Of a stretch of 64,000 nucleotides of DNA, positions 1-64,000 are shown piece after piece. The stretch covers positions 746,604 to 810,603 of the forward strand of contig CAWHFG010000005.1 of assembly GCA_963828435.1 (NCBI GenBank), given 5' to 3'. Origin of the DNA: an uncultured Acidimicrobiaceae bacterium (lineage in GTDB: Bacteria; Actinomycetota; Acidimicrobiia; Acidimicrobiales; Palsa-688). How positions within the stretch are numbered: the stretch's first letter is position 1; each line of letters starts with the position of its first letter. The notes beneath the pieces were generated by a model, which saw only the letters and a list, made by a program, of their open reading frames with translations, was not told the DNA's origin and made no database searches. Both the position numbers and the translations under genes were made by a program.

Positions 1-1
1 G

Positions 2-607
2 GACATCCGCTACGTCGAGGATGTCCATTCCGGTGACGACCTCGGTACGCGATACCGAGGCCCGCTGGTGATCGGCGACATCATCGCCTGGCTGATGGGC
101 AACGGACGTCATGAGATCTTCCCCTACCGGCTCAACTGGAAGAACCGTCAACGCATGGGAGGTTTTTACACCCGGAACGACGCCGGGGCCTGGGACTCCG
201 CCATGCGCGTCCATTGGGACGATGCCTACGCCCAGTCCGTAGGAGCCCCCCGCGCCTACGACTACGGGATGCTGCGAAATGCCTGGCTGATGCAAATGGT
301 GACGGACTGGATGGGTGACGACGCCTTGCTGGTCAAGGTTGACGATCGCATCAAGGGCTTCAACACCATCGGCGACCTGTCCTGCCTGCGCGGCCACGTC
401 ATAGACATCGACCGTTCCGGTGACTGGCCCGAGGTGCTGGTCGAGGTCTCCTGCACCAATCAACGGGAGGAGGTCACCGCCTCGGGAGTGATCCGGGTAC
501 GTCTGCCTTCGCGGGATCTGGGCCTGCCAGGGTTTCCCGCGCCACCGCCCGACGAGGGCGTGTTGCCGGGTATGCCCGAGCCTGTGGAGGGGCCTTGGGC
601 CAGGTGA
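2..607 (+). CDS. hotdog-fold (MaoC/FAS1-like) acyl dehydratase, C-terminal part; 5' end lies outside the window
   Basis: The frame is open from the window edge (DIRYVEDVHSGDD...) into track ORF 68..607. The tail is hotdog-like (...GDLSCLRGHVIDIDRSGDWPEVLVEVSCTNQREEVTASGVIRV). A MaoC-type partner gene starts 6 nt downstream. Confidence 0.55.
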   Translation, partial: DIRYVEDVHSGDDLGTRYRGPLVIGDIIAWLMGNGRHEIFPYRLNWKNRQRMGGFYTRNDAGAWDSAMRVHWDDAYAQSVGAPRAYDYGMLRNAWLMQMVTDWMGDDALLVKVDDRIKGFNTIGDLSCLRGHVIDIDRSGDWPEVLVEVSCTNQREEVTASGVIRVRLPSRDLGLPGFPAPPPDEGVLPGMPEPVEGPWAR

Positions 608-613
608 GCCCGC

Positions 614-1078
614 ATGGCGACTGATACCGGGGACCGGTGGAGTGCGGGCTACGAGCCCCCGAGGGTGGTACGGACGATGACCGCGGAGCGTATGCGGTGG
701 TACGCGGACGCCCTCGAGACCGTGTCCACCGCGGCCCGCGTGCCCGTGTCAGCCGAGCCGAATATTCACACCGACGACGAGCTGGCCCGGGCCAATGGTC
801 TGCCCGCTCGCGTTGCCGACGGGATGGTGTCGACCAACTGGATCCAGTCGCTGCTCGCCGGCATCTACGGCACCCACTTCCTCGAGGGAGGATCACTGCG
901 AACCCGGTACGTCCGGCCCATCTTCGTCGACGAACGCATTGAAGTGACCGTCCGGGTGACCGCCCGGGAGCGCCATGCCGACGGAGGCGAGCGCATCGTG
1001 TGCGAAGTGCAGTGCGTGAAGGCGGATGGCGAGGTGGCCACCGGCGGGGTGGCCACCATCCCCGTTCCCGTCGGGTAG
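614..1078 (+). CDS. MaoC-like hotdog-fold enoyl-CoA hydratase/dehydratase subunit
   Basis: 154-aa ORF starting at ATG. It has a hotdog-type C-terminal half (RYVRPIFVDERIEVTVRVTARERHADGGERIVCEVQCVKADGEVATGG). It is tightly packed behind the preceding hotdog gene. Confidence 0.6.
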   Translation: MATDTGDRWSAGYEPPRVVRTMTAERMRWYADALETVSTAARVPVSAEPNIHTDDELARANGLPARVADGMVSTNWIQSLLAGIYGTHFLEGGSLRTRYVRPIFVDERIEVTVRVTARERHADGGERIVCEVQCVKADGEVATGGVATIPVPVG

Positions 1079-1086
1079 GCAGAAGG

Positions 1087-2292
1087 GTGACAACGAGGAT
1101 CGGGCCGCCGTCGACGGACGGAGAGTTCCGCCAGGAGTTTCGCAGCTACCTGTCGAAACATCACCCCGGCCGGCGTCCGAAAGGACGGTTACCGTCCTTG
1201 CAGTGGCAGCGGGCCTGGACCGCGCAACTCTATGACGACGGCTGGGCCATGCCGTCGTGGCCGAAGCGCTGGGGAGGTCTGGATCTCCCGTTCACCCGGC
1301 AGGTGATCTACCACGAGGAGATGGCTCGCGCTGGCCTGATCGGACAGCCCACCAACAATGTCGGCATCGTGGGGCCCACCCTTATCCGTCACGGTTCACC
1401 CAGCCAGCAGGAGCGGTTCTTGTCCCGTATGGCTCGGGCTGATGACCTGTGGTGTCAGGGGTTTTCCGAGCCCGACGCCGGATCCGACCTTCTCTCGCTG
1501 AAGACCGTTGCTTTCCTCGAGGGTGACTGCTACGTGGTCAACGGCCAGAAGGTGTGGACGTCGCACGCGGACGTCGCGGACTGGATGTTTGCGCTGGTGC
1601 GCACCGGTCCGGCCGGTTCGCGCCAGCACGGCATCAGCTATCTCCTGATCGACATGCGATCGGAAGGGATCGAGGTCCGGCCCCTCCGTGATATCACTGG
1701 TGGCGCCCGCTTCAACGAAGTATTCCTCGATCAGGTGCGGGTGCCAGTCGATCTGCGGGTCGGCAACGAAAACGGCGGCTGGTCGATTGCCCGGACCTCT
1801 CTCGGGCACGAGAGGTCGACGGCCCATAGTGCCGCCGCCCTGCGCTACCGCCGCATCGTCGACGAGCTGATCACCCTGGCCCGCACCACCGGCCGAAACC
1901 AAGATCCGGTGGTGCGCCAACGACTGGCCGCCGCCGAAACCGACGTGCGCCTCGTCATCTGGAGCGGAATGCGCATGATGGCCTCGGTGCTGGCCAGCGG
2001 CGATCCGGGTCCGGCGTCGTCGGCGACTCGCCTGTTCTACTCAATCTTCGAGCAACGCTTGCATGAGCTCGCCGTTGCCATCCTGGGTGCAAACGCCACC
2101 CTGGCCCGGGACGAGCCCGCGGCCATCGAGCGGGCCCGGTGGCAGTGGGGTCTCCTCTCGACCCGGGCGTCGACGATCGGGGCGGGGACTGCCGAGATTC
2201 AGCGCAACACCATCGCCGAGCGTCTCCTCGGCTTGCCGCGCCACGACCTCCCGAACCCGGCGGAACACCACGGACCACCTCGGCAGGACTGA
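1087..2292 (+). CDS. acyl-CoA dehydrogenase
   Basis: GTG at 1087 is preceded by AGAAGG; the track ORF 1000..2292 is over-extended. ACAD hallmarks are present: WCQGFSEPDAGSDL and the C-terminal IGAGTAEIQRNTIAERLLGLPR. Confidence 0.85.
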   Translation: MTTRIGPPSTDGEFRQEFRSYLSKHHPGRRPKGRLPSLQWQRAWTAQLYDDGWAMPSWPKRWGGLDLPFTRQVIYHEEMARAGLIGQPTNNVGIVGPTLIRHGSPSQQERFLSRMARADDLWCQGFSEPDAGSDLLSLKTVAFLEGDCYVVNGQKVWTSHADVADWMFALVRTGPAGSRQHGISYLLIDMRSEGIEVRPLRDITGGARFNEVFLDQVRVPVDLRVGNENGGWSIARTSLGHERSTAHSAAALRYRRIVDELITLARTTGRNQDPVVRQRLAAAETDVRLVIWSGMRMMASVLASGDPGPASSATRLFYSIFEQRLHELAVAILGANATLARDEPAAIERARWQWGLLSTRASTIGAGTAEIQRNTIAERLLGLPRHDLPNPAEHHGPPRQD

Positions 2293-2323
2293 CGCGGAGA
2301 AGGAGCCCCGATTGGATCGCCGG

Positions 2324-3160
2324 TCACGGCTGGCCCCCCAGAAAGTCGGGAGATCGCTTCTCCCGCAGGGCGGCGACACCGAGCCGGAAATCCGGATGCG
2401 TCATGGCGGCATTCATGTCGTCCACGGAGCGCCGGTAGGCATCCTCGAGATCGCCCCAGGCGTCCTGAAAGATCTGTCGTTTCATAATGCGAAGGGAGTG
2501 AGGCGAGCTGTGCCGGGCCAGGTCGCGGGCGTAGGCCAGGGTGGCGTCGATCAGCTCCTCGGGAGGAAACAGGCGCTGGAGCCATCCCAGTCGGAGCGCC
2601 TCCTCAGCCGCCAGGGGACGCCCCGAGTAGAGGAGCTGGGCGGCATTGGCGGTGCCGACCAGGCGGGCCAGGATCCAGCTGATCCCGTACTCGGCCGGAA
2701 GGCCGATGTTCGCGAACGACGACATGATCCTGGCGGTGCTGGCCCCGAAGCGAATGTCGGCATAGGTGGCCAGGACGAATCCGGCCCCGGCGCAGGCTCC
2801 GTTGACCGCGGCAATTACAGGAACCGAAAGCGACAGCGGAATGGTGTGGTTGTGCCGCAGCCCCGGGGGCACTTCGGGGGCAATCGGCGGCAGCTCCATC
2901 GTCTGGCGCTGATAGTTGCCACCACTCCGGTCGATGTCTTCCAGCGTCGCACGATGGGCTCCGATACAGAAGTCGGGACCCGCCCCCGTGAGGACCACAA
3001 CATGGACGGCGGGGTCTGTGTCCGCGTGATGAAGCGCCCAGCGGTAGTCGACCGACATTCTCCCGCTCCAGGCGTTTCGGCGGTCGGGTCGGTTGAGCGT
3101 CACGACCGCCACCCCATCGCTAACGGCATAAGCAATTTCTTCGAAGCCCGAGGGTTCCAC
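2324..3160 (-). CDS. enoyl-CoA hydratase/isomerase (crotonase family)
   Basis: Crotonase N-terminus VAVVTLNRPDRRNAW and oxyanion-hole region VVVLTGAGPDFCIGA. Confidence 0.85.
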   Translation of the reverse strand: MEPSGFEEIAYAVSDGVAVVTLNRPDRRNAWSGRMSVDYRWALHHADTDPAVHVVVLTGAGPDFCIGAHRATLEDIDRSGGNYQRQTMELPPIAPEVPPGLRHNHTIPLSLSVPVIAAVNGACAGAGFVLATYADIRFGASTARIMSSFANIGLPAEYGISWILARLVGTANAAQLLYSGRPLAAEEALRLGWLQRLFPPEELIDATLAYARDLARHSSPHSLRIMKRQIFQDAWGDLEDAYRRSVDDMNAAMTHPDFRLGVAALREKRSPDFLGGQP

Positions 3161-3373
3161 GAGCAGACGCTACCAGCTCCACCAAATACCGGAAGACCGC
3201 GCCCCGGGGCACCAGGCAAGGACCCCAACGATTCGCCCGCATGGGACTCGATGGTTTATGCTCCCACGGGTGACGGTGCTCCACGGGCCACGGGAGGCGC
3301 ACGTGAAGGGCAGCTTTGGCGATCGACGACGTATCGAGGAGGGTCGCTGGCGCGCCCTTTATCGACCGGGACC

Positions 3374-3883
3374 GTGCCAGGTCAGACGTTGACCGACACG
3401 GGCCCGCACGTATCGGATGCGGCCCGGGCCAGGATCGGTCAGGAGACGCTGCGAAAGACCTTCGAACCCGTGTCCCTCCGGCACATCAAAGAATACCTGG
3501 CGGGCACGGGGGATTGGAATGAGCTCCATTGGGACGACGGAGCGGCGGCGGCCTCACGGCACCAGACCATCATCGCACCAGCGTTGATGTTTCAGGCCGT
3601 GTGCCGTGAGGTGGTGCCAGAGTCAACCCTCCTGGGCGACGGCCAGCACCCGAATCTCGGCGTCGAGGGGGTGACCGGACGCACCGTACTTGCCGGCCAG
3701 GAAATCGAGCTGGGCGAGCCCGTCCACGTTGGTGACGTGATCACCCTTCGTGAACGGCTACTCAGCATCGACGAGAAGCAGGGCAGAAGCGGGCCCCTGG
3801 TCGTCGTCACGACCGAAGAGACGTATACCAACCAGCGTGACGCGGTGATAGCAAGGACCGTCACCACCAGGATCTTCCGATGA
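3374..3883 (+). CDS. hotdog-fold protein (MaoC N-terminal-type, non-catalytic partner); start uncertain
   Basis: This is the C-terminal part of track ORF 2063..3883; upstream that ORF is merely antisense to the crotonase gene. The sequence is hotdog-like (...IKEYLAGTGDWNELHWDD...GDVITLRERLLSIDEKQGRSGPLVVVTTEETYTNQRDAVIA). The first in-frame start after the divergent region is GTG 3374, with TTG 3389 as an alternative. Its stop overlaps the next ATG (ATGA). Confidence 0.5.
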   Translation: MPGQTLTDTGPHVSDAARARIGQETLRKTFEPVSLRHIKEYLAGTGDWNELHWDDGAAAASRHQTIIAPALMFQAVCREVVPESTLLGDGQHPNLGVEGVTGRTVLAGQEIELGEPVHVGDVITLRERLLSIDEKQGRSGPLVVVTTEETYTNQRDAVIARTVTTRIFR

Positions 3884-4328
3884 TCTCCGCTCACGAAGCA
3901 GCGGAGCAGGCCAGACGTCTGACGACCGGTAGCGCCCTGCCGGCGCTCGTGCGACACCCACTCGCGTCACCTGTTTTCTCTTTGCGGTGGCCTGGTGGAC
4001 GCCCCACCGTGTGCACTACGACGTGGAATGGGCCCGGGAGGAGGGCTACGAAGACCTCATGGTGCCCGGCCTCCTGATCAACGAGTATGTGGTGACCGCG
4101 GTCACGTCCTGGACCGGCGATCCCTCCAATCTCCGGCGGCTGACGATCCGCAACACCGGTCCGGCTTTCGCCGGCGACACCGTCACCGTTGCCGGCGAAG
4201 TGGCGGAGGCGGTCCGGCAGGAAGATCGCACCGTGATCACCTTTGATTTCACGGTCGTCAAGCAGGGTGACCAGCCCGTGGCAACGGGCCGAGCCACGGT
4301 CGAGGTGCCCGACCCGATCGACCGCTAA
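3880..4328 (+). pseudogene. MaoC-like dehydratase interrupted by one frameshift (or assembly indel) near 3957-3959
   Basis: ATG 3880 gives MISAHEAAEQARRLTTGSALPALVRHP. The reading continues in another frame as TRVTCFLFAVAWWTPHRVHYDVEWA... to the stop at 4328. The hydratase-2-type motif (...P-x-x-[LIV]-H-x5-A = TPHRVHYDVEWA) starts upstream of the track start GTG 3987. The junction lies in a CCC run. Confidence 0.6.
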
Positions 4329-4337
4329 GTCCGCCAA

Positions 4338-4820
4338 TCAGGCGCTGCGAATCTTCCGGTTGTCCCAGGACAGCGTCCGGTGATCCGCGACGACCTCGAT
4401 AATCGCCTCGGGACGCGAATAGTGCTGACGCACCGCGGTTGGCATCCCCCCGTGGGCCTTGCGGAAACTCCCGTACTTCTCCCCCAGCGCCGTCGTCACC
4501 GATGATCTGAGGTCAGGATCAGTCACCTGACGGGCGTGGCCAACCAGCACGGCCGCCTTCAGGTCCACCCAGTATTCTCCGCCCTCGACCAGGAAGCACA
4601 CCCTGTCATCGTTGGTGATGCGCCGCGATTTGGCGGCCGTCTCGAGGGTCCTCAGGTACACCCGCTTTTCGATGACCACATGCCACGTCGGGAGCGAAAT
4701 CGGATATCCCTGTTGGTCGAGCGTGGTCAGGATGCCCGTGTGGGACTCGCCCACAAACGCCCATAGCTCGTCATCACTCAGTTGCACGCCCACTTGTGAC
4801 CCTTCCCTTTTAGCCGTCAT
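4338..4820 (-). CDS. pyridoxamine 5'-phosphate oxidase-family (PPOX-class, probably F420-dependent) protein
   Basis: 160 aa. N-terminus typical of the family (LSDDELWAFVGESHTGILTTLDQQGYPISLPTWHVV...) and tail ...EAIIEVVADHRTLSWDNRK. Confidence 0.65.
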   Translation of the reverse strand: MTAKREGSQVGVQLSDDELWAFVGESHTGILTTLDQQGYPISLPTWHVVIEKRVYLRTLETAAKSRRITNDDRVCFLVEGGEYWVDLKAAVLVGHARQVTDPDLRSSVTTALGEKYGSFRKAHGGMPTAVRQHYSRPEAIIEVVADHRTLSWDNRKIRSA

Positions 4821-4857
4821 CTTGACCGGTCTGGTGGGGACATTCTATTCTCGGTTG

Positions 4858-6315
4858 ATGCCAGCGCGATCATTCGGCGGTGTGCTGGACGATCTCGCCC
4901 ACGAGCACCCGGGAGCGCCCGCCGTGACGGTCGGAGACACGACCTGCAGTCGGAGCGAACTGGCGTCGCGAACCAATCGCCTGGGGCGCTGGATTGCCGA
5001 GAACGGGGCGTCGGCGGGAACACTGGTTGCGATCGTCCTCCCCAACGGCCTGGGGCTGGTGGAAGCGGTGATCGCCACCTGGAAAATCGGTGCCACTCCG
5101 CTCGTCATTCCCGGGAAGATGCCGGCGGCCGAGCTGGCGGCGGTCCTCGAGCTGGCCCGGCCAGGGCTGGTAATCGGTGCCCACGGCTTGATGCCGCCTG
5201 ACGACCGGAGCGCTCTGCCTGACGACCGCCTACCCGCCGTGACGCCCAGGTGGTGGCGGGCGTCGGTGTCGGGCGGCAGCACAGGACGCCCCAAGCTGAT
5301 CATCTCGTCGCGGCCCGGGACCGTCGACCCCGACCAACGTATGCTGCGCTTAGGGCGCGACGGTTGCACCCTGATCCCCGGTCCTCTCTATCATGGAGCC
5401 CCATTTTTGGTCGGGTTCCACAGTCTGTTTCGCGGGAACCATCTGGTTCTGCTCGAGCGCTTCTCGGCCGAAGAGGCGCTCCACGCCCTGGACCGTCATC
5501 GGGCCACGTACACGCTCATGGTCCCCACCATGATGAGCCGCATCTGGAAGCTGCCGGAGGATATGAAAGCGGCCGCCGACCTGACCGCGCTAGAGGTGCT
5601 CCTCCATCTGGGTGCGGCGTGCCCGGCCTGGCTCAAGCAGGCCTGGATCGACTGGATCGGCGCCACCCGGGTCTTTGAGCTGTATGCCGGGACCGAAGGG
5701 CAGGCGATGACGTGGATCCGCGGCGACGAATGGCTGCAGCACCGGGGGTCGGTCGGAAAGCCGATCGGCGGAGCGCGGATGGCAGCCTTTGGTTCCGACC
5801 TCCAGCCGCTGCCACCGGGCCAGGTAGGCGAGATTTTCATGAAGCCACCGGATGGGGTCCCTCCGACCTACGAGTACGTTGGGGCCGAGCGGCGGGCGGC
5901 CGGCGCCTGGGAGTCGCTCGGTGACATGGGTTATGTCGACGAGGACGGTTACGTCTACATCGCCGACCGGAGAGTGGACATGATCGTCACGGGAGGAGCG
6001 AACGTGTATCCCGCCGAAGTGGAGCAGGCCATCGACGAACACCCTTTGGTGGTCACGTCGGCGGTCGTCGGCTTACCCGACGACGATCTCGGCCACCGGG
6101 TCCACGCCATCGTGGAAGCCGACGCAGATCTGCGCGTCCAGGATCTGGTGGAATTCCTCAGTTCGCGTTTGGTCCGATACAAGATTCCCCGGACCTTCGA
6201 GTTCGCGGCCGGCCCGCTTCGCGATGAGCAGGGGAAGGTGCGACGGGCCGCCCTGCGAGATGAGCGGATCGGCCCGGGCCACGCTCCCGCCCCGCCGGCC
6301 GGAGAAGGCAGGTGA
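4858..6315 (+). CDS. acyl-CoA synthetase (AMP-binding / adenylate-forming family)
   Basis: ATG 4858 lies within track ORF 4612..6315. AMP-binding core VSGGSTGRPKLI is present, along with YAGTEG, GDMGYVDEDGYVYIADR and the C-terminal YKIPR. Confidence 0.8.
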   Translation: MPARSFGGVLDDLAHEHPGAPAVTVGDTTCSRSELASRTNRLGRWIAENGASAGTLVAIVLPNGLGLVEAVIATWKIGATPLVIPGKMPAAELAAVLELARPGLVIGAHGLMPPDDRSALPDDRLPAVTPRWWRASVSGGSTGRPKLIISSRPGTVDPDQRMLRLGRDGCTLIPGPLYHGAPFLVGFHSLFRGNHLVLLERFSAEEALHALDRHRATYTLMVPTMMSRIWKLPEDMKAAADLTALEVLLHLGAACPAWLKQAWIDWIGATRVFELYAGTEGQAMTWIRGDEWLQHRGSVGKPIGGARMAAFGSDLQPLPPGQVGEIFMKPPDGVPPTYEYVGAERRAAGAWESLGDMGYVDEDGYVYIADRRVDMIVTGGANVYPAEVEQAIDEHPLVVTSAVVGLPDDDLGHRVHAIVEADADLRVQDLVEFLSSRLVRYKIPRTFEFAAGPLRDEQGKVRRAALRDERIGPGHAPAPPAGEGR

Positions 6316-7346
6316 AGCTCGGGATCATCCTCGGCACCTGGGATGGGTCCGGAGCGCAAGCGGAGGAGATTCTCGGAGTCGTCCACGAGGCCGAGCGCTG
6401 CGGCTACGACATCGTCTGGGTTCCCGAGCTATACGGCGTGGACGCGGTGTCGCTGATGGCGTGGCTGGCCGCCAGTACCTCAACCATCCGGATCGGCAGC
6501 GCGGTCATGCAGATTCCCGCCCGACCGCCCACCACCACGGCCATGTCGGCCGTGACGCTGGCAGCTCTGTTCGGGCCGCGCATCGTCCTGGGGATGGGGA
6601 TCTCTGGACCGCAGGTGTCGGAAGGATGGTATGGGCAGGCGTGGAAGGATCCCCTGGGCCGGACACGCGAGTACATCGAGGTGGTGCGGATGACCATGCG
6701 CCGCCAGCCGGTCGAATACCACGGGGCCCATTTCACTCTCCCCCTCCAGTCCGAGCAACGGCCGTTACGACTGGTTATCAAAGAGCCGGTGGAGGTACCG
6801 ATCTTCCTGGCCGCCATCGGGCCGCGCAACACCCGGCTGGCCGCCGAGATCGCCGACGGGTGGCTTCCTGCCCTGGTGCTGCCTGAACAGTTCGACAGGA
6901 GCCGCCAGCAGTTCGAGGCGGCGGTCCGCGAGGCGGGTCGGCCCGTTGAGGACGTCTCGATCGCCTGCTCCACGGCCGCCGTCATCAACGACGACCTGTC
7001 GACGGCTCGCGACGTCTATCGGCCCTACCTGGCTCTGCTGATTGGAGGCATGGGCACTCGCCGGCAGAACTTCTACCGGACCCTCGTGTCAGAGTACGGA
7101 TTTGCCAGAGAGGCCCAGGAGATCACCGATGCCTATCTCGGCGGACGCCGGCCCGAGGCCGAGGCCATGGTACCGGCGGACCTCATTGACAGCCTCGCCC
7201 TGGTTGGATCCAGGGACCGCATCGCCAACCGCTTGCGCGCCTTTGCCGATGCCGGGATCGACATTCTGTCGATCGCTCCGGCGGGACGTACCGCCGACGA
7301 GAAATTGGAGGTGGTGCGCGCCATCGCCGAACTCCACGGAAAGTAA
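6312..7346 (+). CDS. LLM-class (luciferase-like) F420-dependent oxidoreductase
   Basis: GTG 6312 overlaps the upstream stop (GTGA). The N-terminus is luciferase-like (MKLGIILGTWDG...AERCGYDIVWVPELYGVDA...RIGSAVMQIPARPP). Confidence 0.75.
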   Translation: MKLGIILGTWDGSGAQAEEILGVVHEAERCGYDIVWVPELYGVDAVSLMAWLAASTSTIRIGSAVMQIPARPPTTTAMSAVTLAALFGPRIVLGMGISGPQVSEGWYGQAWKDPLGRTREYIEVVRMTMRRQPVEYHGAHFTLPLQSEQRPLRLVIKEPVEVPIFLAAIGPRNTRLAAEIADGWLPALVLPEQFDRSRQQFEAAVREAGRPVEDVSIACSTAAVINDDLSTARDVYRPYLALLIGGMGTRRQNFYRTLVSEYGFAREAQEITDAYLGGRRPEAEAMVPADLIDSLALVGSRDRIANRLRAFADAGIDILSIAPAGRTADEKLEVVRAIAELHGK

Positions 7347-7378
7347 GACGCGAGCCGACAGCGCCGGCGCCTCCGCAC

Positions 7379-8605
7379 CTATGAGCGGGGCAACCCCAGC
7401 CCGCGCTCCGCGATGATATTGCGCTGGATCTCGCTGGTGCCACCGGCAATACTCGGACCCGGGGCGCCCAGGAGGTGTCCAGTCCATTCGTAGGTTCCCT
7501 CCGTTCCGGCATCGGCGGTAATGGCCGGGCCGAGAAGTTGAGCGGCCTCCTCTCCGACCTCGGTCAGGCGGCCGGTGAACAGTAGTTTGCCGATCGACGC
7601 CCTGGCCGCTCCGGTCACGCTGCCGCTCCGGCCCCGCCAACTGGCAAAGAAGGCGTGGACCCGATGGTCGGTGTACAGGGCCGCCAGCCTCTGGCGAACC
7701 AGGGGATCGTCATCGACAGCGAGGGTCCGGGCCAGGGCGATGAGATCCCGGTAGGTGCCTCCCCCGAGCGTGGCTCCACCGCCGCGCTCATAACCGAGCG
7801 TGGCCTGCGCCACTCGCCAGCCCTCTCCTACCGCCCCCAGCCGCGAGCCGTCGTCCACCGGAACAGCATCGAGGAACACCTGGTGAAAGGACGCTCCGCC
7901 GGTCATCTGAAGGATCGGCCTGGACTCGACTCCCGGGTGACGCATCGGCACCAGGAAGACCGTCAGGCCGGCATGACGCTCGTCCTCCCGGCTGGTCCGC
8001 ACGATCGCTTCACCCCATTCGCAATGCGGGGCACCGGAGCACCACAGCTTCTGCCCGGTAATCAACCACCCATCGCCGCTCGGGATCGCCGTGCTGTGGA
8101 GCGAGGCCAGGTCCGAGCCCGCCTCCGGCTCCGAAAACAGCTGGCAACAGAGCGCATCCCCCCGAAAAAAAGCGGGCAGGAATCGGCGTTTCTGCTCCTC
8201 GGTTCCGAAGTCCCGCACGGTCGGGGCCACCATCCCCAGCGTGACATGGAAGACCTCTGTCTGGCGGGGTGTCTCGAAGTCCCGCTCCAGCCGGTCGAAG
8301 GCCCGTTCGTGGGCGGCAGAAAGGCCGGCCCCGCCCAGGTCGGCCGGCCAGGAGATAGCCGCGAACCCGGCCTCCCACTTGCGTCGCTGCCACTCGCGGG
8401 CCTGCGCCACCTCAATGGCGGACTGCTCCGGATCGGGGTCGACGAACACGCCCAACCGGTCAGCGGACCCACCGGAGGCGTTCAGCCGGCCGGAACGTCC
8501 CCCCTGCGGTTCGGCGTTGGCCTCGAGCCAGAGGCGGGCCCGGCTCACAAACGAGGCGACCGGCTCAGCCTCAGGACCGGGTTTCGGCGGTGGGCTTGTC
8601 ACCAT
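7379..8605 (-). CDS. acyl-CoA dehydrogenase
   Basis: CCQLFSEPEAGSDL and the C-terminal IAGGTSEIQRNIIAERGLGLPRS. Confidence 0.85.
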   Translation of the reverse strand: MVTSPPPKPGPEAEPVASFVSRARLWLEANAEPQGGRSGRLNASGGSADRLGVFVDPDPEQSAIEVAQAREWQRRKWEAGFAAISWPADLGGAGLSAAHERAFDRLERDFETPRQTEVFHVTLGMVAPTVRDFGTEEQKRRFLPAFFRGDALCCQLFSEPEAGSDLASLHSTAIPSGDGWLITGQKLWCSGAPHCEWGEAIVRTSREDERHAGLTVFLVPMRHPGVESRPILQMTGGASFHQVFLDAVPVDDGSRLGAVGEGWRVAQATLGYERGGGATLGGGTYRDLIALARTLAVDDDPLVRQRLAALYTDHRVHAFFASWRGRSGSVTGAARASIGKLLFTGRLTEVGEEAAQLLGPAITADAGTEGTYEWTGHLLGAPGPSIAGGTSEIQRNIIAERGLGLPRS

Positions 8606-8616
8606 GGTGGCGCCGG

Positions 8617-9060
8617 CTAATCGCTCGGCGCCCCGCTCGGACGGGGTATGTCCGTGCGGCCCACCACCGTGAGCTGCAGCCGGTCGATCCTCCAGTCCGC
8701 GGCGACCTTTACCAGGGTCAGGTCATACAGACACGTGAAGAGGGCCCGGCCGAAGAGCACCAGCATTTTGAGGCGGGTCCTCGCCCGGCCGTCCGGCTCA
8801 AAGGAGGTAGAGACGCCGGTGGGATGATGTCCGGTGGCGACCGGAGCCCCTTGGTAGAACTTCAGGATCTCCTCCGCACCCTGGTACGTCCGGCCGTAGA
8901 CCGAGTCAGCCTCAAACACGGCCGCAGGCGTGAACAGAGCCGTCAAGGCCTCCCAGTCCTTCTGGTCGGCGATATCAGCGTACCGGGCCGTGAACTCCAG
9001 TATCGCCAGGCGCTCCTGCATCTGCTCCAACGCTTCCATCGCACCTCGACTCGCATTCAA
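8617..9060 (-). CDS. SnoaL-like / NTF2-fold protein
   Basis: 147 aa. It begins with the pattern common in SnoaL-like proteins (ERLAILEFTARYADIADQKDWEALTALFTPAAVFE). It sits between two ACAD genes on the same strand. Confidence 0.45.
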   Translation of the reverse strand: MNASRGAMEALEQMQERLAILEFTARYADIADQKDWEALTALFTPAAVFEADSVYGRTYQGAEEILKFYQGAPVATGHHPTGVSTSFEPDGRARTRLKMLVLFGRALFTCLYDLTLVKVAADWRIDRLQLTVVGRTDIPRPSGAPSD

Positions 9061-9176
9061 CTCTGATCATCTGACGACTCGACGCCGCTCCCGCATGCTA
9101 CCCCGCCTCTCTCCACCTACGAGTTCGGAGGCCCATTGACGCAGAATACCTTCCCTCCGTGTGACCAACCCTGCGC

Positions 9177-10484
9177 TCAGACCAGCACGTCCTGGCCGGC
9201 GTCGATCCGCGCCAACCGTTCGTCGAGGTAGGCCCGCGCCGCTGACCTGCGGGTGGGAAGGTGCTGCGTCGGCCACAGCCCCGGTGCCGGCCGGTACTCG
9301 CGCAGGACCTGGCGCGCCACCACCGACTTGTGCACCTCGCTCGGGCCATCAGAGAAACCAACGACGAACTGGCGGATAAACATGTGGCCGAGCTCCAGCT
9401 CGGCCGATGTCCCGAGGGCGCCATGCACCTGGATGGCCCGGCCCACCACATCGTCGATCAGCTTCGGTGCCGCTGCCTTGATCGCCGAAATATCCTTCCT
9501 GACCCTCAAATAGTCCTGGAATTGATCGATCTTCCAGGCGGTCTGCAGGACGAGCAGCCGGAACTGCTCGATCTCGACCCACGAGTCGGCCACATATCCC
9601 TGCACGAACTGCTTCTCGGCGAGCAAGGAGCCTTTCGTACTCCTGCTCAGCGCCCGTTCACACATCATGTCGAACGCCCGCTGGCACATGCCGATCGTGC
9701 GCATGGCGTGATGGACCCTTCCACCCCCCAGCCGGGTCTGCGCCACGACAAAGGCCTGCCCGGGTTCGCCCAGGCGGTTGGCGTCAGGGACCCGCACGTT
9801 GTCGTAATGGATCAGGGCGTGCGAGCCTTCCTCCTCGGGATCCCCGAAGACCGGGATATTCCGGACGATGTGGACGCCCGGAGTCTCCCGCGGCACGAGA
9901 AACATCGTCATCCCCTGGTACGGACCAGCGTCAGGGTCGGTCACCGTCATGACGATGAGAAATGAGGCCCAGCGGGCGTTCGAGGAGAAGAACTTCCAGC
10001 CATCGATTATCCACTCGTCCCCGTCCCGCCTGGCCTGCACCTGGAACGTGCCGGGATCTGAACCCCCTTGGGGCTCGGTCATCGAGTAGCAGGAGACGAT
10101 CTCGCCGTCGAGCAGCGGCTGCAGATAACGCTCCTTCTGCTCGTCGGTGCCGAAATGAGCCAGGATCTCAGCATTCCCGGTGTCGGGAGCCTGGGTGCCA
10201 AAAATTCGGGGGGCCCAGGTGGAGCGGCCCAGGATCTCATTCAACAGGGCCAGCTTCAGCTGTCCGTAGCCCCGCCCGCCGAGCTCGGGGCCCAGGTGGC
10301 ACGCCCAGAGCTCTTCTTCCCGCACCCGCGCTTTGAGCGGAGCCACCAATTTGCGCTGCTCCTCGGTCGGCGGCTTGTAGTTGTCGTGGGGCCAGATGAG
10401 GTCGAGGGGCTCCACCTCCGTGCGCACGAAATTCTGCCGCCCAATCCAGCTTCTCTTGAAACTGCGGCTCCGGTGAAAAGTCAT
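9177..10484 (-). CDS. acyl-CoA dehydrogenase family protein (ACAD10/11-like)
   Basis: YSMTEPQGGSDP, LGGGRVHHAMRTIG and the C-terminal FSDGPSEVHKSVVARQVL. Confidence 0.8.
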   Translation of the reverse strand: MTFHRSRSFKRSWIGRQNFVRTEVEPLDLIWPHDNYKPPTEEQRKLVAPLKARVREEELWACHLGPELGGRGYGQLKLALLNEILGRSTWAPRIFGTQAPDTGNAEILAHFGTDEQKERYLQPLLDGEIVSCYSMTEPQGGSDPGTFQVQARRDGDEWIIDGWKFFSSNARWASFLIVMTVTDPDAGPYQGMTMFLVPRETPGVHIVRNIPVFGDPEEEGSHALIHYDNVRVPDANRLGEPGQAFVVAQTRLGGGRVHHAMRTIGMCQRAFDMMCERALSRSTKGSLLAEKQFVQGYVADSWVEIEQFRLLVLQTAWKIDQFQDYLRVRKDISAIKAAAPKLIDDVVGRAIQVHGALGTSAELELGHMFIRQFVVGFSDGPSEVHKSVVARQVLREYRPAPGLWPTQHLPTRRSAARAYLDERLARIDAGQDVLV

Positions 10485-10546
10485 AACCCATTGCTGCCTC
10501 CATGTCCAGGTGTCCGTACCGATGGTAATGCCTTAGTTGACCCGTC

Positions 10547-10560
10547 TCTAACTAGTGTCA
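10547..10560. promoter_or_regulatory. candidate TetR (KstR-like) operator TCTAACTAGTGTCA
   Basis: It lies in the divergent ACAD/TetR intergenic region. It matches the published KstR motif TnnAACnnGTTnnA at all but one specified position. It is flanked by the inverted pair GTTGAC (10536-10541) / GTCAAC (10557-10562). Confidence 0.3.
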
Positions 10561-10684
10561 ACCCACTGGTGAGACAGCGCCCCGGTCCGGGCCGGCTTCG
10601 AGCTGGTCGGGCGGCGTCCACCACGGGGCCGGGACGACAGCTGGAGGCCACGACGGTTGGGCCTCGGTGCGTTACCATCGTCCC

Positions 10685-11386
10685 ATGGCAACCGCCGGGA
10701 ACGCGGGCCGGGCCGGCGGGCCCCGCCGGGCGACATTCGAACGTTCTCGGTCAGTGCAAACGAAGCGGGCCCTCGTGCTCGCGGCAACGTCGCTCTGGCG
10801 GGTCAACGGCTACGACCGTACTGCCGTGGCGGACATCTGCCAGGCCGCCGGGGTATCGAAAGGACTCTTTTACTTCTACTTTGAACGCAAGGACGACCTT
10901 CTCTACGAGATTGGTCTCTTCTCCTACGCGTCTGTGGCGCGCCAAGCGGATCGGCTCCTTAAAGGGGACTACGAGGTCGTGGCCGTGATGCGGTCCATGC
11001 TCGAGTCGTTCGAGCGCGACATGCGGCGGAACCCTGGCGAGATCGTCGTCCGCGCCATCCTGGAGGGATACCGCCGCCTGGCGCAGGACCGGGACCGCTA
11101 TGACCAACCCCCACCCATGCTCCAGGTCGTGCTCGAGCGAGCCGTACGGGACGGGAAGCTCCCGGCCCACTTCGATGTCACCGCGATGGCCCGGATGAGC
11201 CAGATCGTGATCAGCGAAGGGGCCCGGGTATGGGCATCAGGCCTATCCGACAACCCGTCCTTCGCCGATGAAGTCCTGTATCAGCTCGTCGTGATGCTCC
11301 GGGGCGCGGCCCAGGAGCCGTCGGCCCCTCTCAACGGGGGCGTAACCCGAAAGGCTCGGGTCTCACGAGCACCCCGGCGGGCCTGA
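10685..11386 (+). CDS. TetR family transcriptional regulator
   Basis: HTH region YDRTAVADICQAAGVSKGLFYFYFERKDDLL. The start is ATG 10685, or GTG 10667 as in the track. Confidence 0.8.
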   Translation: MATAGNAGRAGGPRRATFERSRSVQTKRALVLAATSLWRVNGYDRTAVADICQAAGVSKGLFYFYFERKDDLLYEIGLFSYASVARQADRLLKGDYEVVAVMRSMLESFERDMRRNPGEIVVRAILEGYRRLAQDRDRYDQPPPMLQVVLERAVRDGKLPAHFDVTAMARMSQIVISEGARVWASGLSDNPSFADEVLYQLVVMLRGAAQEPSAPLNGGVTRKARVSRAPRRA

Positions 11387-11430
11387 GTGCCTTTACCGCC
11401 AGGGGAGCCTTTTGCCAATGGGGGCCACTT

Positions 11431-12689
11431 TCAGGCGATGATGCCGTTGCGCCGGGCATCGTCGACGAGGTCCCGACTGACGCCGTGCTCGGCCAGAACT
11501 TGTCCGTGTGCTCACCGAGTTGTGGTGCGATACCCGGGACGACGGGAGACCGGTCGTGCTGGACCGGCGCGGGAATGATCGGTACCTCCCCGCCGACTCC
11601 AACATCGGTCCGCTGGACGTAGGCGTTGGCGACAGCCTGGGGGTCCGCGCCAGCTCCCCCAGGCGCTGGGCGACGTCCCACTGGCCGTCCTGCTGGATGA
11701 GCCGGGTGCGCCATTCTGCCAGCGGACGCTCTGCGAAGATCCGGTCCAGCGTCTCGACGCACGCCTGGCAATGGCGGCCCCGGTCCTCAGCCGTGAGGAA
11801 CCGTGGGTCCCCGGCCAGCTCTGGATGCCCAATAGCGTCGCAAAAGCCAGCCCAGTATTTCTCGGGCTGCAGCATGCCGAGGGCGACCACCCGATTGTCG
11901 GACGTCCGGTACAGGGCGGAAAGCGGATTCTGGCCCAGCGCCCGTTCTGCGGCGCGTCCCGGTCACGTCGGCCTTTGCGATCGATGACGCCGCGACCCCC
12001 GGGGCCATAGCCCAAAGGGACGTAGCGAGAAGGGAACCGTCGACGACGCTGCCCCGACCCGTCCGCGCCTTCCTCGCCAGGGCGGCGGCAATCCCGCCAG
12101 CCAGGGTCATCCCGCTCAACGTGTCACCAAAGCCGCCAACCGGCATGCCGAGCGGCCACTCCTCGCCAGGCGGCGTGACCGACTCCCCGACGCCTCCTCG
12201 ATACCAGAACGTAATACCGTCGTAGCCACCACGATTCGCATCGGGCCCGACGTATCCTTGCCCGCTGCCGATGGCGTACACGATCTCCGGGTTGTGGGCC
12301 CGAATATGGTCGACGTCGATCTTGAAGGCCTGGCGCGTCTCCGGAAGCAGACTCACCAGGAAGACGTCGGTGTCCTTCACCAATTCGTACAAGAGCCCCT
12401 GACCTTGCTCCCGCCGGAGGTCGATGGCAATGCTCCGTTTCCCGCGGTTGTACAAGCCCCACATGAACGAGCCTGCCGCAGTCGGCGGAATGCCGCCCCA
12501 CGTCAGGGTTCGAAGCGGGTCACCATGCGGTGATTCGACCTTGGTCACGTCGGCACCCCAGTCCCGGAGCACGACCCCGGCCGCCGGAACGTAGACCCAC
12601 ATGGCGACTTCGACCACCCGGGTGCCGGCCAGCGGGCCGTCCGCACCCGGGCCCGAGCCGGTTTCCGTTGGGACGGTGTCCTCGCTCAT
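11431..12689 (-). pseudogene. family III CoA-transferase (CaiB/BaiF-like) split by three frameshifts
   Basis: Starts at ATG 12689 (MSEDTVPTETG...GTRVVEVAMWVYVPAAGVVLRDWGADVTKVE). The reading continues across three frames: ...NPLSALYRTSDNRVVALGMLQPEKYWAGFCDAIGHPELAGDPRF..., then DPQAVANAYV...APQLGEHTDK, then VLAEHGVSRDLVDDARRNGIIA, with the stop at 11431-11433. The junctions are near 11950, 11648 and 11490. Confidence 0.75.
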
Positions 12690-12702
12690 CGGGGCACCGT
12701 GC

Positions 12703-13530
12703 TCATCGCCACCTGAACTCCGCGTCTCGCCCGGCACGAAATGCCTTGCTCGCTTCGACAAAGTCGTCCGTCCGGGAAGCAAGCACCTGGGTCCGGTTCT
12801 CGAGGTCGATCGAGGCGCTGAGGCCGGGGATTTCCAGCGTGGTCCACATGACCTGCTTCGTCATCATCACACCGAACGGTGAGTTTCGCACGATGAGCCG
12901 GGCCGCCTCCAGCGCCCTCTCAACCACCCTCCCATCCTCAACCACTTCCAGGACGATGCCCATGTCCCGGGCCTCGGCCGCGCCCACGATCCGCCCGGTC
13001 AGGAGCAAGTCACTCGCGTAGCCCCGCCCTACCAGTCGACTCAGGAGCCAGCTCGTCCCCATATCGCACCCCGAGAGCCCGATGCGAACAAATGAAGCCA
13101 CGAATACTGCCGACTCTGCCGCGTAGCGCAGATCCGCGGCCAGGGCAAGTGTGAATCCGCCGCCCGCGGCCGGACCGTTGACTGCGGCGATGATGGGCTG
13201 CGGGAGGGATCGCATTCTCAGCGTCACGGCCGAGTAGGCGGACTGGACCTCGAAGGTGGCGACCGGGCCTCGGTCCCACGATGCCGGGACGCCCGATGCA
13301 TCACTACCCCCACGGATGTCGTTTCCCGCGCAGAATCCTCTTCCCCCACCGGTAAGCACGACCACCCGGACATCTCGATCCTCCGCAGTGTGATCGAGGC
13401 ACCGGTGCAACTCCTGCATGTCGGCCAACGAGAAGGCGTTGAGCCGCTCGGGGCGGTTCAGCCGAATGAGCCGGATCCCTTCGCCCGCGTCTTCTTGCTC
13501 CACGTAGGGGGACGGGGCTGACTCGGCCAC
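12703..13530 (-). CDS. enoyl-CoA hydratase/isomerase
   Basis: GTG 13530 is preceded by AAGGAGG; the track ORF is over-extended to 13839. Motifs: IRLIRLNRPERLNAF and VVVLTGGGRGFCAGNDI. Confidence 0.8.
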   Translation of the reverse strand: MAESAPSPYVEQEDAGEGIRLIRLNRPERLNAFSLADMQELHRCLDHTAEDRDVRVVVLTGGGRGFCAGNDIRGGSDASGVPASWDRGPVATFEVQSAYSAVTLRMRSLPQPIIAAVNGPAAGGGFTLALAADLRYAAESAVFVASFVRIGLSGCDMGTSWLLSRLVGRGYASDLLLTGRIVGAAEARDMGIVLEVVEDGRVVERALEAARLIVRNSPFGVMMTKQVMWTTLEIPGLSASIDLENRTQVLASRTDDFVEASKAFRAGRDAEFRWR

Positions 13531-13699
13531 GACACCTCCTTGGTCCGGGCGGTGACCTGCGGGATCAGGGTCTTGGTCCTTTGTCCGTGTCAACGCCAAC
13601 CCGTCCGGGACCGCGTCGCGATGACGCTCGCCCTGGATCCTAGACCGGGACGCGGCCGGGAAGCTCCTCGACGCGGTCAACACGGCTGGCTCCGACCGG

Positions 13700-14521
13700 T
13701 CATTCCGACTTTTCATGGCGCTGACCGCGGGTGGCCCGGAACTGCTCGATGGCCATACCGATTTCCCCGCTCTGGGCAGCCAGTGTCTGGGTGCGGTTCT
13801 CGAGCAGCAGCGTGGACTCGAAACTGGACCCTGGTCCACCCCCGGCGGTGATCATCTCCTTGGTGAGGCTGACCGCGAACGGCGGGTTGGCGAGGATCAG
13901 TCGGGCCAGATCCACCGCCGCCGGGATCGTCTCCGATCCGGCCACGACTCGATTCACGATCCCCCACCGTTCCGCCTCCAGTGCGTCCAGCGTGCGACCA
14001 GTAAGCAGCAGTTCCGCAGCTCGACCGCTACCAACCAAACGCGGCAGGAAATAGCTGAGACCCATCTCTCCCCCGGATAAGCCGATCTTCACGTTCGCTA
14101 CCACGAATACGGCGTCCGTCGACGCCACCCGCAGGTCCGCGGCCAGGGCCAGAGCAAAACCGCCGCCGGCCGCGGGACCGTTGACCGCGGCCACCACCGG
14201 CACCATGAGACTGCGCAGGTGGGAGACCAGCGACCCCCAGCGCTGCTGATCCCGGTATTGCCAGACGACGCGGCCCTCGTCGGAATCAGAAGCGGCCACC
14301 TCGCTCGCCATGTCGGACTGCAGATCGAACCCGGCGCAGAAACCCCGGCCGGCGCCGGTGAGAATGACTGCCCGGGCCGTGCGATCGGCCGCCAACTCGT
14401 CCACCTTCGAGTGGAGAACCTCGACCAACTCGGGCGTGATGGCGTTGAGACGTTGCGGGCGGTTCAGGGTGACCAGCTTGATGCCCGCCTCGATCTCCGA
14501 CAGTTCGACGATCTCACTCAT
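13700..14521 (-). CDS. enoyl-CoA hydratase/isomerase
   Basis: IKLVTLNRPQRLNAI and AVILTGAGRGFCAGFDL. Confidence 0.85.
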   Translation of the reverse strand: MSEIVELSEIEAGIKLVTLNRPQRLNAITPELVEVLHSKVDELAADRTARAVILTGAGRGFCAGFDLQSDMASEVAASDSDEGRVVWQYRDQQRWGSLVSHLRSLMVPVVAAVNGPAAGGGFALALAADLRVASTDAVFVVANVKIGLSGGEMGLSYFLPRLVGSGRAAELLLTGRTLDALEAERWGIVNRVVAGSETIPAAVDLARLILANPPFAVSLTKEMITAGGGPGSSFESTLLLENRTQTLAAQSGEIGMAIEQFRATRGQRHEKSE

Positions 14522-14760
14522 CCTGCTTCCTTCCCTCTCAACCGGCCTCGACCGGCCTTGACCTACCCGCTCCGACCCGAACGCCGAACCCGGGCAGCTC
14601 TTCAGGTCCGACCGGCTCGATCAGTCTCCTGGCGAATCCCAACCCTGACGAACGCCCGGGCTCCTCTATGGTGCCACAAGCACCGGAAGCCATTGGTCTC
14701 CGATGATCAATACGGGTAGGACAGAGACCGGCGGGCTGGAGCTCCCTGTAGGTGGGTCCG

Positions 14761-14776
14761 GTGTCCATGTGTCCAT
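14761..14776. repeat. tandem 8-mer GTGTCCAT x2
   Basis: Read directly from the sequence: gtgtccatgtgtccat. Confidence 0.9.
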
Positions 14777-14780
14777 ATCA

Positions 14781-14808
14781 GACAGTTGACAGTTGACAGT
14801 TGACAGTG
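14781..14808. repeat. tandem heptamer GACAGTT x3 + GACAGTG (three TTGACA hexamers at 7-bp phase)
   Basis: Read directly from the sequence: gacagttgacagttgacagttgacagtg. Confidence 0.95.
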
Positions 14809-14829
14809 GCAAAGCGGATGTTTTGCCAC
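14806..14829. repeat. perfect 8-bp inverted repeat GTGGCAAA-N8-TTTGCCAC
   Basis: Read directly from the sequence. It overlaps the last heptamer copy. Confidence 0.9.
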
Positions 14830-15255
14830 CTGAAAGGCCGGCCACCCTGGCGCCCGCCTGGCGCTTTTCTCTGGCGCTCCTCGACTTTTGGGACTTCTAC
14901 TCACTTTTGGTCAGATAGCCACACCTGGCGTGGTTTTTGGACCAAAGGTGGACAGATTTCCCAAAAGTGGGGGCCAGGGCAAGGACCGTTGCGTCACCCC
15001 CGGGGCTGCCACGGCAACGGGTGACATGGGTCAATTTGAAGCGCGATTGTACGCCGTGCGCCGTGACTCACACCCCCGGTGCGGCTCCCTCAGGCAACGC
15101 AGGCAGGAGCCGGGCCGAGCGGGTATCCGTCAACTAATATAGACGATTTGTGATCGTGTAGGGTGCACGGTGAGACCGGGGCGCCCGGACTCTGGAGTTG
15201 TACCATCGGACTACTGGGCCTGCGGGCCCCTGTCAGCGATCGGAGAGGGGATGGG

Positions 15256-16632
15256 GTGGGCGTGAGCCCGGCAGGACCGGTACGACTGCTGGCGAACTGT
15301 GTGGTGGGATTGGGGTTCTCCCGTCGCGGCTTCCGGCTGGGCCTGGAGCGGGAGCCTCACACGATCGGGTGCGACGCCGGCAGCGCTGATTTCGGGCCCG
15401 GCTTCTTGGGAAGTGGGCGAGACCCCAAGTCTCGCCTGTCGGTCGAGAGGGACCTGAGCATCATGATCCAGGGTGGCAAGGAAGTCGGGGCCCCGGTCGT
15501 CATCGGCTCGTGCGGGGGAGCCGGCGGGCGTCCTCATCTGGACGGCTTCCGCCATATCGTCACCGACATCGCCCGCGAGCACGGGCTGCGCCTGAGGATT
15601 GCGCTGGTCCACGCCGAGCAGGACAGGGCCGATATCCACCGGGCCCTCGATGAGGGTCGGATCCACCCGCTGGGTCCTGTCCCCCCGCTCACCCACCAGG
15701 CCATCGATGCCTCAACCCGGATCGTGGGCATGGCGGGAGCAGGTCCCATCGTCACAGGCCTGGACGCAGGGGCGGACGTGGTCCTGGCGGGACGGTGTGC
15801 GGATCCGGCTATCTTCGCCGCTACCCCCCTCCGCCTCGGCCTCCCCGCCGGACCGGCCTGGCATGCAGCCAAGAGCATCGACAAGGGCTATCTGGCCACC
15901 ACCTCACCGCAACACGGCTCTCCGGTCCTCGCCACGGTGGACACCGACAGCTTCACGGTCGAACCCATGCTGCCCGAGGCGGTCTGCTCAGTACAGTCCG
16001 TCGCTCGCATTACCATGCACGAAAACCCCGACCCCCACGCCATCACCCTTCCGACCGGAGCCATCCTGACGGCAGGGGCCCGCTACGAGCAGCTGGACCC
16101 GCGCCAGGTGCGGGTGACCGGGAGCGAGTTCGCCTTGACTGCGACGCCTTCCATCAAGCTGGAGGGGGCGTCGCTGGTTGGCTACCGCTCCGTCATGATC
16201 GCAGGCATACGGGATCCTCGTCTGCTTGAGCGCTTCGACGACTTCCTCAGCGCCTACCGGGCTCTGCTGGAAAAGGTCGTGGCGTCCATCGGAATTCGAC
16301 CGGAACAGTGGTCCGTCCGTTTTCGGCCCTACGGTCATAACGCCGTCCTCGGCCCGGTCGAGCCGCAGGCCGGTACGGATATGCACGAAGTCGGACTCGT
16401 CGTCGACGTCGTAGCCGAAACCGAGCAGATCGCCGCTGCCGTCTGCGGCCGAGCCGGGGCCACCGGGTCTCGGCTTGACATCACCGGCCAGCTCGGTGGT
16501 GGGGGAAACTTTGCCTATCCCTTCTCGCCGAACGTTCTCTCCGGGGGACCCGTGTACGAATGGTCCGTGTGGCATATCCTCGAGGTAACGGACGAGGGCG
16601 ACCCTTTCAGACTGGAAGTCATCGACATTTGA
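15256..16632 (+). CDS. AtuA-like (acyclic terpene utilisation, DUF1446) family protein
   Basis: GTG 15256 or 15262 follows GGAGAGGGGA. The family pattern is IGCDAGSADFGPGFLGSG...VVIGSCGGAGG...DVVLAGRCADPAIFA. The track ORF 15163.. is over-extended. Confidence 0.7.
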   Translation: MGVSPAGPVRLLANCVVGLGFSRRGFRLGLEREPHTIGCDAGSADFGPGFLGSGRDPKSRLSVERDLSIMIQGGKEVGAPVVIGSCGGAGGRPHLDGFRHIVTDIAREHGLRLRIALVHAEQDRADIHRALDEGRIHPLGPVPPLTHQAIDASTRIVGMAGAGPIVTGLDAGADVVLAGRCADPAIFAATPLRLGLPAGPAWHAAKSIDKGYLATTSPQHGSPVLATVDTDSFTVEPMLPEAVCSVQSVARITMHENPDPHAITLPTGAILTAGARYEQLDPRQVRVTGSEFALTATPSIKLEGASLVGYRSVMIAGIRDPRLLERFDDFLSAYRALLEKVVASIGIRPEQWSVRFRPYGHNAVLGPVEPQAGTDMHEVGLVVDVVAETEQIAAAVCGRAGATGSRLDITGQLGGGGNFAYPFSPNVLSGGPVYEWSVWHILEVTDEGDPFRLEVIDI

Positions 16633-16958
16633 TGGCCACGCTCCGCCAATTGGCCGAGACCGTCAAGAGCGCCAACGCGGGCGCGTCCTGGCTCACCTTC
16701 GATATTGTGTTCTCGGACGCCGCTCGTCTCCAGGAGGTCTGGGACACCGAGGTGGTCGGATCCGCGTTGTTCGCCCAGCTGTATCGGGTCGACGCCGACT
16801 CGGTCCGCGTATTCAGGTGCGATCCCATCAACACCATTAAAGTGACCATACCCCGGCGGTCCGGCATGGGGGGGCCGGACGAAACTGACTTCGACGGCGT
16901 GCAGCAGTTCGCTCCGCTGCTCGACGTTGAGGTGCCGCTCCCGCCAGACATCGGCTAA
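16632..16958 (+). CDS. DUF4387-like small partner of AtuA
   Basis: ATG 16632 overlaps the AtuA stop (TGATG). 108 aa: MATLRQLAETVKSANAGASWLTFDIVF... This pairing is usual for AtuA-family genes. Confidence 0.6.
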   Translation: MATLRQLAETVKSANAGASWLTFDIVFSDAARLQEVWDTEVVGSALFAQLYRVDADSVRVFRCDPINTIKVTIPRRSGMGGPDETDFDGVQQFAPLLDVEVPLPPDIG

Positions 16959-16979
16959 ACCCGCCAGACATCAACTAAA
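16940..16979. repeat. imperfect tandem duplication, 20 bp x2 (18/20 identical), spanning two convergent stop codons
   Basis: cccgccagacatcggctaaa / cccgccagacatcaactaaa. The first copy holds the TAA of the DUF4387 gene. The second copy holds the stop of the GntR gene on the other strand. Confidence 0.9.
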
Positions 16980-17771
16980 GAGATCGACCACGGTCATTTT
17001 CCCGTAGTCGCGGAGGAGATACCCGCCCGCGACGACCATGTGTTTTCGCCAAAAGGCTTCCGCGGCAGCACCGTCTCTGGCCTCGATCAGGGAGACGAGC
17101 CTCCGATGAGCTTTGAGCCCGGTCCGATTATCCGACAGGCGCTGTTCGCGAGAATGCTTGGCGCCCACCTCCACCACCAGATGGCGCTCAAAAATCGATG
17201 CCAGCATTCGCGCCACCACAGCCAGCGTGGCGTTGCCGGACCCATCGACGACCAGCTGATGAAACCGGGCCGCATGGGACGCATACTCGCCCCGATCAGC
17301 CGCGATGGCCTGCTCTTCGATCTCGAGGCAGTCCTTGAGATCGCGCAGCTGGCGGGCCGTGCGATGCTCGGCGCAAGCGCGAGCCATCGGTGGCTCGATC
17401 ACCTTCCGGGCCTCATAGACGTCCCCCAGGGTGGTACCCATCACCTGAAGCAGCAACCCGGTGTAGTTGGCTGCCACCGACACATCCGGCAGGTGGACGC
17501 GGGCTCCGCCGCGAGCTCCCCGGCTAACCGTGATGAGGCGCTCTGATTCCAGGATGCGAAACGCCTCCCTAAGGGTTGGCCGGGAGACGCCGAAATACTG
17601 CATGAGCTCGGACTCAGGTGCCAGCGGCTCGTCCTGTGAGATCTCACCTCGCACGATCTGGCGTCGCAGTTCGCCCGCGACCAGCTCGGCCGCCTTCGGA
17701 ACCCTGACCGCGGCGGGGCTGGGCTCCCGGTGGCGACCGGGTCGGGGCGACGCCGTCTGTGGAGTGGTCAT
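16971..17771 (-). CDS. GntR family (FadR/FCD-type) transcriptional regulator
   Basis: wHTH region LAPESELMQYFGVSRPTLREAFRILESERLITVSRGARGG, plus a helical C-terminal domain. Confidence 0.8.
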   Translation of the reverse strand: MTTPQTASPRPGRHREPSPAAVRVPKAAELVAGELRRQIVRGEISQDEPLAPESELMQYFGVSRPTLREAFRILESERLITVSRGARGGARVHLPDVSVAANYTGLLLQVMGTTLGDVYEARKVIEPPMARACAEHRTARQLRDLKDCLEIEEQAIAADRGEYASHAARFHQLVVDGSGNATLAVVARMLASIFERHLVVEVGAKHSREQRLSDNRTGLKAHRRLVSLIEARDGAAAEAFWRKHMVVAGGYLLRDYGKMTVVDLFS

Positions 17772-17940
17772 CGTGCTTGCCTCCCGAAACCGTCACCACG
17801 TCACAACGTCACACACCGTTGACGTCCTGATCTCATTCGCGGCCGTTGATTGAGTTGATTCATCAGACTAGCAACCCGGGGCATCGCTACGAGCGAACAG
17901 CCACACGGGCCGCGCCGAGCGGCCCCGCCTCGGCGGCGGC

Positions 17941-17970
17941 TTGACGACCCGGACCGGGTATCAGTACAAT
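17941..17970 (+). promoter_or_regulatory. candidate sigma-70-type promoter for the transketolase-like operon
   Basis: TTGACG (17941-17946), an 18-nt spacer, then TACAAT (17965-17970), about 40 nt upstream of the TTG/GTG start. The -10 region overlaps a TCAGTAC motif that also occurs in triplicate at 55413-55436. Confidence 0.35.
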
Positions 17971-17986
17971 CCGTTATACATTTCGG

Positions 17987-18010
17987 AGGATCAGGGGACA
18001 GGATCAGGGG
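17987..18010. repeat. direct repeat AGGATCAGGGG x2 (SD-like), separated by AC
   Basis: Read directly from the sequence, immediately 5' of the transketolase C-subunit start. Confidence 0.9.
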
Positions 18011-18011
18011 T

Positions 18012-19049
18012 TTGGCCGTGACCGTCAATGAGCCGCGCTGGCCTGTCGCCGTCAGCCCGTTCTCCGAAGCGCTGGTCGAGTTGGGCCGGCGGCGACCAGA
18101 CGTGGTCGTACTCACCGCCGACTTGATGCATTGGACCGACACGGCCGCTTTCGCGGCCGCCTTCCCTGATCGCTTCTTCAACCTCGGTATGGCCGAGCAA
18201 AACCTGGTGGGGGTCGGGGCCGGGATGGCGCGGAACGGGTGCTACCCGGTGATCGTCACGTACGGGGTCTTCGCGACCCGGCGGGCTTACGACCAGGTGG
18301 CGATGGGACTCTGCACCGGCTCGGTCAGTGCCCTTGTGGTCGGATTCCTCCCGGGGATCAGCAGCCAGTTCAAGGCGACCCACCAGGCCATCGATGACGT
18401 GGCGCTGATGAGGGTCCTGCCCGGCATGACGGTGGTGGATCCCGGCGACGCCGCAGAGCTCGTCGCCTTCACTCTCATGGCCCCGGAGCTGGCTGGGCCG
18501 TTATATCTCCGCGCCTCTCGCGGTCAGGTTCCGGTCCTTTTCTCGCCCGAGGCCACCTCGGCGACATCGGTCGCACGCCAGGCGACGGACGGCCATCAGG
18601 CGTGGGACTGGCGTACGGCTGCGGCGGGCTGGTGCCCCTCGACGCGGGTGGTGCGCGCTGGCCCGGACGCCGCCTTCGTGGCGTCGGGGCTGGCAACCGG
18701 ATGGGCGTTACAGGCGGCCGAAGCCCTGGAGTCGCAAGGGATCAACAGCGAGGTGCTCCACGTTCCCTACCTCAAGCCGTTCGCCGCTACCGCCATACAA
18801 CAACTGGCGCAGCGTCACTCCGTGGTTCACGTGGTGGAAAACCACTCCGTCATCGGCGGACTTGCCTCTGCCGTGTGTGAGACGGTGGCGACGCTCGGCT
18901 TGCCCGTGCGCGTCATCGCTCACGGTTTGCAGGACCGCTGGGGCGAGTACGGCAAGGTCGACTACAACCGGCGCCGGCTGGGTATGGACACCGCTTCGCT
19001 CTCGGAAGCGGTGACGGCGTCCCTCCACCGACCGGACGCGGAGAGATGA
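18012..19049 (+). CDS. transketolase-family protein, C-terminal (pyrimidine-binding + C-terminal domain) subunit
   Basis: FFNLGMAEQNLVGVGAGMARNG and ATHQAIDDVALMRVLPGMTVVDPGDAAE. The start is TTG 18012 or GTG 18018. Confidence 0.8.
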   Translation: MAVTVNEPRWPVAVSPFSEALVELGRRRPDVVVLTADLMHWTDTAAFAAAFPDRFFNLGMAEQNLVGVGAGMARNGCYPVIVTYGVFATRRAYDQVAMGLCTGSVSALVVGFLPGISSQFKATHQAIDDVALMRVLPGMTVVDPGDAAELVAFTLMAPELAGPLYLRASRGQVPVLFSPEATSATSVARQATDGHQAWDWRTAAAGWCPSTRVVRAGPDAAFVASGLATGWALQAAEALESQGINSEVLHVPYLKPFAATAIQQLAQRHSVVHVVENHSVIGGLASAVCETVATLGLPVRVIAHGLQDRWGEYGKVDYNRRRLGMDTASLSEAVTASLHRPDAER

Positions 19050-19869
19050 CCGCCGACGAGGTCAAGCAACTGGCCCAACAGGCCCGCCGATTGGTGGTTG
19101 AGATGTGCATGGGCACGGGTCAAGGCTACGCGGGTCAGGGGATGGAACTCGCCGATCTGCTGGCGTGCCTCTACGGTGCGGTCATGCGCAGGCGTCCGGA
19201 CGGCAGCTGGCAAGACCGTTTCGTACTCTCCACCGGCCATGCCGCCATCGGCCTGTTCGCCATACTGGGGGCGCTCGGGCGCTTCGACCGTCAGGAGCTC
19301 CTCTCCTACGGCACCGACGGCACCCGGATCGAGGAGAGTCCTCTGGCCGGGACCGAAGGCTTCGAGATTACGGGCGGGTCGCTCGGTCAGGGCCTATCCC
19401 AGGCACTCGGGATGGCCCTCGCCAGCCGCGCCAGGGGACGGACCAGCACATCTTCTGTGAGGTGTCCGACGGAGAGCTGCAAGAAGGGCAGGTCTGGGAG
19501 GCGATCATGGCGGCATCCCATTTCCACGTCGACAACCTGGTGCTCCTGGTCGACAACAACGACATGCAAGCTGATGGGCGCACCGCCGACATCATGGCGG
19601 TGGAGCCTGTCGACCGGCACCTGGCTGCGTTTGGCTGGTGGGTCAGGCGGGTCGACGGGCACGATACGCCGGTGCTGCTGGAGGCGCTCCGCGACGCCAC
19701 CGCGGTCCGGGGACAACCGGCTGCGCTGGTGTGCACGACCGTCCCCGGCAAGGGCTGCCCCACCCTGGAGGCCTATCGGAGGGTGCACTACATCCGCGCC
19801 GCTCCCACGGTGTGGGAGGCCGCCCTGGCCGAACTCGACGCCGCCGCCTCGTCGGTCAACCGGGGGTAA
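19046..19869 (+). pseudogene. transketolase-family N-terminal (ThDP-binding) subunit with one frameshift in a GGGG run (19434-19437)
   Basis: ATG 19046 overlaps the upstream stop (ATGA). Frame A reads ...LSTGHAAIGLFAILG...GSLGQGLSQALGMALASRARG. Frame B continues TDQHIFCEVSDGELQEGQVWEAIMAASHFHVDNLVLLVDNNDMQADG... to the stop at 19869. Adding one G restores ARGTDQ. Confidence 0.75.
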
Positions 19870-20019
19870 GGCGTTGGCGAGGCCGAGGATCCCCGTGGCC
19901 AGCGGCTTGCAGGTGTCTCGTCTGGAGGACTACTATACGTTGATATCAGCTATACCATTTAGCGACTTGCTGCGCTCGACCCGGATCCGGGGTTGGAGTC
20001 GGCGTCTGGGGGAGCAGTG

Positions 20020-21237
20020 ATGGCACAGGAGCGGCTGGGGTGTCCCGTGGTCGAGGATTTCGACTATGTCACGACAACAGGCGCGACTGAGCACATGGCG
20101 ATATTCGACACCCTCCGTAACCAGCATCCGGCGTTCTACAGCACCTTCGGTCGAGGCTTCCACGTGTTCACCTCGGCTGAGCTCCAACGTGACGCGCTCC
20201 AGAATCCCGGCGTGTTCTCGAGCACGGCCAACAACGTCCAGATGCCGGACCAGGTAATCCAACTCATCCCCGTCACCATGGACCCGCCCCGCCACACCGT
20301 CTGGCGGCATCTGCTCTCGCCGCACTTCTCCCCTGCCGCCGTGGAGGCGCTCGAACCCCGCGTCCGCGAGCGCTGCATCCAGATCATCGACGGCCTCGCC
20401 ACGAAGGGGACCTGCGATTTTATTGCTGACTTCGGGCGCGAGTTTCCTACCACCATCTTCATGGGCCTGATGGGGCTTCCTCTTGACGACGCCCAGCGTT
20501 TCATGGCCTGGGAGGACAAGATCCTGCACCGCACGAACGAGACCGACCCTGACGCGTCCGAAATGCTGAAGGCTCAGACGGAAGTTATGGCCTATTTCAC
20601 GGACCTGGTCGAGAAGCGACGGGTCGAGCCGGCTGACGACCTCGTCAGCGCCGCGCTCACGTGGACAATCGACGGCCAAAAGATCCCGGCTGATGATGTC
20701 CTGTCCATGTGCTTGCTCATGTTTATGGCGGGTCTCGACACGGTGACCGCGCAGCTCGGGTACTCGTTTCTGCATCTGGCCACCCACCCCGAAGATCGCC
20801 GACGCATCGTGGACGACCCCGCCATTATCCCGATGGCCGTGGAAGAGTTCCTTCGTTACTACGCCATCGTGTCGCCGGTGCGAAAGGTGGTAGATCAGGT
20901 GGACTTCCACGGCTTCACCCTGATGCCCGACGACATGGTCGCCCTGCCCCTCTGCGCGGCGGCACGGGATCCGCATGAGTTCGAGGATGCCCACCTCGTC
21001 GACTTCGATCGTCCGGCCAACCGCCACACCGCCTTCGGCGCCGGGCCCCACCGCTGCCTCGGCTCCCACCTGGCCCGCCGGGAGCTCCGCATCGCCTTCG
21101 AGGAGTGGCACAAACGGATTCCGGAGTACCAGCTCGCCCCCGACACGTCTACCGACGATCTGCACGAGGTGACGTCTGGCGTGCTCAGCTTCGACCGGCT
21201 CCCCCTGGTCTGGGCCGCGTCCCCGCAAACCGGGTGA
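20020..21237 (+). CDS. cytochrome P450
   Basis: Heme-thiolate loop FGAGPHRCLGSHLARRE, I-helix FMAGLDTV and an EEFLR (ExxR) motif. ATG 20020 follows GGGGGAG. Confidence 0.9.
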   Translation: MAQERLGCPVVEDFDYVTTTGATEHMAIFDTLRNQHPAFYSTFGRGFHVFTSAELQRDALQNPGVFSSTANNVQMPDQVIQLIPVTMDPPRHTVWRHLLSPHFSPAAVEALEPRVRERCIQIIDGLATKGTCDFIADFGREFPTTIFMGLMGLPLDDAQRFMAWEDKILHRTNETDPDASEMLKAQTEVMAYFTDLVEKRRVEPADDLVSAALTWTIDGQKIPADDVLSMCLLMFMAGLDTVTAQLGYSFLHLATHPEDRRRIVDDPAIIPMAVEEFLRYYAIVSPVRKVVDQVDFHGFTLMPDDMVALPLCAAARDPHEFEDAHLVDFDRPANRHTAFGAGPHRCLGSHLARRELRIAFEEWHKRIPEYQLAPDTSTDDLHEVTSGVLSFDRLPLVWAASPQTG

Positions 21238-21291
21238 GCACAGCACAATTATCGTTCAGTGAATTCGATTCCACGAGGAGAAAAAACAGGC

Positions 21292-22611
21292 ATGGTTCCC
21301 AGTAAGCGGGTGACGCACCGTGCGGCCGCGGTGCTGATCGTGGCAGGTCTGGTCCTGACGGCGTGCGGCAGCTCATCGAAGAGCTCCTCCCCAACCACCT
21401 CGGCCTCGTCGGGCGGGAGCGCCACGACGGGCTCGAGCGCCGGTAACAGCGCCAGCGCCCCCGGCGTCTCAGCGAGTACCATCAAGATCGGCTTCGTCAC
21501 GTCGGTCACCGGGAACGCCTCGTCCACCTTTGCGACCAGTGAGATCGGGGCCAAGGCCTATTTCGATGCCGTCAACAAGGCGGGCGGGGTCGACGGGCGG
21601 CAGATCCAGCTCGTCACCGCCGACGACACATCCAGCCCAACCGGGGCACTGGCCGCCACCCAGCTGCTCCTCAGCGAAGGGGTCTACGGCATCGTGGCCG
21701 ACAGCGCCTATTTCTTTGGTGCCTACAAGGTCACCACCCAGGCCGGCGTGCCGGTGACAGGTTCTGGATTCGACGGGCCGGAATGGGGCGAGCAGCCCAA
21801 CACCAATATGTTCAGCACCACCGGTGGGATCAACCCCGCCCATCCGGAGGTGCAATCGGCCGTTCCGCAACCTTCGCTCTTCAAGTCCATCGGCGTCAGT
21901 AACGTCGGCGGGCTGGCCTACGGCATCTCGCCCTCGTCGACCTCGGCCGTCAAGGACCTGAAGACGGCACTGGAGGATAACGGGCTCAAGATGGGTTACG
22001 AGAACCTGTCGGTGCCCTTCGGGACCACAGACGTGTCAGCCGACGTGCTGGCCATGAAAAATGCCGGAATCGATATGGCCGTGTGCTCCTGTGTGCAGTC
22101 CACGGTGCTGGCCATGGTGAGCGGGCTGGGCCAGTCGGGTTCGACGGCGAAGTCCTTGTCCGAAGCGTCTGCCGACTCTTCTCTGTTCGCTGACCCCACT
22201 GCCGCCCAGGCAGCCCAGGGTCTGTACTACACCAGCAGCACCCCGCCGCTGGATATCAACAATGCCGCTTCGAATACCTTCGAAGCGAACATCAAGGCGG
22301 TCGACCCCGGCTATGTCATGGGCACCTATCCCAGCTTCGGGATCACCGCGGCCTATCTGGGGTCCGTCCTCATGGTGGAGGGCCTCCAGGTGGCCGGCCA
22401 CAACCCCACCCGCCAATCCTTCATTACCAACCTGACCAAGGTTACCAACTGGGACGCCCTCGGGCTGCTTCCCCAGGGCGTCAGCTTCAACCATTTCGGC
22501 ACGTCGGAGCCGTCCTACTGCGCCTTCTACGTCAAGGTCTCGGGACAGCAATTCGTGGCCGTCAATGGCGGGAAGTCCTTCTGCGCCCCCCTGCCCGCCA
22601 ACCTGAAGTAG
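21292..22611 (+). CDS. ABC transporter substrate-binding lipoprotein (Leu/Ile/Val-binding-type fold), no cognate permease adjacent
   Basis: Signal peptide plus lipobox (LVLTAC), followed by a Ser/Gly/Thr-rich linker. Type-I periplasmic-binding pattern IKIGFVTSVTGNASS...AYFDAVNKAGGVDGRQIQLV. Confidence 0.75.
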   Translation: MVPSKRVTHRAAAVLIVAGLVLTACGSSSKSSSPTTSASSGGSATTGSSAGNSASAPGVSASTIKIGFVTSVTGNASSTFATSEIGAKAYFDAVNKAGGVDGRQIQLVTADDTSSPTGALAATQLLLSEGVYGIVADSAYFFGAYKVTTQAGVPVTGSGFDGPEWGEQPNTNMFSTTGGINPAHPEVQSAVPQPSLFKSIGVSNVGGLAYGISPSSTSAVKDLKTALEDNGLKMGYENLSVPFGTTDVSADVLAMKNAGIDMAVCSCVQSTVLAMVSGLGQSGSTAKSLSEASADSSLFADPTAAQAAQGLYYTSSTPPLDINNAASNTFEANIKAVDPGYVMGTYPSFGITAAYLGSVLMVEGLQVAGHNPTRQSFITNLTKVTNWDALGLLPQGVSFNHFGTSEPSYCAFYVKVSGQQFVAVNGGKSFCAPLPANLK

Positions 22612-22630
22612 GGACGGAGAGATTGGTAAC

Positions 22631-23398
22631 TCAGGCCCGGTGGCCCGAGGTGCTGTCTCCCGCCACGGCGCGGAGATTCCTCGGCCGGGCCAATCCCGAG
22701 AGGTCAGCACCGGCGAACTGTTGATTGAGTTCTCGGTAATGTTCCGCAGCCACGTCGGCGAAGTGGCTGGTATCTGACCGGATCCACTCCCGAATGATGA
22801 AACTGTGCGCTCGCAAGACAACCGATGCCAGCAGCAGGTCCGATGGGGTGGGCTCGCTATCGCCTCGCCGTCCCGCCAGTGCTCTGGCTGCCGTTGTGAC
22901 GCACAGGTCCAGATAATCACCAAGCCGGCCGCGGATAACCACCGAAGTTGAGCTCGCCTGCACCAGGAGGCGCTGGGTTCCCCGCTTACGCTCCATATCA
23001 CCGAAGCGGAGGTACCAGCGGGTCACGGCCTGTTCCAGAAGAAGGGCGTCCGAAAGGTCCGAGCGCTCCTCGAGGATCATGGCCTCGAGCATTTCCAGAT
23101 CTTCCGGAGGGAGGTCGACAATAGCGTCGGCCTTCACACTGAAATGCTTGAAAAAGCTCCGCTCCGTCACGTGGGCCGCTGCCGCGATCTGACGCGTCGT
23201 CGTCTCGTCATAGCCCTGGGTTGCAAACAGCGCCAGGGCCGCCTCCGACAGCCGGCGACGGGTCGTGGCCTTGTTTCGCACCCTTCCAGTGTGACCCGGC
23301 CGACCGTCGAGGGCCAGTTCTCCCGGGGGACGTCTCGCCCGAACCTCCGCAGGATGACATGGGATGCGTTGGAAGGCAGCCGATCCCCTGAGCTCCAT
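22631..23398 (-). CDS. TetR family transcriptional regulator (start uncertain)
   Basis: HTH region YDETTTRQIAAAAHVTERSFFKHFSVK. It is divergent from the second P450 gene. Confidence 0.7.
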   Translation of the reverse strand: MELRGSAAFQRIPCHPAEVRARRPPGELALDGRPGHTGRVRNKATTRRRLSEAALALFATQGYDETTTRQIAAAAHVTERSFFKHFSVKADAIVDLPPEDLEMLEAMILEERSDLSDALLLEQAVTRWYLRFGDMERKRGTQRLLVQASSTSVVIRGRLGDYLDLCVTTAARALAGRRGDSEPTPSDLLLASVVLRAHSFIIREWIRSDTSHFADVAAEHYRELNQQFAGADLSGLARPRNLRAVAGDSTSGHRA

Positions 23399-23586
23399 CC
23401 CGCCGCCCTGGCGCCCCGGCGACGGGCGACCACCCTGATTCAGCGCCGGCGTGGACAGACGGAAGGAGAGCGGTCGGAGAAGGTTCAGGCTACTGTACCC
23501 GGCGTGAGGACGTCGCGAACGGGCTCGTCAGCTGCTCGCCCCCGACGCCACCCGGCCATCGTCCTACTCCTGAGAGGGACTTCGAA

Positions 23587-24768
23587 ATGATCGATGACAC
23601 CGTTCCGGTTACCTCGCTGCACACCCATACCGGCGAGGGCGAGATGCTGTCGACCCTCGAGTTTGTGGACAGCCTCCGCGACCAGCACAACTTCTACTGG
23701 AGCGACCATGGTTGGTGGGTGCTCACCGAGATGGACGAGATACGTGAAGCCATGCAACGACCCGACATCTTTTCCAACCGTCTCGGCGGCGTCATCGACC
23801 CGAATCCGGACTACCTCTGGATTCCCGAGATGCTGGACCCGCCGGAACACACCAAATGGCGTCAACTCCTGGCCCCGGTCTTCTCTCCGGGACGGATGTC
23901 GCAGCTGGAAGACAAGGTTCGCCATCAGGCCGCGGCGTTGATCGACAGCATCGCCAACTCCGGTGGGTGTGACTTCAAAAGGGACTTCGCCGAACCCTAT
24001 CCGTGCACCATCTTCATGGAGCTCATGGGTCTGCCCCTCGAAGAGAGCAAGCAGTTCATGGATTGGGAGAACGCCATCCTGAATATGCCGGTCAGCGAGG
24101 ACCCGGATCACTCGATTTCCACGACCGCAATCCGCGACGTCATGCAGTACTTCTCCGATCTCATCGACGAACGTCGGGCATCTCCGCGGGATGATCTGGT
24201 GTCGACCGCGTTGACCTGGAAGATTGACGGCGTTCCAGTTGCAAGCGAGGATCTGCTCTCGCTGTGCTTGCTGATGTTTATGGCGGGACTTGATACCGTG
24301 ACCTGCCAGCTGGGTTGGGCGTTTTGGCATTTCGCCACCCACCCCGAGGATCGTCAACGAATCGTGGCTGATCCCGGCCTCGTTCCCGGTGCGATCGAGG
24401 AAATCCTCCGCGTGTATACGATTGTCCGGCCTGGCCGCAAGCTGACACGTGACATCGACTTCCACGGTTGTCCCATGAAGCAGGGCGACGTCCTACTTCT
24501 TCCCCTTAGCTCCGCCTGCCGTGATCCGAAAGCGTTCGCTGACCCTGATGAGGTGGTCATCGAGCGCCCGACAAACAACCACATTGCGTTCGGAGCAGGA
24601 CCGCACCGATGCGTCGGGTCGCACCTGGCCCGCCGGGAACTTCGCATCGCAGTCGAAGAGTGGCACAAGCGAATTCCCGACTACCGGATCCCCGAAGGGG
24701 TGGCGATTCACGAGTTCGGCGGCTCGCAGCTGGCGGTGGCCGATCTGCCGCTCGTCTGGGGCTCGTAA
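23587..24768 (+). CDS. cytochrome P450 (paralogue of 20020..21237)
   Basis: FGAGPHRCVGSHLARRE and FMAGLDTV. Long blocks are shared with the first P450, for example LCLLMFMAGLDTVT.QLG..F.H.ATHPEDR.RIV.DP. Confidence 0.9.
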   Translation: MIDDTVPVTSLHTHTGEGEMLSTLEFVDSLRDQHNFYWSDHGWWVLTEMDEIREAMQRPDIFSNRLGGVIDPNPDYLWIPEMLDPPEHTKWRQLLAPVFSPGRMSQLEDKVRHQAAALIDSIANSGGCDFKRDFAEPYPCTIFMELMGLPLEESKQFMDWENAILNMPVSEDPDHSISTTAIRDVMQYFSDLIDERRASPRDDLVSTALTWKIDGVPVASEDLLSLCLLMFMAGLDTVTCQLGWAFWHFATHPEDRQRIVADPGLVPGAIEEILRVYTIVRPGRKLTRDIDFHGCPMKQGDVLLLPLSSACRDPKAFADPDEVVIERPTNNHIAFGAGPHRCVGSHLARRELRIAVEEWHKRIPDYRIPEGVAIHEFGGSQLAVADLPLVWGS

Positions 24769-24824
24769 GACGCCGAGCCCAGGCCGACCAGCCTCGCCCG
24801 GCTTGACGGGCTCACCGAGTCTGC

Positions 24825-25757
24825 TCAGCGGGCTGGTCCGGTACCGACGTAGAGATCGACCACATCCGACACGTACCGGCCACCTTTGATGTCGCCGTCG
24901 GTTATCAGGCGGGGCTGGGCCAGAACGGCGCCGTCCTCGATCAGCGACAGCTGCAACGGCCGACCGCCCACCAGCTGTTCGGCCGGTGTCACGGTGGCGA
25001 CATAGTTGTCGTCACCTACGGCGGCTACCCAGGTGTTGAGGGTCGGGAACACACCGGCCAGGGCCAGGACCTGAAGCAACGGAGGGCCAACCTCGGTATG
25101 AGTCTGGGGACCGCCGGGACCTTCGAATGACACGGAGAGCGACTCGGCCGGGAGCCGAGCCAGCAGGGAGGCACTGAGCGTCACCTGCCGGGTACCGTCG
25201 ATGATTTCAACCGGACTTCCCGGCGACGGACTGGTGGTCGTGGCGGGGGCCGTCGCGATCCCGACGGTCACTTCCTTGACGCCGGAGACGTCCCGGATGG
25301 GGAATCGGTCGCCTGGCACCACCAGGGCCGGGCCAAAGGGAATGGGACGTCCGTTTTGAGTCAGCGCCAGCAAGGCCGGATGGTTCCCGAAATTGGGATC
25401 CAGCTCCCCGAGGGCAACAGTAACTGAGTCGCCCCCGACGGCCCGCACGGTGGCAGTGACGCGCAGGAGCTCATTTTTGCTGTTCAACAGGCTGGCAGGG
25501 TAGGCCGGCCCCGCGTCGGTGACCAGCGTCTCGAGCAACACGCCGGTGTCCGTGAGCTGGGTGGCACCCACCTTTACGGTGACCGTCGTCTGCGGAAGTG
25601 CGGCCAGCTGGCCCAGCGTGAAGACCGTCGGTGTGGTCACCTCGCCATCCACGGCCAGAGTGGGTGAAGGTGGCTGCCATTGGGCCCCCGCCGGGACGGC
25701 GCTGGCCAACGAGCCGAGGATGGTTGCGACCATCAAGACCAATAGCCAACGTCGCAT
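24825..25757 (-). CDS. secreted protein with an internal two-fold duplication (function unknown)
   Basis: N-terminal signal peptide MRRWLLVLMVATILGSLASAVPAGA. The two halves share one pattern: (V/I)..T.T.(L)..L..LP...(V)...G......G..L..(L)..AG..P... Confidence 0.55.
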   Translation of the reverse strand: MRRWLLVLMVATILGSLASAVPAGAQWQPPSPTLAVDGEVTTPTVFTLGQLAALPQTTVTVKVGATQLTDTGVLLETLVTDAGPAYPASLLNSKNELLRVTATVRAVGGDSVTVALGELDPNFGNHPALLALTQNGRPIPFGPALVVPGDRFPIRDVSGVKEVTVGIATAPATTTSPSPGSPVEIIDGTRQVTLSASLLARLPAESLSVSFEGPGGPQTHTEVGPPLLQVLALAGVFPTLNTWVAAVGDDNYVATVTPAEQLVGGRPLQLSLIEDGAVLAQPRLITDGDIKGGRYVSDVVDLYVGTGPAR

Positions 25758-26162
25758 CGCTCATAACCTCCATTTGATCACGCCCACGATGGGTGGCCGC
25801 GTGCGAGTTTATGGTCCGGGCAGACAAGATCAAACGAAAATTCTCGCCGAGGGGTGAAGAAGCGCCCAGTATCACGAGCCAGGAGACGGTCATAGTCTCG
25901 ACGCAACCACCGTATGCGGGGCCACCCGGAGGATGCGGGAACATCACAGTACGACCATCGCCGAATGGCGACGAACTTTTGCGCGTATTAGTCTCACTGC
26001 CACTACGTGACGGTTGTGATCCCGTCATGATCGGAGTGCTGGGCGTGACGGCAGGCAAGCGTGTACATCGGGTGGTGTCAGCCGGCTCCCACCGCGTGGA
26101 GTTCGGCGACGGCTACGCGCCGCGCTCGGGCACAACCACCGACGACGCTCCAGGCCGGCCCC

Positions 26163-26555
26163 GTGGCGACTGACAGCTACGTGGGCACGGTCGAATACCT
26201 GATTGACGAGGTGATCAGCGATCAAGTCCTGCCGTGTCGAGAGGCACTCGCACTGGGAGCACCCCCATGGTTTGTCCATCGTCTGGCCGCGGAAACCGAT
26301 GCAGAACTTATCCAAATGGCCGACGGGATGGATCTGGTGTTCGTGGCGGAGATGCCGGTTGTCGGGGTCGCTGTCCTCGACCGCCAGCCGCTGGGCCGGT
26401 TTGTGATCCAGGACCTGCTCGACGGCGGCTTGTATCGTCTCCCGTACTACTGCCATCCGGCGATCGAACCGGCTCGCTGGCAGTCATTGAGTCTCGCAGT
26501 CCAGGACGGTCTTCACGTCGAAGCCGCCCTCACCCTGGCCGCCCTGGAGCCATAG
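26163..26555 (+). CDS. hypothetical protein (start and frame upstream uncertain)
   Basis: This is the part of track ORF 26061..26555 with protein-like composition and mostly G/C third positions (SYVGTVEYLIDEVISDQVLPCREALALGAPPWFVHRL...). I recognised no family. Confidence 0.3.
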   Translation: MATDSYVGTVEYLIDEVISDQVLPCREALALGAPPWFVHRLAAETDAELIQMADGMDLVFVAEMPVVGVAVLDRQPLGRFVIQDLLDGGLYRLPYYCHPAIEPARWQSLSLAVQDGLHVEAALTLAALEP

Positions 26556-26615
26556 GTCCTGGCGCCCGCCACCTGGAACCGCCCTGGACCCGGGTTGGTA
26601 AGAAGCGGGCCGATC

Positions 26616-28112
26616 CTAGAGCTGGGTGCAGACGGCCTTGACCTCGGTGTACGCCTCGAGGGCCTCATGGCCCATCTCCCGCCCCCAGCCCGACTGCTTG
26701 TAGCCGCCGAACGGCAGAGCCGCGTCGAAGATGTTGTAGCAGTTGATCCACACCGTACCGGCCCGCAGTCGCTTCGCCATGGCGTGGGCCTTGGAGACGT
26801 CCTTGGTCCACACTCCAGCTCCCAGGCCGTAGACGGAGTCATTGGCAACCGCGGCGATCTCATCCAGGGTCTGGAAGGGCTCGGCAACCACGACCGGGCC
26901 GAAGATCTCTTCGCGAACGATCTTCATATCGGGAGTGGTCTTGGAGATGACCGTGGGCTCGACGAAGTAGCCGCGGTCGCCGACGCGGCCGCCTCCGGTG
27001 ATGACCTCCGCTCCGTCGGCCCGACCCGAGTCCAGATAGCCGCTCACCCGGCGAAGCTGCTCGTTGGACACCAGCGGGCCCATCTGGGTATCAGCCGCGA
27101 AGCCATCGCCAACCTTGATGCCTTTGGCGATCTCGGCCACGCCTTCGACCACCTCGTCGAAGCGGTCCCGCTCCACGTAAAGGCGAGATCCGGCCACGCA
27201 ACACTGGCCGTGATTGAAGAAGATGGCGTTGGCGGCGCCAGCGACCGACGCCTCGGGGTCGGCGTCGGCGAATACCACGTTGGGGCTCTTGCCACCGAGC
27301 TCCAGGGTGACTTTCTTGAGGTTGCCGGCCGCGGCTTGCACGATCATCTTGCCGACCTCGGTCGAGCCGGTGAACGCCACCTTGTCCACCCCGTCGTGGG
27401 CGGCCAGTGGGGCTCCGGCGTCTTCGCCGAAGCCGGTTACCACGTTGACCACCCCGTCGGGAATCCCGGCCTCCTGGATCAGCCGAGCCAGCAGCAGGGC
27501 CGACAGGGAGCGTCTGCTCGGCCGGCTTCAGAACCACGCAGTTGCCCGTGGCCAAAGCCGGGCCGAGCTTCCACGCTGCCATCAGCAACGGGAAGTTCCA
27601 GGGGATGATCTGGCCGACCACACCGACGGGCTCCCGCAGGGTGTAGGCGTGGAACTGGGCCCCCGGGGCGTACGGGACGGAGATATCAATGGTGTTGCCT
27701 TCGATCTTGGTGGCCCAACCTGCCATGTAGTGAAACAGGTCGGCAGCCAGCGGGAACGTCGGCAGCCCGAGCGATCGGAGAGCGGCTTGCCGTTGTCGAG
27801 CGACTCCAGCTGGGCCAGCTCCTCGAGGTGTTCGAGGATGAGGTCACCGATCTTCCACACCAGTCGACCCCGCTCGGACGGAGTCATGCGACTCCAGGGG
27901 CCGCTCTCGAACGCCGCCCGGGCCGCCCGGACGGCCCGGTCGATGTCTTCCGGACCGCCAGCCGCGATCGATGCCAGCTTCTCCCCGGTGGCCGGGTTGG
28001 GGGTGTCGAACGTCTCTCCTGACACGGCGTCCACCCAGGTACCACCGATGAACAGCTGATGGGCCGACGTGGTGAACTGCTCGACCTCCCGGTCCACGAC
28101 GACAGCGCTCAT
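26616..28112 (-). pseudogene. NAD(P)-dependent aldehyde dehydrogenase split by two frameshifts
   Basis: ATG 28112: MSAVVVDREVEQFTTSAHQLFIGGTWVDAVSGETFDTPNPATGE...LDNGKPLS. A shift near 27775 leads to [23 protein letters not shown]...[34 protein letters not shown] shift near 27505-27513 leads to [26 protein letters not shown]...[11 protein letters not shown]...[10 protein letters not shown]...PFGGYKQSGWGRE, with the stop at 26616. Confidence 0.8.
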
Positions 28113-28159
28113 GGTGTCACCCCCAGCGGTGAAGGGCCCGCGGCTCCAACCGCGGGCCA

Positions 28160-28191
28160 GGCTCATCGGCTAGTCGGCTCATCGGCTAGTC
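28160..28191. repeat. perfect tandem duplication, 16 bp x2 (GGCTCATCGGCTAGTC)
   Basis: Read directly from the sequence. It lies in the divergent region between the broken ALDH gene and the PadR gene. Confidence 0.95.
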
Positions 28192-28336
28192 ACAGTCGTG
28201 ACCAACACTACCCCGGCGGAGCCGGTTTCGCCAGAGGGCGAGCGATGGTCGGGCGCAGGACACCGGGAGGGGATGCCGGTCCGGTGGGACCCACGGAGCC
28301 GGCCCCTGACCGTGAGGTCGGCTCAGACCAGAGATA

Positions 28337-28908
28337 ATGGACGCCGTGGCAGACCCGCCCGCGACCTCGCCGCCCCGGGCAGCCGCCCTCGAGGTGCCGG
28401 TCCGGCTGTCACTGCTGGAGAACCTCGTACTGGCCCTCATCGTTGAGGGTCCTACCCATGGGTTCGCGATCGCACGCGACCTCGGGCGCGACGGGGACGA
28501 TCGGGCGGGTCTACGAAGTGCCCCGACCCCTCGTGTACCGGGCTGTCGATCGCCTGGTCGAATCCGGTCTGGCCCGCCCGCTGCGGGTCGAAGCCGGCAA
28601 CCATGGCCCGCCCCGCACCGTGGTCGTGGCCACCGCCCCAGGACGGCGGGTGGCCAGGAGCTGGCTGAAGACGCCGGCCCAGCACGTGAGGAACGTCCGG
28701 ACCGAACTGCTGGTCAAGCTGGCCCTGCTCGATCGATCCGGCCAGCGACCCGGAGCCGCTGCTCCGGGCCCAGCAGCGCTTGCTGGCACCCATCGTGGCG
28801 GCCCTGGCCGATCAGTGTGAGATGACGCAGGGGTTCGACAAGACCGTCGCTCGGTGGCGCTACGAGACCGCCCGGGCCGCGCTGCGCTTTGTCGAGCGCC
28901 AGCCCTAG
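28337..28908 (+). pseudogene. PadR family transcriptional regulator split by two frameshifts
   Basis: Frame 1 reads ...LSLLENLVLALIVEGPTHGFAIARDLGRDG. A GGGG run at 28493-28496 shifts to TIGRVYEVPRPLVYRAVDRLVESGLARPLRVEAGNHGPPRTVVVATAPGRRV...LALLDRSGQRP. A second shift near 28750 leads to EPLLRAQQRLLAPIVAALADQCEM...RFVERQP, with the stop at 28906-28908. Confidence 0.7.
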
Positions 28909-29087
28909 CGCACCGGCGTCAGCCGGGCTCGACAATGAGGCTCGCTGGCGCTCGTATTCACGCCCGACTGACCCTCCCCCGCGATCCCAACCCGGAAGGG
29001 TGACCGGGTCCCGCTCACTTTCGATGGCTACCGGGGAGGTGCTACGGTGACGTTCGAGACGGGCAAGCGCTAAGGGAGGAGTCCATA

Positions 29088-30620
29088 GTGGGTGCGCCAT
29101 GGAAATTCGATCTTTATATCGACGGTAAGTGGACTTCTGGGGAAGGGTCGGGCGTCATCGACGTGATCGACCCCGCGACGGAGGACTCGATCGGGCAAGT
29201 GCCAGAGGCGACAGTCGGGGATGCCCGCCGGGCGATCGAGGCGGCGCGTCGGGCCTTCGACGAGGGGCCGTGGCCGTGGCTGAAGCCCAAGGAGAGGGCA
29301 GCCGTACTCGTGAAGATGGCCGAGGTGCTGGAGCGGCGGGCCGGAGAGCTGCGCGAGCTCATCGTGGCGGAGACGGGCTCGGTCGGCTTTATCACCGACT
29401 TCGTGCAAGCAGGTGGATCGACCGGCCTGTTCCGGTCGAATGCGGAGCAGATCGTGCACGAGGTCGAGTGGGTCGTGTCCGAGCCCCCGACCGGCGGCCC
29501 AACCGGCATGAGCGGCAGCACCCTCCTGCGGGAGCCGGTGGGAGTCGTGGCCGCCATTACGCCGTTCAACTTCCCGTACTATCTCAACGCCATCAAGTCC
29601 GCCTCGGCGCTCGCGGCAGGCTGTACGGTCGTGCTCAAGCCCCATCAGTGGACGCCGCTGGATGCATTCCTCATCGCCCAGGCGGCCGAGGAGGCCGGCT
29701 TGCCGGCCGGTGTGCTCAACGTGATCACCGGTGCTTCCGATGTGGGTGACGAGCTGACTGGCAGCCGGCTGGTCGACATGGTGACCTTCACCGGTTCTAC
29801 CGCTACCGGCCGGCGGATCATGGCGAATGCTGCAGATACCGTGAAGAAGCTGCAGCTCGAACTCGGCGGCAAGAGTGCCCATGTGGTTCTCAAGGACACG
29901 CCGGAGTCGTACGCCGCGAACTATGGCTTTGGTGGCGTTGTCACCCATTGCGGCCAGGGTTGTGTGATCCATACCCGGCTGCTGTTGCCGGAGCAGATGC
30001 TGGATGCATACAAAGAGGGGGTCAAGAAGGCCGCCGCCATGATCAAGGTCGGCAACCCTCGAAATCCGGAGACGACGCTGGGGCCGCTGATCCGCGAGCA
30101 ACAGAGGGCCCGGGTGGAAAGCTTCACCCAATCCGCCATCGAAGAAGGGGCGGAGATTGTCGTGGGAGGCAAGCGGCCGGAAGGTCTGGACCGGGGGTTC
30201 TTCTACGAACCGACTGCGTTTGTCGGCACCAACGAGATGCGGATCTCGCAAGAGGAGATCTTCGGCCCCTGCCTGACCGTGATCCCGTATTCCGGGGATG
30301 ACGCCGACGCGGTGCGCATTGCCAACGACTCCATCTACGGTCTCGGTGGCGGAGTGGTCTCTGGCAACACGGCCCACGCTTTCAACGTCGCCCGCCAGAT
30401 CCGGGCCGGATCCATGCAGGCGATGGGTGTTCGGAGCGACGGGGGGACCGTGCCGGCGAGTCCCGGAAACGGCCAGGGGCCGGGCTGGGGAGCCTCGCCC
30501 CCCACCGGGGTCGGGCAGTCCGGAGCGTTCGGCGGCTACAAGCAGAGCGGTATTGGCCGCGAGTGGGGCAAGGTCGGCATCGAGGACTTCTGCGAGATCA
30601 AGTCGCTCAACTGGAGCTAG
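29088..30620 (+). CDS. aldehyde dehydrogenase family protein (intact)
   Basis: ITPFNFPYYL, LELGGKSAHVV, the catalytic-Cys region HCGQGCVIHTR, EEIFGP and FGGYKQSGIGRE. Confidence 0.9.
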   Translation: MGAPWKFDLYIDGKWTSGEGSGVIDVIDPATEDSIGQVPEATVGDARRAIEAARRAFDEGPWPWLKPKERAAVLVKMAEVLERRAGELRELIVAETGSVGFITDFVQAGGSTGLFRSNAEQIVHEVEWVVSEPPTGGPTGMSGSTLLREPVGVVAAITPFNFPYYLNAIKSASALAAGCTVVLKPHQWTPLDAFLIAQAAEEAGLPAGVLNVITGASDVGDELTGSRLVDMVTFTGSTATGRRIMANAADTVKKLQLELGGKSAHVVLKDTPESYAANYGFGGVVTHCGQGCVIHTRLLLPEQMLDAYKEGVKKAAAMIKVGNPRNPETTLGPLIREQQRARVESFTQSAIEEGAEIVVGGKRPEGLDRGFFYEPTAFVGTNEMRISQEEIFGPCLTVIPYSGDDADAVRIANDSIYGLGGGVVSGNTAHAFNVARQIRAGSMQAMGVRSDGGTVPASPGNGQGPGWGASPPTGVGQSGAFGGYKQSGIGREWGKVGIEDFCEIKSLNWS

Positions 30621-30731
30621 TGGGCCCGCACCTGAGCGGCTCAAAGATGTTGGTGAACGCACAGTCGAATGCGGCTGTGCGTTTGCCACCAGTCCTGGTC
30701 GACTGTCCGGCTCACTGATAGCGTCCACCAC

Positions 30732-31760
30732 GTGAAATACCGCTATCTCGGTAATACGGGTGTCCGGGTCAGTGAGCTCTGCCTGGGCGCGATGATGTTC
30801 GGGGCGTGGGGCAACCCCGATCACGACGACTCCGTCAAGATCGCCCATTCCGCCCTTGAGAGAGGGATCAATTTCATCGACACCGCGGACGTCTACTCGG
30901 CGGGCGAGTCCGAGGAAATCGTCGGCAAGGCCATTGCCGGCCGGCGGGACCATCTGGTGGTGGCGACCAAGGTGCACGGCTCGATGGGCGAAGACCGCAA
31001 CATGATGGGCAACTCCAGGCGATGGATCATCCAGGAGTGCGAAAACAGCCTGCGTCGCCTCGGAACCGACTACATCGATCTGTACCAGATCCATCGACCC
31101 GATCCGCACATCGACATTGACGAGACGCTCGGCGCCCTGACCGACCTGGTGCGCCAGGGGAAAGTCCGCTACCTGGGCTCGTCGACCTTCCCGCCGTCGG
31201 AAATTGTCGAAGCCCAATGGGTCGCCGAAAGGCGGGGGCGGGAGCGGTTCGTGTGCGAACAACCGCCTTACTCGATGCTGGTTCGGGGTGCAGAGGCGGA
31301 AGTGCTGCCCGTCTGCCAGCGACACGGAATGGCGGTCATTCCCTGGAGCCCGCTGGCCGGTGGATGGCTGTCCGGCCAATGGCGGACCGGTGCAGACAAC
31401 CTGACGAGCCGCCGGGCCGCCCGCCTCCCCTCGCGGTATGACCTGTCGAGACCGGAAAACCAGGCCAAGCTGGTGGCAGCCACCGAACTGGGCGAGTTAG
31501 CGGACGAGGCCGGTATCAGCTTGATCCACCTGGCCCTGGCCTTCGTGCTCCGCCATCCCGCCGTCACCTCAGCCATCATCGGACCCCGTACCGCCGACCA
31601 TCTGGACAGCCAGATCGGGGCGACTGACGTCGAACTCTCGACGGACCTGTTGGACCGCATCGACGCCATCGTGAAGCCGGGCACCAACTTCTCCCTCGCC
31701 GATGCCGGCTACGAGCCGCCCGCCGTGGCCCACGCGCCTGCCCGACGTCGGCCGGCGTAG
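30732..31760 (+). CDS. aldo/keto reductase
   Basis: GTG 30732: VKYRYLGNTGVRVSELCLGAMMFG...INFIDTADVYSAGESEEIVG...YIDLYQIHRPD. Confidence 0.85.
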   Translation: MKYRYLGNTGVRVSELCLGAMMFGAWGNPDHDDSVKIAHSALERGINFIDTADVYSAGESEEIVGKAIAGRRDHLVVATKVHGSMGEDRNMMGNSRRWIIQECENSLRRLGTDYIDLYQIHRPDPHIDIDETLGALTDLVRQGKVRYLGSSTFPPSEIVEAQWVAERRGRERFVCEQPPYSMLVRGAEAEVLPVCQRHGMAVIPWSPLAGGWLSGQWRTGADNLTSRRAARLPSRYDLSRPENQAKLVAATELGELADEAGISLIHLALAFVLRHPAVTSAIIGPRTADHLDSQIGATDVELSTDLLDRIDAIVKPGTNFSLADAGYEPPAVAHAPARRRPA

Positions 31761-31830
31761 CGCCTCTGTCTCAGACGACAACGTGCTCGTTGCCACCCGA
31801 TCCGTTTCGAGCGGGCCGCTCCAGGGGTAG

Positions 31831-34473
31831 GTGTTCAAGGTGGCGCCGAGGTCGACCTATCGCGTCCAACTTCATGCCGGCTTCGACTTCGATGATGCGG
31901 CCCGCATCGTCGGGTACCTCGCGGACCTGGGTATCAGCCACCTCTATTGCTCCCCGTACCTCCAGGCGATCGCCGGAAGTACGCACGGATACGACGTGGC
32001 AGACCCCACCACCATCAATGCCGAGTTGGGGGGGCCAGCCGGGCGGGCCCGGCTGGTTGAGGCTCTCCAGGTCGCGGGCATGAGCCACATTCTGGATATC
32101 GTGCCCAACCACATGGCGGCCGATCCTGCCAACCCGTGGTGGTGGGATGTATTGGAAAAGGGCCCGGGAAGCCGCTACGCCCGCTTCTTCGACATCGACT
32201 GGACGGGTCCAGACGGGACGGCCGGCTTCAGGGTGTTGGTCCCCATCCTGGCAGACCAGTACGGTCGGGTGCTCGAGGCCGGGGAGCTGGGCGTGGAGCG
32301 CGACGGAGGAAACTTTCGGGTCCGTTACCACGATGAGTTCCTGCCGTTGTCGGCGACGTCTCTGGGGGAGCTGCTCGGCTCGGCTGCCCAGCGAGCCGGT
32401 GACATGGAGCTGGCCGCCGTGGCCCGAGGCTTCGCCGCCACGCCTCCCGCGGTGACGGACGACCCGGTGGTAGCCGGCGACCGCGACGACCGTGCTCGTC
32501 GGCTTTCGGCTGATCTGGCCCGCCTGCTGGCCGGGAATCAACAAATGGTGCAGGCCATCGACGAGGAGCTGAGCGCCCTCAGTGCGGATGTGGATCGACT
32601 CGATGAGCTGCTGCGCCACCAGAACTATCGATTGGCGTATTGGCGCACCGCCAGCGAGGAGCTCGACTACCGGCGCTTCTTCAATATCGAGACCCTGGTG
32701 GGCGTCAGGATCGAGGATCCGGACGTTTTCGCAGCCACCCATCAGCTCGTGATCAACCTGGTGCGAGATGGCAGCATCGATGGCCTGCGGATCGATCACA
32801 TTGACGGGCTGCGCGACCCCGAGGGCTACCTCATCGCCCTCGCCGAGGAGTGCGGCGGCGTGTACACGGTAGCCGAAAAGGTCCTCGACTACGAGGAGGC
32901 ACTCCCCGCCACCTGGCTCGTAGCCGGCACCTCCGGCTACGACTTCCTCAACCGGGCGAACAACCTGTTCGTGGCGACCCGTCACGAGCACGCCATGTCC
33001 GCGTGCTATGCCGAGTTCACCGGTGAGTCGGCCAGCTTCGACGAAATCGCCTACCTGGCCAAGCAACAAATCATGAGCGAAGACCTTCGTGTGGAGCTGG
33101 AGCACCTGGTCCGCCTGCTGGCCCAGATTTGCGAAGGGTTTCGCCGCCATCGGGACCATACCCGCCGGCACCTGCGCGACACTCTCCGGGAAGTGGTGGC
33201 CCGCTTTCCCGTCTACCGCACGTATGTGGAGGCGCGGCGGCCATCTGGTGAAGCCGACCGAGCTCACGTGGCGGCGGCGGTCGCTACCGCTCAGGCCTCC
33301 CGGCCTGATCTCGACGCCGAGCTGATCGACTTCATCGGCCAGCTGGCGCTCGGGCTCATGGCTGGCAATCAGGGCATGGAGTTCGCCCAACGGCTCCAGC
33401 AGTTCACGGGCCCGGTCATGGCCAAAGGCGTCGAGGACACCGCTTTTTATCGCTATAACCGCCTGCTGTCCCTGAATGAAGTCGGCGGCAATCCCGCCGT
33501 CTTCGGCCGTCCCGTGGAGAGCTTTCACGCCGACACGGCCCTGATGGCAGCGCACTGGCCGGAGGCGATGCTGACTCTCTCCACCCACGACACCAAACGG
33601 AGCGCCGACGTCCGGGCCCGGCTCAACGTGCTCTCCGAGGTGCCGACGCCGTGGGCCAACGCGGTAGCCCGGTGGGGCGAGATCAACGACCGGCACCGTC
33701 GCGGCCACTGGCCCGACCGCAACGCGGAGTACCTTCTGTACCAGACGCTGGTAGGGGCCTGGCCGGTCGACGCGACGCGGGCGACGGCCTTCATGACGAA
33801 GGCCACGAAGGAAGCCAAGGAGCACACGTCCTGGGTTGATCCGGTCGCCGAATACGACCGGGCCGTGTCGGGGTTCGTCGGCTCGATCCTTGCCGACGAG
33901 GTTTTCGTCGCCGACCTGACCCGGTTCCTGATCGGCCAGCGGGTCGTGGGGCGAGGGCGCCGCAACTCCCTGGCCCAGACCACCCTGGCCCTCACCTGCC
34001 CTGGTGTACCCGATATCTATCAGGGAACCGAAACCTGGGATCTGAGCCTTGTCGATCCCGACAACCGCCGACCGGTGGACTACGACCTGCGCCGTGGGCT
34101 CCTGGCCGGCATGCGCTTTGGTCGTTCCGTCGACGTCGTCGGGACCGCCGACGAGGGCCACCCGAAGCTCTGGCTCATTCACGCCCTGCTGCAGGACCGC
34201 CGGCGCCGACCCGAGCTCTACCTCTCCAGCAGCTACGAGCCCCTCACGTTTCGCGGGGCGCGTGCAGACGATCTCGTCGGGTTCAGCCGGGGCGCCCTGG
34301 CCGTGGTGGTGCCGCGGCTGGGTGGCGACCGCTGGGAAGAGACCGCGGTCCAGCTACCGGCAGGACGATGGACGGACGTGCTGACCGGGGCCGACCACGA
34401 CGGCGGCCGACAGGCTCTCGATCGGCTGTTTCCTCTCTTTCCGGTGGCCATCCTGGCCCGCAGCAACGGATGA
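31831..34473 (+). CDS. treY: malto-oligosyltrehalose synthase
   Basis: N-terminus STYRVQLHAGFDFDDAARIVGYLADLGISHLYCSPYLQA..GSTHGYDV, then DIVPNHMA and RIDHIDGLRDP. Confidence 0.85.
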   Translation: MFKVAPRSTYRVQLHAGFDFDDAARIVGYLADLGISHLYCSPYLQAIAGSTHGYDVADPTTINAELGGPAGRARLVEALQVAGMSHILDIVPNHMAADPANPWWWDVLEKGPGSRYARFFDIDWTGPDGTAGFRVLVPILADQYGRVLEAGELGVERDGGNFRVRYHDEFLPLSATSLGELLGSAAQRAGDMELAAVARGFAATPPAVTDDPVVAGDRDDRARRLSADLARLLAGNQQMVQAIDEELSALSADVDRLDELLRHQNYRLAYWRTASEELDYRRFFNIETLVGVRIEDPDVFAATHQLVINLVRDGSIDGLRIDHIDGLRDPEGYLIALAEECGGVYTVAEKVLDYEEALPATWLVAGTSGYDFLNRANNLFVATRHEHAMSACYAEFTGESASFDEIAYLAKQQIMSEDLRVELEHLVRLLAQICEGFRRHRDHTRRHLRDTLREVVARFPVYRTYVEARRPSGEADRAHVAAAVATAQASRPDLDAELIDFIGQLALGLMAGNQGMEFAQRLQQFTGPVMAKGVEDTAFYRYNRLLSLNEVGGNPAVFGRPVESFHADTALMAAHWPEAMLTLSTHDTKRSADVRARLNVLSEVPTPWANAVARWGEINDRHRRGHWPDRNAEYLLYQTLVGAWPVDATRATAFMTKATKEAKEHTSWVDPVAEYDRAVSGFVGSILADEVFVADLTRFLIGQRVVGRGRRNSLAQTTLALTCPGVPDIYQGTETWDLSLVDPDNRRPVDYDLRRGLLAGMRFGRSVDVVGTADEGHPKLWLIHALLQDRRRRPELYLSSSYEPLTFRGARADDLVGFSRGALAVVVPRLGGDRWEETAVQLPAGRWTDVLTGADHDGGRQALDRLFPLFPVAILARSNG

Positions 34474-36209
34474 TGCACCGGTTCGCCGTCTGGGCCCCCC
34501 GGGCGGAACGGGTCGAACTGCGGCTCGACCAGCGCACCCTGGCCATGAAGTCGTTCCCGGATGGATGGTGGCGGCTATCGGTTCGGGAGGCCCGGGCTGG
34601 CACCCGCTACGGATTCTGCCTTGACGGTCGCCAGGCCCGGCCAGACCCTCGTTCCGCCTCTCAGCCTGAGGGGATCGACGGACTGTCGCAGATCGTGGAC
34701 CACGACGCCTTTCCTTGGTCCGATCGCGCTTGGCGGGGCGTCTCGTGGCGCGGCCTGGTGCTTTATGAGCTGCACATCGGCACCTTCACTGCCGCCGGCA
34801 CCTTCGACGCCGCCATCGACCGCCTGGGCCATCTGGTCAGTCTCGGCGTCGGCGCCATCGAACTGCTTCCCGTGGCGGAGTTCTCCGGGGCCAGGGGATG
34901 GGGCTACGACGGAGTCGATCTGTTTGCCGCTCATCACAGCTACGGGGGTCCCGAAGCCCTCAAGCGGCTGATCGACGCGTGCCACGCGGCCGGGATAGGC
35001 GTGGTGATTGACGCCGTGTACAACCACCTCGGACCGGCAGGGAACTACCTGGACGAGTTCGGCCCGTATTTCTCCGACCGACACCGAACCAACTGGGGTG
35101 CGGCGGTGAACTTTGACGGACCGGGCAGCTATGAGGTCCGCCGGTTCGTCTTCGATAACGCCCTCATGTGGCTGCGGGATTACCATGCCGACGGGGTGCG
35201 GCTGGATGCGGTCCACGCCATTGTCGACAACTCCGCGTATCACATCCTGGAGGAGCTCGCCGAAGAAGTCGACGTGCTCGCTACCCAACTGGGCCGGCCG
35301 CTCTTCCTCATTGCGGAGAGCGATCTCAATGATCCCCGTTTCGTACGCAGCCGGGCGGCCGGCGGGTATGGACTCGACGCGGCATGGGCCGACGAGTGGC
35401 ATCATGCCTTGCACGCCAGCCTCACCGGAGATCGCCAGGGCTACTACGAAGACTTCGGACCGTTGTCACTGCTGGCCAAGGGTCTGCGCCAGGCCTGGGT
35501 CTACGACGGCACATGGTCACCCTATCGGCAGCGCCGACACGGCCGCCCTCCGGTCGGACTGACCGGTTCGCAGTTCGTGGTGTTCACCCAGAACCACGAC
35601 CAGGTCGGGAATCGGGCCCTGGGCGAGCGAAGCAGCGCCCTCATGAGCCACGGACGACTGAAGGTCGCGGCCGCCCTGTTGCTCACCGGCCCCTTTACCC
35701 CGATGCTCTTCCAGGGTGAGGAGTGGGGGGCGAGCTCACCATTTCAGTACTTCACCGACCATCGCGACCCCGGGCTGGCCCGGGCCGTGAGCCAGGGCCG
35801 GCGCCACGAGTTTGCCGATTTCGGCTGGGATCCGCAGGACATACCCGATCCCCAGGATCTCTCGACCTTCCAGAGATCCCGGCTCAACTGGGACGAGATC
35901 GAACGCCCTCCACACTCAGATCTCCTGCCCTGGTACCGCCAGCTGATCGAGCTTCGACGGACGAAACCAGGCCTGAGCGATCCGCGGCTGGACCGCATCA
36001 AAGTCGAGGTACACGAGACGTCCGCCGCCCTGGTCGTCCGGCGCCCTGGCTTCTGCATCCTGGCGAACCTCGGTCCGGAGGACCACTGTTTCTCCCGTCC
36101 ATCCGGAGCGGCGATTCTCGCCGCGTCCAACCCGGTGGGCGCCGACGGCGGCGGCTCACTGGTTGTTCCCCCTGACGCAGTAGCGATCATCGAGGGGCCT
36201 GATGCCTGA
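34470..36209 (+). CDS. treZ: malto-oligosyltrehalose trehalohydrolase
   Basis: ATG 34470 overlaps the treY stop. GH13 regions VIDAVYNHLGP, DGVRLDAVHAI and LIAESDLND are present, plus NHDQVGNR. Confidence 0.85.
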   Translation: MMHRFAVWAPRAERVELRLDQRTLAMKSFPDGWWRLSVREARAGTRYGFCLDGRQARPDPRSASQPEGIDGLSQIVDHDAFPWSDRAWRGVSWRGLVLYELHIGTFTAAGTFDAAIDRLGHLVSLGVGAIELLPVAEFSGARGWGYDGVDLFAAHHSYGGPEALKRLIDACHAAGIGVVIDAVYNHLGPAGNYLDEFGPYFSDRHRTNWGAAVNFDGPGSYEVRRFVFDNALMWLRDYHADGVRLDAVHAIVDNSAYHILEELAEEVDVLATQLGRPLFLIAESDLNDPRFVRSRAAGGYGLDAAWADEWHHALHASLTGDRQGYYEDFGPLSLLAKGLRQAWVYDGTWSPYRQRRHGRPPVGLTGSQFVVFTQNHDQVGNRALGERSSALMSHGRLKVAAALLLTGPFTPMLFQGEEWGASSPFQYFTDHRDPGLARAVSQGRRHEFADFGWDPQDIPDPQDLSTFQRSRLNWDEIERPPHSDLLPWYRQLIELRRTKPGLSDPRLDRIKVEVHETSAALVVRRPGFCILANLGPEDHCFSRPSGAAILAASNPVGADGGGSLVVPPDAVAIIEGPDA

Positions 36210-36302
36210 AGGCTTCGGGGTCGGTGTCCGCCACGACGCCCGGCGCGGCCGGATTGGCGATCAATGCTGTCAGGGCCACCAACAACCCGAGCCGGCGACG
36301 TG

Positions 36303-38390
36303 ATGGACGACATCGACGCCTGGCCCGGGCGGCCCTATCCGCTTGGCGCCACCTACGATGGAGCGGGCACCAACTTCGCCCTTTTCTCCGAGATCGCCGA
36401 TGCCGTCGAGCTGTGCCTCTTCGACGACGATGGCCACCAGACCACGTTGGCTCTGGAAGAGGTGGACGCCTTTGTCTGGCACACTTATCTGCCCAACACC
36501 GGGCCGGGTCAACGCTACGGGTACCGGGTGCACGGACCCTGGGATCCCGGCGCCGGTCGTCGCTGCAATCCGGCCAAGCTCCTCCTGGATCCGTACGCCA
36601 AAGCCGTCGACGGTGAGGTCGATTGGGACCAGGCCTGCTTCTCCTACGACTTTGGTGACGAGTACTCCCGCAATGACGACGACAGCGCCCCGCATCTGCC
36701 CAAGGCCGTGGTCCACAATCCTTATTTCGACTGGGGCAACGATCGAACTCTCGCCACACCTCTCCATGAGACCGTGATCTACGAGACGCACGTCAAAGGA
36801 TTCACCGCTCGCCATCCGGACCTTCCCGAGGCCCTCCGGGGAACCTACGCCGGTTTCGGCCATCCCGTCTCCATTGACCACCTGACCCAACTCGGGATTA
36901 CGGCGGTGGAGCTGATGCCCGTCCACCAGTTCATCCACGATGCCCATCTCCTGGAACGGGGCTTGCGCAACTACTGGGGATACAACACGATCGGGTTCTT
37001 TGCTCCGCACAATGGGTACGCGTCGCGGGGTCGAGGTGAGCAGGTCCAGGAGTTCAAGGCCATGGTCCGTTCCCTCCATGCCGCCGGCATCGAAGTCATC
37101 CTCGACGTGGTGTACAACCATACCGCCGAGGGCAATCACCTGGGACCGACCCTGTCCTTCAAGGGCATCGACAACCAGGCCTATTACCGCCTGGTGCCCG
37201 ACGACCCGGGCCATTACTACGACACCACGGGCACGGGTAATAGCTTCAATGTCCGCCACCCCCGGAGTTTGCAGCTGATCATGGACTCGCTGCGCTACTG
37301 GGTGGGAGAAATGCACGTGGACGGGTTCCGGTTCGATCTGGCCGCCACTCTCGCCCGTCAATTTCACGAGGTGGACAGGCTGTCGGCGTTCTTTGATCTC
37401 ATTCAGCAGGACCCCGTCGTCAGCCAGGTCAAGCTCATCGCGGAGCCGTGGGATCTGGGCGAGGGTGGTTACCAGGTGGGCAACTTTCCCCCGGTCTGGT
37501 CCGAATGGAACGGTCGCTACCGGGATACTGTCCGGGACTTCTGGCGGGGAGAGCCGGCCACGCTGTCAGAGTTCGCTTCCCGGATCACCGGCAGCTCCGA
37601 CCTCTACGAGGCCGATGCCCGCCGCCCCGTCGCCAGCATCAACTTCGTCACCGCTCACGACGGCTTCACCCTCGCCGACCTGGTTTCGTACCACGAGAGG
37701 CATAACGAGGGCAACGGAGAGGACAACAACGACGGGGAGAGCTACAACCGATCCTGGAACTGCGGGGTGGAAGGACCGACTGAAGATCCCTCGGTGCTCG
37801 GATGCAGACGCCGCCAGCAACGCAACTTCCTCACCACTCTCTTGCTGTCCCAGGGTGTACCCATGCTGCTCGGCGGCGACGAGCTTGGGCGCACCCAGGA
37901 CGGCAACAACAACGCCTATGGTCAGGACAATGAGCTGTCATGGTACGATTGGGGCGGCATCGATACATCCCTTCTCGCCTTTACCCGTGAAGTCATCAAG
38001 CTGCGCCGGGACCACCCCGTCTTCCGGCGCCGCCGCTGGTTTCGGGGCCGGCCCATCCGGGGCAGCGTGGACATCAGCTGGTTACGCCCCGATGGGCAAC
38101 AGATGGACGACGCGGATTGGGAGATCAGCCTGGCGCGATCGGTCGGCGTGCTGCTCAACGGCGGAGGAATCACCGAACGGGACCAACGCGGGCGGGCGGT
38201 TACCGATGACTCCTTTTTGCTCCTATTTAATGGGCATGAGGATAAAGTCGATTGGACACTACCGATCGGGTGGGCCGACGTGTGGCACGTCCTGGTCGAC
38301 ACCGGCGGCCTTCTCCAGGATACGGAAGTCGACGGGGAGAAGATCATCGTCGGGACCGACAGCATTGTTCTGCTGCGTGCTGTGCAGTAA
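36303..38390 (+). CDS. glgX: glycogen debranching enzyme GlgX (TreX-type)
   Basis: [48 protein letters not shown] and [10 protein letters not shown]. Confidence 0.9.
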
Positions 38391-38591
38391 TCCGCCTTTT
38401 GCAGCCATCAGCCAACAGAACGCCACGGCTGGGAGAGGACAGCCCGGTACCCCTCCCACCCGGTCACCCTTCGTCGACCGCACCCTGGGCAGTCTGGGGG
38501 CTCTGACGGCCCTGGTCACCATCGGATCCCGGGGGTTTACGGCCGGCGCCCGCGGGGAAGAATTCAGGTAGACGACCTGCTGCGAACGACA

Positions 38592-38873
38592 ATGACAGAA
38601 CATCCTTTGCGTGGTGGCGATGACGCCGCAAATCCAGCCGATGAGCAGTCTCCGCCGCCCGCGGATGCTGGGTTTTTGCCGCCCGCTCCGCCGCGAGCGA
38701 CCGCCGAATCGGTCGTTGTCCGGCTCATCGCCACGACAGGAGTCATAGGGATCGGGACCGCCGTGGGGGCCATTCTGGCTGCCAGCGACGTCGCCGGCTG
38801 GGTCACAGGCTTGGTCGTCTCAGCTCTGAGCGTGATTCTCGCGGCTCTGCTCTGGCGGTCCCGGAGGCTGTGA
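38592..38873 (+). CDS. small membrane protein (two predicted TM helices), hypothetical
   Basis: 93 aa with a Pro/Ala-rich N-terminus, followed by VVVRLIATTGVIGIGTAVGAILAASDVAGWVTGLVVSALSVILAALLW. Its 3' end overlaps the sulfatase ORF tail by about 70 nt. Confidence 0.4.
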   Translation: MTEHPLRGGDDAANPADEQSPPPADAGFLPPAPPRATAESVVVRLIATTGVIGIGTAVGAILAASDVAGWVTGLVVSALSVILAALLWRSRRL

Positions 38874-40233
38874 TCTCCCGCACCGACGCCTGGTGCGCAA
38901 ATGAAGATCTGGACAGCCCGGAGTTGGACGCGGGTGTGGTGGGGTCGCTGGCGGAGCGCTGCTCGGGGGTATTGTAGAGGGTGTCTGGGGCCGGCGGGAC
39001 GGCGCCGTCAAGCAGAGGATCCCCGGTCCGGAGCATCCAGTCGTGGAGCCGGCGTTTCAAGTCCAGCACCACGTTGGCCAGGGCAGGGTCGTCGATCCGG
39101 TTGCGGCCTTCCCCGGGATCCAGCCACAGGTCATAGAGCGCTTCCGACGGCTGGTCGAGGTCGGCCCACCCGCAGGCGAGCATCACCTCCTTGGTCAGGC
39201 CGTCGTCGAGATTGGCAAGAACCCGGCCGGGGTGTTCATCGTCGAAGCGCCTGGCGTACTTGTACCGGGCTGTCCGCACGGCCCGCTGGGGCTCGTAGGC
39301 GGCGTGATAGGTGACCTCGGCGAACACCTCCTGGTGCAGCTCCTCGACCTCGCCCCGCACCAGCGGGGTGAGGGACACGCCTTCCAACCAGTCGGGCGGG
39401 TCGATCCCGGCCAGCTCGCATATGGTCGGGTAGAGGTCCAGCTGGGTCACCAGGGCGTCGTACACCCGGCCCCGCTCGAAACCGCCTGGACCACGCACGA
39501 TCAGCATGACTCCGATACCCCGGTCGTACATGGTGGCCTTGGCATCGGGAAAGGCGAGGCCGTGATCCGTAGTAAGGATCACCAGCGTGTTGCCGACCAT
39601 TCCGTTCTCTTCCAGAGCGTTGAGTACCGCGCCCACCCCTTGATCCAGAGACCGGGCGCTGGCCTTGAAGGAGGCCATGTCCCGCCGGGTCATCGCCGTA
39701 TCGACGATGTTGTCGGGCGGGCGGGAGTACAGGGCGTCGCGCACCGAAGAGGGCTCGAAGTACTCACGGTGGGTCTCAAAGAACCCCACCGAGAGGAACC
39801 AGGGTGGGGCCCCGAGGGCTCGATCGGCGATGAGGCGGCAGGCCGCCGGGGCCACGTCACGCACCGTGGTGCTGTCGAGGTCGACCACCTGGTCATAGCC
39901 GAGATCGGCCGGATGGCCCGAAACGTGCTGCTCGCCGATCAGACCTGTCCAGTACCCCGCGGCGCGCAGCACAGGCGCGAGGTGACGCTCCGGGTGACGA
40001 AGGCGGTAGCCACGGTGGGCCAGGCCCAGCATCCCGCTGGCGTGGCTGCTCTGACCGGTCAGCAGGGCGGCCCGCGAGCCCGAGCAGACCGGTGCGGCAC
40101 AGAAAGCCTGGCGGAACAGGACCCCCTGGTCGGCCAGGTGCTGGATGTTCGGGGTCGGGACGGGGTAGCCGTAGGGCTGAACGTAGCGCCCCGTGTCGTG
40201 GGAGTGAAGGTAGACGATGTTGGGCGGGGTCAT
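38803..40233 (-). CDS. sulfatase-family hydrolase with non-canonical nucleophile motif C-S-G-S-R
   Basis: NIVYLHSHDTGRY..., APVCSGSRAALLTGQ, TTDHGLAFPDAKATMYDRG. The C-terminal ~50 aa are low-complexity and may be over-extended. Confidence 0.8.
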   Translation of the reverse strand: MTPPNIVYLHSHDTGRYVQPYGYPVPTPNIQHLADQGVLFRQAFCAAPVCSGSRAALLTGQSSHASGMLGLAHRGYRLRHPERHLAPVLRAAGYWTGLIGEQHVSGHPADLGYDQVVDLDSTTVRDVAPAACRLIADRALGAPPWFLSVGFFETHREYFEPSSVRDALYSRPPDNIVDTAMTRRDMASFKASARSLDQGVGAVLNALEENGMVGNTLVILTTDHGLAFPDAKATMYDRGIGVMLIVRGPGGFERGRVYDALVTQLDLYPTICELAGIDPPDWLEGVSLTPLVRGEVEELHQEVFAEVTYHAAYEPQRAVRTARYKYARRFDDEHPGRVLANLDDGLTKEVMLACGWADLDQPSEALYDLWLDPGEGRNRIDDPALANVVLDLKRRLHDWMLRTGDPLLDGAVPPAPDTLYNTPEQRSASDPTTPASNSGLSRSSFAHQASVREITASGTARAEPRESRSELRRPSL

Positions 40234-40287
40234 CGTCCCCTACTTTAGGTCGCTTGTTCTCTACTTTTACGATAAGACTTGTGTGGT

Positions 40288-41112
40288 ATGACGGACGCCT
40301 ACCCTTGTACGGAAGGTCTCGCTTACTTTGTCTGTGCCACCCAGCGCAGTGGCAGCACGCTGCTGTGCGAACTGCTCAAAGGGACCGAAGTAGCAGGAGT
40401 GCCAGACGAATTCTTCGAAGCGCTCCGCTCGTCCGGTCTACCCCGCCAGCCCCGACAGTACTTCGGGGACCCGGCAGTCGCCGACATCGCGGCCCGCCTC
40501 GGCCCCGGCGAGCCCGGTCGGCCCGAACAGGCCGGCGCCTTCCAGGGCTGGTTCACCTACGCCCTCCAGCGGGGCACGTCCCCGAACGGCGTCTTCGCCA
40601 CCAAGATGATGTGGAACTACTTTGACGACTTCCGCAACCGGGTCCGGGAGCTGCCCGGCCTCGGCGACATCACCTTCAACCAGGCCCTCGACATCCTCTT
40701 TCCCCAGCTCCGCATCGTGTTCGTCCGCCGGCGCGACAAGGTGGCCCAGGCCGTGTCACTGTGGAAGGCTATCCAGACCCAGCAATGGCGCAACGAGGCC
40801 GAACCGTCGCCCGAAGAGCTCCCGGCCGAGTACCACTACCGGGCCCTGAAGCATCTCGTCAACGAACTGCACCGCTGGGACGCCCGCTGGGAGGACTGGT
40901 TCCACGCCACCGGCCGCCAACCGATCCGGGTCATCTACGAGGAGTTCGTCCACGCTCGAGCCGCCACCGTCGGTCGCGTCCTGGACGCCCTGGAAATCGA
41001 CCCCCCCGAGCTGGGGGGCCGCGGCTCCATGAAACGCCAGGCTGATGACCTCTCCGAAGACTGGGTCTCCCGATTCCGCCACGACGACGCCGAGCATCAG
41101 TTCACGGCCTGA
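40288..41112 (+). CDS. stf0: Stf0-type sulfotransferase (trehalose 2-sulfotransferase family)
   Basis: ATG 40288. The N-terminal PAPS-loop-like region is YFVCATQRSGSTLLCELLKGTEVAGVPDEFF. Further Stf0-like blocks follow: NGVFATKMMWNYF, IVFVRRRDKVAQAVSLWKAIQTQQW, VIYEEF. Confidence 0.7.
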   Translation: MTDAYPCTEGLAYFVCATQRSGSTLLCELLKGTEVAGVPDEFFEALRSSGLPRQPRQYFGDPAVADIAARLGPGEPGRPEQAGAFQGWFTYALQRGTSPNGVFATKMMWNYFDDFRNRVRELPGLGDITFNQALDILFPQLRIVFVRRRDKVAQAVSLWKAIQTQQWRNEAEPSPEELPAEYHYRALKHLVNELHRWDARWEDWFHATGRQPIRVIYEEFVHARAATVGRVLDALEIDPPELGGRGSMKRQADDLSEDWVSRFRHDDAEHQFTA

Positions 41113-41230
41113 CCCACCGGCCCCACCCCCTACCGTCGAGTGCGTGAGGTAGCGCCGACCGAACCAGAGCAACCGGGGCCTGCTCGGGCGAGTCCGGCCG
41201 CGACACGCCTTCCGATCTACCCGGCCTCGA

Positions 41231-42667
41231 TCACGTTACCAGGCTGGGGCCGGGCGCCGGGTGCATGGGGGTTGGCGCTGGTAGTCCGAGGTGATCTCGT
41301 AACGTGGCACCGCGGTAGTCGGCGCGAAATACCCCTCTTTCCTGTAGCAGGGGAACGACCCGATCAACGAATGGCTCCAGTCCGGTCGGGGTGATATGCG
41401 GAACGAGAATGAAGCCGTCGCTGGCATTCGCCTGTACCAGATCGTTGATCTCGGCCGCGATGGTCGCGGCAGAGCCGATAAAGCTCTGTCGGGCGGTCAC
41501 TGCGATCATCAATTGCCGTATGGACAGATGTTCGGCCCAGGCTCGGTCCCGCCAGTCTCGGGCGGTGGCCACCGGGTCACGGTACATACGCACGCTGGCC
41601 CGGCCCCGGGCTACCGCATTCTCGCCCGGCCGGGGATCGAAATCGGGCAAGGGTCCATCCGGATCGTATGCGGAGAGGTCGCAGTTCCAAACCTGTTCGA
41701 GGAAACGAATGGCAGTCTGGCCGCTGACTTGCTGCAAGCGGACCTGGTGGGCGAGGTCGTGAGCCTCGTCGTCGGTGTCGCCGAGCACGAAGGTGGCGGC
41801 AGGCAAGATCAGCAGCTGTTCGGGTTGCCGACCATATCGGCCGAGTCGCCCCTTTATGTCATTGTAAAAGGAACGTCCGGCGTCGAGGGTGGCGTGGCGG
41901 CTGAAAATGGCATCGGCGCTCGCCGCCGCGAACTCCCGCCCTTCGTTGGAGTCGCCCGCCTGGAAGATGACCGGACGACCTTGCGGACTGCGGGGCAGGT
42001 TGAACTGGCCCTCGATATCGAAGTGGGCGTCGTGGTGGGCGAAACGGCCCGCGTGGGGGTCGGCCAGGAAGCGACCGCCCGCCTGGTCCGCAACAACCTC
42101 ACCCTCTGGCCAGGAGTCGAGCAGCCCGCAGACCGCCCGGAGGAAGGTCGCGGCCCGCTCATAGCGGTCATCCTCGGCAAGGAACGCGCCACGGCGAAAG
42201 TTCTCCCCTGTGAAGGCATCCCAGGATGTGACAACATTCCAGGCGGCCCGACCGGCGGAGAGGTGGTCCAGGGTGGCGAACTGGCGGGCCACCTCGTACG
42301 GCTCGTTAAAAGTGGAGTTGATGGTGCCGGCCAGTCCGAGGTGTTCGGTCACTGCCGCCAGGGCCGCCAGCACGGTGAAGGTGTCGGGACGGCCGACCAC
42401 GTCCAGGTCGTAGATCAGACCGTTCTGCTCTCTCAGGCGGAGTCCCTCGGCCAGGAAGAGGAAGTCGAACTTTCCCCGCTCAGCTATCCGGGCGAAGCGG
42501 GCGAAAGAGTCGAAGTCGATATGACTGCCGGACTCTGGATCACTCCACACGGTGGTGTTGTTAACACCAGGAAAATGGGCAGCGAGGTGTATTTGCTTCT
42601 TCGGCCGGTCCACGTTGCGGTTCCCTTCACGAACGCCGGAGTGTGTGACAGTCGACTGTGTCCCCAT
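41231..42667 (-). CDS. LLM-class flavin-dependent monooxygenase (NtaA/SnaA/DszA-like family)
   Basis: KKQIHLAAHFPGVNNTTVWSDP...FDFLFLAEGLRL...TINSTFNEPYEVARQFATLDHLSAGRAAWNVVTS. The start is ATG 42667 or GTG 42673. Confidence 0.8.
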   Translation of the reverse strand: MGTQSTVTHSGVREGNRNVDRPKKQIHLAAHFPGVNNTTVWSDPESGSHIDFDSFARFARIAERGKFDFLFLAEGLRLREQNGLIYDLDVVGRPDTFTVLAALAAVTEHLGLAGTINSTFNEPYEVARQFATLDHLSAGRAAWNVVTSWDAFTGENFRRGAFLAEDDRYERAATFLRAVCGLLDSWPEGEVVADQAGGRFLADPHAGRFAHHDAHFDIEGQFNLPRSPQGRPVIFQAGDSNEGREFAAASADAIFSRHATLDAGRSFYNDIKGRLGRYGRQPEQLLILPAATFVLGDTDDEAHDLAHQVRLQQVSGQTAIRFLEQVWNCDLSAYDPDGPLPDFDPRPGENAVARGRASVRMYRDPVATARDWRDRAWAEHLSIRQLMIAVTARQSFIGSAATIAAEINDLVQANASDGFILVPHITPTGLEPFVDRVVPLLQERGVFRADYRGATLRDHLGLPAPTPMHPAPGPSLVT

Positions 42668-43285
42668 GGTCACAGGAGGTTGGCCTCATATCCAGTTCGA
42701 TACGAACCCGATTGCCAACAATCCATCCGCCTGACGGGAGGGCGAGGTTGAAGTCCATAGCCACATACCGTCGAGGTCGCGAGAGGGCAACGAAGGTCGT
42801 GGTCGTGGGGTCGCTCACCGTCGGATCCTTTCACGAACTCGGTCTGCAGGCCCCTCCAACGTAACTCATGTCCGGTCTTGGGCTCCGCGGGGTGCGAGGT
42901 CAACCGTGTCCGCTACTCCTTTCCGCCCTGTCGTTCACTGGCCAACGCCTTGACAGTACTCTCCTATTCCCATAAGTCTGATGCAGTGACTAAACTTTCT
43001 GCCAGCGCACCTGCAAGACCGCACGGCGCGAGCGACCCGGACCCGCCATGAGTGACCATCCCCAAGTCTGCTGGGCAATCCGTCGCCCGTTTGTGTCCAC
43101 CTGCCGGCCTGACCGTTGCAGTTGCAACCATGTGCCTGGCCCCCTGCAGTTGGACCGGTTCTCACCGGTCCTCGAAGCCCAGGACTGGCGTGACCTGACC
43201 TGGCTGCGGTGCCGCCAGCCGGAGGGCGGGCGGATCGGGTTCGTGCTCCAGCATGCCCTCACCTGGTTGGATGCCCGGCGGCGGG

Positions 43286-43321
43286 CCGGTGACAAACTAC
43301 GGGCCAGTGACAAACTAGCAG
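43286..43321. repeat. imperfect tandem 18-mer x2 containing GTGACAAACTA twice (43289-43299, 43307-43317)
   Basis: Read directly from the sequence, about 115 nt upstream of the LLM gene start at 43434. Confidence 0.9.
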
Positions 43322-43433
43322 ATATCGCCCCGGTCCTGCGCCGCCACCTTGCCGACCCTTCGCGGGAGTGGGGCCCTGTCACCGCCCAACCCGCCGTTTG
43401 CGTTCCCGAGTGATCCGAGTGGAGGAGTAGATC

Positions 43434-44615
43434 ATGGCCGCCGTTCCCCTGGCCGTTCTCGACCTTATCCCGGTTTCCTCGGGATCCAACCCCAGCCAGG
43501 CTCTGCGCAATACTGTCGACCTGGCCCGACAGAGCGAACGGTTCGGGTACACGCGCTATTGGTTCGCCGAGCACCATCTGAACCCGGGGGTCATCGGCGT
43601 CGCCCCTTCCGTGGCCATCTCTCTGATCGCCGGCGTCACCTCCGCCATCCGCCTGGGCTCCGCCGGGGTCCAGATCGGCCACCGCACCCCCCTCTCGGTC
43701 GTCGAGGAGTTTGGTCTGATCGATGCCCTCTACCCGGGGCGGCTCGACCTGGGCATCGGCCGCTCCATCGGCCGTCCGGCGCCGACCCCCGAGGGACCTG
43801 AGCCCGGACTGGCCGCCTCGGCGGCCGCCGCCAGCTATCGGGCCCGGGGCGGCGGTGGCGCCCACACCGTCGAGGAGCACACCGACAACGGACTCCTTCT
43901 CCCCAAACGTTTTGATTTCACCAAGCTGGCCGGATCGCCCCGCCTGGCGCTCAGCCTGTCCCTCCTGCAACAACCCAACGCCTACACCCCGCCCTACGAC
44001 GAACAGATCAGCGACCTGCTCGACCTGCTCAAGGGCACCTACCGATCCGCCGATGGTCTTGAAGCCCACGCCTACCCGGGGGAAGGCGCCAACCTGGAGG
44101 TCTGGATCCTGGGCGCCTCCGGCGGCGAGAGCGCTCAGGTAGCTGGCGCCCACGGTCTGCCCTTCGCCGCCTCTTACCATCACAGCCCCAGCACCGTGCT
44201 CGACGCGGTCGACGCCTATCGAGCCGCCTTCCAACCGTCGGACGTGTTGGACCAACCGTACGTCTCCGTGTCCGCCGATGTGGTCGCGGCCCCAGATGAC
44301 GACACGGCCAACTGGTTGGCGTCAGGATACGGGCTTTGGGTTCGCAGCATCCGCTCCGGTACGGGCGCTATCCCGTTCCCCACCCCCGAAGAGGCCTCGG
44401 CCCACCAGTGGAGCGACGAAGATCGGGCCCTGGTGAAGGACCGCATCGACACCCAGTTGGTCGGCTCCCCCCGAACCGTGACGGACCGGCTTGACCAGCT
44501 CCAGCAGGCCACCGGAGCCGACGAGCTCGCCATTACCACCATTGCGCATCAACACGCAGATCGGGTTCGCTCCTACCAGCTCCTGGCCCACGAGTGGCAG
44601 CGGCGGCATCCGTAG
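43434..44615 (+). CDS. LLM-class flavin-dependent oxidoreductase (luciferase family group 1-like)
   Basis: PLAVLDLIPVSSGSNPSQALRNTVDLARQSERFGYTRYWFAEHHLNPGV...RLGSAGVQIGHRTPLSVVEEF. Confidence 0.75.
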   Translation: MAAVPLAVLDLIPVSSGSNPSQALRNTVDLARQSERFGYTRYWFAEHHLNPGVIGVAPSVAISLIAGVTSAIRLGSAGVQIGHRTPLSVVEEFGLIDALYPGRLDLGIGRSIGRPAPTPEGPEPGLAASAAAASYRARGGGGAHTVEEHTDNGLLLPKRFDFTKLAGSPRLALSLSLLQQPNAYTPPYDEQISDLLDLLKGTYRSADGLEAHAYPGEGANLEVWILGASGGESAQVAGAHGLPFAASYHHSPSTVLDAVDAYRAAFQPSDVLDQPYVSVSADVVAAPDDDTANWLASGYGLWVRSIRSGTGAIPFPTPEEASAHQWSDEDRALVKDRIDTQLVGSPRTVTDRLDQLQQATGADELAITTIAHQHADRVRSYQLLAHEWQRRHP

Positions 44616-44639
44616 TCGACAACAGAAAGAGCGTCTCTC

Positions 44640-45837
44640 ATGGCCAAATCCACGCCCTTGCACCTGGCGGCCGCTCTCGACGGCGCCGGGTGGCATCCCG
44701 CCGCTTGGCGCGAGCCGTCGGCGCGCCCCGCCGAGCTGTTCACCCCCCGCTATTGGGTCGACCTGGTCGCCGAAGCAGAGAGAGGCCTGCTCGACTTCGT
44801 CACCGTCGAGGACTCCCTCGGCCAGCAGTCCTCCCACTTCGACGGCCCCGACGGCCGCACCGACCAAGTCAGAGGTCGCCTGGACGCGGTGCTGATCGCG
44901 GCCCGCGTCGCGCCGGTCACTACCCATGTCGGACTCATCCCCACCGCCACGGTCACCCACACCGAGCCATTCCACATCTCCAAGGCCATCGCCACCCTCG
45001 ATTACATCAGCAACGGCCGGGCCGGTTGGCGGGTGCAGCTGTCCCGCCCCGCTGAAAACGCCCACTTCGGACGCCGCCCGCAAGCGTTTCCCCTCGAGGA
45101 CTATCCGGGTCGCGTACCGCAAGACGTCATGTCGGCACGCTTCGACGAAGCCGCCGACTTCGTCGAAGTGGTCCGACGGCTCTGGGACAGCTGGGAAGAC
45201 GACGCCGAAATCCGCGACGCCGCAACGGGCCGTTTCATCGACCGGAACAAGCTCCACTACATCAACTTCCAGGGCCGGTGGTTCAATGTCAAAGGACCGT
45301 CAATCACGCCCGCGCCCACCACAAGGGCAGCCGCCGGTCACCGCCCTCGCCCACGCCAGCATCCCCTACCGCTTCGCCGCCCAGGCCGCCGATATCGTTT
45401 ATATCACTCCGACTGACGCCGACCACGCCGCGGCGATCGTCGGCGAGATCCGCGCCGAACAAGTGGCGGCCGGTCGAAGCCGCGACACCGTACACGTGTT
45501 CGCAGACCTCGTCATCTTCATGGACGATAGCCGCGGCCAAGCCGAGGATCGCAAGGCGCGCCTGGACGATCTGGACGGCACCACCTACCAAAGCGATGCT
45601 CTGACCTTCATGGGGACTCCAACCGAGCTTGGCGATTTGTGCGAGGAATGGCAGCAGGCCGGCATCTCGGGATTCCGGTTGCGGCCAGGCGCCATACCGC
45701 ACGACCTGGAAAGAATTGCTCGAGACCTGATCCCGGAACTGCAGCGCCGGCAGATGTTCCGCCATCACTACCAGGCTGGTTCCCTCCGAGCCCGACTGGG
45801 TTTGGCCTACCCCGCCAACCGCTATGCCCCCACCTAG
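44640..45837 (+). pseudogene. LLM-class flavin monooxygenase (NtaA/DszA-like) with one frameshift near 45305
   Basis: Frame 1 reads MAKSTPLHLAAALDGAGWHPAAW...FVTVEDSL...TEPFHISKAIATLDYISNGRAGWRV...FNVKGPSITP. Frame 2 continues RPPQGQPPVTALAHASIPYRFAAQAADIVYI... to the stop at 45837. Confidence 0.7.
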
Positions 45838-45869
45838 ACCTGGCCAGGCCTCACGTCCCGGGAGAACAC

Positions 45870-46134
45870 ATGACCGTTCACACCAATCCCCCAACCGTCG
45901 ATGCTTTCACTGCCGAATGGGAAAGCTGCCCGCTATGTTCCGTTCGACCAGCCACGACCGACCACGGTCGGCGCCGCGGTTGAGGGACTGCAACATGTCT
46001 ACGACGCGCCTGGTCAAATTCTTCCCTGTGCCTACACCGACCTGGCCACCTGCCCGCTTCCGCCGCCCGGCGACCGACTACCCGTCGCGATTGCCGCAGG
46101 CCAAAAGACGCCCTGCGAGCGCGCCGAAAGCTAA
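45870..46134 (+). pseudogene. possible DUF1684-family remnant (truncated and frameshifted)
   Basis: ATG 45870 gives MTVHTNPPTVDAFTAEWES... A second frame gives ...RYVPFDQPRPTTVGAAVEGLQHVYDAPGQILPCAYTDLATCPLPPPGDRLPVAIAAGQK. That resembles the conserved C-terminal NPxCAY...CPlPP.eN.L...AGEk block of DUF1684 proteins. The total length is far too short for the family. Confidence 0.3.
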
Positions 46135-46247
46135 TCGCAGACAACGCCCGGCCGGCACGCACTGGCCCGCTTCATCTCGCCAACGACCGGAAGGTACTCT
46201 TTCTCGTCGGCGGGGTCAGACCTGGTCGCCAATCCTGATAGGCCGGG

Positions 46248-46883
46248 TCAATGCCCCGGGAGCGTTCCAGATCGGTTGAGCCCGGACGGATAGCCGGCGG
46301 GATAGCGCGACCAGATATCTTCGCAGGCCCGGCAGGTGGACCGTGGGACAACGCCGACCCTCATGGCGAACGCGAAAACCTTGCATCCAAGACAGATGCC
46401 CAGCCCCGCCTCCAGGCCGGCCGCGGCGATGAGCAGCATCAGCAGCCGGTGGGCGGCACGACGCCTTCCGGTGACAACGCAATACGAGGAACCCAGCGTC
46501 ACGACCAACCCGATCGCTTGGGCCAGACGCTTGGGAGGCCCCGGAGAATAGCGGTCGTTGCGCTTCAGTCGGGGAGTCACCAGCCGGGTGGCTACCAGTC
46601 CGAGCGGACTGTACCGAGGACCGGCCAGGGCCCGAGCAGCAAAGCCGTAGGTGAGTGGTGCCAGCAGCCAGGCCTGGTCGGTCGCGACCGCGGCGAGAGA
46701 CATGGCGAGCACTCCGCTCGCGACCACTCGGGCAGAGGTCTCGTTGACCGGGTTCGGGAACGTAGGTAACGTCACGGCCCCAAATCCTATCTTCCTGATC
46801 GGATTTCGAGAGGCGGCGTCGGCACAGAGTCCGTCAGGGTCGGCGACTGACGTTTCCGGGTCCTGGTGATAGGTCCGGGCCAA
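46248..46883 (-). CDS. DUF4395-like membrane protein
   Basis: ...PVNETSARVVASGVLAMSLAAV...GPRYSPLGLVATRLVTPRL...PGPPKRLAQAIGL...AAGLEAGLGICLGCKVF. This pattern is typical of the family. Confidence 0.6.
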   Translation of the reverse strand: MARTYHQDPETSVADPDGLCADAASRNPIRKIGFGAVTLPTFPNPVNETSARVVASGVLAMSLAAVATDQAWLLAPLTYGFAARALAGPRYSPLGLVATRLVTPRLKRNDRYSPGPPKRLAQAIGLVVTLGSSYCVVTGRRRAAHRLLMLLIAAAGLEAGLGICLGCKVFAFAMRVGVVPRSTCRACEDIWSRYPAGYPSGLNRSGTLPGH

Positions 46884-46949
46884 GATGGCGTGGCGGGTTT
46901 GGGCCGCGTGTCATAAGGGAAGCACTATGGGCAACAGAAAGGTCCAGTC

Positions 46950-47114
46950 ATGTTGATTCTGTTGGGATTGCTCTTGGTGCTCTTGTTCTTCGGTCTCGGC
47001 TTTACGCTCCATGCACTTTGGATAGTCGCGATCGTGCTCTTCCTCGCCTGGTTGATCGGTCTGGTCATCGGAAGAGGCGAGAGCGCGGGCAGAAACCGTT
47101 TCTATCGTTGGTGA
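46950..47114 (+). CDS. 54-aa hydrophobic membrane peptide (below the ORF-track length cut-off)
   Basis: ATG 46950 lies 8 nt after GAAAGG. It encodes MLILLGLLLVLLFFGLGFTLHALWIVAIVLFLAWLIGLVIGRGESAGRNRFYRW, with stop TGA at 47112-47114. It is followed by a nested inverted repeat. Confidence 0.55.
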   Translation: MLILLGLLLVLLFFGLGFTLHALWIVAIVLFLAWLIGLVIGRGESAGRNRFYRW

Positions 47115-47165
47115 AGCAGCCCGCCGGACTCCGGCTGCGAAGGTACCGCCCTTTCCCGGGCTGCT
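47115..47165. terminator. possible bidirectional hairpin between convergent genes
   Basis: AGCAGCCCG (47115-47123) pairs with CGGGCTGCT (47157-47165). The pair encloses CCGG-ACT-CCGG (47124-47134). There is no clear U-tract. Confidence 0.25.
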
Positions 47166-47251
47166 CGCCGCCTGTAGACCCTTGGCCGACGGAGCCGCTT
47201 GCTCGAAATGGGTATCGGGATCCGGGTCGCGGGCAGAAGCACAGTCAGGCG

Positions 47252-48187
47252 CTACCCGCTGCTGCTGCGCCCGGACCGGCGGTACGCGACAAAGGGCGCG
47301 GCGCGCTGGATCCGACCCGGTAGTGCTGCTGGCCGGTCTCGAAGGGCCTGCTGGGCTTGTTCGGCTGGAGCGCCGAACCGCAGGAGCCGGCCGCCGAAGG
47401 CGATGGAACAGATGGCGAACCACGCCCACCCGAAGGCCAGACCCGCCAGCACATCAGTGAGCCAGTGCACCCCCAGGAAGACCCGGCTGGACGCGATGCC
47501 GACGGCGAGCGCCACGGCGATGCCGGCGAGGATCGCCTTGGCCCGCGAGGACCGGCCGATTCCGGCCAGGAGGGCGAAGGCCGCGAAGGACGCCGCGGAG
47601 GCGGCCGCGTGACCGGAAGGAAAGGAAGGGCCGCTGAAGCCGGTGAGCCGATCGATGTCCGGACGGGTTCGATCGACGATCCACTTGATCAGGTCAACGA
47701 CCGCGAACTGGCCACCGACGGTCAGGGCAAGGAAGCAGGCCACGGCGGGGAGGCGCTCCCGTCGCACCACGGCGACGCACATTACGGCCGCGAAGGGCCC
47801 GAGGAAGGCGGCCCCGCCCAACACGGAGAGATCGCGTAGCACCCGCGTGGACGCCGGGCTCGCATGGGCGGCCGCGAAGCGGGCTGCGCTGAGGTCGAAC
47901 CGAGCGAAGCCGATGTTGGTGCGGATCATCCACACCAGCAGGCCGAAGGCTACGACCCCGGCTACCAGCAGGATGAGGCCGGCCGTGAGGGCCAGCCCGG
48001 TAGTGGAGTTCGGGTCCAGACGAGAATCAACCAGGGCCGCGGCGCGGGGATGCCGGCGTACTTCACCCCGGATGTGCTCCGGCTTCACCCGGGGCGCCAG
48101 CTGAAATGCGGTCCAGCGGTGCGCCGCCAGCCAGACCGAAGTCCCGGTGACCGCCATGAGGGCCGCCGTGATGCCAATAATCAGCAT
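47252..48187 (-). CDS. PAP2-family lipid phosphate phosphatase
   Basis: All three PAP2 motifs are present: KWIVDRTRP, PSGH and SRVFLGVHWLTD. The protein has multiple TM helices. Confidence 0.8.
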   Translation of the reverse strand: MLIIGITAALMAVTGTSVWLAAHRWTAFQLAPRVKPEHIRGEVRRHPRAAALVDSRLDPNSTTGLALTAGLILLVAGVVAFGLLVWMIRTNIGFARFDLSAARFAAAHASPASTRVLRDLSVLGGAAFLGPFAAVMCVAVVRRERLPAVACFLALTVGGQFAVVDLIKWIVDRTRPDIDRLTGFSGPSFPSGHAAASAASFAAFALLAGIGRSSRAKAILAGIAVALAVGIASSRVFLGVHWLTDVLAGLAFGWAWFAICSIAFGGRLLRFGAPAEQAQQALRDRPAALPGRIQRAAPFVAYRRSGRSSSG

Positions 48188-48224
48188 GGGGACGTCTGGC
48201 GGCGTCTACGTTGGCTGGTTCCGG

Positions 48225-49190
48225 TCATGACCCGACCGGCACGGGTGTCTTGCCCGCGCCGGGCTCGGACTCGGCCACCTTTTCCTGGTCCTGGGGCGCG
48301 GGCTCCCCGACCCGGACCGACTCCAGCTCGGCCGCAACTGCCGCCCCAAACAGCAGCGCCATGGCCGAGAACAGGCACCACCACAGCAAGGCGATGAGGC
48401 CGGCGAGCGGGCCGTAGGTCTGGCCGAACGACGAGCTGAACCGGTAAAACACGCCGAGTCCGATGGTGACAGCAGCCCACAGCAGCACCGAGACCCCGGC
48501 CCCGAAGGCCAGCCAGGACAATCGAGGTTGGCGGCGGCGGGGGGACCACCGGAACAGCAGTGTCACCGCCACGGTGATGAGCACCAAGCCCAGCGGCCAC
48601 CGACCGATGGCCCACGCGGTGTTGAGGTCGGTGTTGGTCGTGTGCAGGATCTCCCGGCCGAACGCCAGGCAACCGAACGACACCGCCACCAGGGTGCCCG
48701 CGCTGAGGGCGAACAGCAGCGCGAGCCCGTATTTCTGAAGACTGGGACGGTCTTGCTCGACTCCGTACAGGCGATTGAGGCCGCGTTCCAGCTGCCCCAT
48801 GACCGTGGTACCGGTGACGAGGCATCCGGCCACACCGAAGATGAGGGCGCCGTACCGGTGCTCGAGGGCCGTCGTGTGCGCCTGCACGACGGCGCTGGTC
48901 AGCACCTGACCGGCCGGGCCGGGCACCGCCCGCCTGACCGCGGCGACGACTGTGCTGCCGATCTGGCCCTTGTCGAAGAGGCTGGCCAACCCAACCAGCC
49001 CGATCACCCCCTGGACGGCCACGAGGGTGGTCATGAAGGCAACCGAGCGGGCGTGGCTGAAGCCGTCGGCGACTCGCATCCGCTGCCAGGCGTCCTTCAA
49101 GAGCTGCCGCTTACCGGCCCGCGACAGCGTGGTCCAGGCGTCGTCGCCGGACAAACCCACCGTTTCCGGAACCAGGCTGGCCGTGCTCAA
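48225..49190 (-). CDS. YihY/BrkB-family membrane protein
   Basis: FSHARSVAFMTTLVAVQGVIGLVGL..., a polytopic profile and the family-typical C-terminal YGPLAGLIALLWWCLFSAMALLFGAAV. Confidence 0.7.
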   Translation of the reverse strand: MSTASLVPETVGLSGDDAWTTLSRAGKRQLLKDAWQRMRVADGFSHARSVAFMTTLVAVQGVIGLVGLASLFDKGQIGSTVVAAVRRAVPGPAGQVLTSAVVQAHTTALEHRYGALIFGVAGCLVTGTTVMGQLERGLNRLYGVEQDRPSLQKYGLALLFALSAGTLVAVSFGCLAFGREILHTTNTDLNTAWAIGRWPLGLVLITVAVTLLFRWSPRRRQPRLSWLAFGAGVSVLLWAAVTIGLGVFYRFSSSFGQTYGPLAGLIALLWWCLFSAMALLFGAAVAAELESVRVGEPAPQDQEKVAESEPGAGKTPVPVGS

Positions 49191-50074
49191 TGCCGGCCTG
49201 TCTCAGCAACACACACCGTGATGGCGCCCGCCTCGACCCCGGCGTGCAGGCGCCGGGTCGCCTTCCGGGCGCCCCCGTCGAGTTCGTACGCAGTCGGCCT
49301 GCTCATGTTCACGGTAATACTGCGGCCCCGCCCTTTGCTCACGAAGCGAGACCGGTCGGTCCTGCCTGCTGCCAGGGCTGTGAAGAGCCTGGCCCACTCG
49401 ATGGGGCGGCTCGCGGTCACCACCGCCACCTCGAGAAGGCCGTCGTCGGGTTCAGCGTCGGCGAAGATGGTGAGTTTTCCTGTGATGGTGCCGAAGTTGC
49501 CGAGCAGCAGGCAGCTGGCCCGGCCATCGAACCAGCGCTTCCCCTCGATGTCGATGCGCATCCTCACCGGCTTCGACCCGATGGCGCGGGTGCCGCTCCA
49601 CACATAGGCGAAACGGCCCAAACGGTCCTTGAGGGCCCGGTTGGTGCCCTCCATCAAGACGGCGTCGAAACCGGCGCCGGCCATGACTGCGAAGCGCTCA
49701 CCGTTGAGCACCCCCACGTCCAGCGGGCGTCGGACCCCGTCGAGGGCGACCGCCAGCGCTCCCGGAAGGTCCATCGGAATGCCCAGGTTGCTGGCCAGGA
49801 GGTTGGCCGTGCCCGCCGGCAGAACCGCTATCGGCACGTTCGATCCCGCCAGCACGTTGATGCAGCGCTGAATGGTCCCGTCCCCACCCCAGAGCAGCAA
49901 GAGGTCGGCCCCATCTTTGATCGCCTGGCGGGCCATGGCCGGCGCTTTACGGCTCTTGCTGACCTCATACCAGATCGGATCGTTGAAACCCCTATCGGCG
50001 AGAAAACCACGTAGCTCTGCCAGGCCGCCACCCAGCGACTTCCGCCGGTGGGCCACCACGGCAATCGACGTCAC
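49187..50074 (-). CDS. diacylglycerol-kinase-like lipid kinase (DAGK catalytic domain, YegS/LCB5 type)
   Basis: LLLWGGDGTIQRCINVL and PIAVLPAGTANLLASNLGIP. Its stop overlaps the YihY start and its start overlaps the upstream PAP2 stop by 4 nt at each junction. Confidence 0.8.
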   Translation of the reverse strand: MTSIAVVAHRRKSLGGGLAELRGFLADRGFNDPIWYEVSKSRKAPAMARQAIKDGADLLLLWGGDGTIQRCINVLAGSNVPIAVLPAGTANLLASNLGIPMDLPGALAVALDGVRRPLDVGVLNGERFAVMAGAGFDAVLMEGTNRALKDRLGRFAYVWSGTRAIGSKPVRMRIDIEGKRWFDGRASCLLLGNFGTITGKLTIFADAEPDDGLLEVAVVTASRPIEWARLFTALAAGRTDRSRFVSKGRGRSITVNMSRPTAYELDGGARKATRRLHAGVEAGAITVCVAETGRH

Positions 50075-51189
50075 CGCGGCCCCGATCTCGATCCGGCGAG
50101 GGTCGGCGGCGAGCCGGCTGGAGCCGCTCGTCCGGCGCGGCGGGTCCAGACCTGGATGACGAGGATTGCCGCGCCCAGGGCGGCCCCGCCCAGGCAGAAA
50201 CCGGCGATGGTGTCGGTGGGATGATGCTCGCCACGGTAGATCCTCGATAGGGCGACGCCGATCGTGAGCCCGACCGCGGCCGTCCAGGCGGCCAGTCGCG
50301 GCAGGCGTCTGGAGGTTGCGACCATGACCAGGACCGCGATTCCTCCGTAGAGCACTGCGGTGGCGGCCACATGGCCGGAGGGCCAGCTCGAGGTCGACGG
50401 AGTGGAGCCGAGATGTGCCACCTTGGGGCGCGGCCTGTCAACGACGTAGTTCGTGGCCAGGAATACGGAGAGCTCCACGGCCAGTCCCGCGCCCAGCAGC
50501 CACGCCAATCGACCCCAGTGGCGCAGCAACAGCCACAGCGTGACCACGGCAGCCACCGAGAGGACACCTACGGTATCCGCCAGCACCGTGAAATCGCCGC
50601 TCAGGCGATTCCAAACGGAAGCCCGGTGCCCCGCGAACCACTGGTTCACGTGCTCATCCCACTGACCCAGCCGGTCGTGGACGCCAAAATGCACCATCAG
50701 CAGACCGCCTCCGATCAGCACCGCAGCGATCAGGAGGAATGCGCCGATGAAGAAATCGCCGACCGCGATCACCAGGTGCTTGTCCTGCAGCCGGGAACGA
50801 ACTCTCGTCGGGAGCTTCCAATGCCCGCCAGTCCCCTCCAGAAGGATCCGGTTCGGGGCCCGGCCATCGGCTGGAGGACCCAGAGCCCAGCCCGCCGGGC
50901 CGGGGGACATGAGGCGAGCAGGCTGCAGACCAAGGTCCATACCACCCTTTTCGCCGGCCCGGGTGCCCTCGTCGCCGGCCCGGGTGCCCTCGTCGCCGGC
51001 CCGGGTGCCCTCGTCGCCGGCCCGGGTGCCCTCGTCGCCGGCCCGGGTGCCCTCGTCGCCGGCCCGGGTGCCCTCGTCGCCGGCCCGGGTGCCCTCGTCG
51101 CCGGCCCGGGTGCCCTCGTCGCCGGCCCGTGTGATAGACACAAGTCCCCTCTCGTCGTCCCAAGAAGCACTCTGGCTGACTTCACGCAT
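50071..51189 (-). CDS. PAP2-family lipid phosphate phosphatase; N-terminal extent uncertain (ATG 51189 includes the TRAGDEG repeat, ATG 50940 excludes it)
   Basis: PAP2 motifs VDRPRP, PSGH and SRIYRGEHHPTD. The track start 51489 would overlap the divergent PLD gene by about 200 nt and is rejected. Confidence 0.7.
   Translation of the reverse strand: MREVSQSASWDDERGLVSITRAGDEGTRAGDEGTRAGDEGTRAGDEGTRAGDEGTRAGDEGTRAGDEGTRAGDEGTRAGEKGGMDLGLQPARLMSPGPAGWALGPPADGRAPNRILLEGTGGHWKLPTRVRSRLQDKHLVIAVGDFFIGAFLLIAAVLIGGGLLMVHFGVHDRLGQWDEHVNQWFAGHRASVWNRLSGDFTVLADTVGVLSVAAVVTLWLLLRHWGRLAWLLGAGLAVELSVFLATNYVVDRPRPKVAHLGSTPSTSSWPSGHVAATAVLYGGIAVLVMVATSRRLPRLAAWTAAVGLTIGVALSRIYRGEHHPTDTIAGFCLGGAALGAAILVIQVWTRRAGRAAPAGSPPTLAGSRSGPR
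50945..51133. repeat. 21-bp tandem repeat: 8 perfect copies (50952-51119) plus degenerate partial copies at both ends
   Basis: The unit is CGCCGGCCCGGGTGCCCTCGT. It is in frame with the PAP2 ORF, where it reads (TRAGDEG)n. All six reading frames are open through it. Confidence 0.95.
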
Positions 51190-51295
51190 GAGATACCCGT
51201 CCTGCCAGTGCGGCAAACCGTGGCGGTTGTCCGCGGCGGGGAGGTGAATCTGCTGCGCATCGGAGGGGTCGAGGTCGGGTAGGTAGGCACAGGTG

Positions 51296-52876
51296 ATGGC
51301 TGGCGAGGATTGGCTGCTACTGGCGTCCGAGCGGGGTAACGACGCCACGGACCTGGACCGCCGCCACCGTGACGGCCTGGCGTGGACAACAGGCAACCAG
51401 GTACGGCCGCTGATCCACGGCGCTGAGTACTTCGCCGCTCTGGCGGCCGCCATCGGGAGGATGCGGTCCGGTGACGTGCTGTTCTTCACAGACTGGCGTG
51501 GCGATCCCGATCAACACCTCGACGGCGAGGGCATCGAGGTCCGGACGGTCCTGTGCCGGGCAGCCGAGAGGGGGGTGATCGTCCGCGGTCTGATCTGGCG
51601 GTCACACCTGGATCGCTTCCAGTTTTCCGAGCGGGAGAACCGCCATCTGGGGGAGGAGATCAATGCCGCGGGAGGGAAATGCCTGCTCGACATGCGGGTT
51701 CGGCCCGGCGGCTCACACCACCAGAAGTTCGTCGTACTGCGTCATCCCGGCCGGCCAGAGCTGGACTGTGCCTTCGTCGGCGGGATCGACCTCTGTCACA
51801 GCCGTCGAGACGATGCCGCCCACGCCGGAGACATCCAGACGCAGCCTATGGCCGCGGTATATGGGCCTCGGCCTCCCTGGCACGACATCCAGGTCCAGCT
51901 GCGCGGCCCGGCGGTTGCGGATGTCGAAAGCGTGTTCCGGGAACGGTGGGACGATCCCTCCCCTCTCTCGCTCAACCCGATCCACCGGCTGCGCGACCTG
52001 ATGGGGCGGGCTACGTCCCGTTGGCGGCCCCTCCCGGACCGGCTGGACGACCCCTCGCCCTGCGGGAGCCGGACCGTACAACTGCTCCGGACCTATCCCC
52101 CTCGACTCCGGGCCTCGCCGTTCGCCCCCGAGGGTGAACGCAGCGTGGCCAGGGGTATCACCAAGGCCCTCGGCCGGGCCCGCCGCCTGGTGTACGTCGA
52201 AGATCAGTACCTGTGGTCGCGCCAGGCGGTGGCTGCCTTCTGCCGGGCCCTGGAGGATGAGCCCTCCCTGCGGTTGGTGGCGGTGGTGTCGAGCTACCCG
52301 GATCAGGACGGCCGCCTGTCGATGGCTCCGAATCTGATCGGTCGCGCCGATGCCATGGGCGCCCTGGACGAGGCCGGGGGGACGCGCGTGGCGATCTATG
52401 GTCTGCAAAACCACGCCGGCTACCCCGTCTACGTGCACGCAAAGCTGTGCATTATCGACGACGAGTGGGCGAAAGTCGGCTCCGACAACATCAATCGTAG
52501 GTCGTGGACTCACGACTCGGAGCTGGCCTGCGCGGTGGTCGACAACGCGCCGGCCGACCTGTCGGGATCCGGTGGAATGTCGTTTGGCCGGGATCTGCGT
52601 CTGCGCCTGGCCCGTGAACACCTCGACCGGGTCGACGGTGACGATGACGACCTTATGGACCCGGACAGGTTTTTTGCGGCCTTCGAGACCGCAGCCGCCG
52701 GGCTCGACGCTTGGCATGCGGCCGGACAGGTCGGGCCGCGCCCTCCGGGGCGTCTTCGACGGTTGTCGAGGCCCCATCTTTCCGGTTGGGGCCGCCTGTG
52801 GTCGGCGCCGGTGTATCGCAGGCTTTACGACCCCGACGGGCGACGCCGATCATGGCAAAAGGCCGACCGGTATTGA
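51296..52876 (+). CDS. phospholipase D-like / HKD-superfamily protein
   Basis: Two HKD-type regions: GGSHHQKFVVL...AFVGGIDL and VYVHAKLCIIDDEWAKVGSDNINRRS. It is divergent from the PAP2 gene. Confidence 0.75.
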   Translation: MAGEDWLLLASERGNDATDLDRRHRDGLAWTTGNQVRPLIHGAEYFAALAAAIGRMRSGDVLFFTDWRGDPDQHLDGEGIEVRTVLCRAAERGVIVRGLIWRSHLDRFQFSERENRHLGEEINAAGGKCLLDMRVRPGGSHHQKFVVLRHPGRPELDCAFVGGIDLCHSRRDDAAHAGDIQTQPMAAVYGPRPPWHDIQVQLRGPAVADVESVFRERWDDPSPLSLNPIHRLRDLMGRATSRWRPLPDRLDDPSPCGSRTVQLLRTYPPRLRASPFAPEGERSVARGITKALGRARRLVYVEDQYLWSRQAVAAFCRALEDEPSLRLVAVVSSYPDQDGRLSMAPNLIGRADAMGALDEAGGTRVAIYGLQNHAGYPVYVHAKLCIIDDEWAKVGSDNINRRSWTHDSELACAVVDNAPADLSGSGGMSFGRDLRLRLAREHLDRVDGDDDDLMDPDRFFAAFETAAAGLDAWHAAGQVGPRPPGRLRRLSRPHLSGWGRLWSAPVYRRLYDPDGRRRSWQKADRY

Positions 52877-52975
52877 AGTCCCGGTAGCAATGAGGAGCGG
52901 TGGAGCGTGAAGTTGGGCCGGGCCGGGTAGAAACCCCGAGGACGCCAATCGCGGCGAGATCCACGGAGGTCAGAT

Positions 52976-53217
52976 ATGAAGCGGCTGTGGTTCCTGGCAG
53001 GCATCGCCCTCGGGTTTGTGCTGGGTTCCGCGCCGGTACGGGCCCTTACCGGCAGCTCGAAGCCAACGTTCGGAAGATGGCTGGCCAGCCCGAAGTGCAG
53101 AGTACGATGGCGCAGGTTCGTATCACGGTTCAGGACAAGGTGAACGAGACAGCCGGCAAGATCGGCGACGCCCTGCCAAACCGGCCAGAGGAGGCGACCA
53201 CCCTCATCGGCCGGTAG
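52976..53217 (+). pseudogene. small N-terminally anchored (YtxH-like) protein with one frameshift at CC 53028-53029
   Basis: GGAGGT lies 5 nt before ATG 52976: MKRLWFLAGIALGFVLGS. Adding one C continues the reading as RAGTGPYRQLEANVRKMAGQPEVQSTMAQVRITVQDKVNETAGKIGDALPN..., with the stop at 53215-53217. Confidence 0.5.
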
Positions 53218-53318
53218 GCCGGGGTGGGCCCCCCGCGTCGCCTGCCTGCAGTGCCGACATACCGGAGAGAGTTCGGCGCCAGTCAACCCGGGCTTAGGGG
53301 TTCGTCTAGGCTCGATTC

Positions 53319-53957
53319 ATGCCCAGGGTCTCCAGCACGGACGTGGTCAGGAAGTCTCCCGGACCCAGCGGCGCCGACACGTCAGCAGCCAGAAGTGCGG
53401 TTTCGCGGCTGGCGATTCTCAACGCGGCCCGGGAGCTGTTCTCAGTTCGGGGTTACAACGCCACTTCCATAAGCGACATCGTGGCTCGGGCAGGGACCAG
53501 CGTCGGGCTGCCTTACTATCATTTCGGCAGCAAGAAGCAGATCTTCCTCACTCTCTGGAATGACTACCAGGTGTCCCAGGAGGCTCACGCCCGGGCCGCT
53601 GTCGCCGAGGCGCGGACGGTGGGGGTGGCCGGCAAAGATCTCCTCCTGGTTGGTTCACGGGCCTACCTTCGAGGTGCCTGGGCCGCTCGGGACATCGTGC
53701 CGCTTGTGCACAGCCGCGATGCCCCGCCGGGTTTCGAAGCGGTGGCCCGCGAGGCCACCAGGAGATGGGAGCGGCAGAACCGCGCCCTCCTTTCGAGCTA
53801 CGACCCCAAGTATGTGAAAACAGCCACCGTTCTGATGGAGGGAGTTCTCGGGTCTATCTCCCTGGAACTGGCGAAATGCCGGAACGAGCTCGAAGCCAAT
53901 GAGTTGATCGAAAACTCGCTGACATTGATCGGAGGCATGCTGAGCCGGCTGGACTAG
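53319..53957 (+). CDS. TetR family transcriptional regulator
   Basis: HTH region YNATSISDIVARAGTSVGLPYYHFGSKKQIF. Confidence 0.8.
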   Translation: MPRVSSTDVVRKSPGPSGADTSAARSAVSRLAILNAARELFSVRGYNATSISDIVARAGTSVGLPYYHFGSKKQIFLTLWNDYQVSQEAHARAAVAEARTVGVAGKDLLLVGSRAYLRGAWAARDIVPLVHSRDAPPGFEAVAREATRRWERQNRALLSSYDPKYVKTATVLMEGVLGSISLELAKCRNELEANELIENSLTLIGGMLSRLD

Positions 53958-54455
53958 ATGACTCCTGCGGTGAGCTGTTCGTGCCGGGCGGGGCCTGTGG
54001 TTCGCATGTCGGTGCGTTCCGAGTGGGTCGTTGCGGAACGCGAAGTAGCCAGGTCTTAGCGGGTGACCGCGACTGTGGGGCACCCGCGCCCCCCGGCCTT
54101 GACGGGTCTCAGCGGCTCTCGCTATGCTCCTGAAGTACATTCAGCTTCCGACAGCCCGACTGGCGGAGCACGGCAGGACTGACCGAAGAAGTCGAAGGGG
54201 GGTTGGGTGGTCTTCAGGAACGCATCTCCGCAGACCCGTCAGCCAGCAACGGTGCTGGTGACGGCCTGGCCACTCACTGGCAGATGCGCCGGGCGGATTA
54301 TGTGACCGTGATCGGCGACCTGGTCGACATCTGTTCGCTCTCCGCCATTCGTCTGGAAACAGACGCGGAGCCGATGCCGACCGATGGTACCGCAGGCATA
54401 TGCGTTGCCCAGATCGAAAGCAAATGCTCCAAACCAGGTTACTCAGGGAGGACCG

Positions 54456-55277
54456 ATGCTCGAAGAATTTAGAGCCTTCAAGACCTTGGTTGTCCAACAG
54501 GACGGCCGACTGCTACGTGTAATGCTCAACCGCCCGGAGTCGCTCAATGCCGTCGGTGGCGAAGGAATACATCACGAGCTGGCGGAGTTCTTTTACCTTG
54601 CTCGGCATGACTCCTCGATTGGAGCCATACTGCTTACCGGTGCAGGCCGGGCATTTTGTGCGGGGGGTGACATCAAGGGAATGGCGGAGTATGCCAGTAC
54701 CGAGCAGGAGACCTCCGACGCAGAGCGATCGGGGCGCTTGCTCGGAGGCTCGAAGACGCTCGTAATGAACATGCTGGAGTCGGACCGCCCGGTGGTTTGC
54801 GCGGTCCAGGGCTATGCCATGGGGATCGGCGCAACGATCGCTCTGTGCTCCGATGTGGTGATCGCGGCCGAGGACGCCATCATCGCCGACAACCACGTGC
54901 ACATCGGGGTTGTTCCCGGAGATGGAGGCACCCTGCTTTGGCCCCTGTTGCTTCCACTTGGCGTGGCAAAGTACTACCTCATGACGGGTGACCGCCTCAC
55001 GGGGGCAGAAGCGGCCCGGATGGGGCTCATCCTGAAGGCGGTGCCCGCTGACGAATTAATGTCGGCCGCGGAGGAGATCGCCATGCGGTTGGCGAACGGA
55101 CCCACGCTGGCTATCCGGTGGACGAAAACTGCGGTGAACAAGGTGCTCCTCGAACGAGCGAATCTGCTCTTCGATGTCTCTCTTGCTTTGTCAGGTGCGA
55201 CGTATATGGGCGACGATCACCGGGAGGCCACGAAGGCGTGGGTGGAGCGTCGGCCGGTCGAGTTTCGCGGGCGCTAA
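54456..55277 (+). CDS. enoyl-CoA hydratase/isomerase
   Basis: ATG 54456 follows CAGGGAGGA. Motifs: LLRVMLNRPESLNAV and ILLTGAGRAFCAGGDI. Confidence 0.85.
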   Translation: MLEEFRAFKTLVVQQDGRLLRVMLNRPESLNAVGGEGIHHELAEFFYLARHDSSIGAILLTGAGRAFCAGGDIKGMAEYASTEQETSDAERSGRLLGGSKTLVMNMLESDRPVVCAVQGYAMGIGATIALCSDVVIAAEDAIIADNHVHIGVVPGDGGTLLWPLLLPLGVAKYYLMTGDRLTGAEAARMGLILKAVPADELMSAAEEIAMRLANGPTLAIRWTKTAVNKVLLERANLLFDVSLALSGATYMGDDHREATKAWVERRPVEFRGR

Positions 55278-55412
55278 GTCACGCCCGACGCCCGGGTCGT
55301 TCCAGGCGCCCCCGTCGGCGGAGGTTTCAGGTGGCCCGACGCTCTGCGGCGGCTCAAAGCAGACTGCTTGACCAGGCCTGAGTCCATTGATAGCCTGCTG
55401 GAACTGAATAGC

Positions 55413-55436
55413 CCTCAGTACTTCAGTACCTCAGTA
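55413..55436. repeat. tandem octamer (C/T)TCAGTAC x3
   Basis: Read directly from the sequence (ctcagtacttcagtacctcagtac), 29 nt upstream of the SDR start. A 13-bp palindrome AAGCAGACTGCTT lies at 55357-55369. Confidence 0.95.
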
Positions 55437-55464
55437 CCCGGGCCCCAGTAGAGGGGGGTGCCGC

Positions 55465-56391
55465 GTGAGCGGTGTGGAAGGAAAAGTCGTTGTGGTCTCT
55501 GGAGCCGGTGGCGGCATCGGCCGCGGCGAGGCGCTTGAGTTTCCGCGCCGCGGTGCCCACGTGGTGGTCAACGACCTCGGGAAGGATGTGCACGGCTCCG
55601 GATCGTCTTCAGATTCGGCAGAAGCGGTGGTCCAGGAGATCCGAAGTCTGGACGGAACCGCGGTGGCCAACGGTGACGACGTTGCCGACTGGGACGGCGC
55701 TCGTCGGTTGATCGAGACCGCCATCGACACCTTCGGGGGTCTGGATGTTGTCGTCAACAATGCCGGGATTCTCCGGGACCGGACGCTGGCCAATATGGAG
55801 CCCGATGAGTGGGATGCGGTCATACGGGTCCACCTTCGCGGCACCTTCGCTCTGTCCCGACACGCGGCCGCTTGGTGGAGGGATCGAGCTAAGGCGGGCG
55901 ACACCGTCGACGGTCGCATTATCAATACCTCGTCCGGATCGGGCCTCTACGGGAATCCGGGCCAGTCCAACTACGGCGCCGCGAAAGCCGGTATCGCCGC
56001 CTTCACGATCATCGCGTCGCAGGAGTTGTGGCGCTACGGGGTGAAGGTCAACGCCATTGCACCGACCGCGCTGACTCGGATGACCGAGGACCGTCCTTTC
56101 ACGGAGGAGGCCCGCAAGCTCCGTGACGCCAAGCCCGACGCGTTCAACGAGTTCGCACCTGGCAATGTGGCTCCGCTGGTGGTCTGGTTGGGCACGGACG
56201 AAGCCCGTGAGGTGACCGGCCGAGTCTTCAACATCAGCGGCGGCCGGGTCAGCGTCGCCGAGCCGTGGTCGGTAGGGCCTCAGGCTGAAAAAGGGGGACG
56301 ATGGGAGGTGGAGGAGCTTGATGACATCGTCCCGAAGCTCCTGGCTCAGGCCACCCCGGTCAAAACCCTCAAACCACTTCGGACGACCTGA
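55465..56391 (+). CDS. SDR-family oxidoreductase (3-hydroxyacyl-CoA dehydrogenase-like)
   Basis: VVVSGAGGGIGRG (TGxxxGxG), NNAGI and the catalytic SNYGAAKAG (YxxxK). Confidence 0.85.
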   Translation: MSGVEGKVVVVSGAGGGIGRGEALEFPRRGAHVVVNDLGKDVHGSGSSSDSAEAVVQEIRSLDGTAVANGDDVADWDGARRLIETAIDTFGGLDVVVNNAGILRDRTLANMEPDEWDAVIRVHLRGTFALSRHAAAWWRDRAKAGDTVDGRIINTSSGSGLYGNPGQSNYGAAKAGIAAFTIIASQELWRYGVKVNAIAPTALTRMTEDRPFTEEARKLRDAKPDAFNEFAPGNVAPLVVWLGTDEAREVTGRVFNISGGRVSVAEPWSVGPQAEKGGRWEVEELDDIVPKLLAQATPVKTLKPLRTT

Positions 56392-58511
56392 TGCCAGAGG
56401 GTGCCCCCCACGTTCCACCAGCGCTCGACTGGGTGTTCCAAGCGGGGTCGGTCGCCGTCGCCGGAGCCTCGGAAGCGGCGGGCTCGCTCGGCGCCATGGT
56501 GTACGGGAACTTGAGGCGTGACTTCCCGGGACCCGTATATGCCGTTAACAGTCGCCACCCCTTGGTCATGGGCGATCCTGCCTACCCCGATGTCCGGGCG
56601 CTACCCGAAGCAGTCGACTTAGTGGTCCTTCTGGTACCAGCGCGAGACGTCGCCGATACGATACGGGATTGTATAGAGCGAGGCCACAGATCTGTCTGCA
56701 TTCTGAGCGCCGGTTTCAGCGAAGCGGGATCAGCCGGGGCCGAGCTTCAGCAGGAGCTGTCTCATCTGGCCGTGGACACCGGGCTACCGATAATTGGCCC
56801 TAACTGCATCGGCATCATGAATCTCCATCACCGGGTAATGGCCAATTTTGCCCTGCCCCCGGATGGGGACCGGCCGGCGGCAGGACCAGTAGGCATCGTT
56901 TCGCAGAGTGGCGGTTTTGGCAGCTATATCCTCAACCGGTCGGTGATGAGCGGCGTTCGGGTCGGGATGTTTGCCAGCACTGGAAACGAGTGTGACGTCT
57001 CGGTCGCCGACGTGCTGGCCTACTTTATCAACCAGCCCGAGATGCGGGTGGTGAGTGTGTTCGCGGAGGCGATCCGCAATCCAGCCGCGTTCCTGGCTGC
57101 TGCCGAGCGGGCGCTCGAGCTCGACAAGGTGATCATCTGTGTCAGCCCTGGTGGCTCGGAGGAGGCGGCGAGAGCAGCTCTGAGCCATACGGCCACAGTC
57201 ATCGGATCAAGCCAGGTATTCAGTGCCGTATGCCAGCAGTTCGGAGTGCTGCAGGCACGCACGATCGATCAGCTGATCGATCTCGCCCTCATGTTCCAGG
57301 ACGGTCCTCGTATGGCGGGCAACCGGATCGGAATCTTCACCCCATCCGGCGGCGCGGGGGTACTCGCATCGGCCCACGCGTCCGAAGCGGGGCTTCAGGT
57401 TCCTGAGCTAACACCTCAGACACAGGAGCGGATCGCGGCCATGATGCCCGCGTTCGCCAGCGCACGGAATCCCGTAGACACCACTGCAGGGATGGCGGCC
57501 TACCCTCCTGAGATCCACACCCAGATCCTCGAAGCCCTGCTCGAAGACGATGTCGTCGACGGTGTGGTCGCCATCACGTGGGGAGGCGACAGTGCGATCG
57601 CGACGTCAATTGCCGAGTTGTACAAGTCATCGTGGAAGCCCATCGCGCCGGTGATAACGGCTCGCGGCGAGGCGCTCGCCTGCCAGGGCGTCCCGGTGTT
57701 CAACGACCCAACCCGCGCCGTAGAGGCGCTCGCGGCCATCGCCCGGTTGTCACGCCGCCGCCGTGAGCTGCCGCACATGGCGGCAGGGGGCGCCGTTCAA
57801 GCGCAACATGCTCGCACCCTCCTGGCGGCCGCCTCCGGTCGCGAATTCGTACTCGAGTCGACGGCGAAGGACGTATTGGCCTCATACGGTTTACCTGTCG
57901 CTCGAGAGTTCGTCTGTGCCAACGAGGACGCCGCTGCCAAGGCGGCCGCGGATCTCGGCGGCCCGGTCGCAATGAAGGTCCTCTCTTACGGACTGCCGCA
58001 CAAATCCGACACGGGTGCACTCCGGCTAAACGTTGAGGGGGAAGGAGACGTTCGGGCCTGTTATCAAGAACTCGTGACCACGGTGACCGAAAGCCATCCC
58101 GGTCTTGTCATCGAGGGCATTCTGGTGCAGGAGATGGTTCCGGTCGGTCTCGAACTGCTGCTCGGGTTGCAGCGGGACGCAGTCTTTGGTCCCATGCTGT
58201 CCGTCGGCCTCGGCGGCGTCCACGTTGAGCTGCTCGCTTGCGTGGAGCTCCTTCGAGCTCCGTTCGACTTCGACCAGGCGCTAGCGGCGCTGCACCGCAT
58301 TTCGGGCGGGCGCCTGAGCGAGGGGGCCCGGGGCATCTCGGCGCGCCAGATGGAGACTGTGGCTCGAGCCACGGTCAGTTTGGGTGCCCTGGCATTGGAT
58401 CTCCCCGAGGTGCACTCCATAGATATCAATCCCGTGATGGTTTCCAGAGAGGACGTAAGGGCGGTGGACGCGCTGATGGTAATTCGGCCAGCCGGAGAAA
58501 GGGTAGGGTAG
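56391..58511 (+). CDS. ADP-forming acyl-CoA synthetase (acetate-CoA ligase family: CoA-binding + ATP-grasp domains)
   Basis: ATG 56391 overlaps the SDR stop (TGATG). It has an N-terminal CoA-binding fold (VAVAGASEAAGSLGAMVYGNL...VDLVVLLVPA), then IIGPNCIGIMN, and a C-terminal ATP-grasp-like part (...PVAMKVLSYGLPHKSDTGALRLNV...). Confidence 0.8.
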   Translation: MPEGAPHVPPALDWVFQAGSVAVAGASEAAGSLGAMVYGNLRRDFPGPVYAVNSRHPLVMGDPAYPDVRALPEAVDLVVLLVPARDVADTIRDCIERGHRSVCILSAGFSEAGSAGAELQQELSHLAVDTGLPIIGPNCIGIMNLHHRVMANFALPPDGDRPAAGPVGIVSQSGGFGSYILNRSVMSGVRVGMFASTGNECDVSVADVLAYFINQPEMRVVSVFAEAIRNPAAFLAAAERALELDKVIICVSPGGSEEAARAALSHTATVIGSSQVFSAVCQQFGVLQARTIDQLIDLALMFQDGPRMAGNRIGIFTPSGGAGVLASAHASEAGLQVPELTPQTQERIAAMMPAFASARNPVDTTAGMAAYPPEIHTQILEALLEDDVVDGVVAITWGGDSAIATSIAELYKSSWKPIAPVITARGEALACQGVPVFNDPTRAVEALAAIARLSRRRRELPHMAAGGAVQAQHARTLLAAASGREFVLESTAKDVLASYGLPVAREFVCANEDAAAKAAADLGGPVAMKVLSYGLPHKSDTGALRLNVEGEGDVRACYQELVTTVTESHPGLVIEGILVQEMVPVGLELLLGLQRDAVFGPMLSVGLGGVHVELLACVELLRAPFDFDQALAALHRISGGRLSEGARGISARQMETVARATVSLGALALDLPEVHSIDINPVMVSREDVRAVDALMVIRPAGERVG

Positions 58512-58643
58512 GTCTGTAATCACTACGAGGCGCTAAGTCGCAGCCACAGCATTTGTTTGCTCGCACTGGTTGCAGACGGTCAGCGTACGGTAGTACGATA
58601 TAACTGACAATCTCAGAGCAGGTGTCACACAGGAGGGGGAAAC

Positions 58644-59960
58644 GTGGCCCGTTTGCGCGTACGGAATCCAGCGCTCGCGAGAGGACGCTGGTTGGTGGGT
58701 GTCCTGGCAGCATTGGCCCTGATTGGGTCCGCCTGCGGATCGTCCGGCAGCAAGTCGAGTTCTGGTACGTCTGCGCCGAGCGCCTCGGCTGGTGGAGCGG
58801 CTACGTCGTCGACTGGCTCGGCTGGTGGAGCCTCGTCGTCGACTGGAGCTTCGTCAAATGGATCGTCGTCGGCGAGTCCCGTCAACGTGGCACTGCTCAA
58901 CGAGACGTCCGGTGAGTTCGCCTCGCAGTTCGCGCCAAACTTGCCGGGCGTAAAATCGTGGGTGGCATACGAGAACGCGCACGGAGGGGTCGCCGGCCAC
59001 CACATCAACCTGAAGGTCTACGACAATGAGTCGAGTCCGTCGGTAGCGGTCTCAAATGCTCACCTGGCGGTGGAGCAGGGCGCGCAGGCATTTATCGATA
59101 CTGATTCGCTGTTCGACAGCTACGCGCCCTACCTCGAGGCCCAGGGGATGCCCGTGTACGCGTTCGGCATCACGCCTGGCTTCTACGGGCCTAACAACTT
59201 CTTCTCGTTCTCAGGGAACGTCACCAACGGCAAGAGCGACACGGCCTACAAGTTCGCTGACCAAATCCACCGGACCAAGTGGGCGGTGGTGTCCGACCCG
59301 AGCCCTGCCGACTCGATCGACTCGAAGGGCGTCTCCGCGCTGGCAAAGGCCAACGGCATCGACGTGGTCTACACGAACTTCAGCCTGGACGCCAGCAACA
59401 CCGCGTCGCTCCTGGCGGTAGCGCAGGCTATCAAAAGCTCTGGAGCCAACCTGGTTTCCATCGCGTCGACAGGCAATAGCGAGCCTCAACTACAAGTGGA
59501 CCTGTCCCAGGTCGGGGCATCCAACGTCTGGGTTTTGAGCGGATCCAATTTTGCCCTCAACCTGCCTAAGCAGTTCGGCACCGCCCTGAACGGCTACATG
59601 TTCGAGTCCTTCGTCGCCCCGACCACGGTTTCGGCTTCGGGCGTACAGACCTATCTGTCGGCCATGAAGCAGTACGAGCCGAGCTCCGACCCAAGTATCT
59701 TCAATTCGGAGGTGGGCTGGGGGGCCGCCTCGATGCTGGGAGCTGCGATTCAGAAGATCGGAAGCGGGCCGGTCACGAAGGCCAGCATCGTCCAGGCGTC
59801 GAACAGCCTCCAGAACTTCAATGCCGACGGCTTCCTGGCTCCGGTCAGCTTCCCTGCGTTCCATACCGAGGCGACCCAGTGTCTCTCCTTTGTCCAGGTC
59901 ATGAACGGCCAGTGGAGCCTCATCAGCGGCAGCCAGTCAAGCCCGTTCTTCTGCGGGTGA
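58644..59960 (+). CDS. ABC transporter substrate-binding lipoprotein (Leu/Ile/Val-binding-type)
   Basis: Signal peptide plus lipobox (LALIGSAC) and a Ser/Gly-rich linker. It belongs to the same family as 21292..22611. Confidence 0.8.
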   Translation: MARLRVRNPALARGRWLVGVLAALALIGSACGSSGSKSSSGTSAPSASAGGAATSSTGSAGGASSSTGASSNGSSSASPVNVALLNETSGEFASQFAPNLPGVKSWVAYENAHGGVAGHHINLKVYDNESSPSVAVSNAHLAVEQGAQAFIDTDSLFDSYAPYLEAQGMPVYAFGITPGFYGPNNFFSFSGNVTNGKSDTAYKFADQIHRTKWAVVSDPSPADSIDSKGVSALAKANGIDVVYTNFSLDASNTASLLAVAQAIKSSGANLVSIASTGNSEPQLQVDLSQVGASNVWVLSGSNFALNLPKQFGTALNGYMFESFVAPTTVSASGVQTYLSAMKQYEPSSDPSIFNSEVGWGAASMLGAAIQKIGSGPVTKASIVQASNSLQNFNADGFLAPVSFPAFHTEATQCLSFVQVMNGQWSLISGSQSSPFFCG

Positions 59961-60031
59961 CGCGCATCGATAGCTCCCTGGGGTCCGCTCTACTGGTATC
60001 GGAGTCGGAAGCCGGAGGGCGGTGCTAGTCG

Positions 60032-62890
60032 GTGCTGTACATCTTCCCCGGGTTGGTCATAGGAGCGGTATACGCCATCCTGGGCGACAGCATCGCCCTC
60101 ACCTACAGCGCCACCGGGGTTCTCAACCTGGCGACGGGCGCCATTGCCTACCTGGTTGCCGACACATTCAACTACCTGGTGGCGATCCATCACTGGTCCC
60201 TCATCACCGCAGCCCCGGTCTGCCTCGCCATCGGCCCAGCCCTTGGCGTCGTCCTCTGGGCACTCATCTTCCGACGAATGGAGCAAACCGACCTGGTCGT
60301 TCAGGTCGTTGCCACCATCGGGGTGGCCGTGGCCCTGCCCGCGGCCGCCGAGATCTGGATGCCCGTGGGCGAGACCCAGCAGGCGCCCGGTATCGTTCCC
60401 CACGGGCTGCACACGGTTCACTTCTGGTTCGTCACCGCGACGCGCGATCAACTGGCCGCGGTTATCGGAGCAGCCATCTGCGTGATTGCCCTCGTGCTCC
60501 TGCTCGATCGGACGCGACTCGGTCTATCCACCCGTGCCGTCGTGGATCGACCGGTGCTAGCTCAGACACGAGGAATCAACACCGCCACCGTGAGCGCAAG
60601 CAGCTGGGCTCTTTCTGGACTCCTCATCGCCATCGGCGGAATACTGCTTTGCCCCCTGATTGACCTGGACCCGGGCGTCTACATCGAGTTGACGGTCGCG
60701 GCACTCAGCGTCGCCCTTGTCGGGCGATTCAGGAATCTGGTCGTGACCGCAGTCGCCGGACTGGTCCTAGGCGTCGTCAACTCTCTCCTGATTGGTTACG
60801 CCCCTCAAAACAACCAGCTGATCCAAGGGATCGCCCCGGCCCTCCCGTTTTTCCTTCTCACCGCCCTGCTGCTGCTGAGATGGTCACCGAGCACGGCCAG
60901 ACGCGATGCGGTCCAGGTTCAGGCAGCCACCCACCGGTTCCACGCCACGATCAGGCCGACTCCCACGGTCGCGGTCACGGGGCCACCTTCGTCCGAATCA
61001 GGATCGCCACCACGGGCGGCGAGGCCCAAGGTCGGGTGGCTGATCTCTTATCGTCCCCTCATGCTGAAGGGCTTCGCCCTGGTAGGACTCTTGCTCGTCG
61101 GCATGTTTGCCTTCAGCGACTTCTGGACAACGGCGATCGCGGTTGGGCTCGCTTTCTCGGTAATTTTTCTCAGCTTCACGATCGCGACGGGTGAAGGAGC
61201 AGTTGTGTGCCTCGGTCAGGCCGCGATCGTCGGCGTCAGCGGGTTCCTCGCCGGTCGCTTGTTCGCCGCGGCCGGCGTTCCACTACTCCTTGCGGCGGTA
61301 ATCGCAGTGCTGGCGGCAGGCGTGGTGGGCGTGATCATCGGCGTGATCGGGGCACGTCTGGATCAGATCGGCTTCGCCCTGGTGACACTGGCCTTCGCCC
61401 TCTTCTGCGAAAAGTTCGTATTCAACATCACCTCCCTTGACCCGGCTGAAGGTGTGCCTTATCCGATTCTGAAGTTCCCCGGGCTGTCGCAGGCTCGCAG
61501 CCTCGTCTTGCTCGGATTTGCCGTCTTCGTCGCAGTGTCGGCGCTCGTCGGAGCTCTGAAACGACGAAGACTCGGACGCGTCTACGCGGCGCTGCGCGGC
61601 AATCCCGTCTCTACCGAGAGCCTGGGCCTCAACGTGCGAATGCTACGGGCCGCCGCCTTCGCCGTCGGAGCCTCCGTAGCGGGGGCCGGTGGAGTGCTGC
61701 TGGGCCTGAACGAACAGCAGCTCGGCCTGCCTGACGTGGCGCTTGCCACCGGCCTGGTGTGGTTGGCAGTTGTGGTGGTCTTCGGCGTGCGAGGGCCGCA
61801 GGGCGCGTTGCTCGCCGGGCTGGCCACCTCGCTGCTACCGGCGGGCATAGCCCTCATCTCATCAGCCGGATGGGTGGGCAACCTGCCCACCCTGCTGTTC
61901 GGCCTCGGCGCCATCGGTCTGGCAACCGAGCCTCGAGGTTCGCTGGCGCCGCTGCAGGACAAACTCCGGGACGTTGGCGAGAAGTGGTTCCCGAGCTTTT
62001 TGACCGCCCCCGTCGGCGGAGCATCCGGCAGCAGTCACAGACGACGATTGCCCCACCGCTACCGGGCTCGAGTTGCTGCTCCACTCACTGGATCTCGTCC
62101 CGCCGCCGACTCGCCGGTCGAGGCGTTGTCCGTGAGCAGCGTTACGGTACGGTTCGGGGGCATAGTTGCCCTGCACGACGTGAGCTTGATTGCCTGTCGG
62201 CGCGAGATCATCGGGCTTATTGGGCCCAATGGCGCAGGCAAGACGACGCTGCTCAACGTAGTCAGCGGTATCATCGCGCCCGAGAGCGGGACGATATCAA
62301 TTGACGGCACCACGGTCGAGGGGTTGTCTGTACATCAGCGTGCTCGATTGGGCATGTCGAGGACATTCCAACGGGTCACATTGTTCGGCGAGCTCTCGGC
62401 GCGACAACACTTACAGCTGGCATCTGAAGCCGCGGCGCGTGCTGCTGCCCCCCCTTCAGGCAACGGCTCCGAGACCGGAGCCGTACGAGATCGGTACAGC
62501 GATCCGGCCGCGGCCGACGCCCTCCTTGCGAGGGTCGGCCTGACGATCGGTGGAGACGCGGCCGTGACCGACCTGCCACTCGGACGAGCGCGGCTCGTCG
62601 AACTGGCCATGGCTCTCGCTGCCGAACCAAGGGTCCTTCTCCTCGACGAACCCTTTTCAGGACTGGCGAGCAACGAGCGGGACCACCTCAGTATGGTGCT
62701 GGCTCGCGTGCGGGATCAGGCCGAGATGGCTATCGTGCTGGTCGAGCACGACATTGACGTCGTATCCCGTCTCGCTGACCGAATCGTGGTCCTGGACTTC
62801 GGCGAGGTGATCGCCGACGGCGTTCCAACGGATGTCCTCGCCGATACGAAGGTTCGGCAGGCATACTTCGGCGTCGTCAGGGCGGACTGA
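60032..62890 (+). CDS. fused branched-chain-type ABC permease LivH-like + LivM-like + ATPase LivG-like (single 952-aa ORF)
   Basis: There is no stop codon for 2859 nt. Approximate residues: 1-290 are LivH-like (LTYSATGVLNLATGA...), 330-640 are LivM-like (...IATGEGAVVCLGQAAIVGVSGF...), and 690-952 are an NBD. The NBD has GPNGAGKTT, LLLDEPFSGL and the H-loop VEHDI. Confidence 0.75.
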   Translation: MLYIFPGLVIGAVYAILGDSIALTYSATGVLNLATGAIAYLVADTFNYLVAIHHWSLITAAPVCLAIGPALGVVLWALIFRRMEQTDLVVQVVATIGVAVALPAAAEIWMPVGETQQAPGIVPHGLHTVHFWFVTATRDQLAAVIGAAICVIALVLLLDRTRLGLSTRAVVDRPVLAQTRGINTATVSASSWALSGLLIAIGGILLCPLIDLDPGVYIELTVAALSVALVGRFRNLVVTAVAGLVLGVVNSLLIGYAPQNNQLIQGIAPALPFFLLTALLLLRWSPSTARRDAVQVQAATHRFHATIRPTPTVAVTGPPSSESGSPPRAARPKVGWLISYRPLMLKGFALVGLLLVGMFAFSDFWTTAIAVGLAFSVIFLSFTIATGEGAVVCLGQAAIVGVSGFLAGRLFAAAGVPLLLAAVIAVLAAGVVGVIIGVIGARLDQIGFALVTLAFALFCEKFVFNITSLDPAEGVPYPILKFPGLSQARSLVLLGFAVFVAVSALVGALKRRRLGRVYAALRGNPVSTESLGLNVRMLRAAAFAVGASVAGAGGVLLGLNEQQLGLPDVALATGLVWLAVVVVFGVRGPQGALLAGLATSLLPAGIALISSAGWVGNLPTLLFGLGAIGLATEPRGSLAPLQDKLRDVGEKWFPSFLTAPVGGASGSSHRRRLPHRYRARVAAPLTGSRPAADSPVEALSVSSVTVRFGGIVALHDVSLIACRREIIGLIGPNGAGKTTLLNVVSGIIAPESGTISIDGTTVEGLSVHQRARLGMSRTFQRVTLFGELSARQHLQLASEAAARAAAPPSGNGSETGAVRDRYSDPAAADALLARVGLTIGGDAAVTDLPLGRARLVELAMALAAEPRVLLLDEPFSGLASNERDHLSMVLARVRDQAEMAIVLVEHDIDVVSRLADRIVVLDFGEVIADGVPTDVLADTKVRQAYFGVVRAD

Positions 62891-62914
62891 CGGAAACGCG
62901 GAAGCACGCAGCGT

Positions 62915-63658
62915 ATGACCGGTTTCCCGCCGCAGCCTCTGAACGGTGCTCTGATCGGTCACCTCGCCGTCAGGAACCTTTCATACTCATACGGCGCGCT
63001 CAGGGCCATTGATGACATATCGCTTGAAGTTCAGGCTGGCCAGATTTGCTGTGTTCTGGGCCCAAATGGCGCAGGTAAGTCGACTCTCGGCGCCGCCATC
63101 GTGGGTGGCCTGCTCACGCCTCCCGGCTCCATCTACCTCGGCGGCCGTGATGTTAGCGGAGAGAAACTCTACCGGCGGGCCCAACGAGGAGTGGCCTACG
63201 TGCCCGAAGGAGGGGCGGTCTTCCCTGCGTTGACGGTAAGCGAGAATTTGTGCCTCGGTACCAAAGGTTTGACCAAGCGCAAACGGGCTGATATCACCGA
63301 ACGGGCCGCTTCGGTCTTCCCCTTCCTCGGTACTCGGCGCGACACACGGGCGGGAATGCTTTCGGGCGGCGAGCAGCAGATGCTCGCACTCGCTCGAATC
63401 CTCATCAGCGAGCCGGTACTGGTCGTCGTCGATGAGCTGTCTCATGGCCTGGCCCCGGCCATCGTGGAGCAACTCTTCCAGACCCTGGCAACCTTACGCG
63501 GTCGCAGCACCTTCGTGTTGATCGAGCAGTACCTGGGACGTGCCTATCAGCTGGCGGATTCGATCCTCGTGCTGTCCCAGGGCTCGCCGGCGTACTGGGG
63601 CGCGGCGCGGGACATTTCGATCGCCGAGTTGGAGGCGCTCTACCATCTCCTGGAGTAG
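62915..63658 (+). CDS. ABC transporter ATP-binding protein (LivF-like)
   Basis: Walker A GPNGAGKST, signature LSGGEQQMLALAR and Walker B LVVVDELSHGL. Confidence 0.85.
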   Translation: MTGFPPQPLNGALIGHLAVRNLSYSYGALRAIDDISLEVQAGQICCVLGPNGAGKSTLGAAIVGGLLTPPGSIYLGGRDVSGEKLYRRAQRGVAYVPEGGAVFPALTVSENLCLGTKGLTKRKRADITERAASVFPFLGTRRDTRAGMLSGGEQQMLALARILISEPVLVVVDELSHGLAPAIVEQLFQTLATLRGRSTFVLIEQYLGRAYQLADSILVLSQGSPAYWGAARDISIAELEALYHLLE

Positions 63659-63696
63659 CGGGGCTGAGAGCCGCGACAGGGGCTGGGGTCAGGCGG

Positions 63697-64000
63697 TCAC
63701 CCGGACATGACGCGGCCCGCATCAACCACAAGTGACTGACCCGTGATGGTCCGGGCGTCTTCGGACGCGAGGAACAAGGCCGCACGCGCCACCTCCTCCG
63801 GGGTGCTGATGGTTCGCAACGCCGTATCGCCCACCAGCAGTTCGTGCTGCTCATCGTCCGACAGACCGTTCTCGCCAGCGATCCTGTGGACCCAATTCCG
63901 GTACAGATCCGTGTCGATGCCGCCGGGTACCAGACAGTTCACGCGCACTCCGTACTGCCCAGCTTCCAGGGCCGCCACTTTTGTGAAGGTGCGGAGACCT
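63697..64000 (-). CDS. SDR-family oxidoreductase, C-terminal part (5' end outside the window)
   Basis: The frame stays open to the window edge (GLRTFTKVAALEAGQYGVRVNCLVPGGIDT...GQSLVVDAGRVMSG). The track M at 63978 is an internal GTG. Confidence 0.7.
   Translation of the reverse strand, partial: GLRTFTKVAALEAGQYGVRVNCLVPGGIDTDLYRNWVHRIAGENGLSDDEQHELLVGDTALRTISTPEEVARAALFLASEDARTITGQSLVVDAGRVMSG

Follow-up and report, generated by a model that had tools for sequence, protein, structure and literature searches.

Divergent Stf0-family sulfotransferase and AtsG-type sulfatase genes of uncultured Acidimicrobiia: a candidate module for sulfating and desulfating a cytoplasmic sugar

To our knowledge, almost all that is known of the sulfotransferase Stf0 concerns its place at the start of the pathway to sulfolipid-1, a virulence lipid of Mycobacterium tuberculosis, and AtsG is known only as an "arylsulfatase" to which no natural substrate has been assigned. 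The two genes adjoin one another in mycobacteria, as Rv0296c–Rv0295c in M. tuberculosis and MAB_1547c–MAB_1546c in M. abscessus (PMC4734655, PMC13174468), and in M. abscessus both proteins were more abundant in the same condition (PMC13174468). The characterized Stf0 sulfates trehalose (1TEX; PMC10638397, PMC2676004). Its PAPS-binding motif residues include the 3'-phosphate motif R143/V151/S152/W154 in M. smegmatis numbering (PMC10638397). Outside bacteria, haloalkaliphilic archaea use 2-sulfotrehalose as an osmolyte (Desmarais et al. 1997, reviewed in PMC1224877), and its biosynthetic enzymes are not identified in two reviews (PMC1224877, PMC3403918).

The window, by which we mean the whole 64-kb stretch of DNA that was analyzed, carries a pair of the same kind. 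As in mycobacterial atsG–stf0, a Stf0-family sulfotransferase gene adjoins one for a type-I sulfatase that shows no signal sequence, the sulfatase displays the signature HxHD/CSxSR/xQH/DH/K, and both genes have the same clade structure. Unlike the mycobacterial genes, which are arranged in tandem and encode a CSPSR sulfatase, the window genes diverge across a short gap, are not followed by cysD–cysNC, and encode a CSGSR sulfatase, with identities to the mycobacterial proteins of only ~37% for Stf0 and ~33 to 36% for the sulfatase. The window sulfotransferase also differs from mycobacterial Stf0 in scoring below the equivalog cut-off for trehalose 2-sulfotransferase, and the pairing, dispensable in ~40% of mycobacterial stf0 loci, is universal in Acidimicrobiia-type loci. 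Judged by its sequence, the window module is a distant counterpart of atsG–stf0. The original prediction had stated that no such paired module was known to be characterized. As a gene arrangement, however, it does have this mycobacterial precedent. Our literature search found no paper that characterizes a cycle of sulfate addition and removal, what the mycobacterial pair does jointly, or which substrate AtsG has in nature, and nothing relevant on a trehalose-sulfate sulfatase or on Stf0 in Acidimicrobiia.

Gene identities and catalytic motifs

Profile matches placed all five genes of the original prediction where it had put them, and the 54-bp divergent gap was confirmed (Table 1). The sulfotransferase aligned with PF09037 over profile positions 1 to 244 of 244 (E = 3.2e-58, 197.6 bits; cut-off, 22) and matched M. 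smegmatis Stf0 (PDB 1TEX) with E = 1.3e-47, in agreement with the predicted family. The 5'-phosphosulfate loop QRSGST, the residues R148/V156/S157/W159, and E41 were invariant across all clades. E41 is the equivalent of M. smegmatis Glu36, which we take to be the catalytic residue of Stf0. The relatives of this protein were found in Acidimicrobiaceae and Ilumatobacteraceae bins.

Table 1. Features of the window discussed in the text
Feature	Position	Strand	Remarks
treY, malto-oligosyltrehalose synthase	31831..34473	+	915.7 bits on TIGR02401 (cut-off 498.65); neighbour, not conserved part of module
treZ, malto-oligosyltrehalose trehalohydrolase	34470..36209	+	738.9 bits on TIGR02402 (cut-off 538.8); neighbour
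glgX, glycogen debranching enzyme	36264..38390	+	1009.2 bits on TIGR02100 (cut-off 640.9); neighbour
AtsG-type type-I (formylglycine) sulfatase, 476 aa	38803..40233	-	PF00884, PF16347; CSGSR motif
Divergent control region	40234..40287	.	54 bp between sulfatase (-) and Stf0 (+); carries conserved element
Stf0-family PAPS-dependent sulfotransferase, 274 aa	40288..41112	+	PF09037, 1TEX match
Luciferase-like FMN monooxygenase, NtaA/DmoA family	41231-42673	-	401 bits on TIGR03860
Luciferase-like FMN monooxygenase	43431-44615	+	PF00296
Luciferase-like FMN monooxygenase	44616-45416	+	PF00296

The second gene of the pair, predicted to encode a sulfatase, matched PF00884 (E = 8.5e-39, 134 bits; cut-off, 25) and also PF16347 (SGSH_C). 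Its nearest solved structures were S1_8-family sulfatases and SGSH (9bb9, E = 2e-37; 4mhx, E = 2e-31), enzymes that act on sulfated sugars and with which it shares the SGSH_C domain. The matches to 1TEX and to the S1_8 enzymes suffice to assign the folds of the two proteins of the pair. The window sulfatase differs from the S1_8 enzymes and SGSH in the low level of similarity even for the best match, in HxHD and EQH at the metal- and sulfate-binding positions, and in its probable cytoplasmic location. Names such as "N-sulfoglucosamine sulfohydrolase" attached to homologues are automated transfers and were not counted as evidence. Cys50, Arg54, Asp223-His224, and Lys232 were invariant in the sulfatases of all three clades. 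Compared with the C/S-x-P/A-x-R motif, the window protein reads C-S-G-S-R, with Gly instead of Pro/Ala; its first metal-binding Asp is replaced by His, and the Lys of KxH is replaced by Glu. The Stf0-adjacent sulfatases of all three clades have the signature HxHD, CS(G/A/P)SR, (E/M)QH, DH, and K in common, of which HxHD (replacing DD) and (E/M)QH (replacing KxH) are derived. This signature was found in 22/22 sequences of the Acidimicrobiia-type group, 7 to 8 of 8 from Solirubrobacterales, and 29/29 from Mycobacteriales, and the window sulfatase, which combines its derived part with adjacency to a Stf0-family gene, is AtsG-type by this definition. Homologues, with a typical length of 453 aa, do not share its last ~20 to 30 residues.

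The classical recognition motif of the formylglycine-generating enzyme (FGE) contains a Pro that CSGSR lacks, and the window yielded no FGE gene; both points were counted against the cycle proposed below. In 9bes_B, a solved S1_8A sulfatase with a C-S-T-A-R motif, the Cys is annotated as modified, so sulfatase motifs without Pro can be matured. The dN/dS ratios were 0.10 to 0.17 for the sulfatase and about 0.1 for Stf0 (0.07 to 0.17 for the two together), which indicates that both genes are under purifying selection and functional. By inspection, neither N terminus contained an obvious signal sequence, and we infer that both proteins are cytoplasmic.

Conservation of the pair and its control region

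A total of 91 related Stf0/sulfatase loci were compared, among them Acidimicrobiia-type (group A), Solirubrobacterales (group B), and Mycobacteriales (group C) loci. The pair was present in 27/27 group A loci, always divergent and with gaps mostly of 42 to 83 bp, and in all six further look-ups of this type, five of which came from sulfatase matches and one from the closest Stf0 relative. All 9 Solirubrobacterales loci had it, in one of three arrangements (divergent, or in tandem in either order), as did 29 of the 48 Mycobacteriales loci, in tandem as atsG then stf0 and annotated as such; synteny in a Mycobacteroides locus (L083) agreed with the published M. abscessus gene numbering (PMC13174468). 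The remaining 19 Mycobacteriales stf0 loci had no sulfatase within 10 kb. In 28/48, cysD–cysNC followed the pair, which ties it to PAPS-dependent sulfation.

The flanks of the group A pairs were unrelated: no Pfam family occurred more than 4 times among 114 flanking genes, and no conserved third gene was found among them. Adjacency that is kept in dozens of genomes with unrelated flanks is far beyond chance. Pairwise identities of Stf0 and sulfatase were correlated (r = 0.91 overall and 0.64 within group A; 0/2000 permutations reached these values), and both proteins split into the same three clades. Re-assortment of partners between the clades, sought as independent evidence of coupling, was not seen. 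These data support the pair as a conserved unit of common descent across the three clades, and in the spread across Acidimicrobiia, Thermoleophilia, and Mycobacteriales the two genes have probably travelled together. The coupling of sulfotransferase and sulfatase proposed in the original prediction is thereby upheld, and the objection that their adjacency might not be conserved in related genomes falls away.

The control region between the two window genes contains a conserved element, TTCTCTACT, at positions 40257-40268, the core of which (ATTCTCTACTAATATGATAGA) was kept in the closest relatives. It forms a perfect 9+9 palindrome in one relative (L005) and a 7+7 palindrome in another (L008), and was present as a single copy in the window versus 0.04 expected. 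The element may be an operator or a promoter. Searches for sigma-70-type promoters and intrinsic terminators around the pair, and for Rfam families between 28 and 47 kb of the window, returned no matches.

Like Stf0 of sulfolipid-1 biosynthesis, the window enzyme is a carbohydrate sulfotransferase that depends on PAPS, and the two agree in their PAPS-binding motifs and catalytic Glu. Its surroundings are unlike those of that pathway. A Pfam scan of ~55 window open reading frames revealed no PKS, PapA-type, MmpL, or cysDNC genes, as had been predicted for sulfolipid acylation and export, and tblastn detected no CysD or CysNC in the window. Counterparts of pks2/fadD23, papA1/papA2, mmpL8, chp1, and sap were absent from the window and from the group A flanks, so that a lipid end product is not indicated by either.

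Acceptor, direction, and neighbours

We propose that the Stf0-family sulfotransferase and the AtsG-type sulfatase form a two-gene module that sulfates and desulfates a small cytoplasmic sugar, trehalose being the best candidate, and assign this reading a probability of about 0.5. The two genes would be transcribed divergently from their shared control region. The sulfotransferase would place a sulfate ester on a small cytoplasmic carbohydrate, converting trehalose to trehalose 2-sulfate in the favored case, and the sulfatase would take the sulfate off again. This would enable the cell to build up and draw down a pool of sulfated sugar, which could store sulfur or act as an anionic solute. Synthesis and hydrolysis genes for polyphosphate (ppk–ppx) also stand side by side and are co-regulated, and such pairing is frequent for storage compounds; for the sulfatase–Stf0 pair, this is an analogy only, as the chemistry differs and there is no homology. 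Archaeal 2-sulfotrehalose is an earlier case of trehalose 2-sulfate occurring free, as an anionic solute of the cytoplasm and not as a precursor of lipids, but it comes from another domain of life with no known link to this gene pair, and the relatives of the window pair are largely from soil and peat metagenome bins rather than hypersaline settings.

Three observations were counted for trehalose as a candidate acceptor: the action of the characterized homologue on trehalose, cysD–cysNC following the pair in Mycobacteriales, and the nearness of the sulfatase to the S1_8 and SGSH enzymes. The sulfate that SGSH removes is carried at position 2 of a sugar of alpha-gluco configuration. It is possible but doubtful that the make-and-break design is right and the acceptor is another sugar, a glycolipid head group, or a small metabolite. 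Besides the low identity to mycobacterial Stf0, the score on NF047724, the trehalose 2-sulfotransferase equivalog, was 227.5 bits against a cut-off of 400 (group A, 227; group B, 187 to 203), whereas Mycobacteriales controls passed with 416 to 440. Likewise, of 112 positions with a conservation of 95% or more among Mycobacteriales Stf0 proteins, 55 differ in the window clade and 57 are kept. In the source records, members of this clade are called "trehalose 2-sulfotransferase" in some cases and "LPS sulfotransferase NodH" in others, so the family name does not fix the acceptor. What speaks for trehalose nonetheless is that the window pair as a whole is orthologous to the mycobacterial one, as supported by the sulfatase signature and the matching three-clade split, and that, beyond the PAPS motifs, the window clade retains many of the conserved Trp, Asn, Arg, and Tyr residues.

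The direction of sulfate flow can also be read differently. We consider it unlikely that the pair acts as a linear relay, in which the sulfatase frees sulfate from another ester, imported or endogenous, for conversion to PAPS and use by the sulfotransferase or in general sulfur assimilation. The order sulfatase, stf0, cysD, cysNC in many Mycobacteriales loci fits such a relay, as does the co-abundance of AtsG and Stf0 in M. abscessus (PMC13174468), which would amount to a futile cycle unless activity is regulated or the sulfatase has another substrate. The Mycobacteriales stf0 loci that lack a nearby sulfatase likewise count against a cycle. Genes for TauD, NMT1/ABC, or luciferase-like monooxygenases lie beside the pair in the window and in four relatives (L002, L006, L020, and L027). 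The same trio of monooxygenases as in the window flanks the pair in L002, and in L064 it lies ~4 kb from stf0; these flanks are of a sulfur-scavenging type, and their association with the pair is possible. However, these genomes are so rich in luciferase-like monooxygenases that finding them near the pair is close to a rough chance expectation, and the link of the pair to the monooxygenase, TauD, and ABC genes is weak and perhaps accidental. If the sulfatase served scavenging in general, it would have no need to keep one sulfotransferase partner in all 27 group A loci amid changing flanks, and this enzyme shows no signal sequence and has no dedicated importer conserved beside it. We prefer the reading in which the sulfatase would act on the product of the sulfotransferase.

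The original prediction had joined the trehalose genes to the pair in a single module that makes, sulfates, and desulfates trehalose. The five genes span 9.3 kb, and treY, treZ, and glgX all scored above their NCBIfam equivalog cut-offs, as required for the TreY–TreZ pathway; they are a genuine trehalose-synthesis operon. The likely treZ start, the ATG at 34470, overlaps the treY stop as ATGA, which makes the predicted translational coupling of the two genes plausible. In contrast, glgX and the sulfatase converge, with 412 bp between their 3' ends, and therefore share no transcript; they are neighbours, not a single transcription unit. Within 10 kb of Stf0, treY, treZ, and glgX were missing from all 91 related loci, even from those of the closest relatives (84% identity); the adjacency to treYZ is not conserved. 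Searches near the pair in relatives with tblastn for TreY, TreZ, GlgX, and an OtsA fragment yielded one otsA fragment, ~8 kb from the pair (L089). Two trehalose-gene neighbours in ~33 independent contexts are close to the ~0.6 expected by a rough chance estimate (Poisson P ~0.12). An integrated trehalose module is thus very improbable, and the position of treY–treZ–glgX beside the pair is incidental, a one-off. That the sulfatase and sulfotransferase themselves are adjacent by accident, for which nothing speaks beyond the general frequency of sulfatases in genomes, is scarcely credible given that the adjacency is kept in three classes and three orientations amid nonconserved flanks, with correlated divergence of the two genes.

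Implications for actinobacterial sulfation

The Stf0 and AtsG-type genes form one conserved unit, present without exception in a large group of soil Acidimicrobiia that are uncultured. Its universality there, in surroundings free of sulfolipid genes, suggests that sugar sulfation had an older role in actinobacteria, independent of lipids. We tentatively extend this across Actinomycetota, from soil Acidimicrobiia to mycobacteria: Stf0–AtsG may be dedicated to reversible cytoplasmic sulfation of trehalose, with trehalose 2-sulfate as a regulated anionic solute or sulfur reserve, AtsG as its sulfatase, and sulfolipid-1 as a late, lineage-specific offshoot, although we consider this broader view less probable than its negation. 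If the AtsG-type enzyme does hydrolyze the product of Stf0, a function would be assigned to a mycobacterial sulfatase, and a new small-molecule sulfur or solute cycle would be established in abundant soil bacteria.

Conservation and genomic context of the pair

The original prediction had placed five genes here, a trehalose operon followed by a divergent sulfatase–sulfotransferase pair, and all five were confirmed at their positions by equivalog scores and Pfam matches (see the table). The probable start codon of treZ overlaps the stop codon of treY as ATGA. Because the 3' ends of glgX and the sulfatase gene face each other, with 412 bp between them, the trehalose operon adjoins the pair as a separate transcription unit. 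The G+C content of the window is 66%, and the nearest relatives of both proteins of the pair derive from metagenome bins labeled Acidimicrobiaceae, Ilumatobacteraceae, Microthrixaceae, and Acidimicrobiia.

Features of the window discussed in the text
Feature	Position	Strand	Evidence or content
CoA-transferase family III gene	11393-11962	-	Fragment only, profile positions 225-321 of 366
Two cytochrome P450 genes flanking a periplasmic-binding-protein gene and a TetR regulator	19963-24768		Unrelated to the pair
Aldehyde dehydrogenase gene	26616-28166	-	Broken into two ORFs, Pfam profile positions 1-87 and 165-461
treY	31831-34473	+	915.7 bits, NCBIfam equivalog model, well over cut-off
treZ	Probable start (ATG) at 34470	+	738.9 bits, equivalog model, well over cut-off
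glgX	36264-38390	+	1009.2 bits, equivalog model, well over cut-off
93-codon ORF	38592-38873	+	C-terminal half hydrophobic; overlaps sulfatase 3' end by 71 bp
Predicted type I sulfatase	38803-40233	-	PF00884, E = 8.5e-39; SGSH_C domain present
Intergenic region of the pair	40234-40287		54 bp between the two start codons; AT-rich for the genome
Left half-site	40257-40268		One copy in the 64-kb window versus 0.04 expected
Stf0-family sulfotransferase	40288-41112	+	Full-length PF09037, E = 3.2e-58
Luciferase-like FMN monooxygenase trio	41231-45416		One NtaA/DmoA family, beside Stf0
Lipid-phosphate gene cluster	47252-52876		Two PAP2 phosphatases, BrkB-family membrane protein, diacylglycerol-kinase-like/YegS protein, phospholipase-D-like protein

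To compare gene neighborhoods, we used the best 80 genomic loci aligning to Stf0, one genome per species, and 11 more obtained by exact look-ups of close homologues (n = 91). Homologues of treY, treZ, or glgX were found within 10 kb of Stf0 in none of the 91 loci, including those of relatives with 84% identity to the window in Stf0 or in the sulfatase. An otsA fragment lies approximately 8 kb from the pair in a single locus (L089), and two trehalose-gene neighbors in about 33 independent contexts are about what a rough estimate of chance gives. The trehalose operon thus adjoins the pair incidentally, and the claim that it is joined to the pair, already at odds with the convergent orientation of glgX, was not sustained.

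The conserved unit is the sulfatase–sulfotransferase pair itself. In group A (L001-L027; Acidimicrobiia together with some bins of Thermoleophilia and one of Dormibacterota), whose Stf0 proteins are 59 to 83% identical to the window protein, the sulfatase gene is directly upstream of stf0 and divergent from it in 27/27 loci, with gaps of mostly 42 to 83 bp; one of these loci is truncated at a contig end and three have both genes frameshifted. The divergent pair was also present in all six further look-ups, five begun from sulfatase matches and one from the nearest Stf0 relative. Flanks differ between group A loci: clustering of flanking genes yielded no third conserved gene, and no Pfam family recurs more than 4 times among 114 flanking genes. 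The Solirubrobacterales (group B; Stf0 ~38% and sulfatase ~60% identical to the window proteins) have the pair in nine of nine loci and in three layouts, sulfatase->Stf0, Stf0->sulfatase, and divergent. In group C (Mycobacterium, Mycolicibacterium, Mycobacteroides, Rhodococcus, and Williamsia), the sulfatase gene is right upstream of stf0 on the same strand in 29 of the 48 loci. The adjacency of the two genes thus recurs in all three groups.

An Acidimicrobiia-type pair (~70 to 76% identity) occurs in bins labeled Solirubrobacterales, Thermoleophilaceae, and Candidatus Dormiibacterota (L018, L019, and L021); other Solirubrobacterales (L028-L035) carry a different Stf0 type (~38% identical). 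Together with the unconserved flanks, this occurrence in Thermoleophilia and Dormibacterota bins points to horizontal transfer in which the two genes travel together, or else to mis-binning.

An element of the 54-bp region can be written TTCTCTAC…GTAGAGAA, and the nearest relatives share its conserved core, ATTCTCTACTAATATGATAGA. In L005:9965-9989 the core forms a perfect 9+9 palindrome, ATTCTCTAC-N7-GTAGAGAAT, and in L008:4981-5001 one of 7+7; the window copy (TTCTCTACT at 40257) is degenerate. We infer that the core would be a shared promoter or operator element, and it may be an operator for a regulator not encoded beside the pair. Searches around the pair for Rfam families, sigma-70-type promoters, and intrinsic terminators gave no match.

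Genes for TauD, NMT1/ABC, and luciferase-like monooxygenase proteins adjoin the pair in the window and in L002, L006, L020, and L027. These sulfur-scavenging neighbors fit a role in sulfur economy, a fit that is statistically weak. The monooxygenase trio recurs beside the pair in L002:10876-14638 (58 to 77% identity), where the sulfatase side also holds two TauD genes together with an ABC transporter of the NMT1 type, and, in a Mycobacterium locus, about 4 kb away from stf0 (L064:7515-11079; 51 to 63% identity). Elsewhere in the window, the split aldehyde dehydrogenase gene and the CoA-transferase fragment are either pseudogenes or products of long-read assembly indel errors; the frameshifted Stf0 and sulfatase copies of L025-L027 resemble them. 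The two largest ORFs of the lipid-phosphate cluster overlap heavily (49187-50437 and 50071-51510), and gene boundaries there are approximate.

Active sites of the two enzymes

Stf0-adjacent sulfatases of groups A, B, and C have a derived active-site signature in common: H-x-H-D (most sulfatases have D-D), C-S-x-S-R, [E/M]-Q-H (K-x-H in ARSA and SGSH), and invariant D-H and K. By inspection, all of them, as well as both proteins of the window pair, are without an N-terminal signal sequence. Pairwise identities of Stf0 and sulfatase are correlated (r = 0.91 overall and 0.64 in group A), and neither value was reached in any of 2,000 permutations. The three clades are the same for the two proteins, and dN/dS is 0.07 to 0.17 for both genes.

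The window sulfatase keeps the nucleophile Cys, the motif Arg, the Asp-His, and the Lys, and the first metal-binding Asp is replaced by His in the sulfatases of all three clades. Its motif is CSGSR in 22/22 group A sequences, has G or A at the third position in Solirubrobacterales, and is CSPSR in 29/29 group C sequences. CSGSR differs from C-x-P/A-x-R, the classical motif for formylglycine formation. The solved relative 9bes_B has C-S-T-A-R with a modified residue listed at the Cys position, so a motif without Pro can be matured. The nearest solved structures are S1_8 sulfatases and human SGSH. SGSH takes sulfate off position 2 of an alpha-gluco-configured sugar; trehalose 2-sulfate carries its ester at that same position, a parallel that is suggestive by analogy. 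The overlapping 93-codon ORF had no match in Pfam or, by tblastn, among related loci, and its codon-position G+C points neither way. The overlapped sulfatase tail (approximately the last 20 to 30 residues) is unconserved in homologues, and either the ORF or the tail may be spurious.

The sulfotransferase matches M. smegmatis Stf0 (1TEX) with E = 1.3e-47. It keeps the 5'-phosphosulfate loop QRSGST, the Glu counterpart of Glu36, and the 3'-phosphate motif R148/V156/S157/W159, the counterpart of R143/V151/S152/W154 in M. smegmatis Stf0 (PMC10638397). Retention of these PAPS motifs and of the Glu36 equivalent makes PAPS-dependent sulfotransfer a well-supported prediction.

A candidate make-and-break module and its alternatives

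We consider, with a probability of about one half, that the pair is a cytoplasmic, self-contained module that attaches a sulfate ester to a small carbohydrate and removes it. The sulfotransferase would put the ester on, the sulfatase would take it off again, and a pool of sulfated sugar could be built up and drawn down, to serve as an anionic solute or a reserve of sulfur. Storage compounds commonly have their synthesis and breakdown genes next to each other. Haloalkaliphilic archaea use free 2-sulfotrehalose as an osmolyte (PMC1224877). As originally predicted, the window is without sulfolipid acylation or export genes: a Pfam scan of ~55 ORFs across it found no genes for PKS, PapA-type acyltransferase, MmpL, CysD/CysNC, or FGE, and CysD and CysNC were also absent by tblastn.

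The main rival is a linear relay, in which sulfate released from another ester by the sulfatase is turned into PAPS by CysDNC for use by Stf0. It draws on the mycobacterial counterpart of the pair, atsG–stf0 (Rv0296c adjoining Rv0295c in M. tuberculosis; PMC4734655, PMC13174468). Directly downstream of stf0, cysD–cysNC (PAPS synthesis; sulfate adenylyltransferase and APS kinase) is found in 28/48 Mycobacteriales loci, giving with the upstream sulfatase the order sulfatase, stf0, cysD, cysNC (L037-L083; e.g., L040:10001-13553 and L083:8566-13577). The latter, a Mycobacteroides locus, agrees with the published M. abscessus numbering (AtsG, MAB_1547c; Stf0, MAB_1546c; CysC, MAB_1544c; PMC13174468), and AtsG and Stf0 of that species are both more abundant in one same condition (PMC13174468). 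Against the relay, a generic scavenger need not stay by one sulfotransferase in every group A genome while all else changes. The cysD–cysNC link is absent in Acidimicrobiia-type loci, Solirubrobacterales loci, and the window. The window pair is a distant counterpart of atsG–stf0, both families being known; it differs in its divergent layout, CSGSR motif, missing cysDNC link, and a pairing that is universal in group A.

The second rival keeps the make-and-break scheme with an acceptor other than trehalose. On the NCBI trehalose 2-sulfotransferase equivalog, the window protein scores 227 bits, below the 400 cut-off; the controls gave 416 to 440 bits for Mycobacteriales, 227 for group A, and 187 to 203 for group B. 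Among the 112 positions with at least 95% conservation in Mycobacteriales Stf0, group A retains 57; many of these are Trp, Asn, Arg, and Tyr residues that lie outside the PAPS motifs. For the make-and-break module, trehalose 2-sulfate is the leading candidate product.

M. tuberculosis AtsG has reported arylsulfatase activity, its physiological substrate and role in sulfate acquisition being stated as unknown (PMC4734655). A literature search that covered few subscription-journal papers found no characterization of a sulfatase acting on trehalose sulfate, of the natural AtsG substrate, or of Acidimicrobiia Stf0 homologues. The idea that no such paired module had been characterized is overstated for the arrangement, as the adjacency is visible in annotated mycobacterial genomes, and appears correct as regards function. 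Nothing is overturned by the finding. Why actinobacteria without sulfolipid keep Stf0, and what AtsG does, are questions now open to a simple enzymatic test.

Follow-up and report, generated by a model that had tools for sequence, protein, structure and literature searches.

An array of identical 21-bp repeats lies near the 5' end of a gene for a PAP2-family lipid phosphatase in the 64,000-nucleotide stretch of Acidimicrobiaceae DNA analysed here (the window), and raises the question of whether the repeats belong to the phosphatase itself or to the control region between this gene and a divergently transcribed PLD-superfamily gene. A preliminary description had left both readings standing, with translation beginning either at ATG 51189, ahead of the array, or at ATG 50940, behind it. 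Both codons are present in the sequence, and Pfam matches bear out that the PAP2 and PLD genes are divergent. When the locus is compared with eight orthologous ones from Acidimicrobiaceae MAGs (nine sequences with the window), neither codon emerges as the likely start; translation probably begins at GTG 51141 (minus strand), three codons ahead of the array. The array is thus very probably an in-frame coding minisatellite (of the coding VNTR or aaTR kind) at the 5' end of a PAP2 phosphatase gene that starts at GTG 51141, and a product of recent slippage.

The repeat array and the translation start

In the assembled sequence, eight identical copies of CGCCGGCCCGGGTGCCCTCGT (plus-strand register) begin at positions 50952, 50973, 50994, 51015, 51036, 51057, 51078 and 51099, as first described; 0.02 matches would be expected by chance, and none of 100 shuffles reached eight. 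With up to three mismatches allowed, no additional copy was found within the 64-kb window. TRF delimited the array as 50951-51133, with a period of 21, 8.7 copies, 99% matches and a score of 359, compared with 103 for the runner-up array in the window. Degenerate partial copies had been reported on both sides: the right flank (51120-51133, CGCCGGCCCGTGTG) clearly repeats part of the unit, with a single mismatch, and takes the whole array to 51133, but the left flank (50944-50951) resembles the unit only weakly and, in the coding sense, closes a ninth unit that has diverged. Eight perfect units plus partial copies go well beyond the three or more head-to-tail copies, far above chance, by which an aaTR is recognized.

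The sequence GAGAGGGGAtct-GTG-TCT-ACG-ACN-TGG-GCN-GGC-GAY-GA is common to the window and the eight orthologues, the window's motif being altered by T3 to I and by W5 to R at a tryptophan that is invariant in the eight orthologues. Each orthologue has a GAGAGGGGA ribosome-binding site, then the GTG, then the peptide V-S-T-T-W-A-G-D-D, and in five of them (P0002, P0004, P0007, P0009 and P0010) separate gene calls begin at the conserved GTG. An in-frame stop codon lies 39 nt upstream of the GTG in L054, with no ATG, GTG or TTG between, and L002 has a stop at -93. Over codons 1-9 of the nine sequences, pairwise differences are 0.093 at the first codon position, 0.049 at the second and 0.302 at the third, and this variation mainly at the third position indicates that the N-terminus is translated. 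Because of the changes at T3 and W5, the N-terminus encoded in the window may be under relaxed constraint, and a move of initiation to ATG 50940 in this lineage is conceivable, if improbable.

The conservation of GTG 51141 upstream of the array argues that the array is coding, and on comparative evidence it lies within the translated region, as codons 4-66 of the revised PAP2 coding sequence, beginning 10 nt past the start codon. The unit of 21 nt (seven codons) is divisible by three and keeps the frame from GTG 51141 into the PAP2 core; every third codon position of the array in this frame is G or C (GC3 of 1.0), as the preliminary description had stated. Openness of the array was dropped as coding evidence: several frames on both strands are likewise open, because the GC content is high.

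With the PAP2 start at GTG 51141, the divergent spacer is 151 bp long and the array lies outside it, so the 355-bp promoter region once thought to be half filled by the array has to be given up. At the PLD start, CATCAC (that is, GTGATG) is kept in six syntenic orthologues (L001, L002, L004, L051, L052 and L054), and L053 has CACAC; PAP2/PLD synteny is retained in L001, L002, L004, L051 and L054. Following the GGGTATCTC box, the leader of the nine sequences measures 48, 47, 27, 41, 45, 48, 50, 46 and 48 nt, differences that are not multiples of three. A promoter and terminator scan called no consensus sigma-70 promoter and no terminator, and since the two conserved upstream boxes fail the sigma-70 consensus rule, they are putative promoter elements. 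Rfam and tRNA scans gave no match. On the other side of the gene, the overlap between the kinase start and the PAP2 stop suggests translational coupling (Table 1).

Table 1. Features of the PAP2/PLD locus, in window coordinates.
Feature	Position	Strand	Basis
Second PAP2 gene, last in operon	47252..48187	-	same order in L051
YihY/BrkB-family membrane protein, overlaps kinase stop	48225..49190	-	profile matches
YegS/DAGK-type lipid kinase, start overlaps PAP2 stop (GTGA)	49187..50074	-	profile matches
Revised PAP2-family lipid phosphatase CDS, 356 aa (probable start)	50071..51141, stop 50071-50073	-	conservation in 8/8 orthologues; Pfam PAP2, 60.3 bits
Degenerate terminal unit, ACC CGG GCC GGC GAA AAG GGT (TRAGEKG)	50944..50964	-	length comparison with L053
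Eight perfect 21-nt units, CGCCGGCCCGGGTGCCCTCGT	50952..51119	-	exact matches; TRF score 359
Heptads 2-8, seven identical ACC CGG GCC GGC GAC GAG GGC (TRAGDEG)	50965..51111	-	sequence check; translation
Heptad 1, ACA CGG GCC GGC GAC GAG GGC (T4-R-A-G-D-E-G10)	51112..51132	-	codon and DNA alignments
Shine-Dalgarno-like GAGAGGGGA, 3 nt upstream of GTG 51141	51145..51153	-	(nearly) invariant columns, all orthologues
Divergent PAP2/PLD intergenic spacer, 151 bp, GTG 51141 to GTG 51293	51142..51292	.	orthologue alignment
Conserved non-coding box GGGTATCTC, candidate -10 region; ATG 51189 next to it	51190..51198	-	GGGTAT.TC invariant in 9/9; putative role
Conserved box GGTTTGC, 14 nt upstream of GGGTATCTC, candidate -35 region	51213..51219	-	alignment; putative role
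PLD-superfamily gene (PLDc_2/PLDc; weak ClsB-like matches)	51293..52876	+	profile matches

Origin of the repeat and the encoded tail

In both the codon and the DNA alignment, heptad 1 is the positional orthologue of the conserved T-W-A-G-D-D of the orthologues. Judged from these alignments, the repeat unit copies a motif that belongs to the clade's own N-terminus and reads T-W-A-G-D-D/E in relatives and T-R-A-G-D-E here. The array amounts to exactly 56 residues (eight heptads, TRAGDEG) beyond any orthologue, and when eight units are subtracted, the distance from the start to the conserved GPxxW motif equals that of L053. Differences between units are confined to the two edge units, and such confinement of substitutions to the edges is the usual pattern of tandem arrays. 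Short self-similar GC strings (CGGGCCGGCGA) abound in the 21-nt segment that would have been duplicated and subsequently multiplied, whether by replication slippage or by unequal recombination, probably recently, in view of interior units that carry no substitution. The earlier reading of perfect identity as recent slippage is reasonable. A MIRU-like intergenic element was considered and rejected, the unit coming from the gene's own codons and occurring nowhere else in the window.

Among 120 proteins scanned, including the window's own, none of the 119 other homologues has an N-tail repeat, TRAGDEG-like or other, which answers the call of the preliminary description for a search of orthologues for TRAGDEG-like repeats. 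C-tail repeats, three residues long and in three copies, occur in P0010 and P0056. The best relative has 66% identity, with none above it in the collections, and clustering at 90% identity leaves the protein in a cluster of one. A metagenome scan with CGGGCCGGCGACGAGGGCACC, a rotation also able to catch a one-copy allele, returned 12 loci and no second array or allele. These 12 loci were rejected as alleles and taken for chance matches, because all are single-copy and in unrelated genes.

The protein matches PAP2 (PF01569) with 60.3 bits, compared with a gathering cut-off of 27.2, and contains PSGH at residue 254 and SRX5HX3D, as SRIYRGEHHPTD, at residue 299. The first PAP2 motif (KX6RP) reads VVDRPRP, with the RP present and no lysine seven residues upstream; RPRP is invariant in the family alignment. 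The six-helix fold was recovered by Foldseek, whose best match was 5jki (B. subtilis PgpB/YodM; E = 1.8e-5, TM-score on the target 0.75), and phmmer matched the same entry (E = 6.7e-6). Undecaprenyl-diphosphatase equivalogs of NCBIfam scored 19-32 bits, far short of the cut-offs of 229-250, and support no substrate assignment.

AlphaFold gives residues 1 to ~70 a pLDDT below 50 and no secondary structure, with the core above 90; the array-encoded segment is predicted to be disordered, with the qualification that the low values of the tail may partly reflect a lack of aligned homologues across the insert. Six hydrophobic helices are present, PSGH and SRX5HX3D lie in loops across the membrane from both tails, five K/R and no D/E occur in the C-tail, and a K/R-rich stretch precedes TM1. 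The six TM helices, the placement of the motifs and the distribution of charge make the tail that carries the array likely cytoplasmic, opposite an extracytoplasmic PAP2 active site, the same side on which the preliminary description had put the N-terminus. The product of the array would be a disordered, low-complexity segment of Gly, Ala, Thr, Asp, Glu and Arg with a net charge of about -8, most likely with little or no effect on catalysis.

Copy number, alternative starts and the assembly

Two consequences of copy-number change had been foreseen. One, length change in seven-residue steps, stands with an array that is coding; the other, altered promoter geometry, falls with an array outside the spacer. 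Gain or loss of units would thus lengthen or shorten the tail by seven residues at a time, with no frameshift and with promoter geometry unchanged. There is no support for the further suggestion of a contingency locus that would remodel the envelope: a unit of 21 nt is frame-neutral at any copy number and permits no on/off switching by frameshift, the conserved boxes and the ribosome-binding site lie outside the array, and the tail of this envelope lipid phosphatase is probably cytoplasmic. Promoter repeats of the dop type carry promoter elements or a transcription start in each unit, but the unit here derives from codons 4-10 and has no promoter-like hexamers.

The array might still be a functional tuning knob that acts on operon expression through GC-rich mRNA structure or G-tracts, or else through motif valency or length, giving heritable and reversible variation in lipid remodelling. 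It lies 10 nt past the start codon of the first gene in a four-gene lipid operon that is probably translationally coupled, has 18 GGG tracts on its coding strand and repeats the most conserved part of the tail, and tandem repeats of Actinobacteria are capable of variation at rates between 10^-2 and 10^-3 per chromosome (PMC12817950). Such a function is nevertheless unlikely. The fold of 287 nt, at -146 kcal/mol, is very stable in absolute terms, but neither RNA nor DNA folds are more stable than those of dinucleotide shuffles (z = 0.10 for RNA and 1.45 for DNA); the stability was therefore rejected as evidence of a selected structure, and the folding calculations give no hint of regulation through structure. 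The computed energy for opening the ribosome-binding site and start is 8.7-11.4 kcal/mol with 0-16 extra units, with an odd/even wobble and no trend. Moreover, the copied motif lacks its invariant tryptophan, and the absence of any such array from the 119 other homologues gives no sign of recurrent selection. It is quite unlikely that the nine tandem motif copies form a hypervariable module whose copy number differs among cells and tunes either the translation of the coupled PAP2, kinase, YihY and PAP2 genes or a cytoplasmic docking motif, in its valency or its reach.

If translation started at ATG 50940, the array would be untranslated 5' leader or promoter DNA, and the divergent PAP2/PLD control region would take its geometry from the number of copies. 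This ATG has AAGGGTGGT directly before it, the window's N-terminal motif without the conserved tryptophan favours the later start, and a similar ambiguity between coding and promoter sequence was settled for the promoter in the 57-bp dop repeat of M. tuberculosis (PMC12817950). However, none of the eight orthologues has a methionine aligned with position 50940, and all of them, together with the window, keep the ribosome-binding site, the GTG and the N-terminal peptide upstream. The purine-rich stretch touches the ATG with essentially zero spacing, the 21-nt unit keeps the PAP2 frame open with a GC3 of 1.0, and the conserved promoter-like boxes are all upstream of the array and none inside. 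The non-coding reading is therefore highly improbable.

Initiation at ATG 51189, the start picked by the source's gene caller (P0001), would give a protein of 372 aa with 16 extra residues before the array and the N-terminal peptide MREVSQSASWDDER. L004 likewise has an ATG at the equivalent position, but the other seven orthologues have AGG, TTG, ACT, TTC, ATT, ATT and ATT there, and the codon directly adjoins the invariant GGGTATYTC box. The indels between this point and the GTG are not multiples of three, and the in-frame stop in L054 interrupts the frame. GC3 from ATG 51189 to the array is just 0.63-0.73, compared with ~0.8 in the gene body, a weakness remarked on from the outset that fits a non-coding stretch. 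A start here is scarcely credible, and of the reading built on it the translation of the array survives, supported by the GTG, ribosome-binding site and peptide conserved in 8/8 orthologues, and the unconserved ATG does not. For annotation, the database call (372 aa, ATG 51189) and both starts of the preliminary description are probably wrong, and GTG 51141 should replace them.

Assemblies are known to go wrong at tandem repeats (PMC6868369), but it is most improbable that the array or its count of eight is an assembly or polishing artefact absent from the organism: the array keeps the frame, has degenerate edge units as is biologically typical, sits exactly inside a conserved coding motif and lies within a 1.38-Mb source contig; the nearest relatives are Nanopore long-read MAGs (PMC12313526), and long reads easily span a 183-bp array; and an assembler may get the number of units wrong but will not make up a repeat of 21 nt.

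Relation to known systems

The coding minisatellite most resembles the aaTRs of the Borg elements of Methanoperedens, in which perfect repeats of a length divisible by three give rise to disordered protein segments and are flanked by partial repeats (Schoelmerich et al. 2023, PMC9879509). Shared features are perfect head-to-tail units without SNPs, flanking partial units, a preserved ORF, a unit whose length is a multiple of three (the Borg examples include units of 21 nt), a product predicted to be intrinsically disordered and often in membrane proteins, and absence of the repeat from close homologues, which implies a recent origin. In contrast to the genome-wide repeats of an extrachromosomal element, there is here a single array in 64 kb of a bacterial (Acidimicrobiaceae) chromosome, and it is GC-rich, whereas Borg repeats are A-enriched.

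The pe/ppe and other VNTR loci of M. tuberculosis (PMC12817950) are likewise found in a high-GC actinobacterium, gain and lose repeat units in frame and originate by slipped-strand events or recombination, as is probable here; unlike those loci, the present gene encodes neither a PE/PPE protein nor a surface antigen, and its tail is probably cytoplasmic. With the dop/lpdA promoter repeats of M. tuberculosis, which phase-vary by copy number (PMC12817950), and with classical simple-sequence contingency loci, the array has in common a position near a gene start that is ambiguous, from annotation, between coding and promoter sequence. It differs from them in lying downstream of a conserved start, in containing neither the upstream boxes nor the ribosome-binding site, and in a 21-nt unit that causes no frame switch.

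The enzyme itself resembles the PAP2 phosphatases B. subtilis PgpB/YodM (PDB 5jki), E. coli PgpB and LpxE in its PAP2 domain, its PSGH and SRX5HX3D motifs and its six-helix core. Its differences are an identity of only ~24%, a first motif without the canonical lysine, and a long N-terminal tail of ~120 residues (~65 with the array taken away) for which the solved enzymes have no counterpart.

The array belongs to a known kind (coding VNTR/aaTR) and is probably an ordinary product of recent slippage. It opens no long-standing question. If the source reads held several copy numbers, it would be a strain marker for this uncultured Acidimicrobiaceae lineage and a small natural experiment on the tail length that a PAP2 enzyme tolerates. 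Were the hypervariable module real, it would represent in-frame, non-switching contingency variation in the membrane-lipid remodelling of a soil actinobacterium. With the ancestral single-copy state retained in eight orthologues, the array would be a clean, datable case of how a bacterial membrane enzyme, through the amplification of seven codons of its own gene, acquires a new disordered stretch in its tail.

Composition of the array and the start of the PAP2 gene

The unit CGCCGGCCCGGGTGCCCTCGT occurs in eight contiguous exact copies at 50952-51119 of the window (G+C content 65.6%), as the preliminary description had stated and as exact matching and Tandem Repeats Finder (50951-51133, period 21, 8.7 copies, 99% matches, score 359) both bear out. 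The runner-up array in the 64-kb window scores 103. Matches to a 21-nt unit expected by chance in the window number 0.02, and a scan of the 64 kb with up to three mismatches found no copy of the unit outside the array. Of the degenerate partial copies claimed for both flanks, the right one is a 14-nt partial unit with one mismatch (51120-51133), whereas the left flank has weak similarity to the unit. The encoded peptide is (TRAGDEG)8, followed by TRAGEKG.

Coordinates of the array in coding register, its gene neighbourhood and other features of the window
Feature	Position	Strand	Remarks
Heptad 1	51132-51112	-	ACA CGG GCC GGC GAC GAG GGC, x1
Heptads 2-8	51111-50965	-	ACC CGG GCC GGC GAC GAG GGC, x7
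Degenerate last heptad	50964-50944	-	ACC CGG GCC GGC GAA AAG GGT, x1
Long open frame with PAP2 domain	50071-51489	-	PF01569, 60.3 bits
YegS/DAGK-type lipid kinase gene	49187-50074	-	start overlaps PAP2 stop
YihY/BrkB membrane protein gene	48225-49190	-	
Second PAP2 gene	47252-48187	-	
PLD-superfamily gene	51293-52876	+	divergent from PAP2
TetR gene	53319-53957		after PLD gene
Enoyl-CoA hydratase gene	13700-14521	-	
TTGACAG repeat	14761-14830		GTGTCCAT x2, then perfect GACAGTT x3.9
AtuA-like gene	15163-16632	+	
Two-copy direct repeat	16940-16979		20 nt
Two-copy direct repeat	28160-28191		16 nt, perfect
Two-copy direct repeat	43282-43317		18 nt
Luciferase-like monooxygenase ORFs	43434-44615, 44926-45837	+	PF00296, different frames
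Periplasmic-binding-protein gene	58644-59960		
Second-strongest tandem repeat	58784-58871		33 nt x2, 90% matches, score 103; overlapping 15 nt x2.5; near 5' end of the periplasmic-binding-protein gene

The database gene call for the PAP2 protein (P0001, 372 aa) starts at ATG 51189, as did the coding reading of the array in the preliminary description. The gene was compared with its orthologues at eight loci of uncultured Acidimicrobiaceae/Actinomycetota: L001-L004 from species-representative genomes and L051-L054 via the contigs of homologues. The nearest homologues (61-66% identity, about 300 aa) have N-termini of the form (M/V)STTWAGD(D/E), which align with V-S-I-T-R-A-G-D-E of the window, directly before the array. 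A block GAGAGGGGAtct-GTG-TCT-ACG-ACN-TGG-GCN-GGC-GAY-GA is common to the window, where its GTG lies at 51141-51139 on the minus strand, and to all eight orthologues. L054 has an in-frame stop 39 nt 5' of the conserved GTG with no ATG, GTG or TTG in between, and L002 has one at -93. Upstream of the GTG, an invariant GGGTATYTC box is found in the window and the orthologues at distances of 48, 47, 27, 41, 45, 48, 50, 46 and 48 nt; because the differences are not multiples of three, the stretch between is non-coding. ATG 51189, immediately 3' of this box, occurs only in the window and L004. Across codons 1-9 from the GTG, the first, second and third codon positions show pairwise differences of 0.093, 0.049 and 0.302, a pattern that marks a translated peptide under constraint, although the sample is small.

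From the conserved block, the upstream stops, the non-triplet leader and the codon-position pattern, we conclude that the PAP2 coding sequence most likely spans 50071-51141 (356 aa), with the array as codons 4-66 and a PAP2/PLD spacer of 151 bp (51142-51292). The array is thereby kept as coding, with GTG 51141 in place of ATG 51189. The alternative start at ATG 50940, which would leave the array non-coding, is disfavoured: no Met aligns with it in any of the eight orthologues, and the purine-rich AAGGGTGGT adjoins it without spacing. Nor does the array half fill a divergent promoter region of about 355 bp, as had been proposed, since the spacer is shorter and the array lies within the gene.

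The spacer holds invariant non-coding boxes in the window and all eight orthologues: GGTTTGC and GGGTATYTC, 14 nt apart, 5' of PAP2 (51190-51219). Another (51270-51292) adjoins the PLD GTG on its 5' side, so that the PLD leader could be very short or absent; its sequence is TGGGTAAGCACAGG, and TAGGTAGGCACAGG in the window. The boxes gave no match in a sigma-70 consensus scan; they may serve as promoters or as operators, for instance for the adjacent TetR.

Gene neighbourhood and protein product

The order PLD / PAP2-kinase-YihY(-PAP2) is found again in related genomes. The first PAP2 gene and the genes at 47252-50074 form a conserved cluster in which stop and start codons overlap, and in the homologue P0033 (522 aa) PAP2 and DAGK are naturally fused, which together point to a putative coupled phosphatase/kinase lipid cycle.

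In an AlphaFold model built with 51 aligned sequences, residues 1 to ~70 lack secondary structure and stay under pLDDT 50, and the helical core (~120-340) has pLDDT above 90. Among solved structures, B. subtilis PgpB/YodM (PDB 5jki) matches best (Foldseek E = 1.8e-5, TM-score 0.75 on target; phmmer E = 6.7e-6). The protein has six hydrophobic helices, with PSGH (254) in the loop after helix 3 and SRX5HX3D (299) in the loop after helix 5, and therefore with both motifs on the side opposite the termini. A K/R-rich stretch precedes helix 1, and the C-tail has five K/R and zero D/E. Bacterial PAP2 lipid phosphatases that have been characterised have an outward-facing active site, as established for PgpB; because the motifs lie opposite the termini, the repeat-bearing N-tail is probably cytoplasmic. 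The array, with a net charge of -8 over its eight heptads, is predicted to lengthen this disordered tail by 56 residues.

Origin of the array and alternative explanations

Heptad 1 occupies the position of the conserved T-W-A-G-D-D/E of the orthologues, so the unit was copied from the N-terminal motif of the gene itself. Once the eight units are taken out, the start-to-GPxxW distance equals that of L053, so the excess in the window protein is exactly 8 x 7 = 56 residues. All units but the two at the edges are identical, a pattern typical of arrays whose interior units multiply through slippage or unequal exchange, and zero substitutions within 168 nt suggest a recent expansion. The N-terminal heptad would have been copied and then amplified by either process. 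The motif itself is changed in the window (T3 to I, W5 to R); replacement of W5, invariant in 8/8 orthologues, together with T3 hints at relaxed constraint on the N-tail. The search for TRAGDEG-like repeats in orthologues that had been advised gave no N-tail repeat in any other protein among 120 homologues. Small C-tail repeats are present in P0010 (residues 278-288, VGR x3.7) and P0056 (residues 248-256, APT x3), and the C-terminus of P0028 has a low-complexity AP[AH][DQ]-type repeat; in the PAP2 clade, repeat insertions seem to be tolerated in either tail.

A role of the array as a regulatory tuning knob is an unlikely possibility that has no positive support. The 18 GGG tracts on the coding strand make G-rich structures conceivable. 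The array RNA with leader (-146 kcal/mol) and the array DNA fold no better than dinucleotide shuffles (z = 0.10 and 1.45), the predicted opening energy of the ribosome-binding site and start codon is trendless (8.7-11.4 kcal/mol over 0-16 extra units), and scans for Rfam families, tRNAs, consensus promoters and terminators found none.

An assembly artefact is unlikely, because the reading frame is preserved, the edge units are degenerate and the array falls exactly inside a coding motif that is conserved. The source contig measures 1.38 Mb, and the nearest relatives are Nanopore long-read soil/sediment MAGs (PMC12313526), whose reads easily span 183 bp, although a miscount by one or two units is possible (compare PMC6868369 on repeats and assembly). 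The protein collection holds no relative above 66% identity, the protein's cluster has one member, and a metagenome-contig scan for the unit gave 12 matches, all unrelated, single-copy and due to chance. The proposed contingency locus for envelope remodelling failed the tests that define a classical contingency locus, the array giving neither a frameshift switch nor a promoter-spacing effect.

Elsewhere in the window, the TTGACAG repeat contains the -35 consensus TTGACA three or four times in phase with a 7-nt period, followed by an inverted repeat (TGGCAAAgcggatgTTTTGCCA), in an AT-richer gap of ~640 bp between the enoyl-CoA hydratase and AtuA-like genes; as a candidate promoter repeat of the spacing type it surpasses the 21-bp array. 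The short direct repeats may be operator-like sites or chance, and the split PF00296 matches may reflect a pair of genes, a frameshift or a pseudogene.

The array is thus a real, recent, in-frame coding minisatellite that in all likelihood arose by slippage and is near-neutral. Its nearest published counterpart is found in Borg elements, in which perfect tandem repeats with units divisible by three give rise to amino-acid repeats that are disordered and often lie in membrane proteins (PMC9879509). The nearest actinobacterial parallel is provided by coding VNTRs and in-frame structural variants of M. tuberculosis, where the dop promoter repeat presented the same coding-or-promoter ambiguity (PMC12817950). 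Whereas that ambiguity was settled by TSS mapping (PMC12817950), here it was settled by comparative sequence, with corrections to the PAP2 start codon and to the intergenic region as by-products. In-frame coding minisatellites are a known phenomenon, to which this array adds one example.
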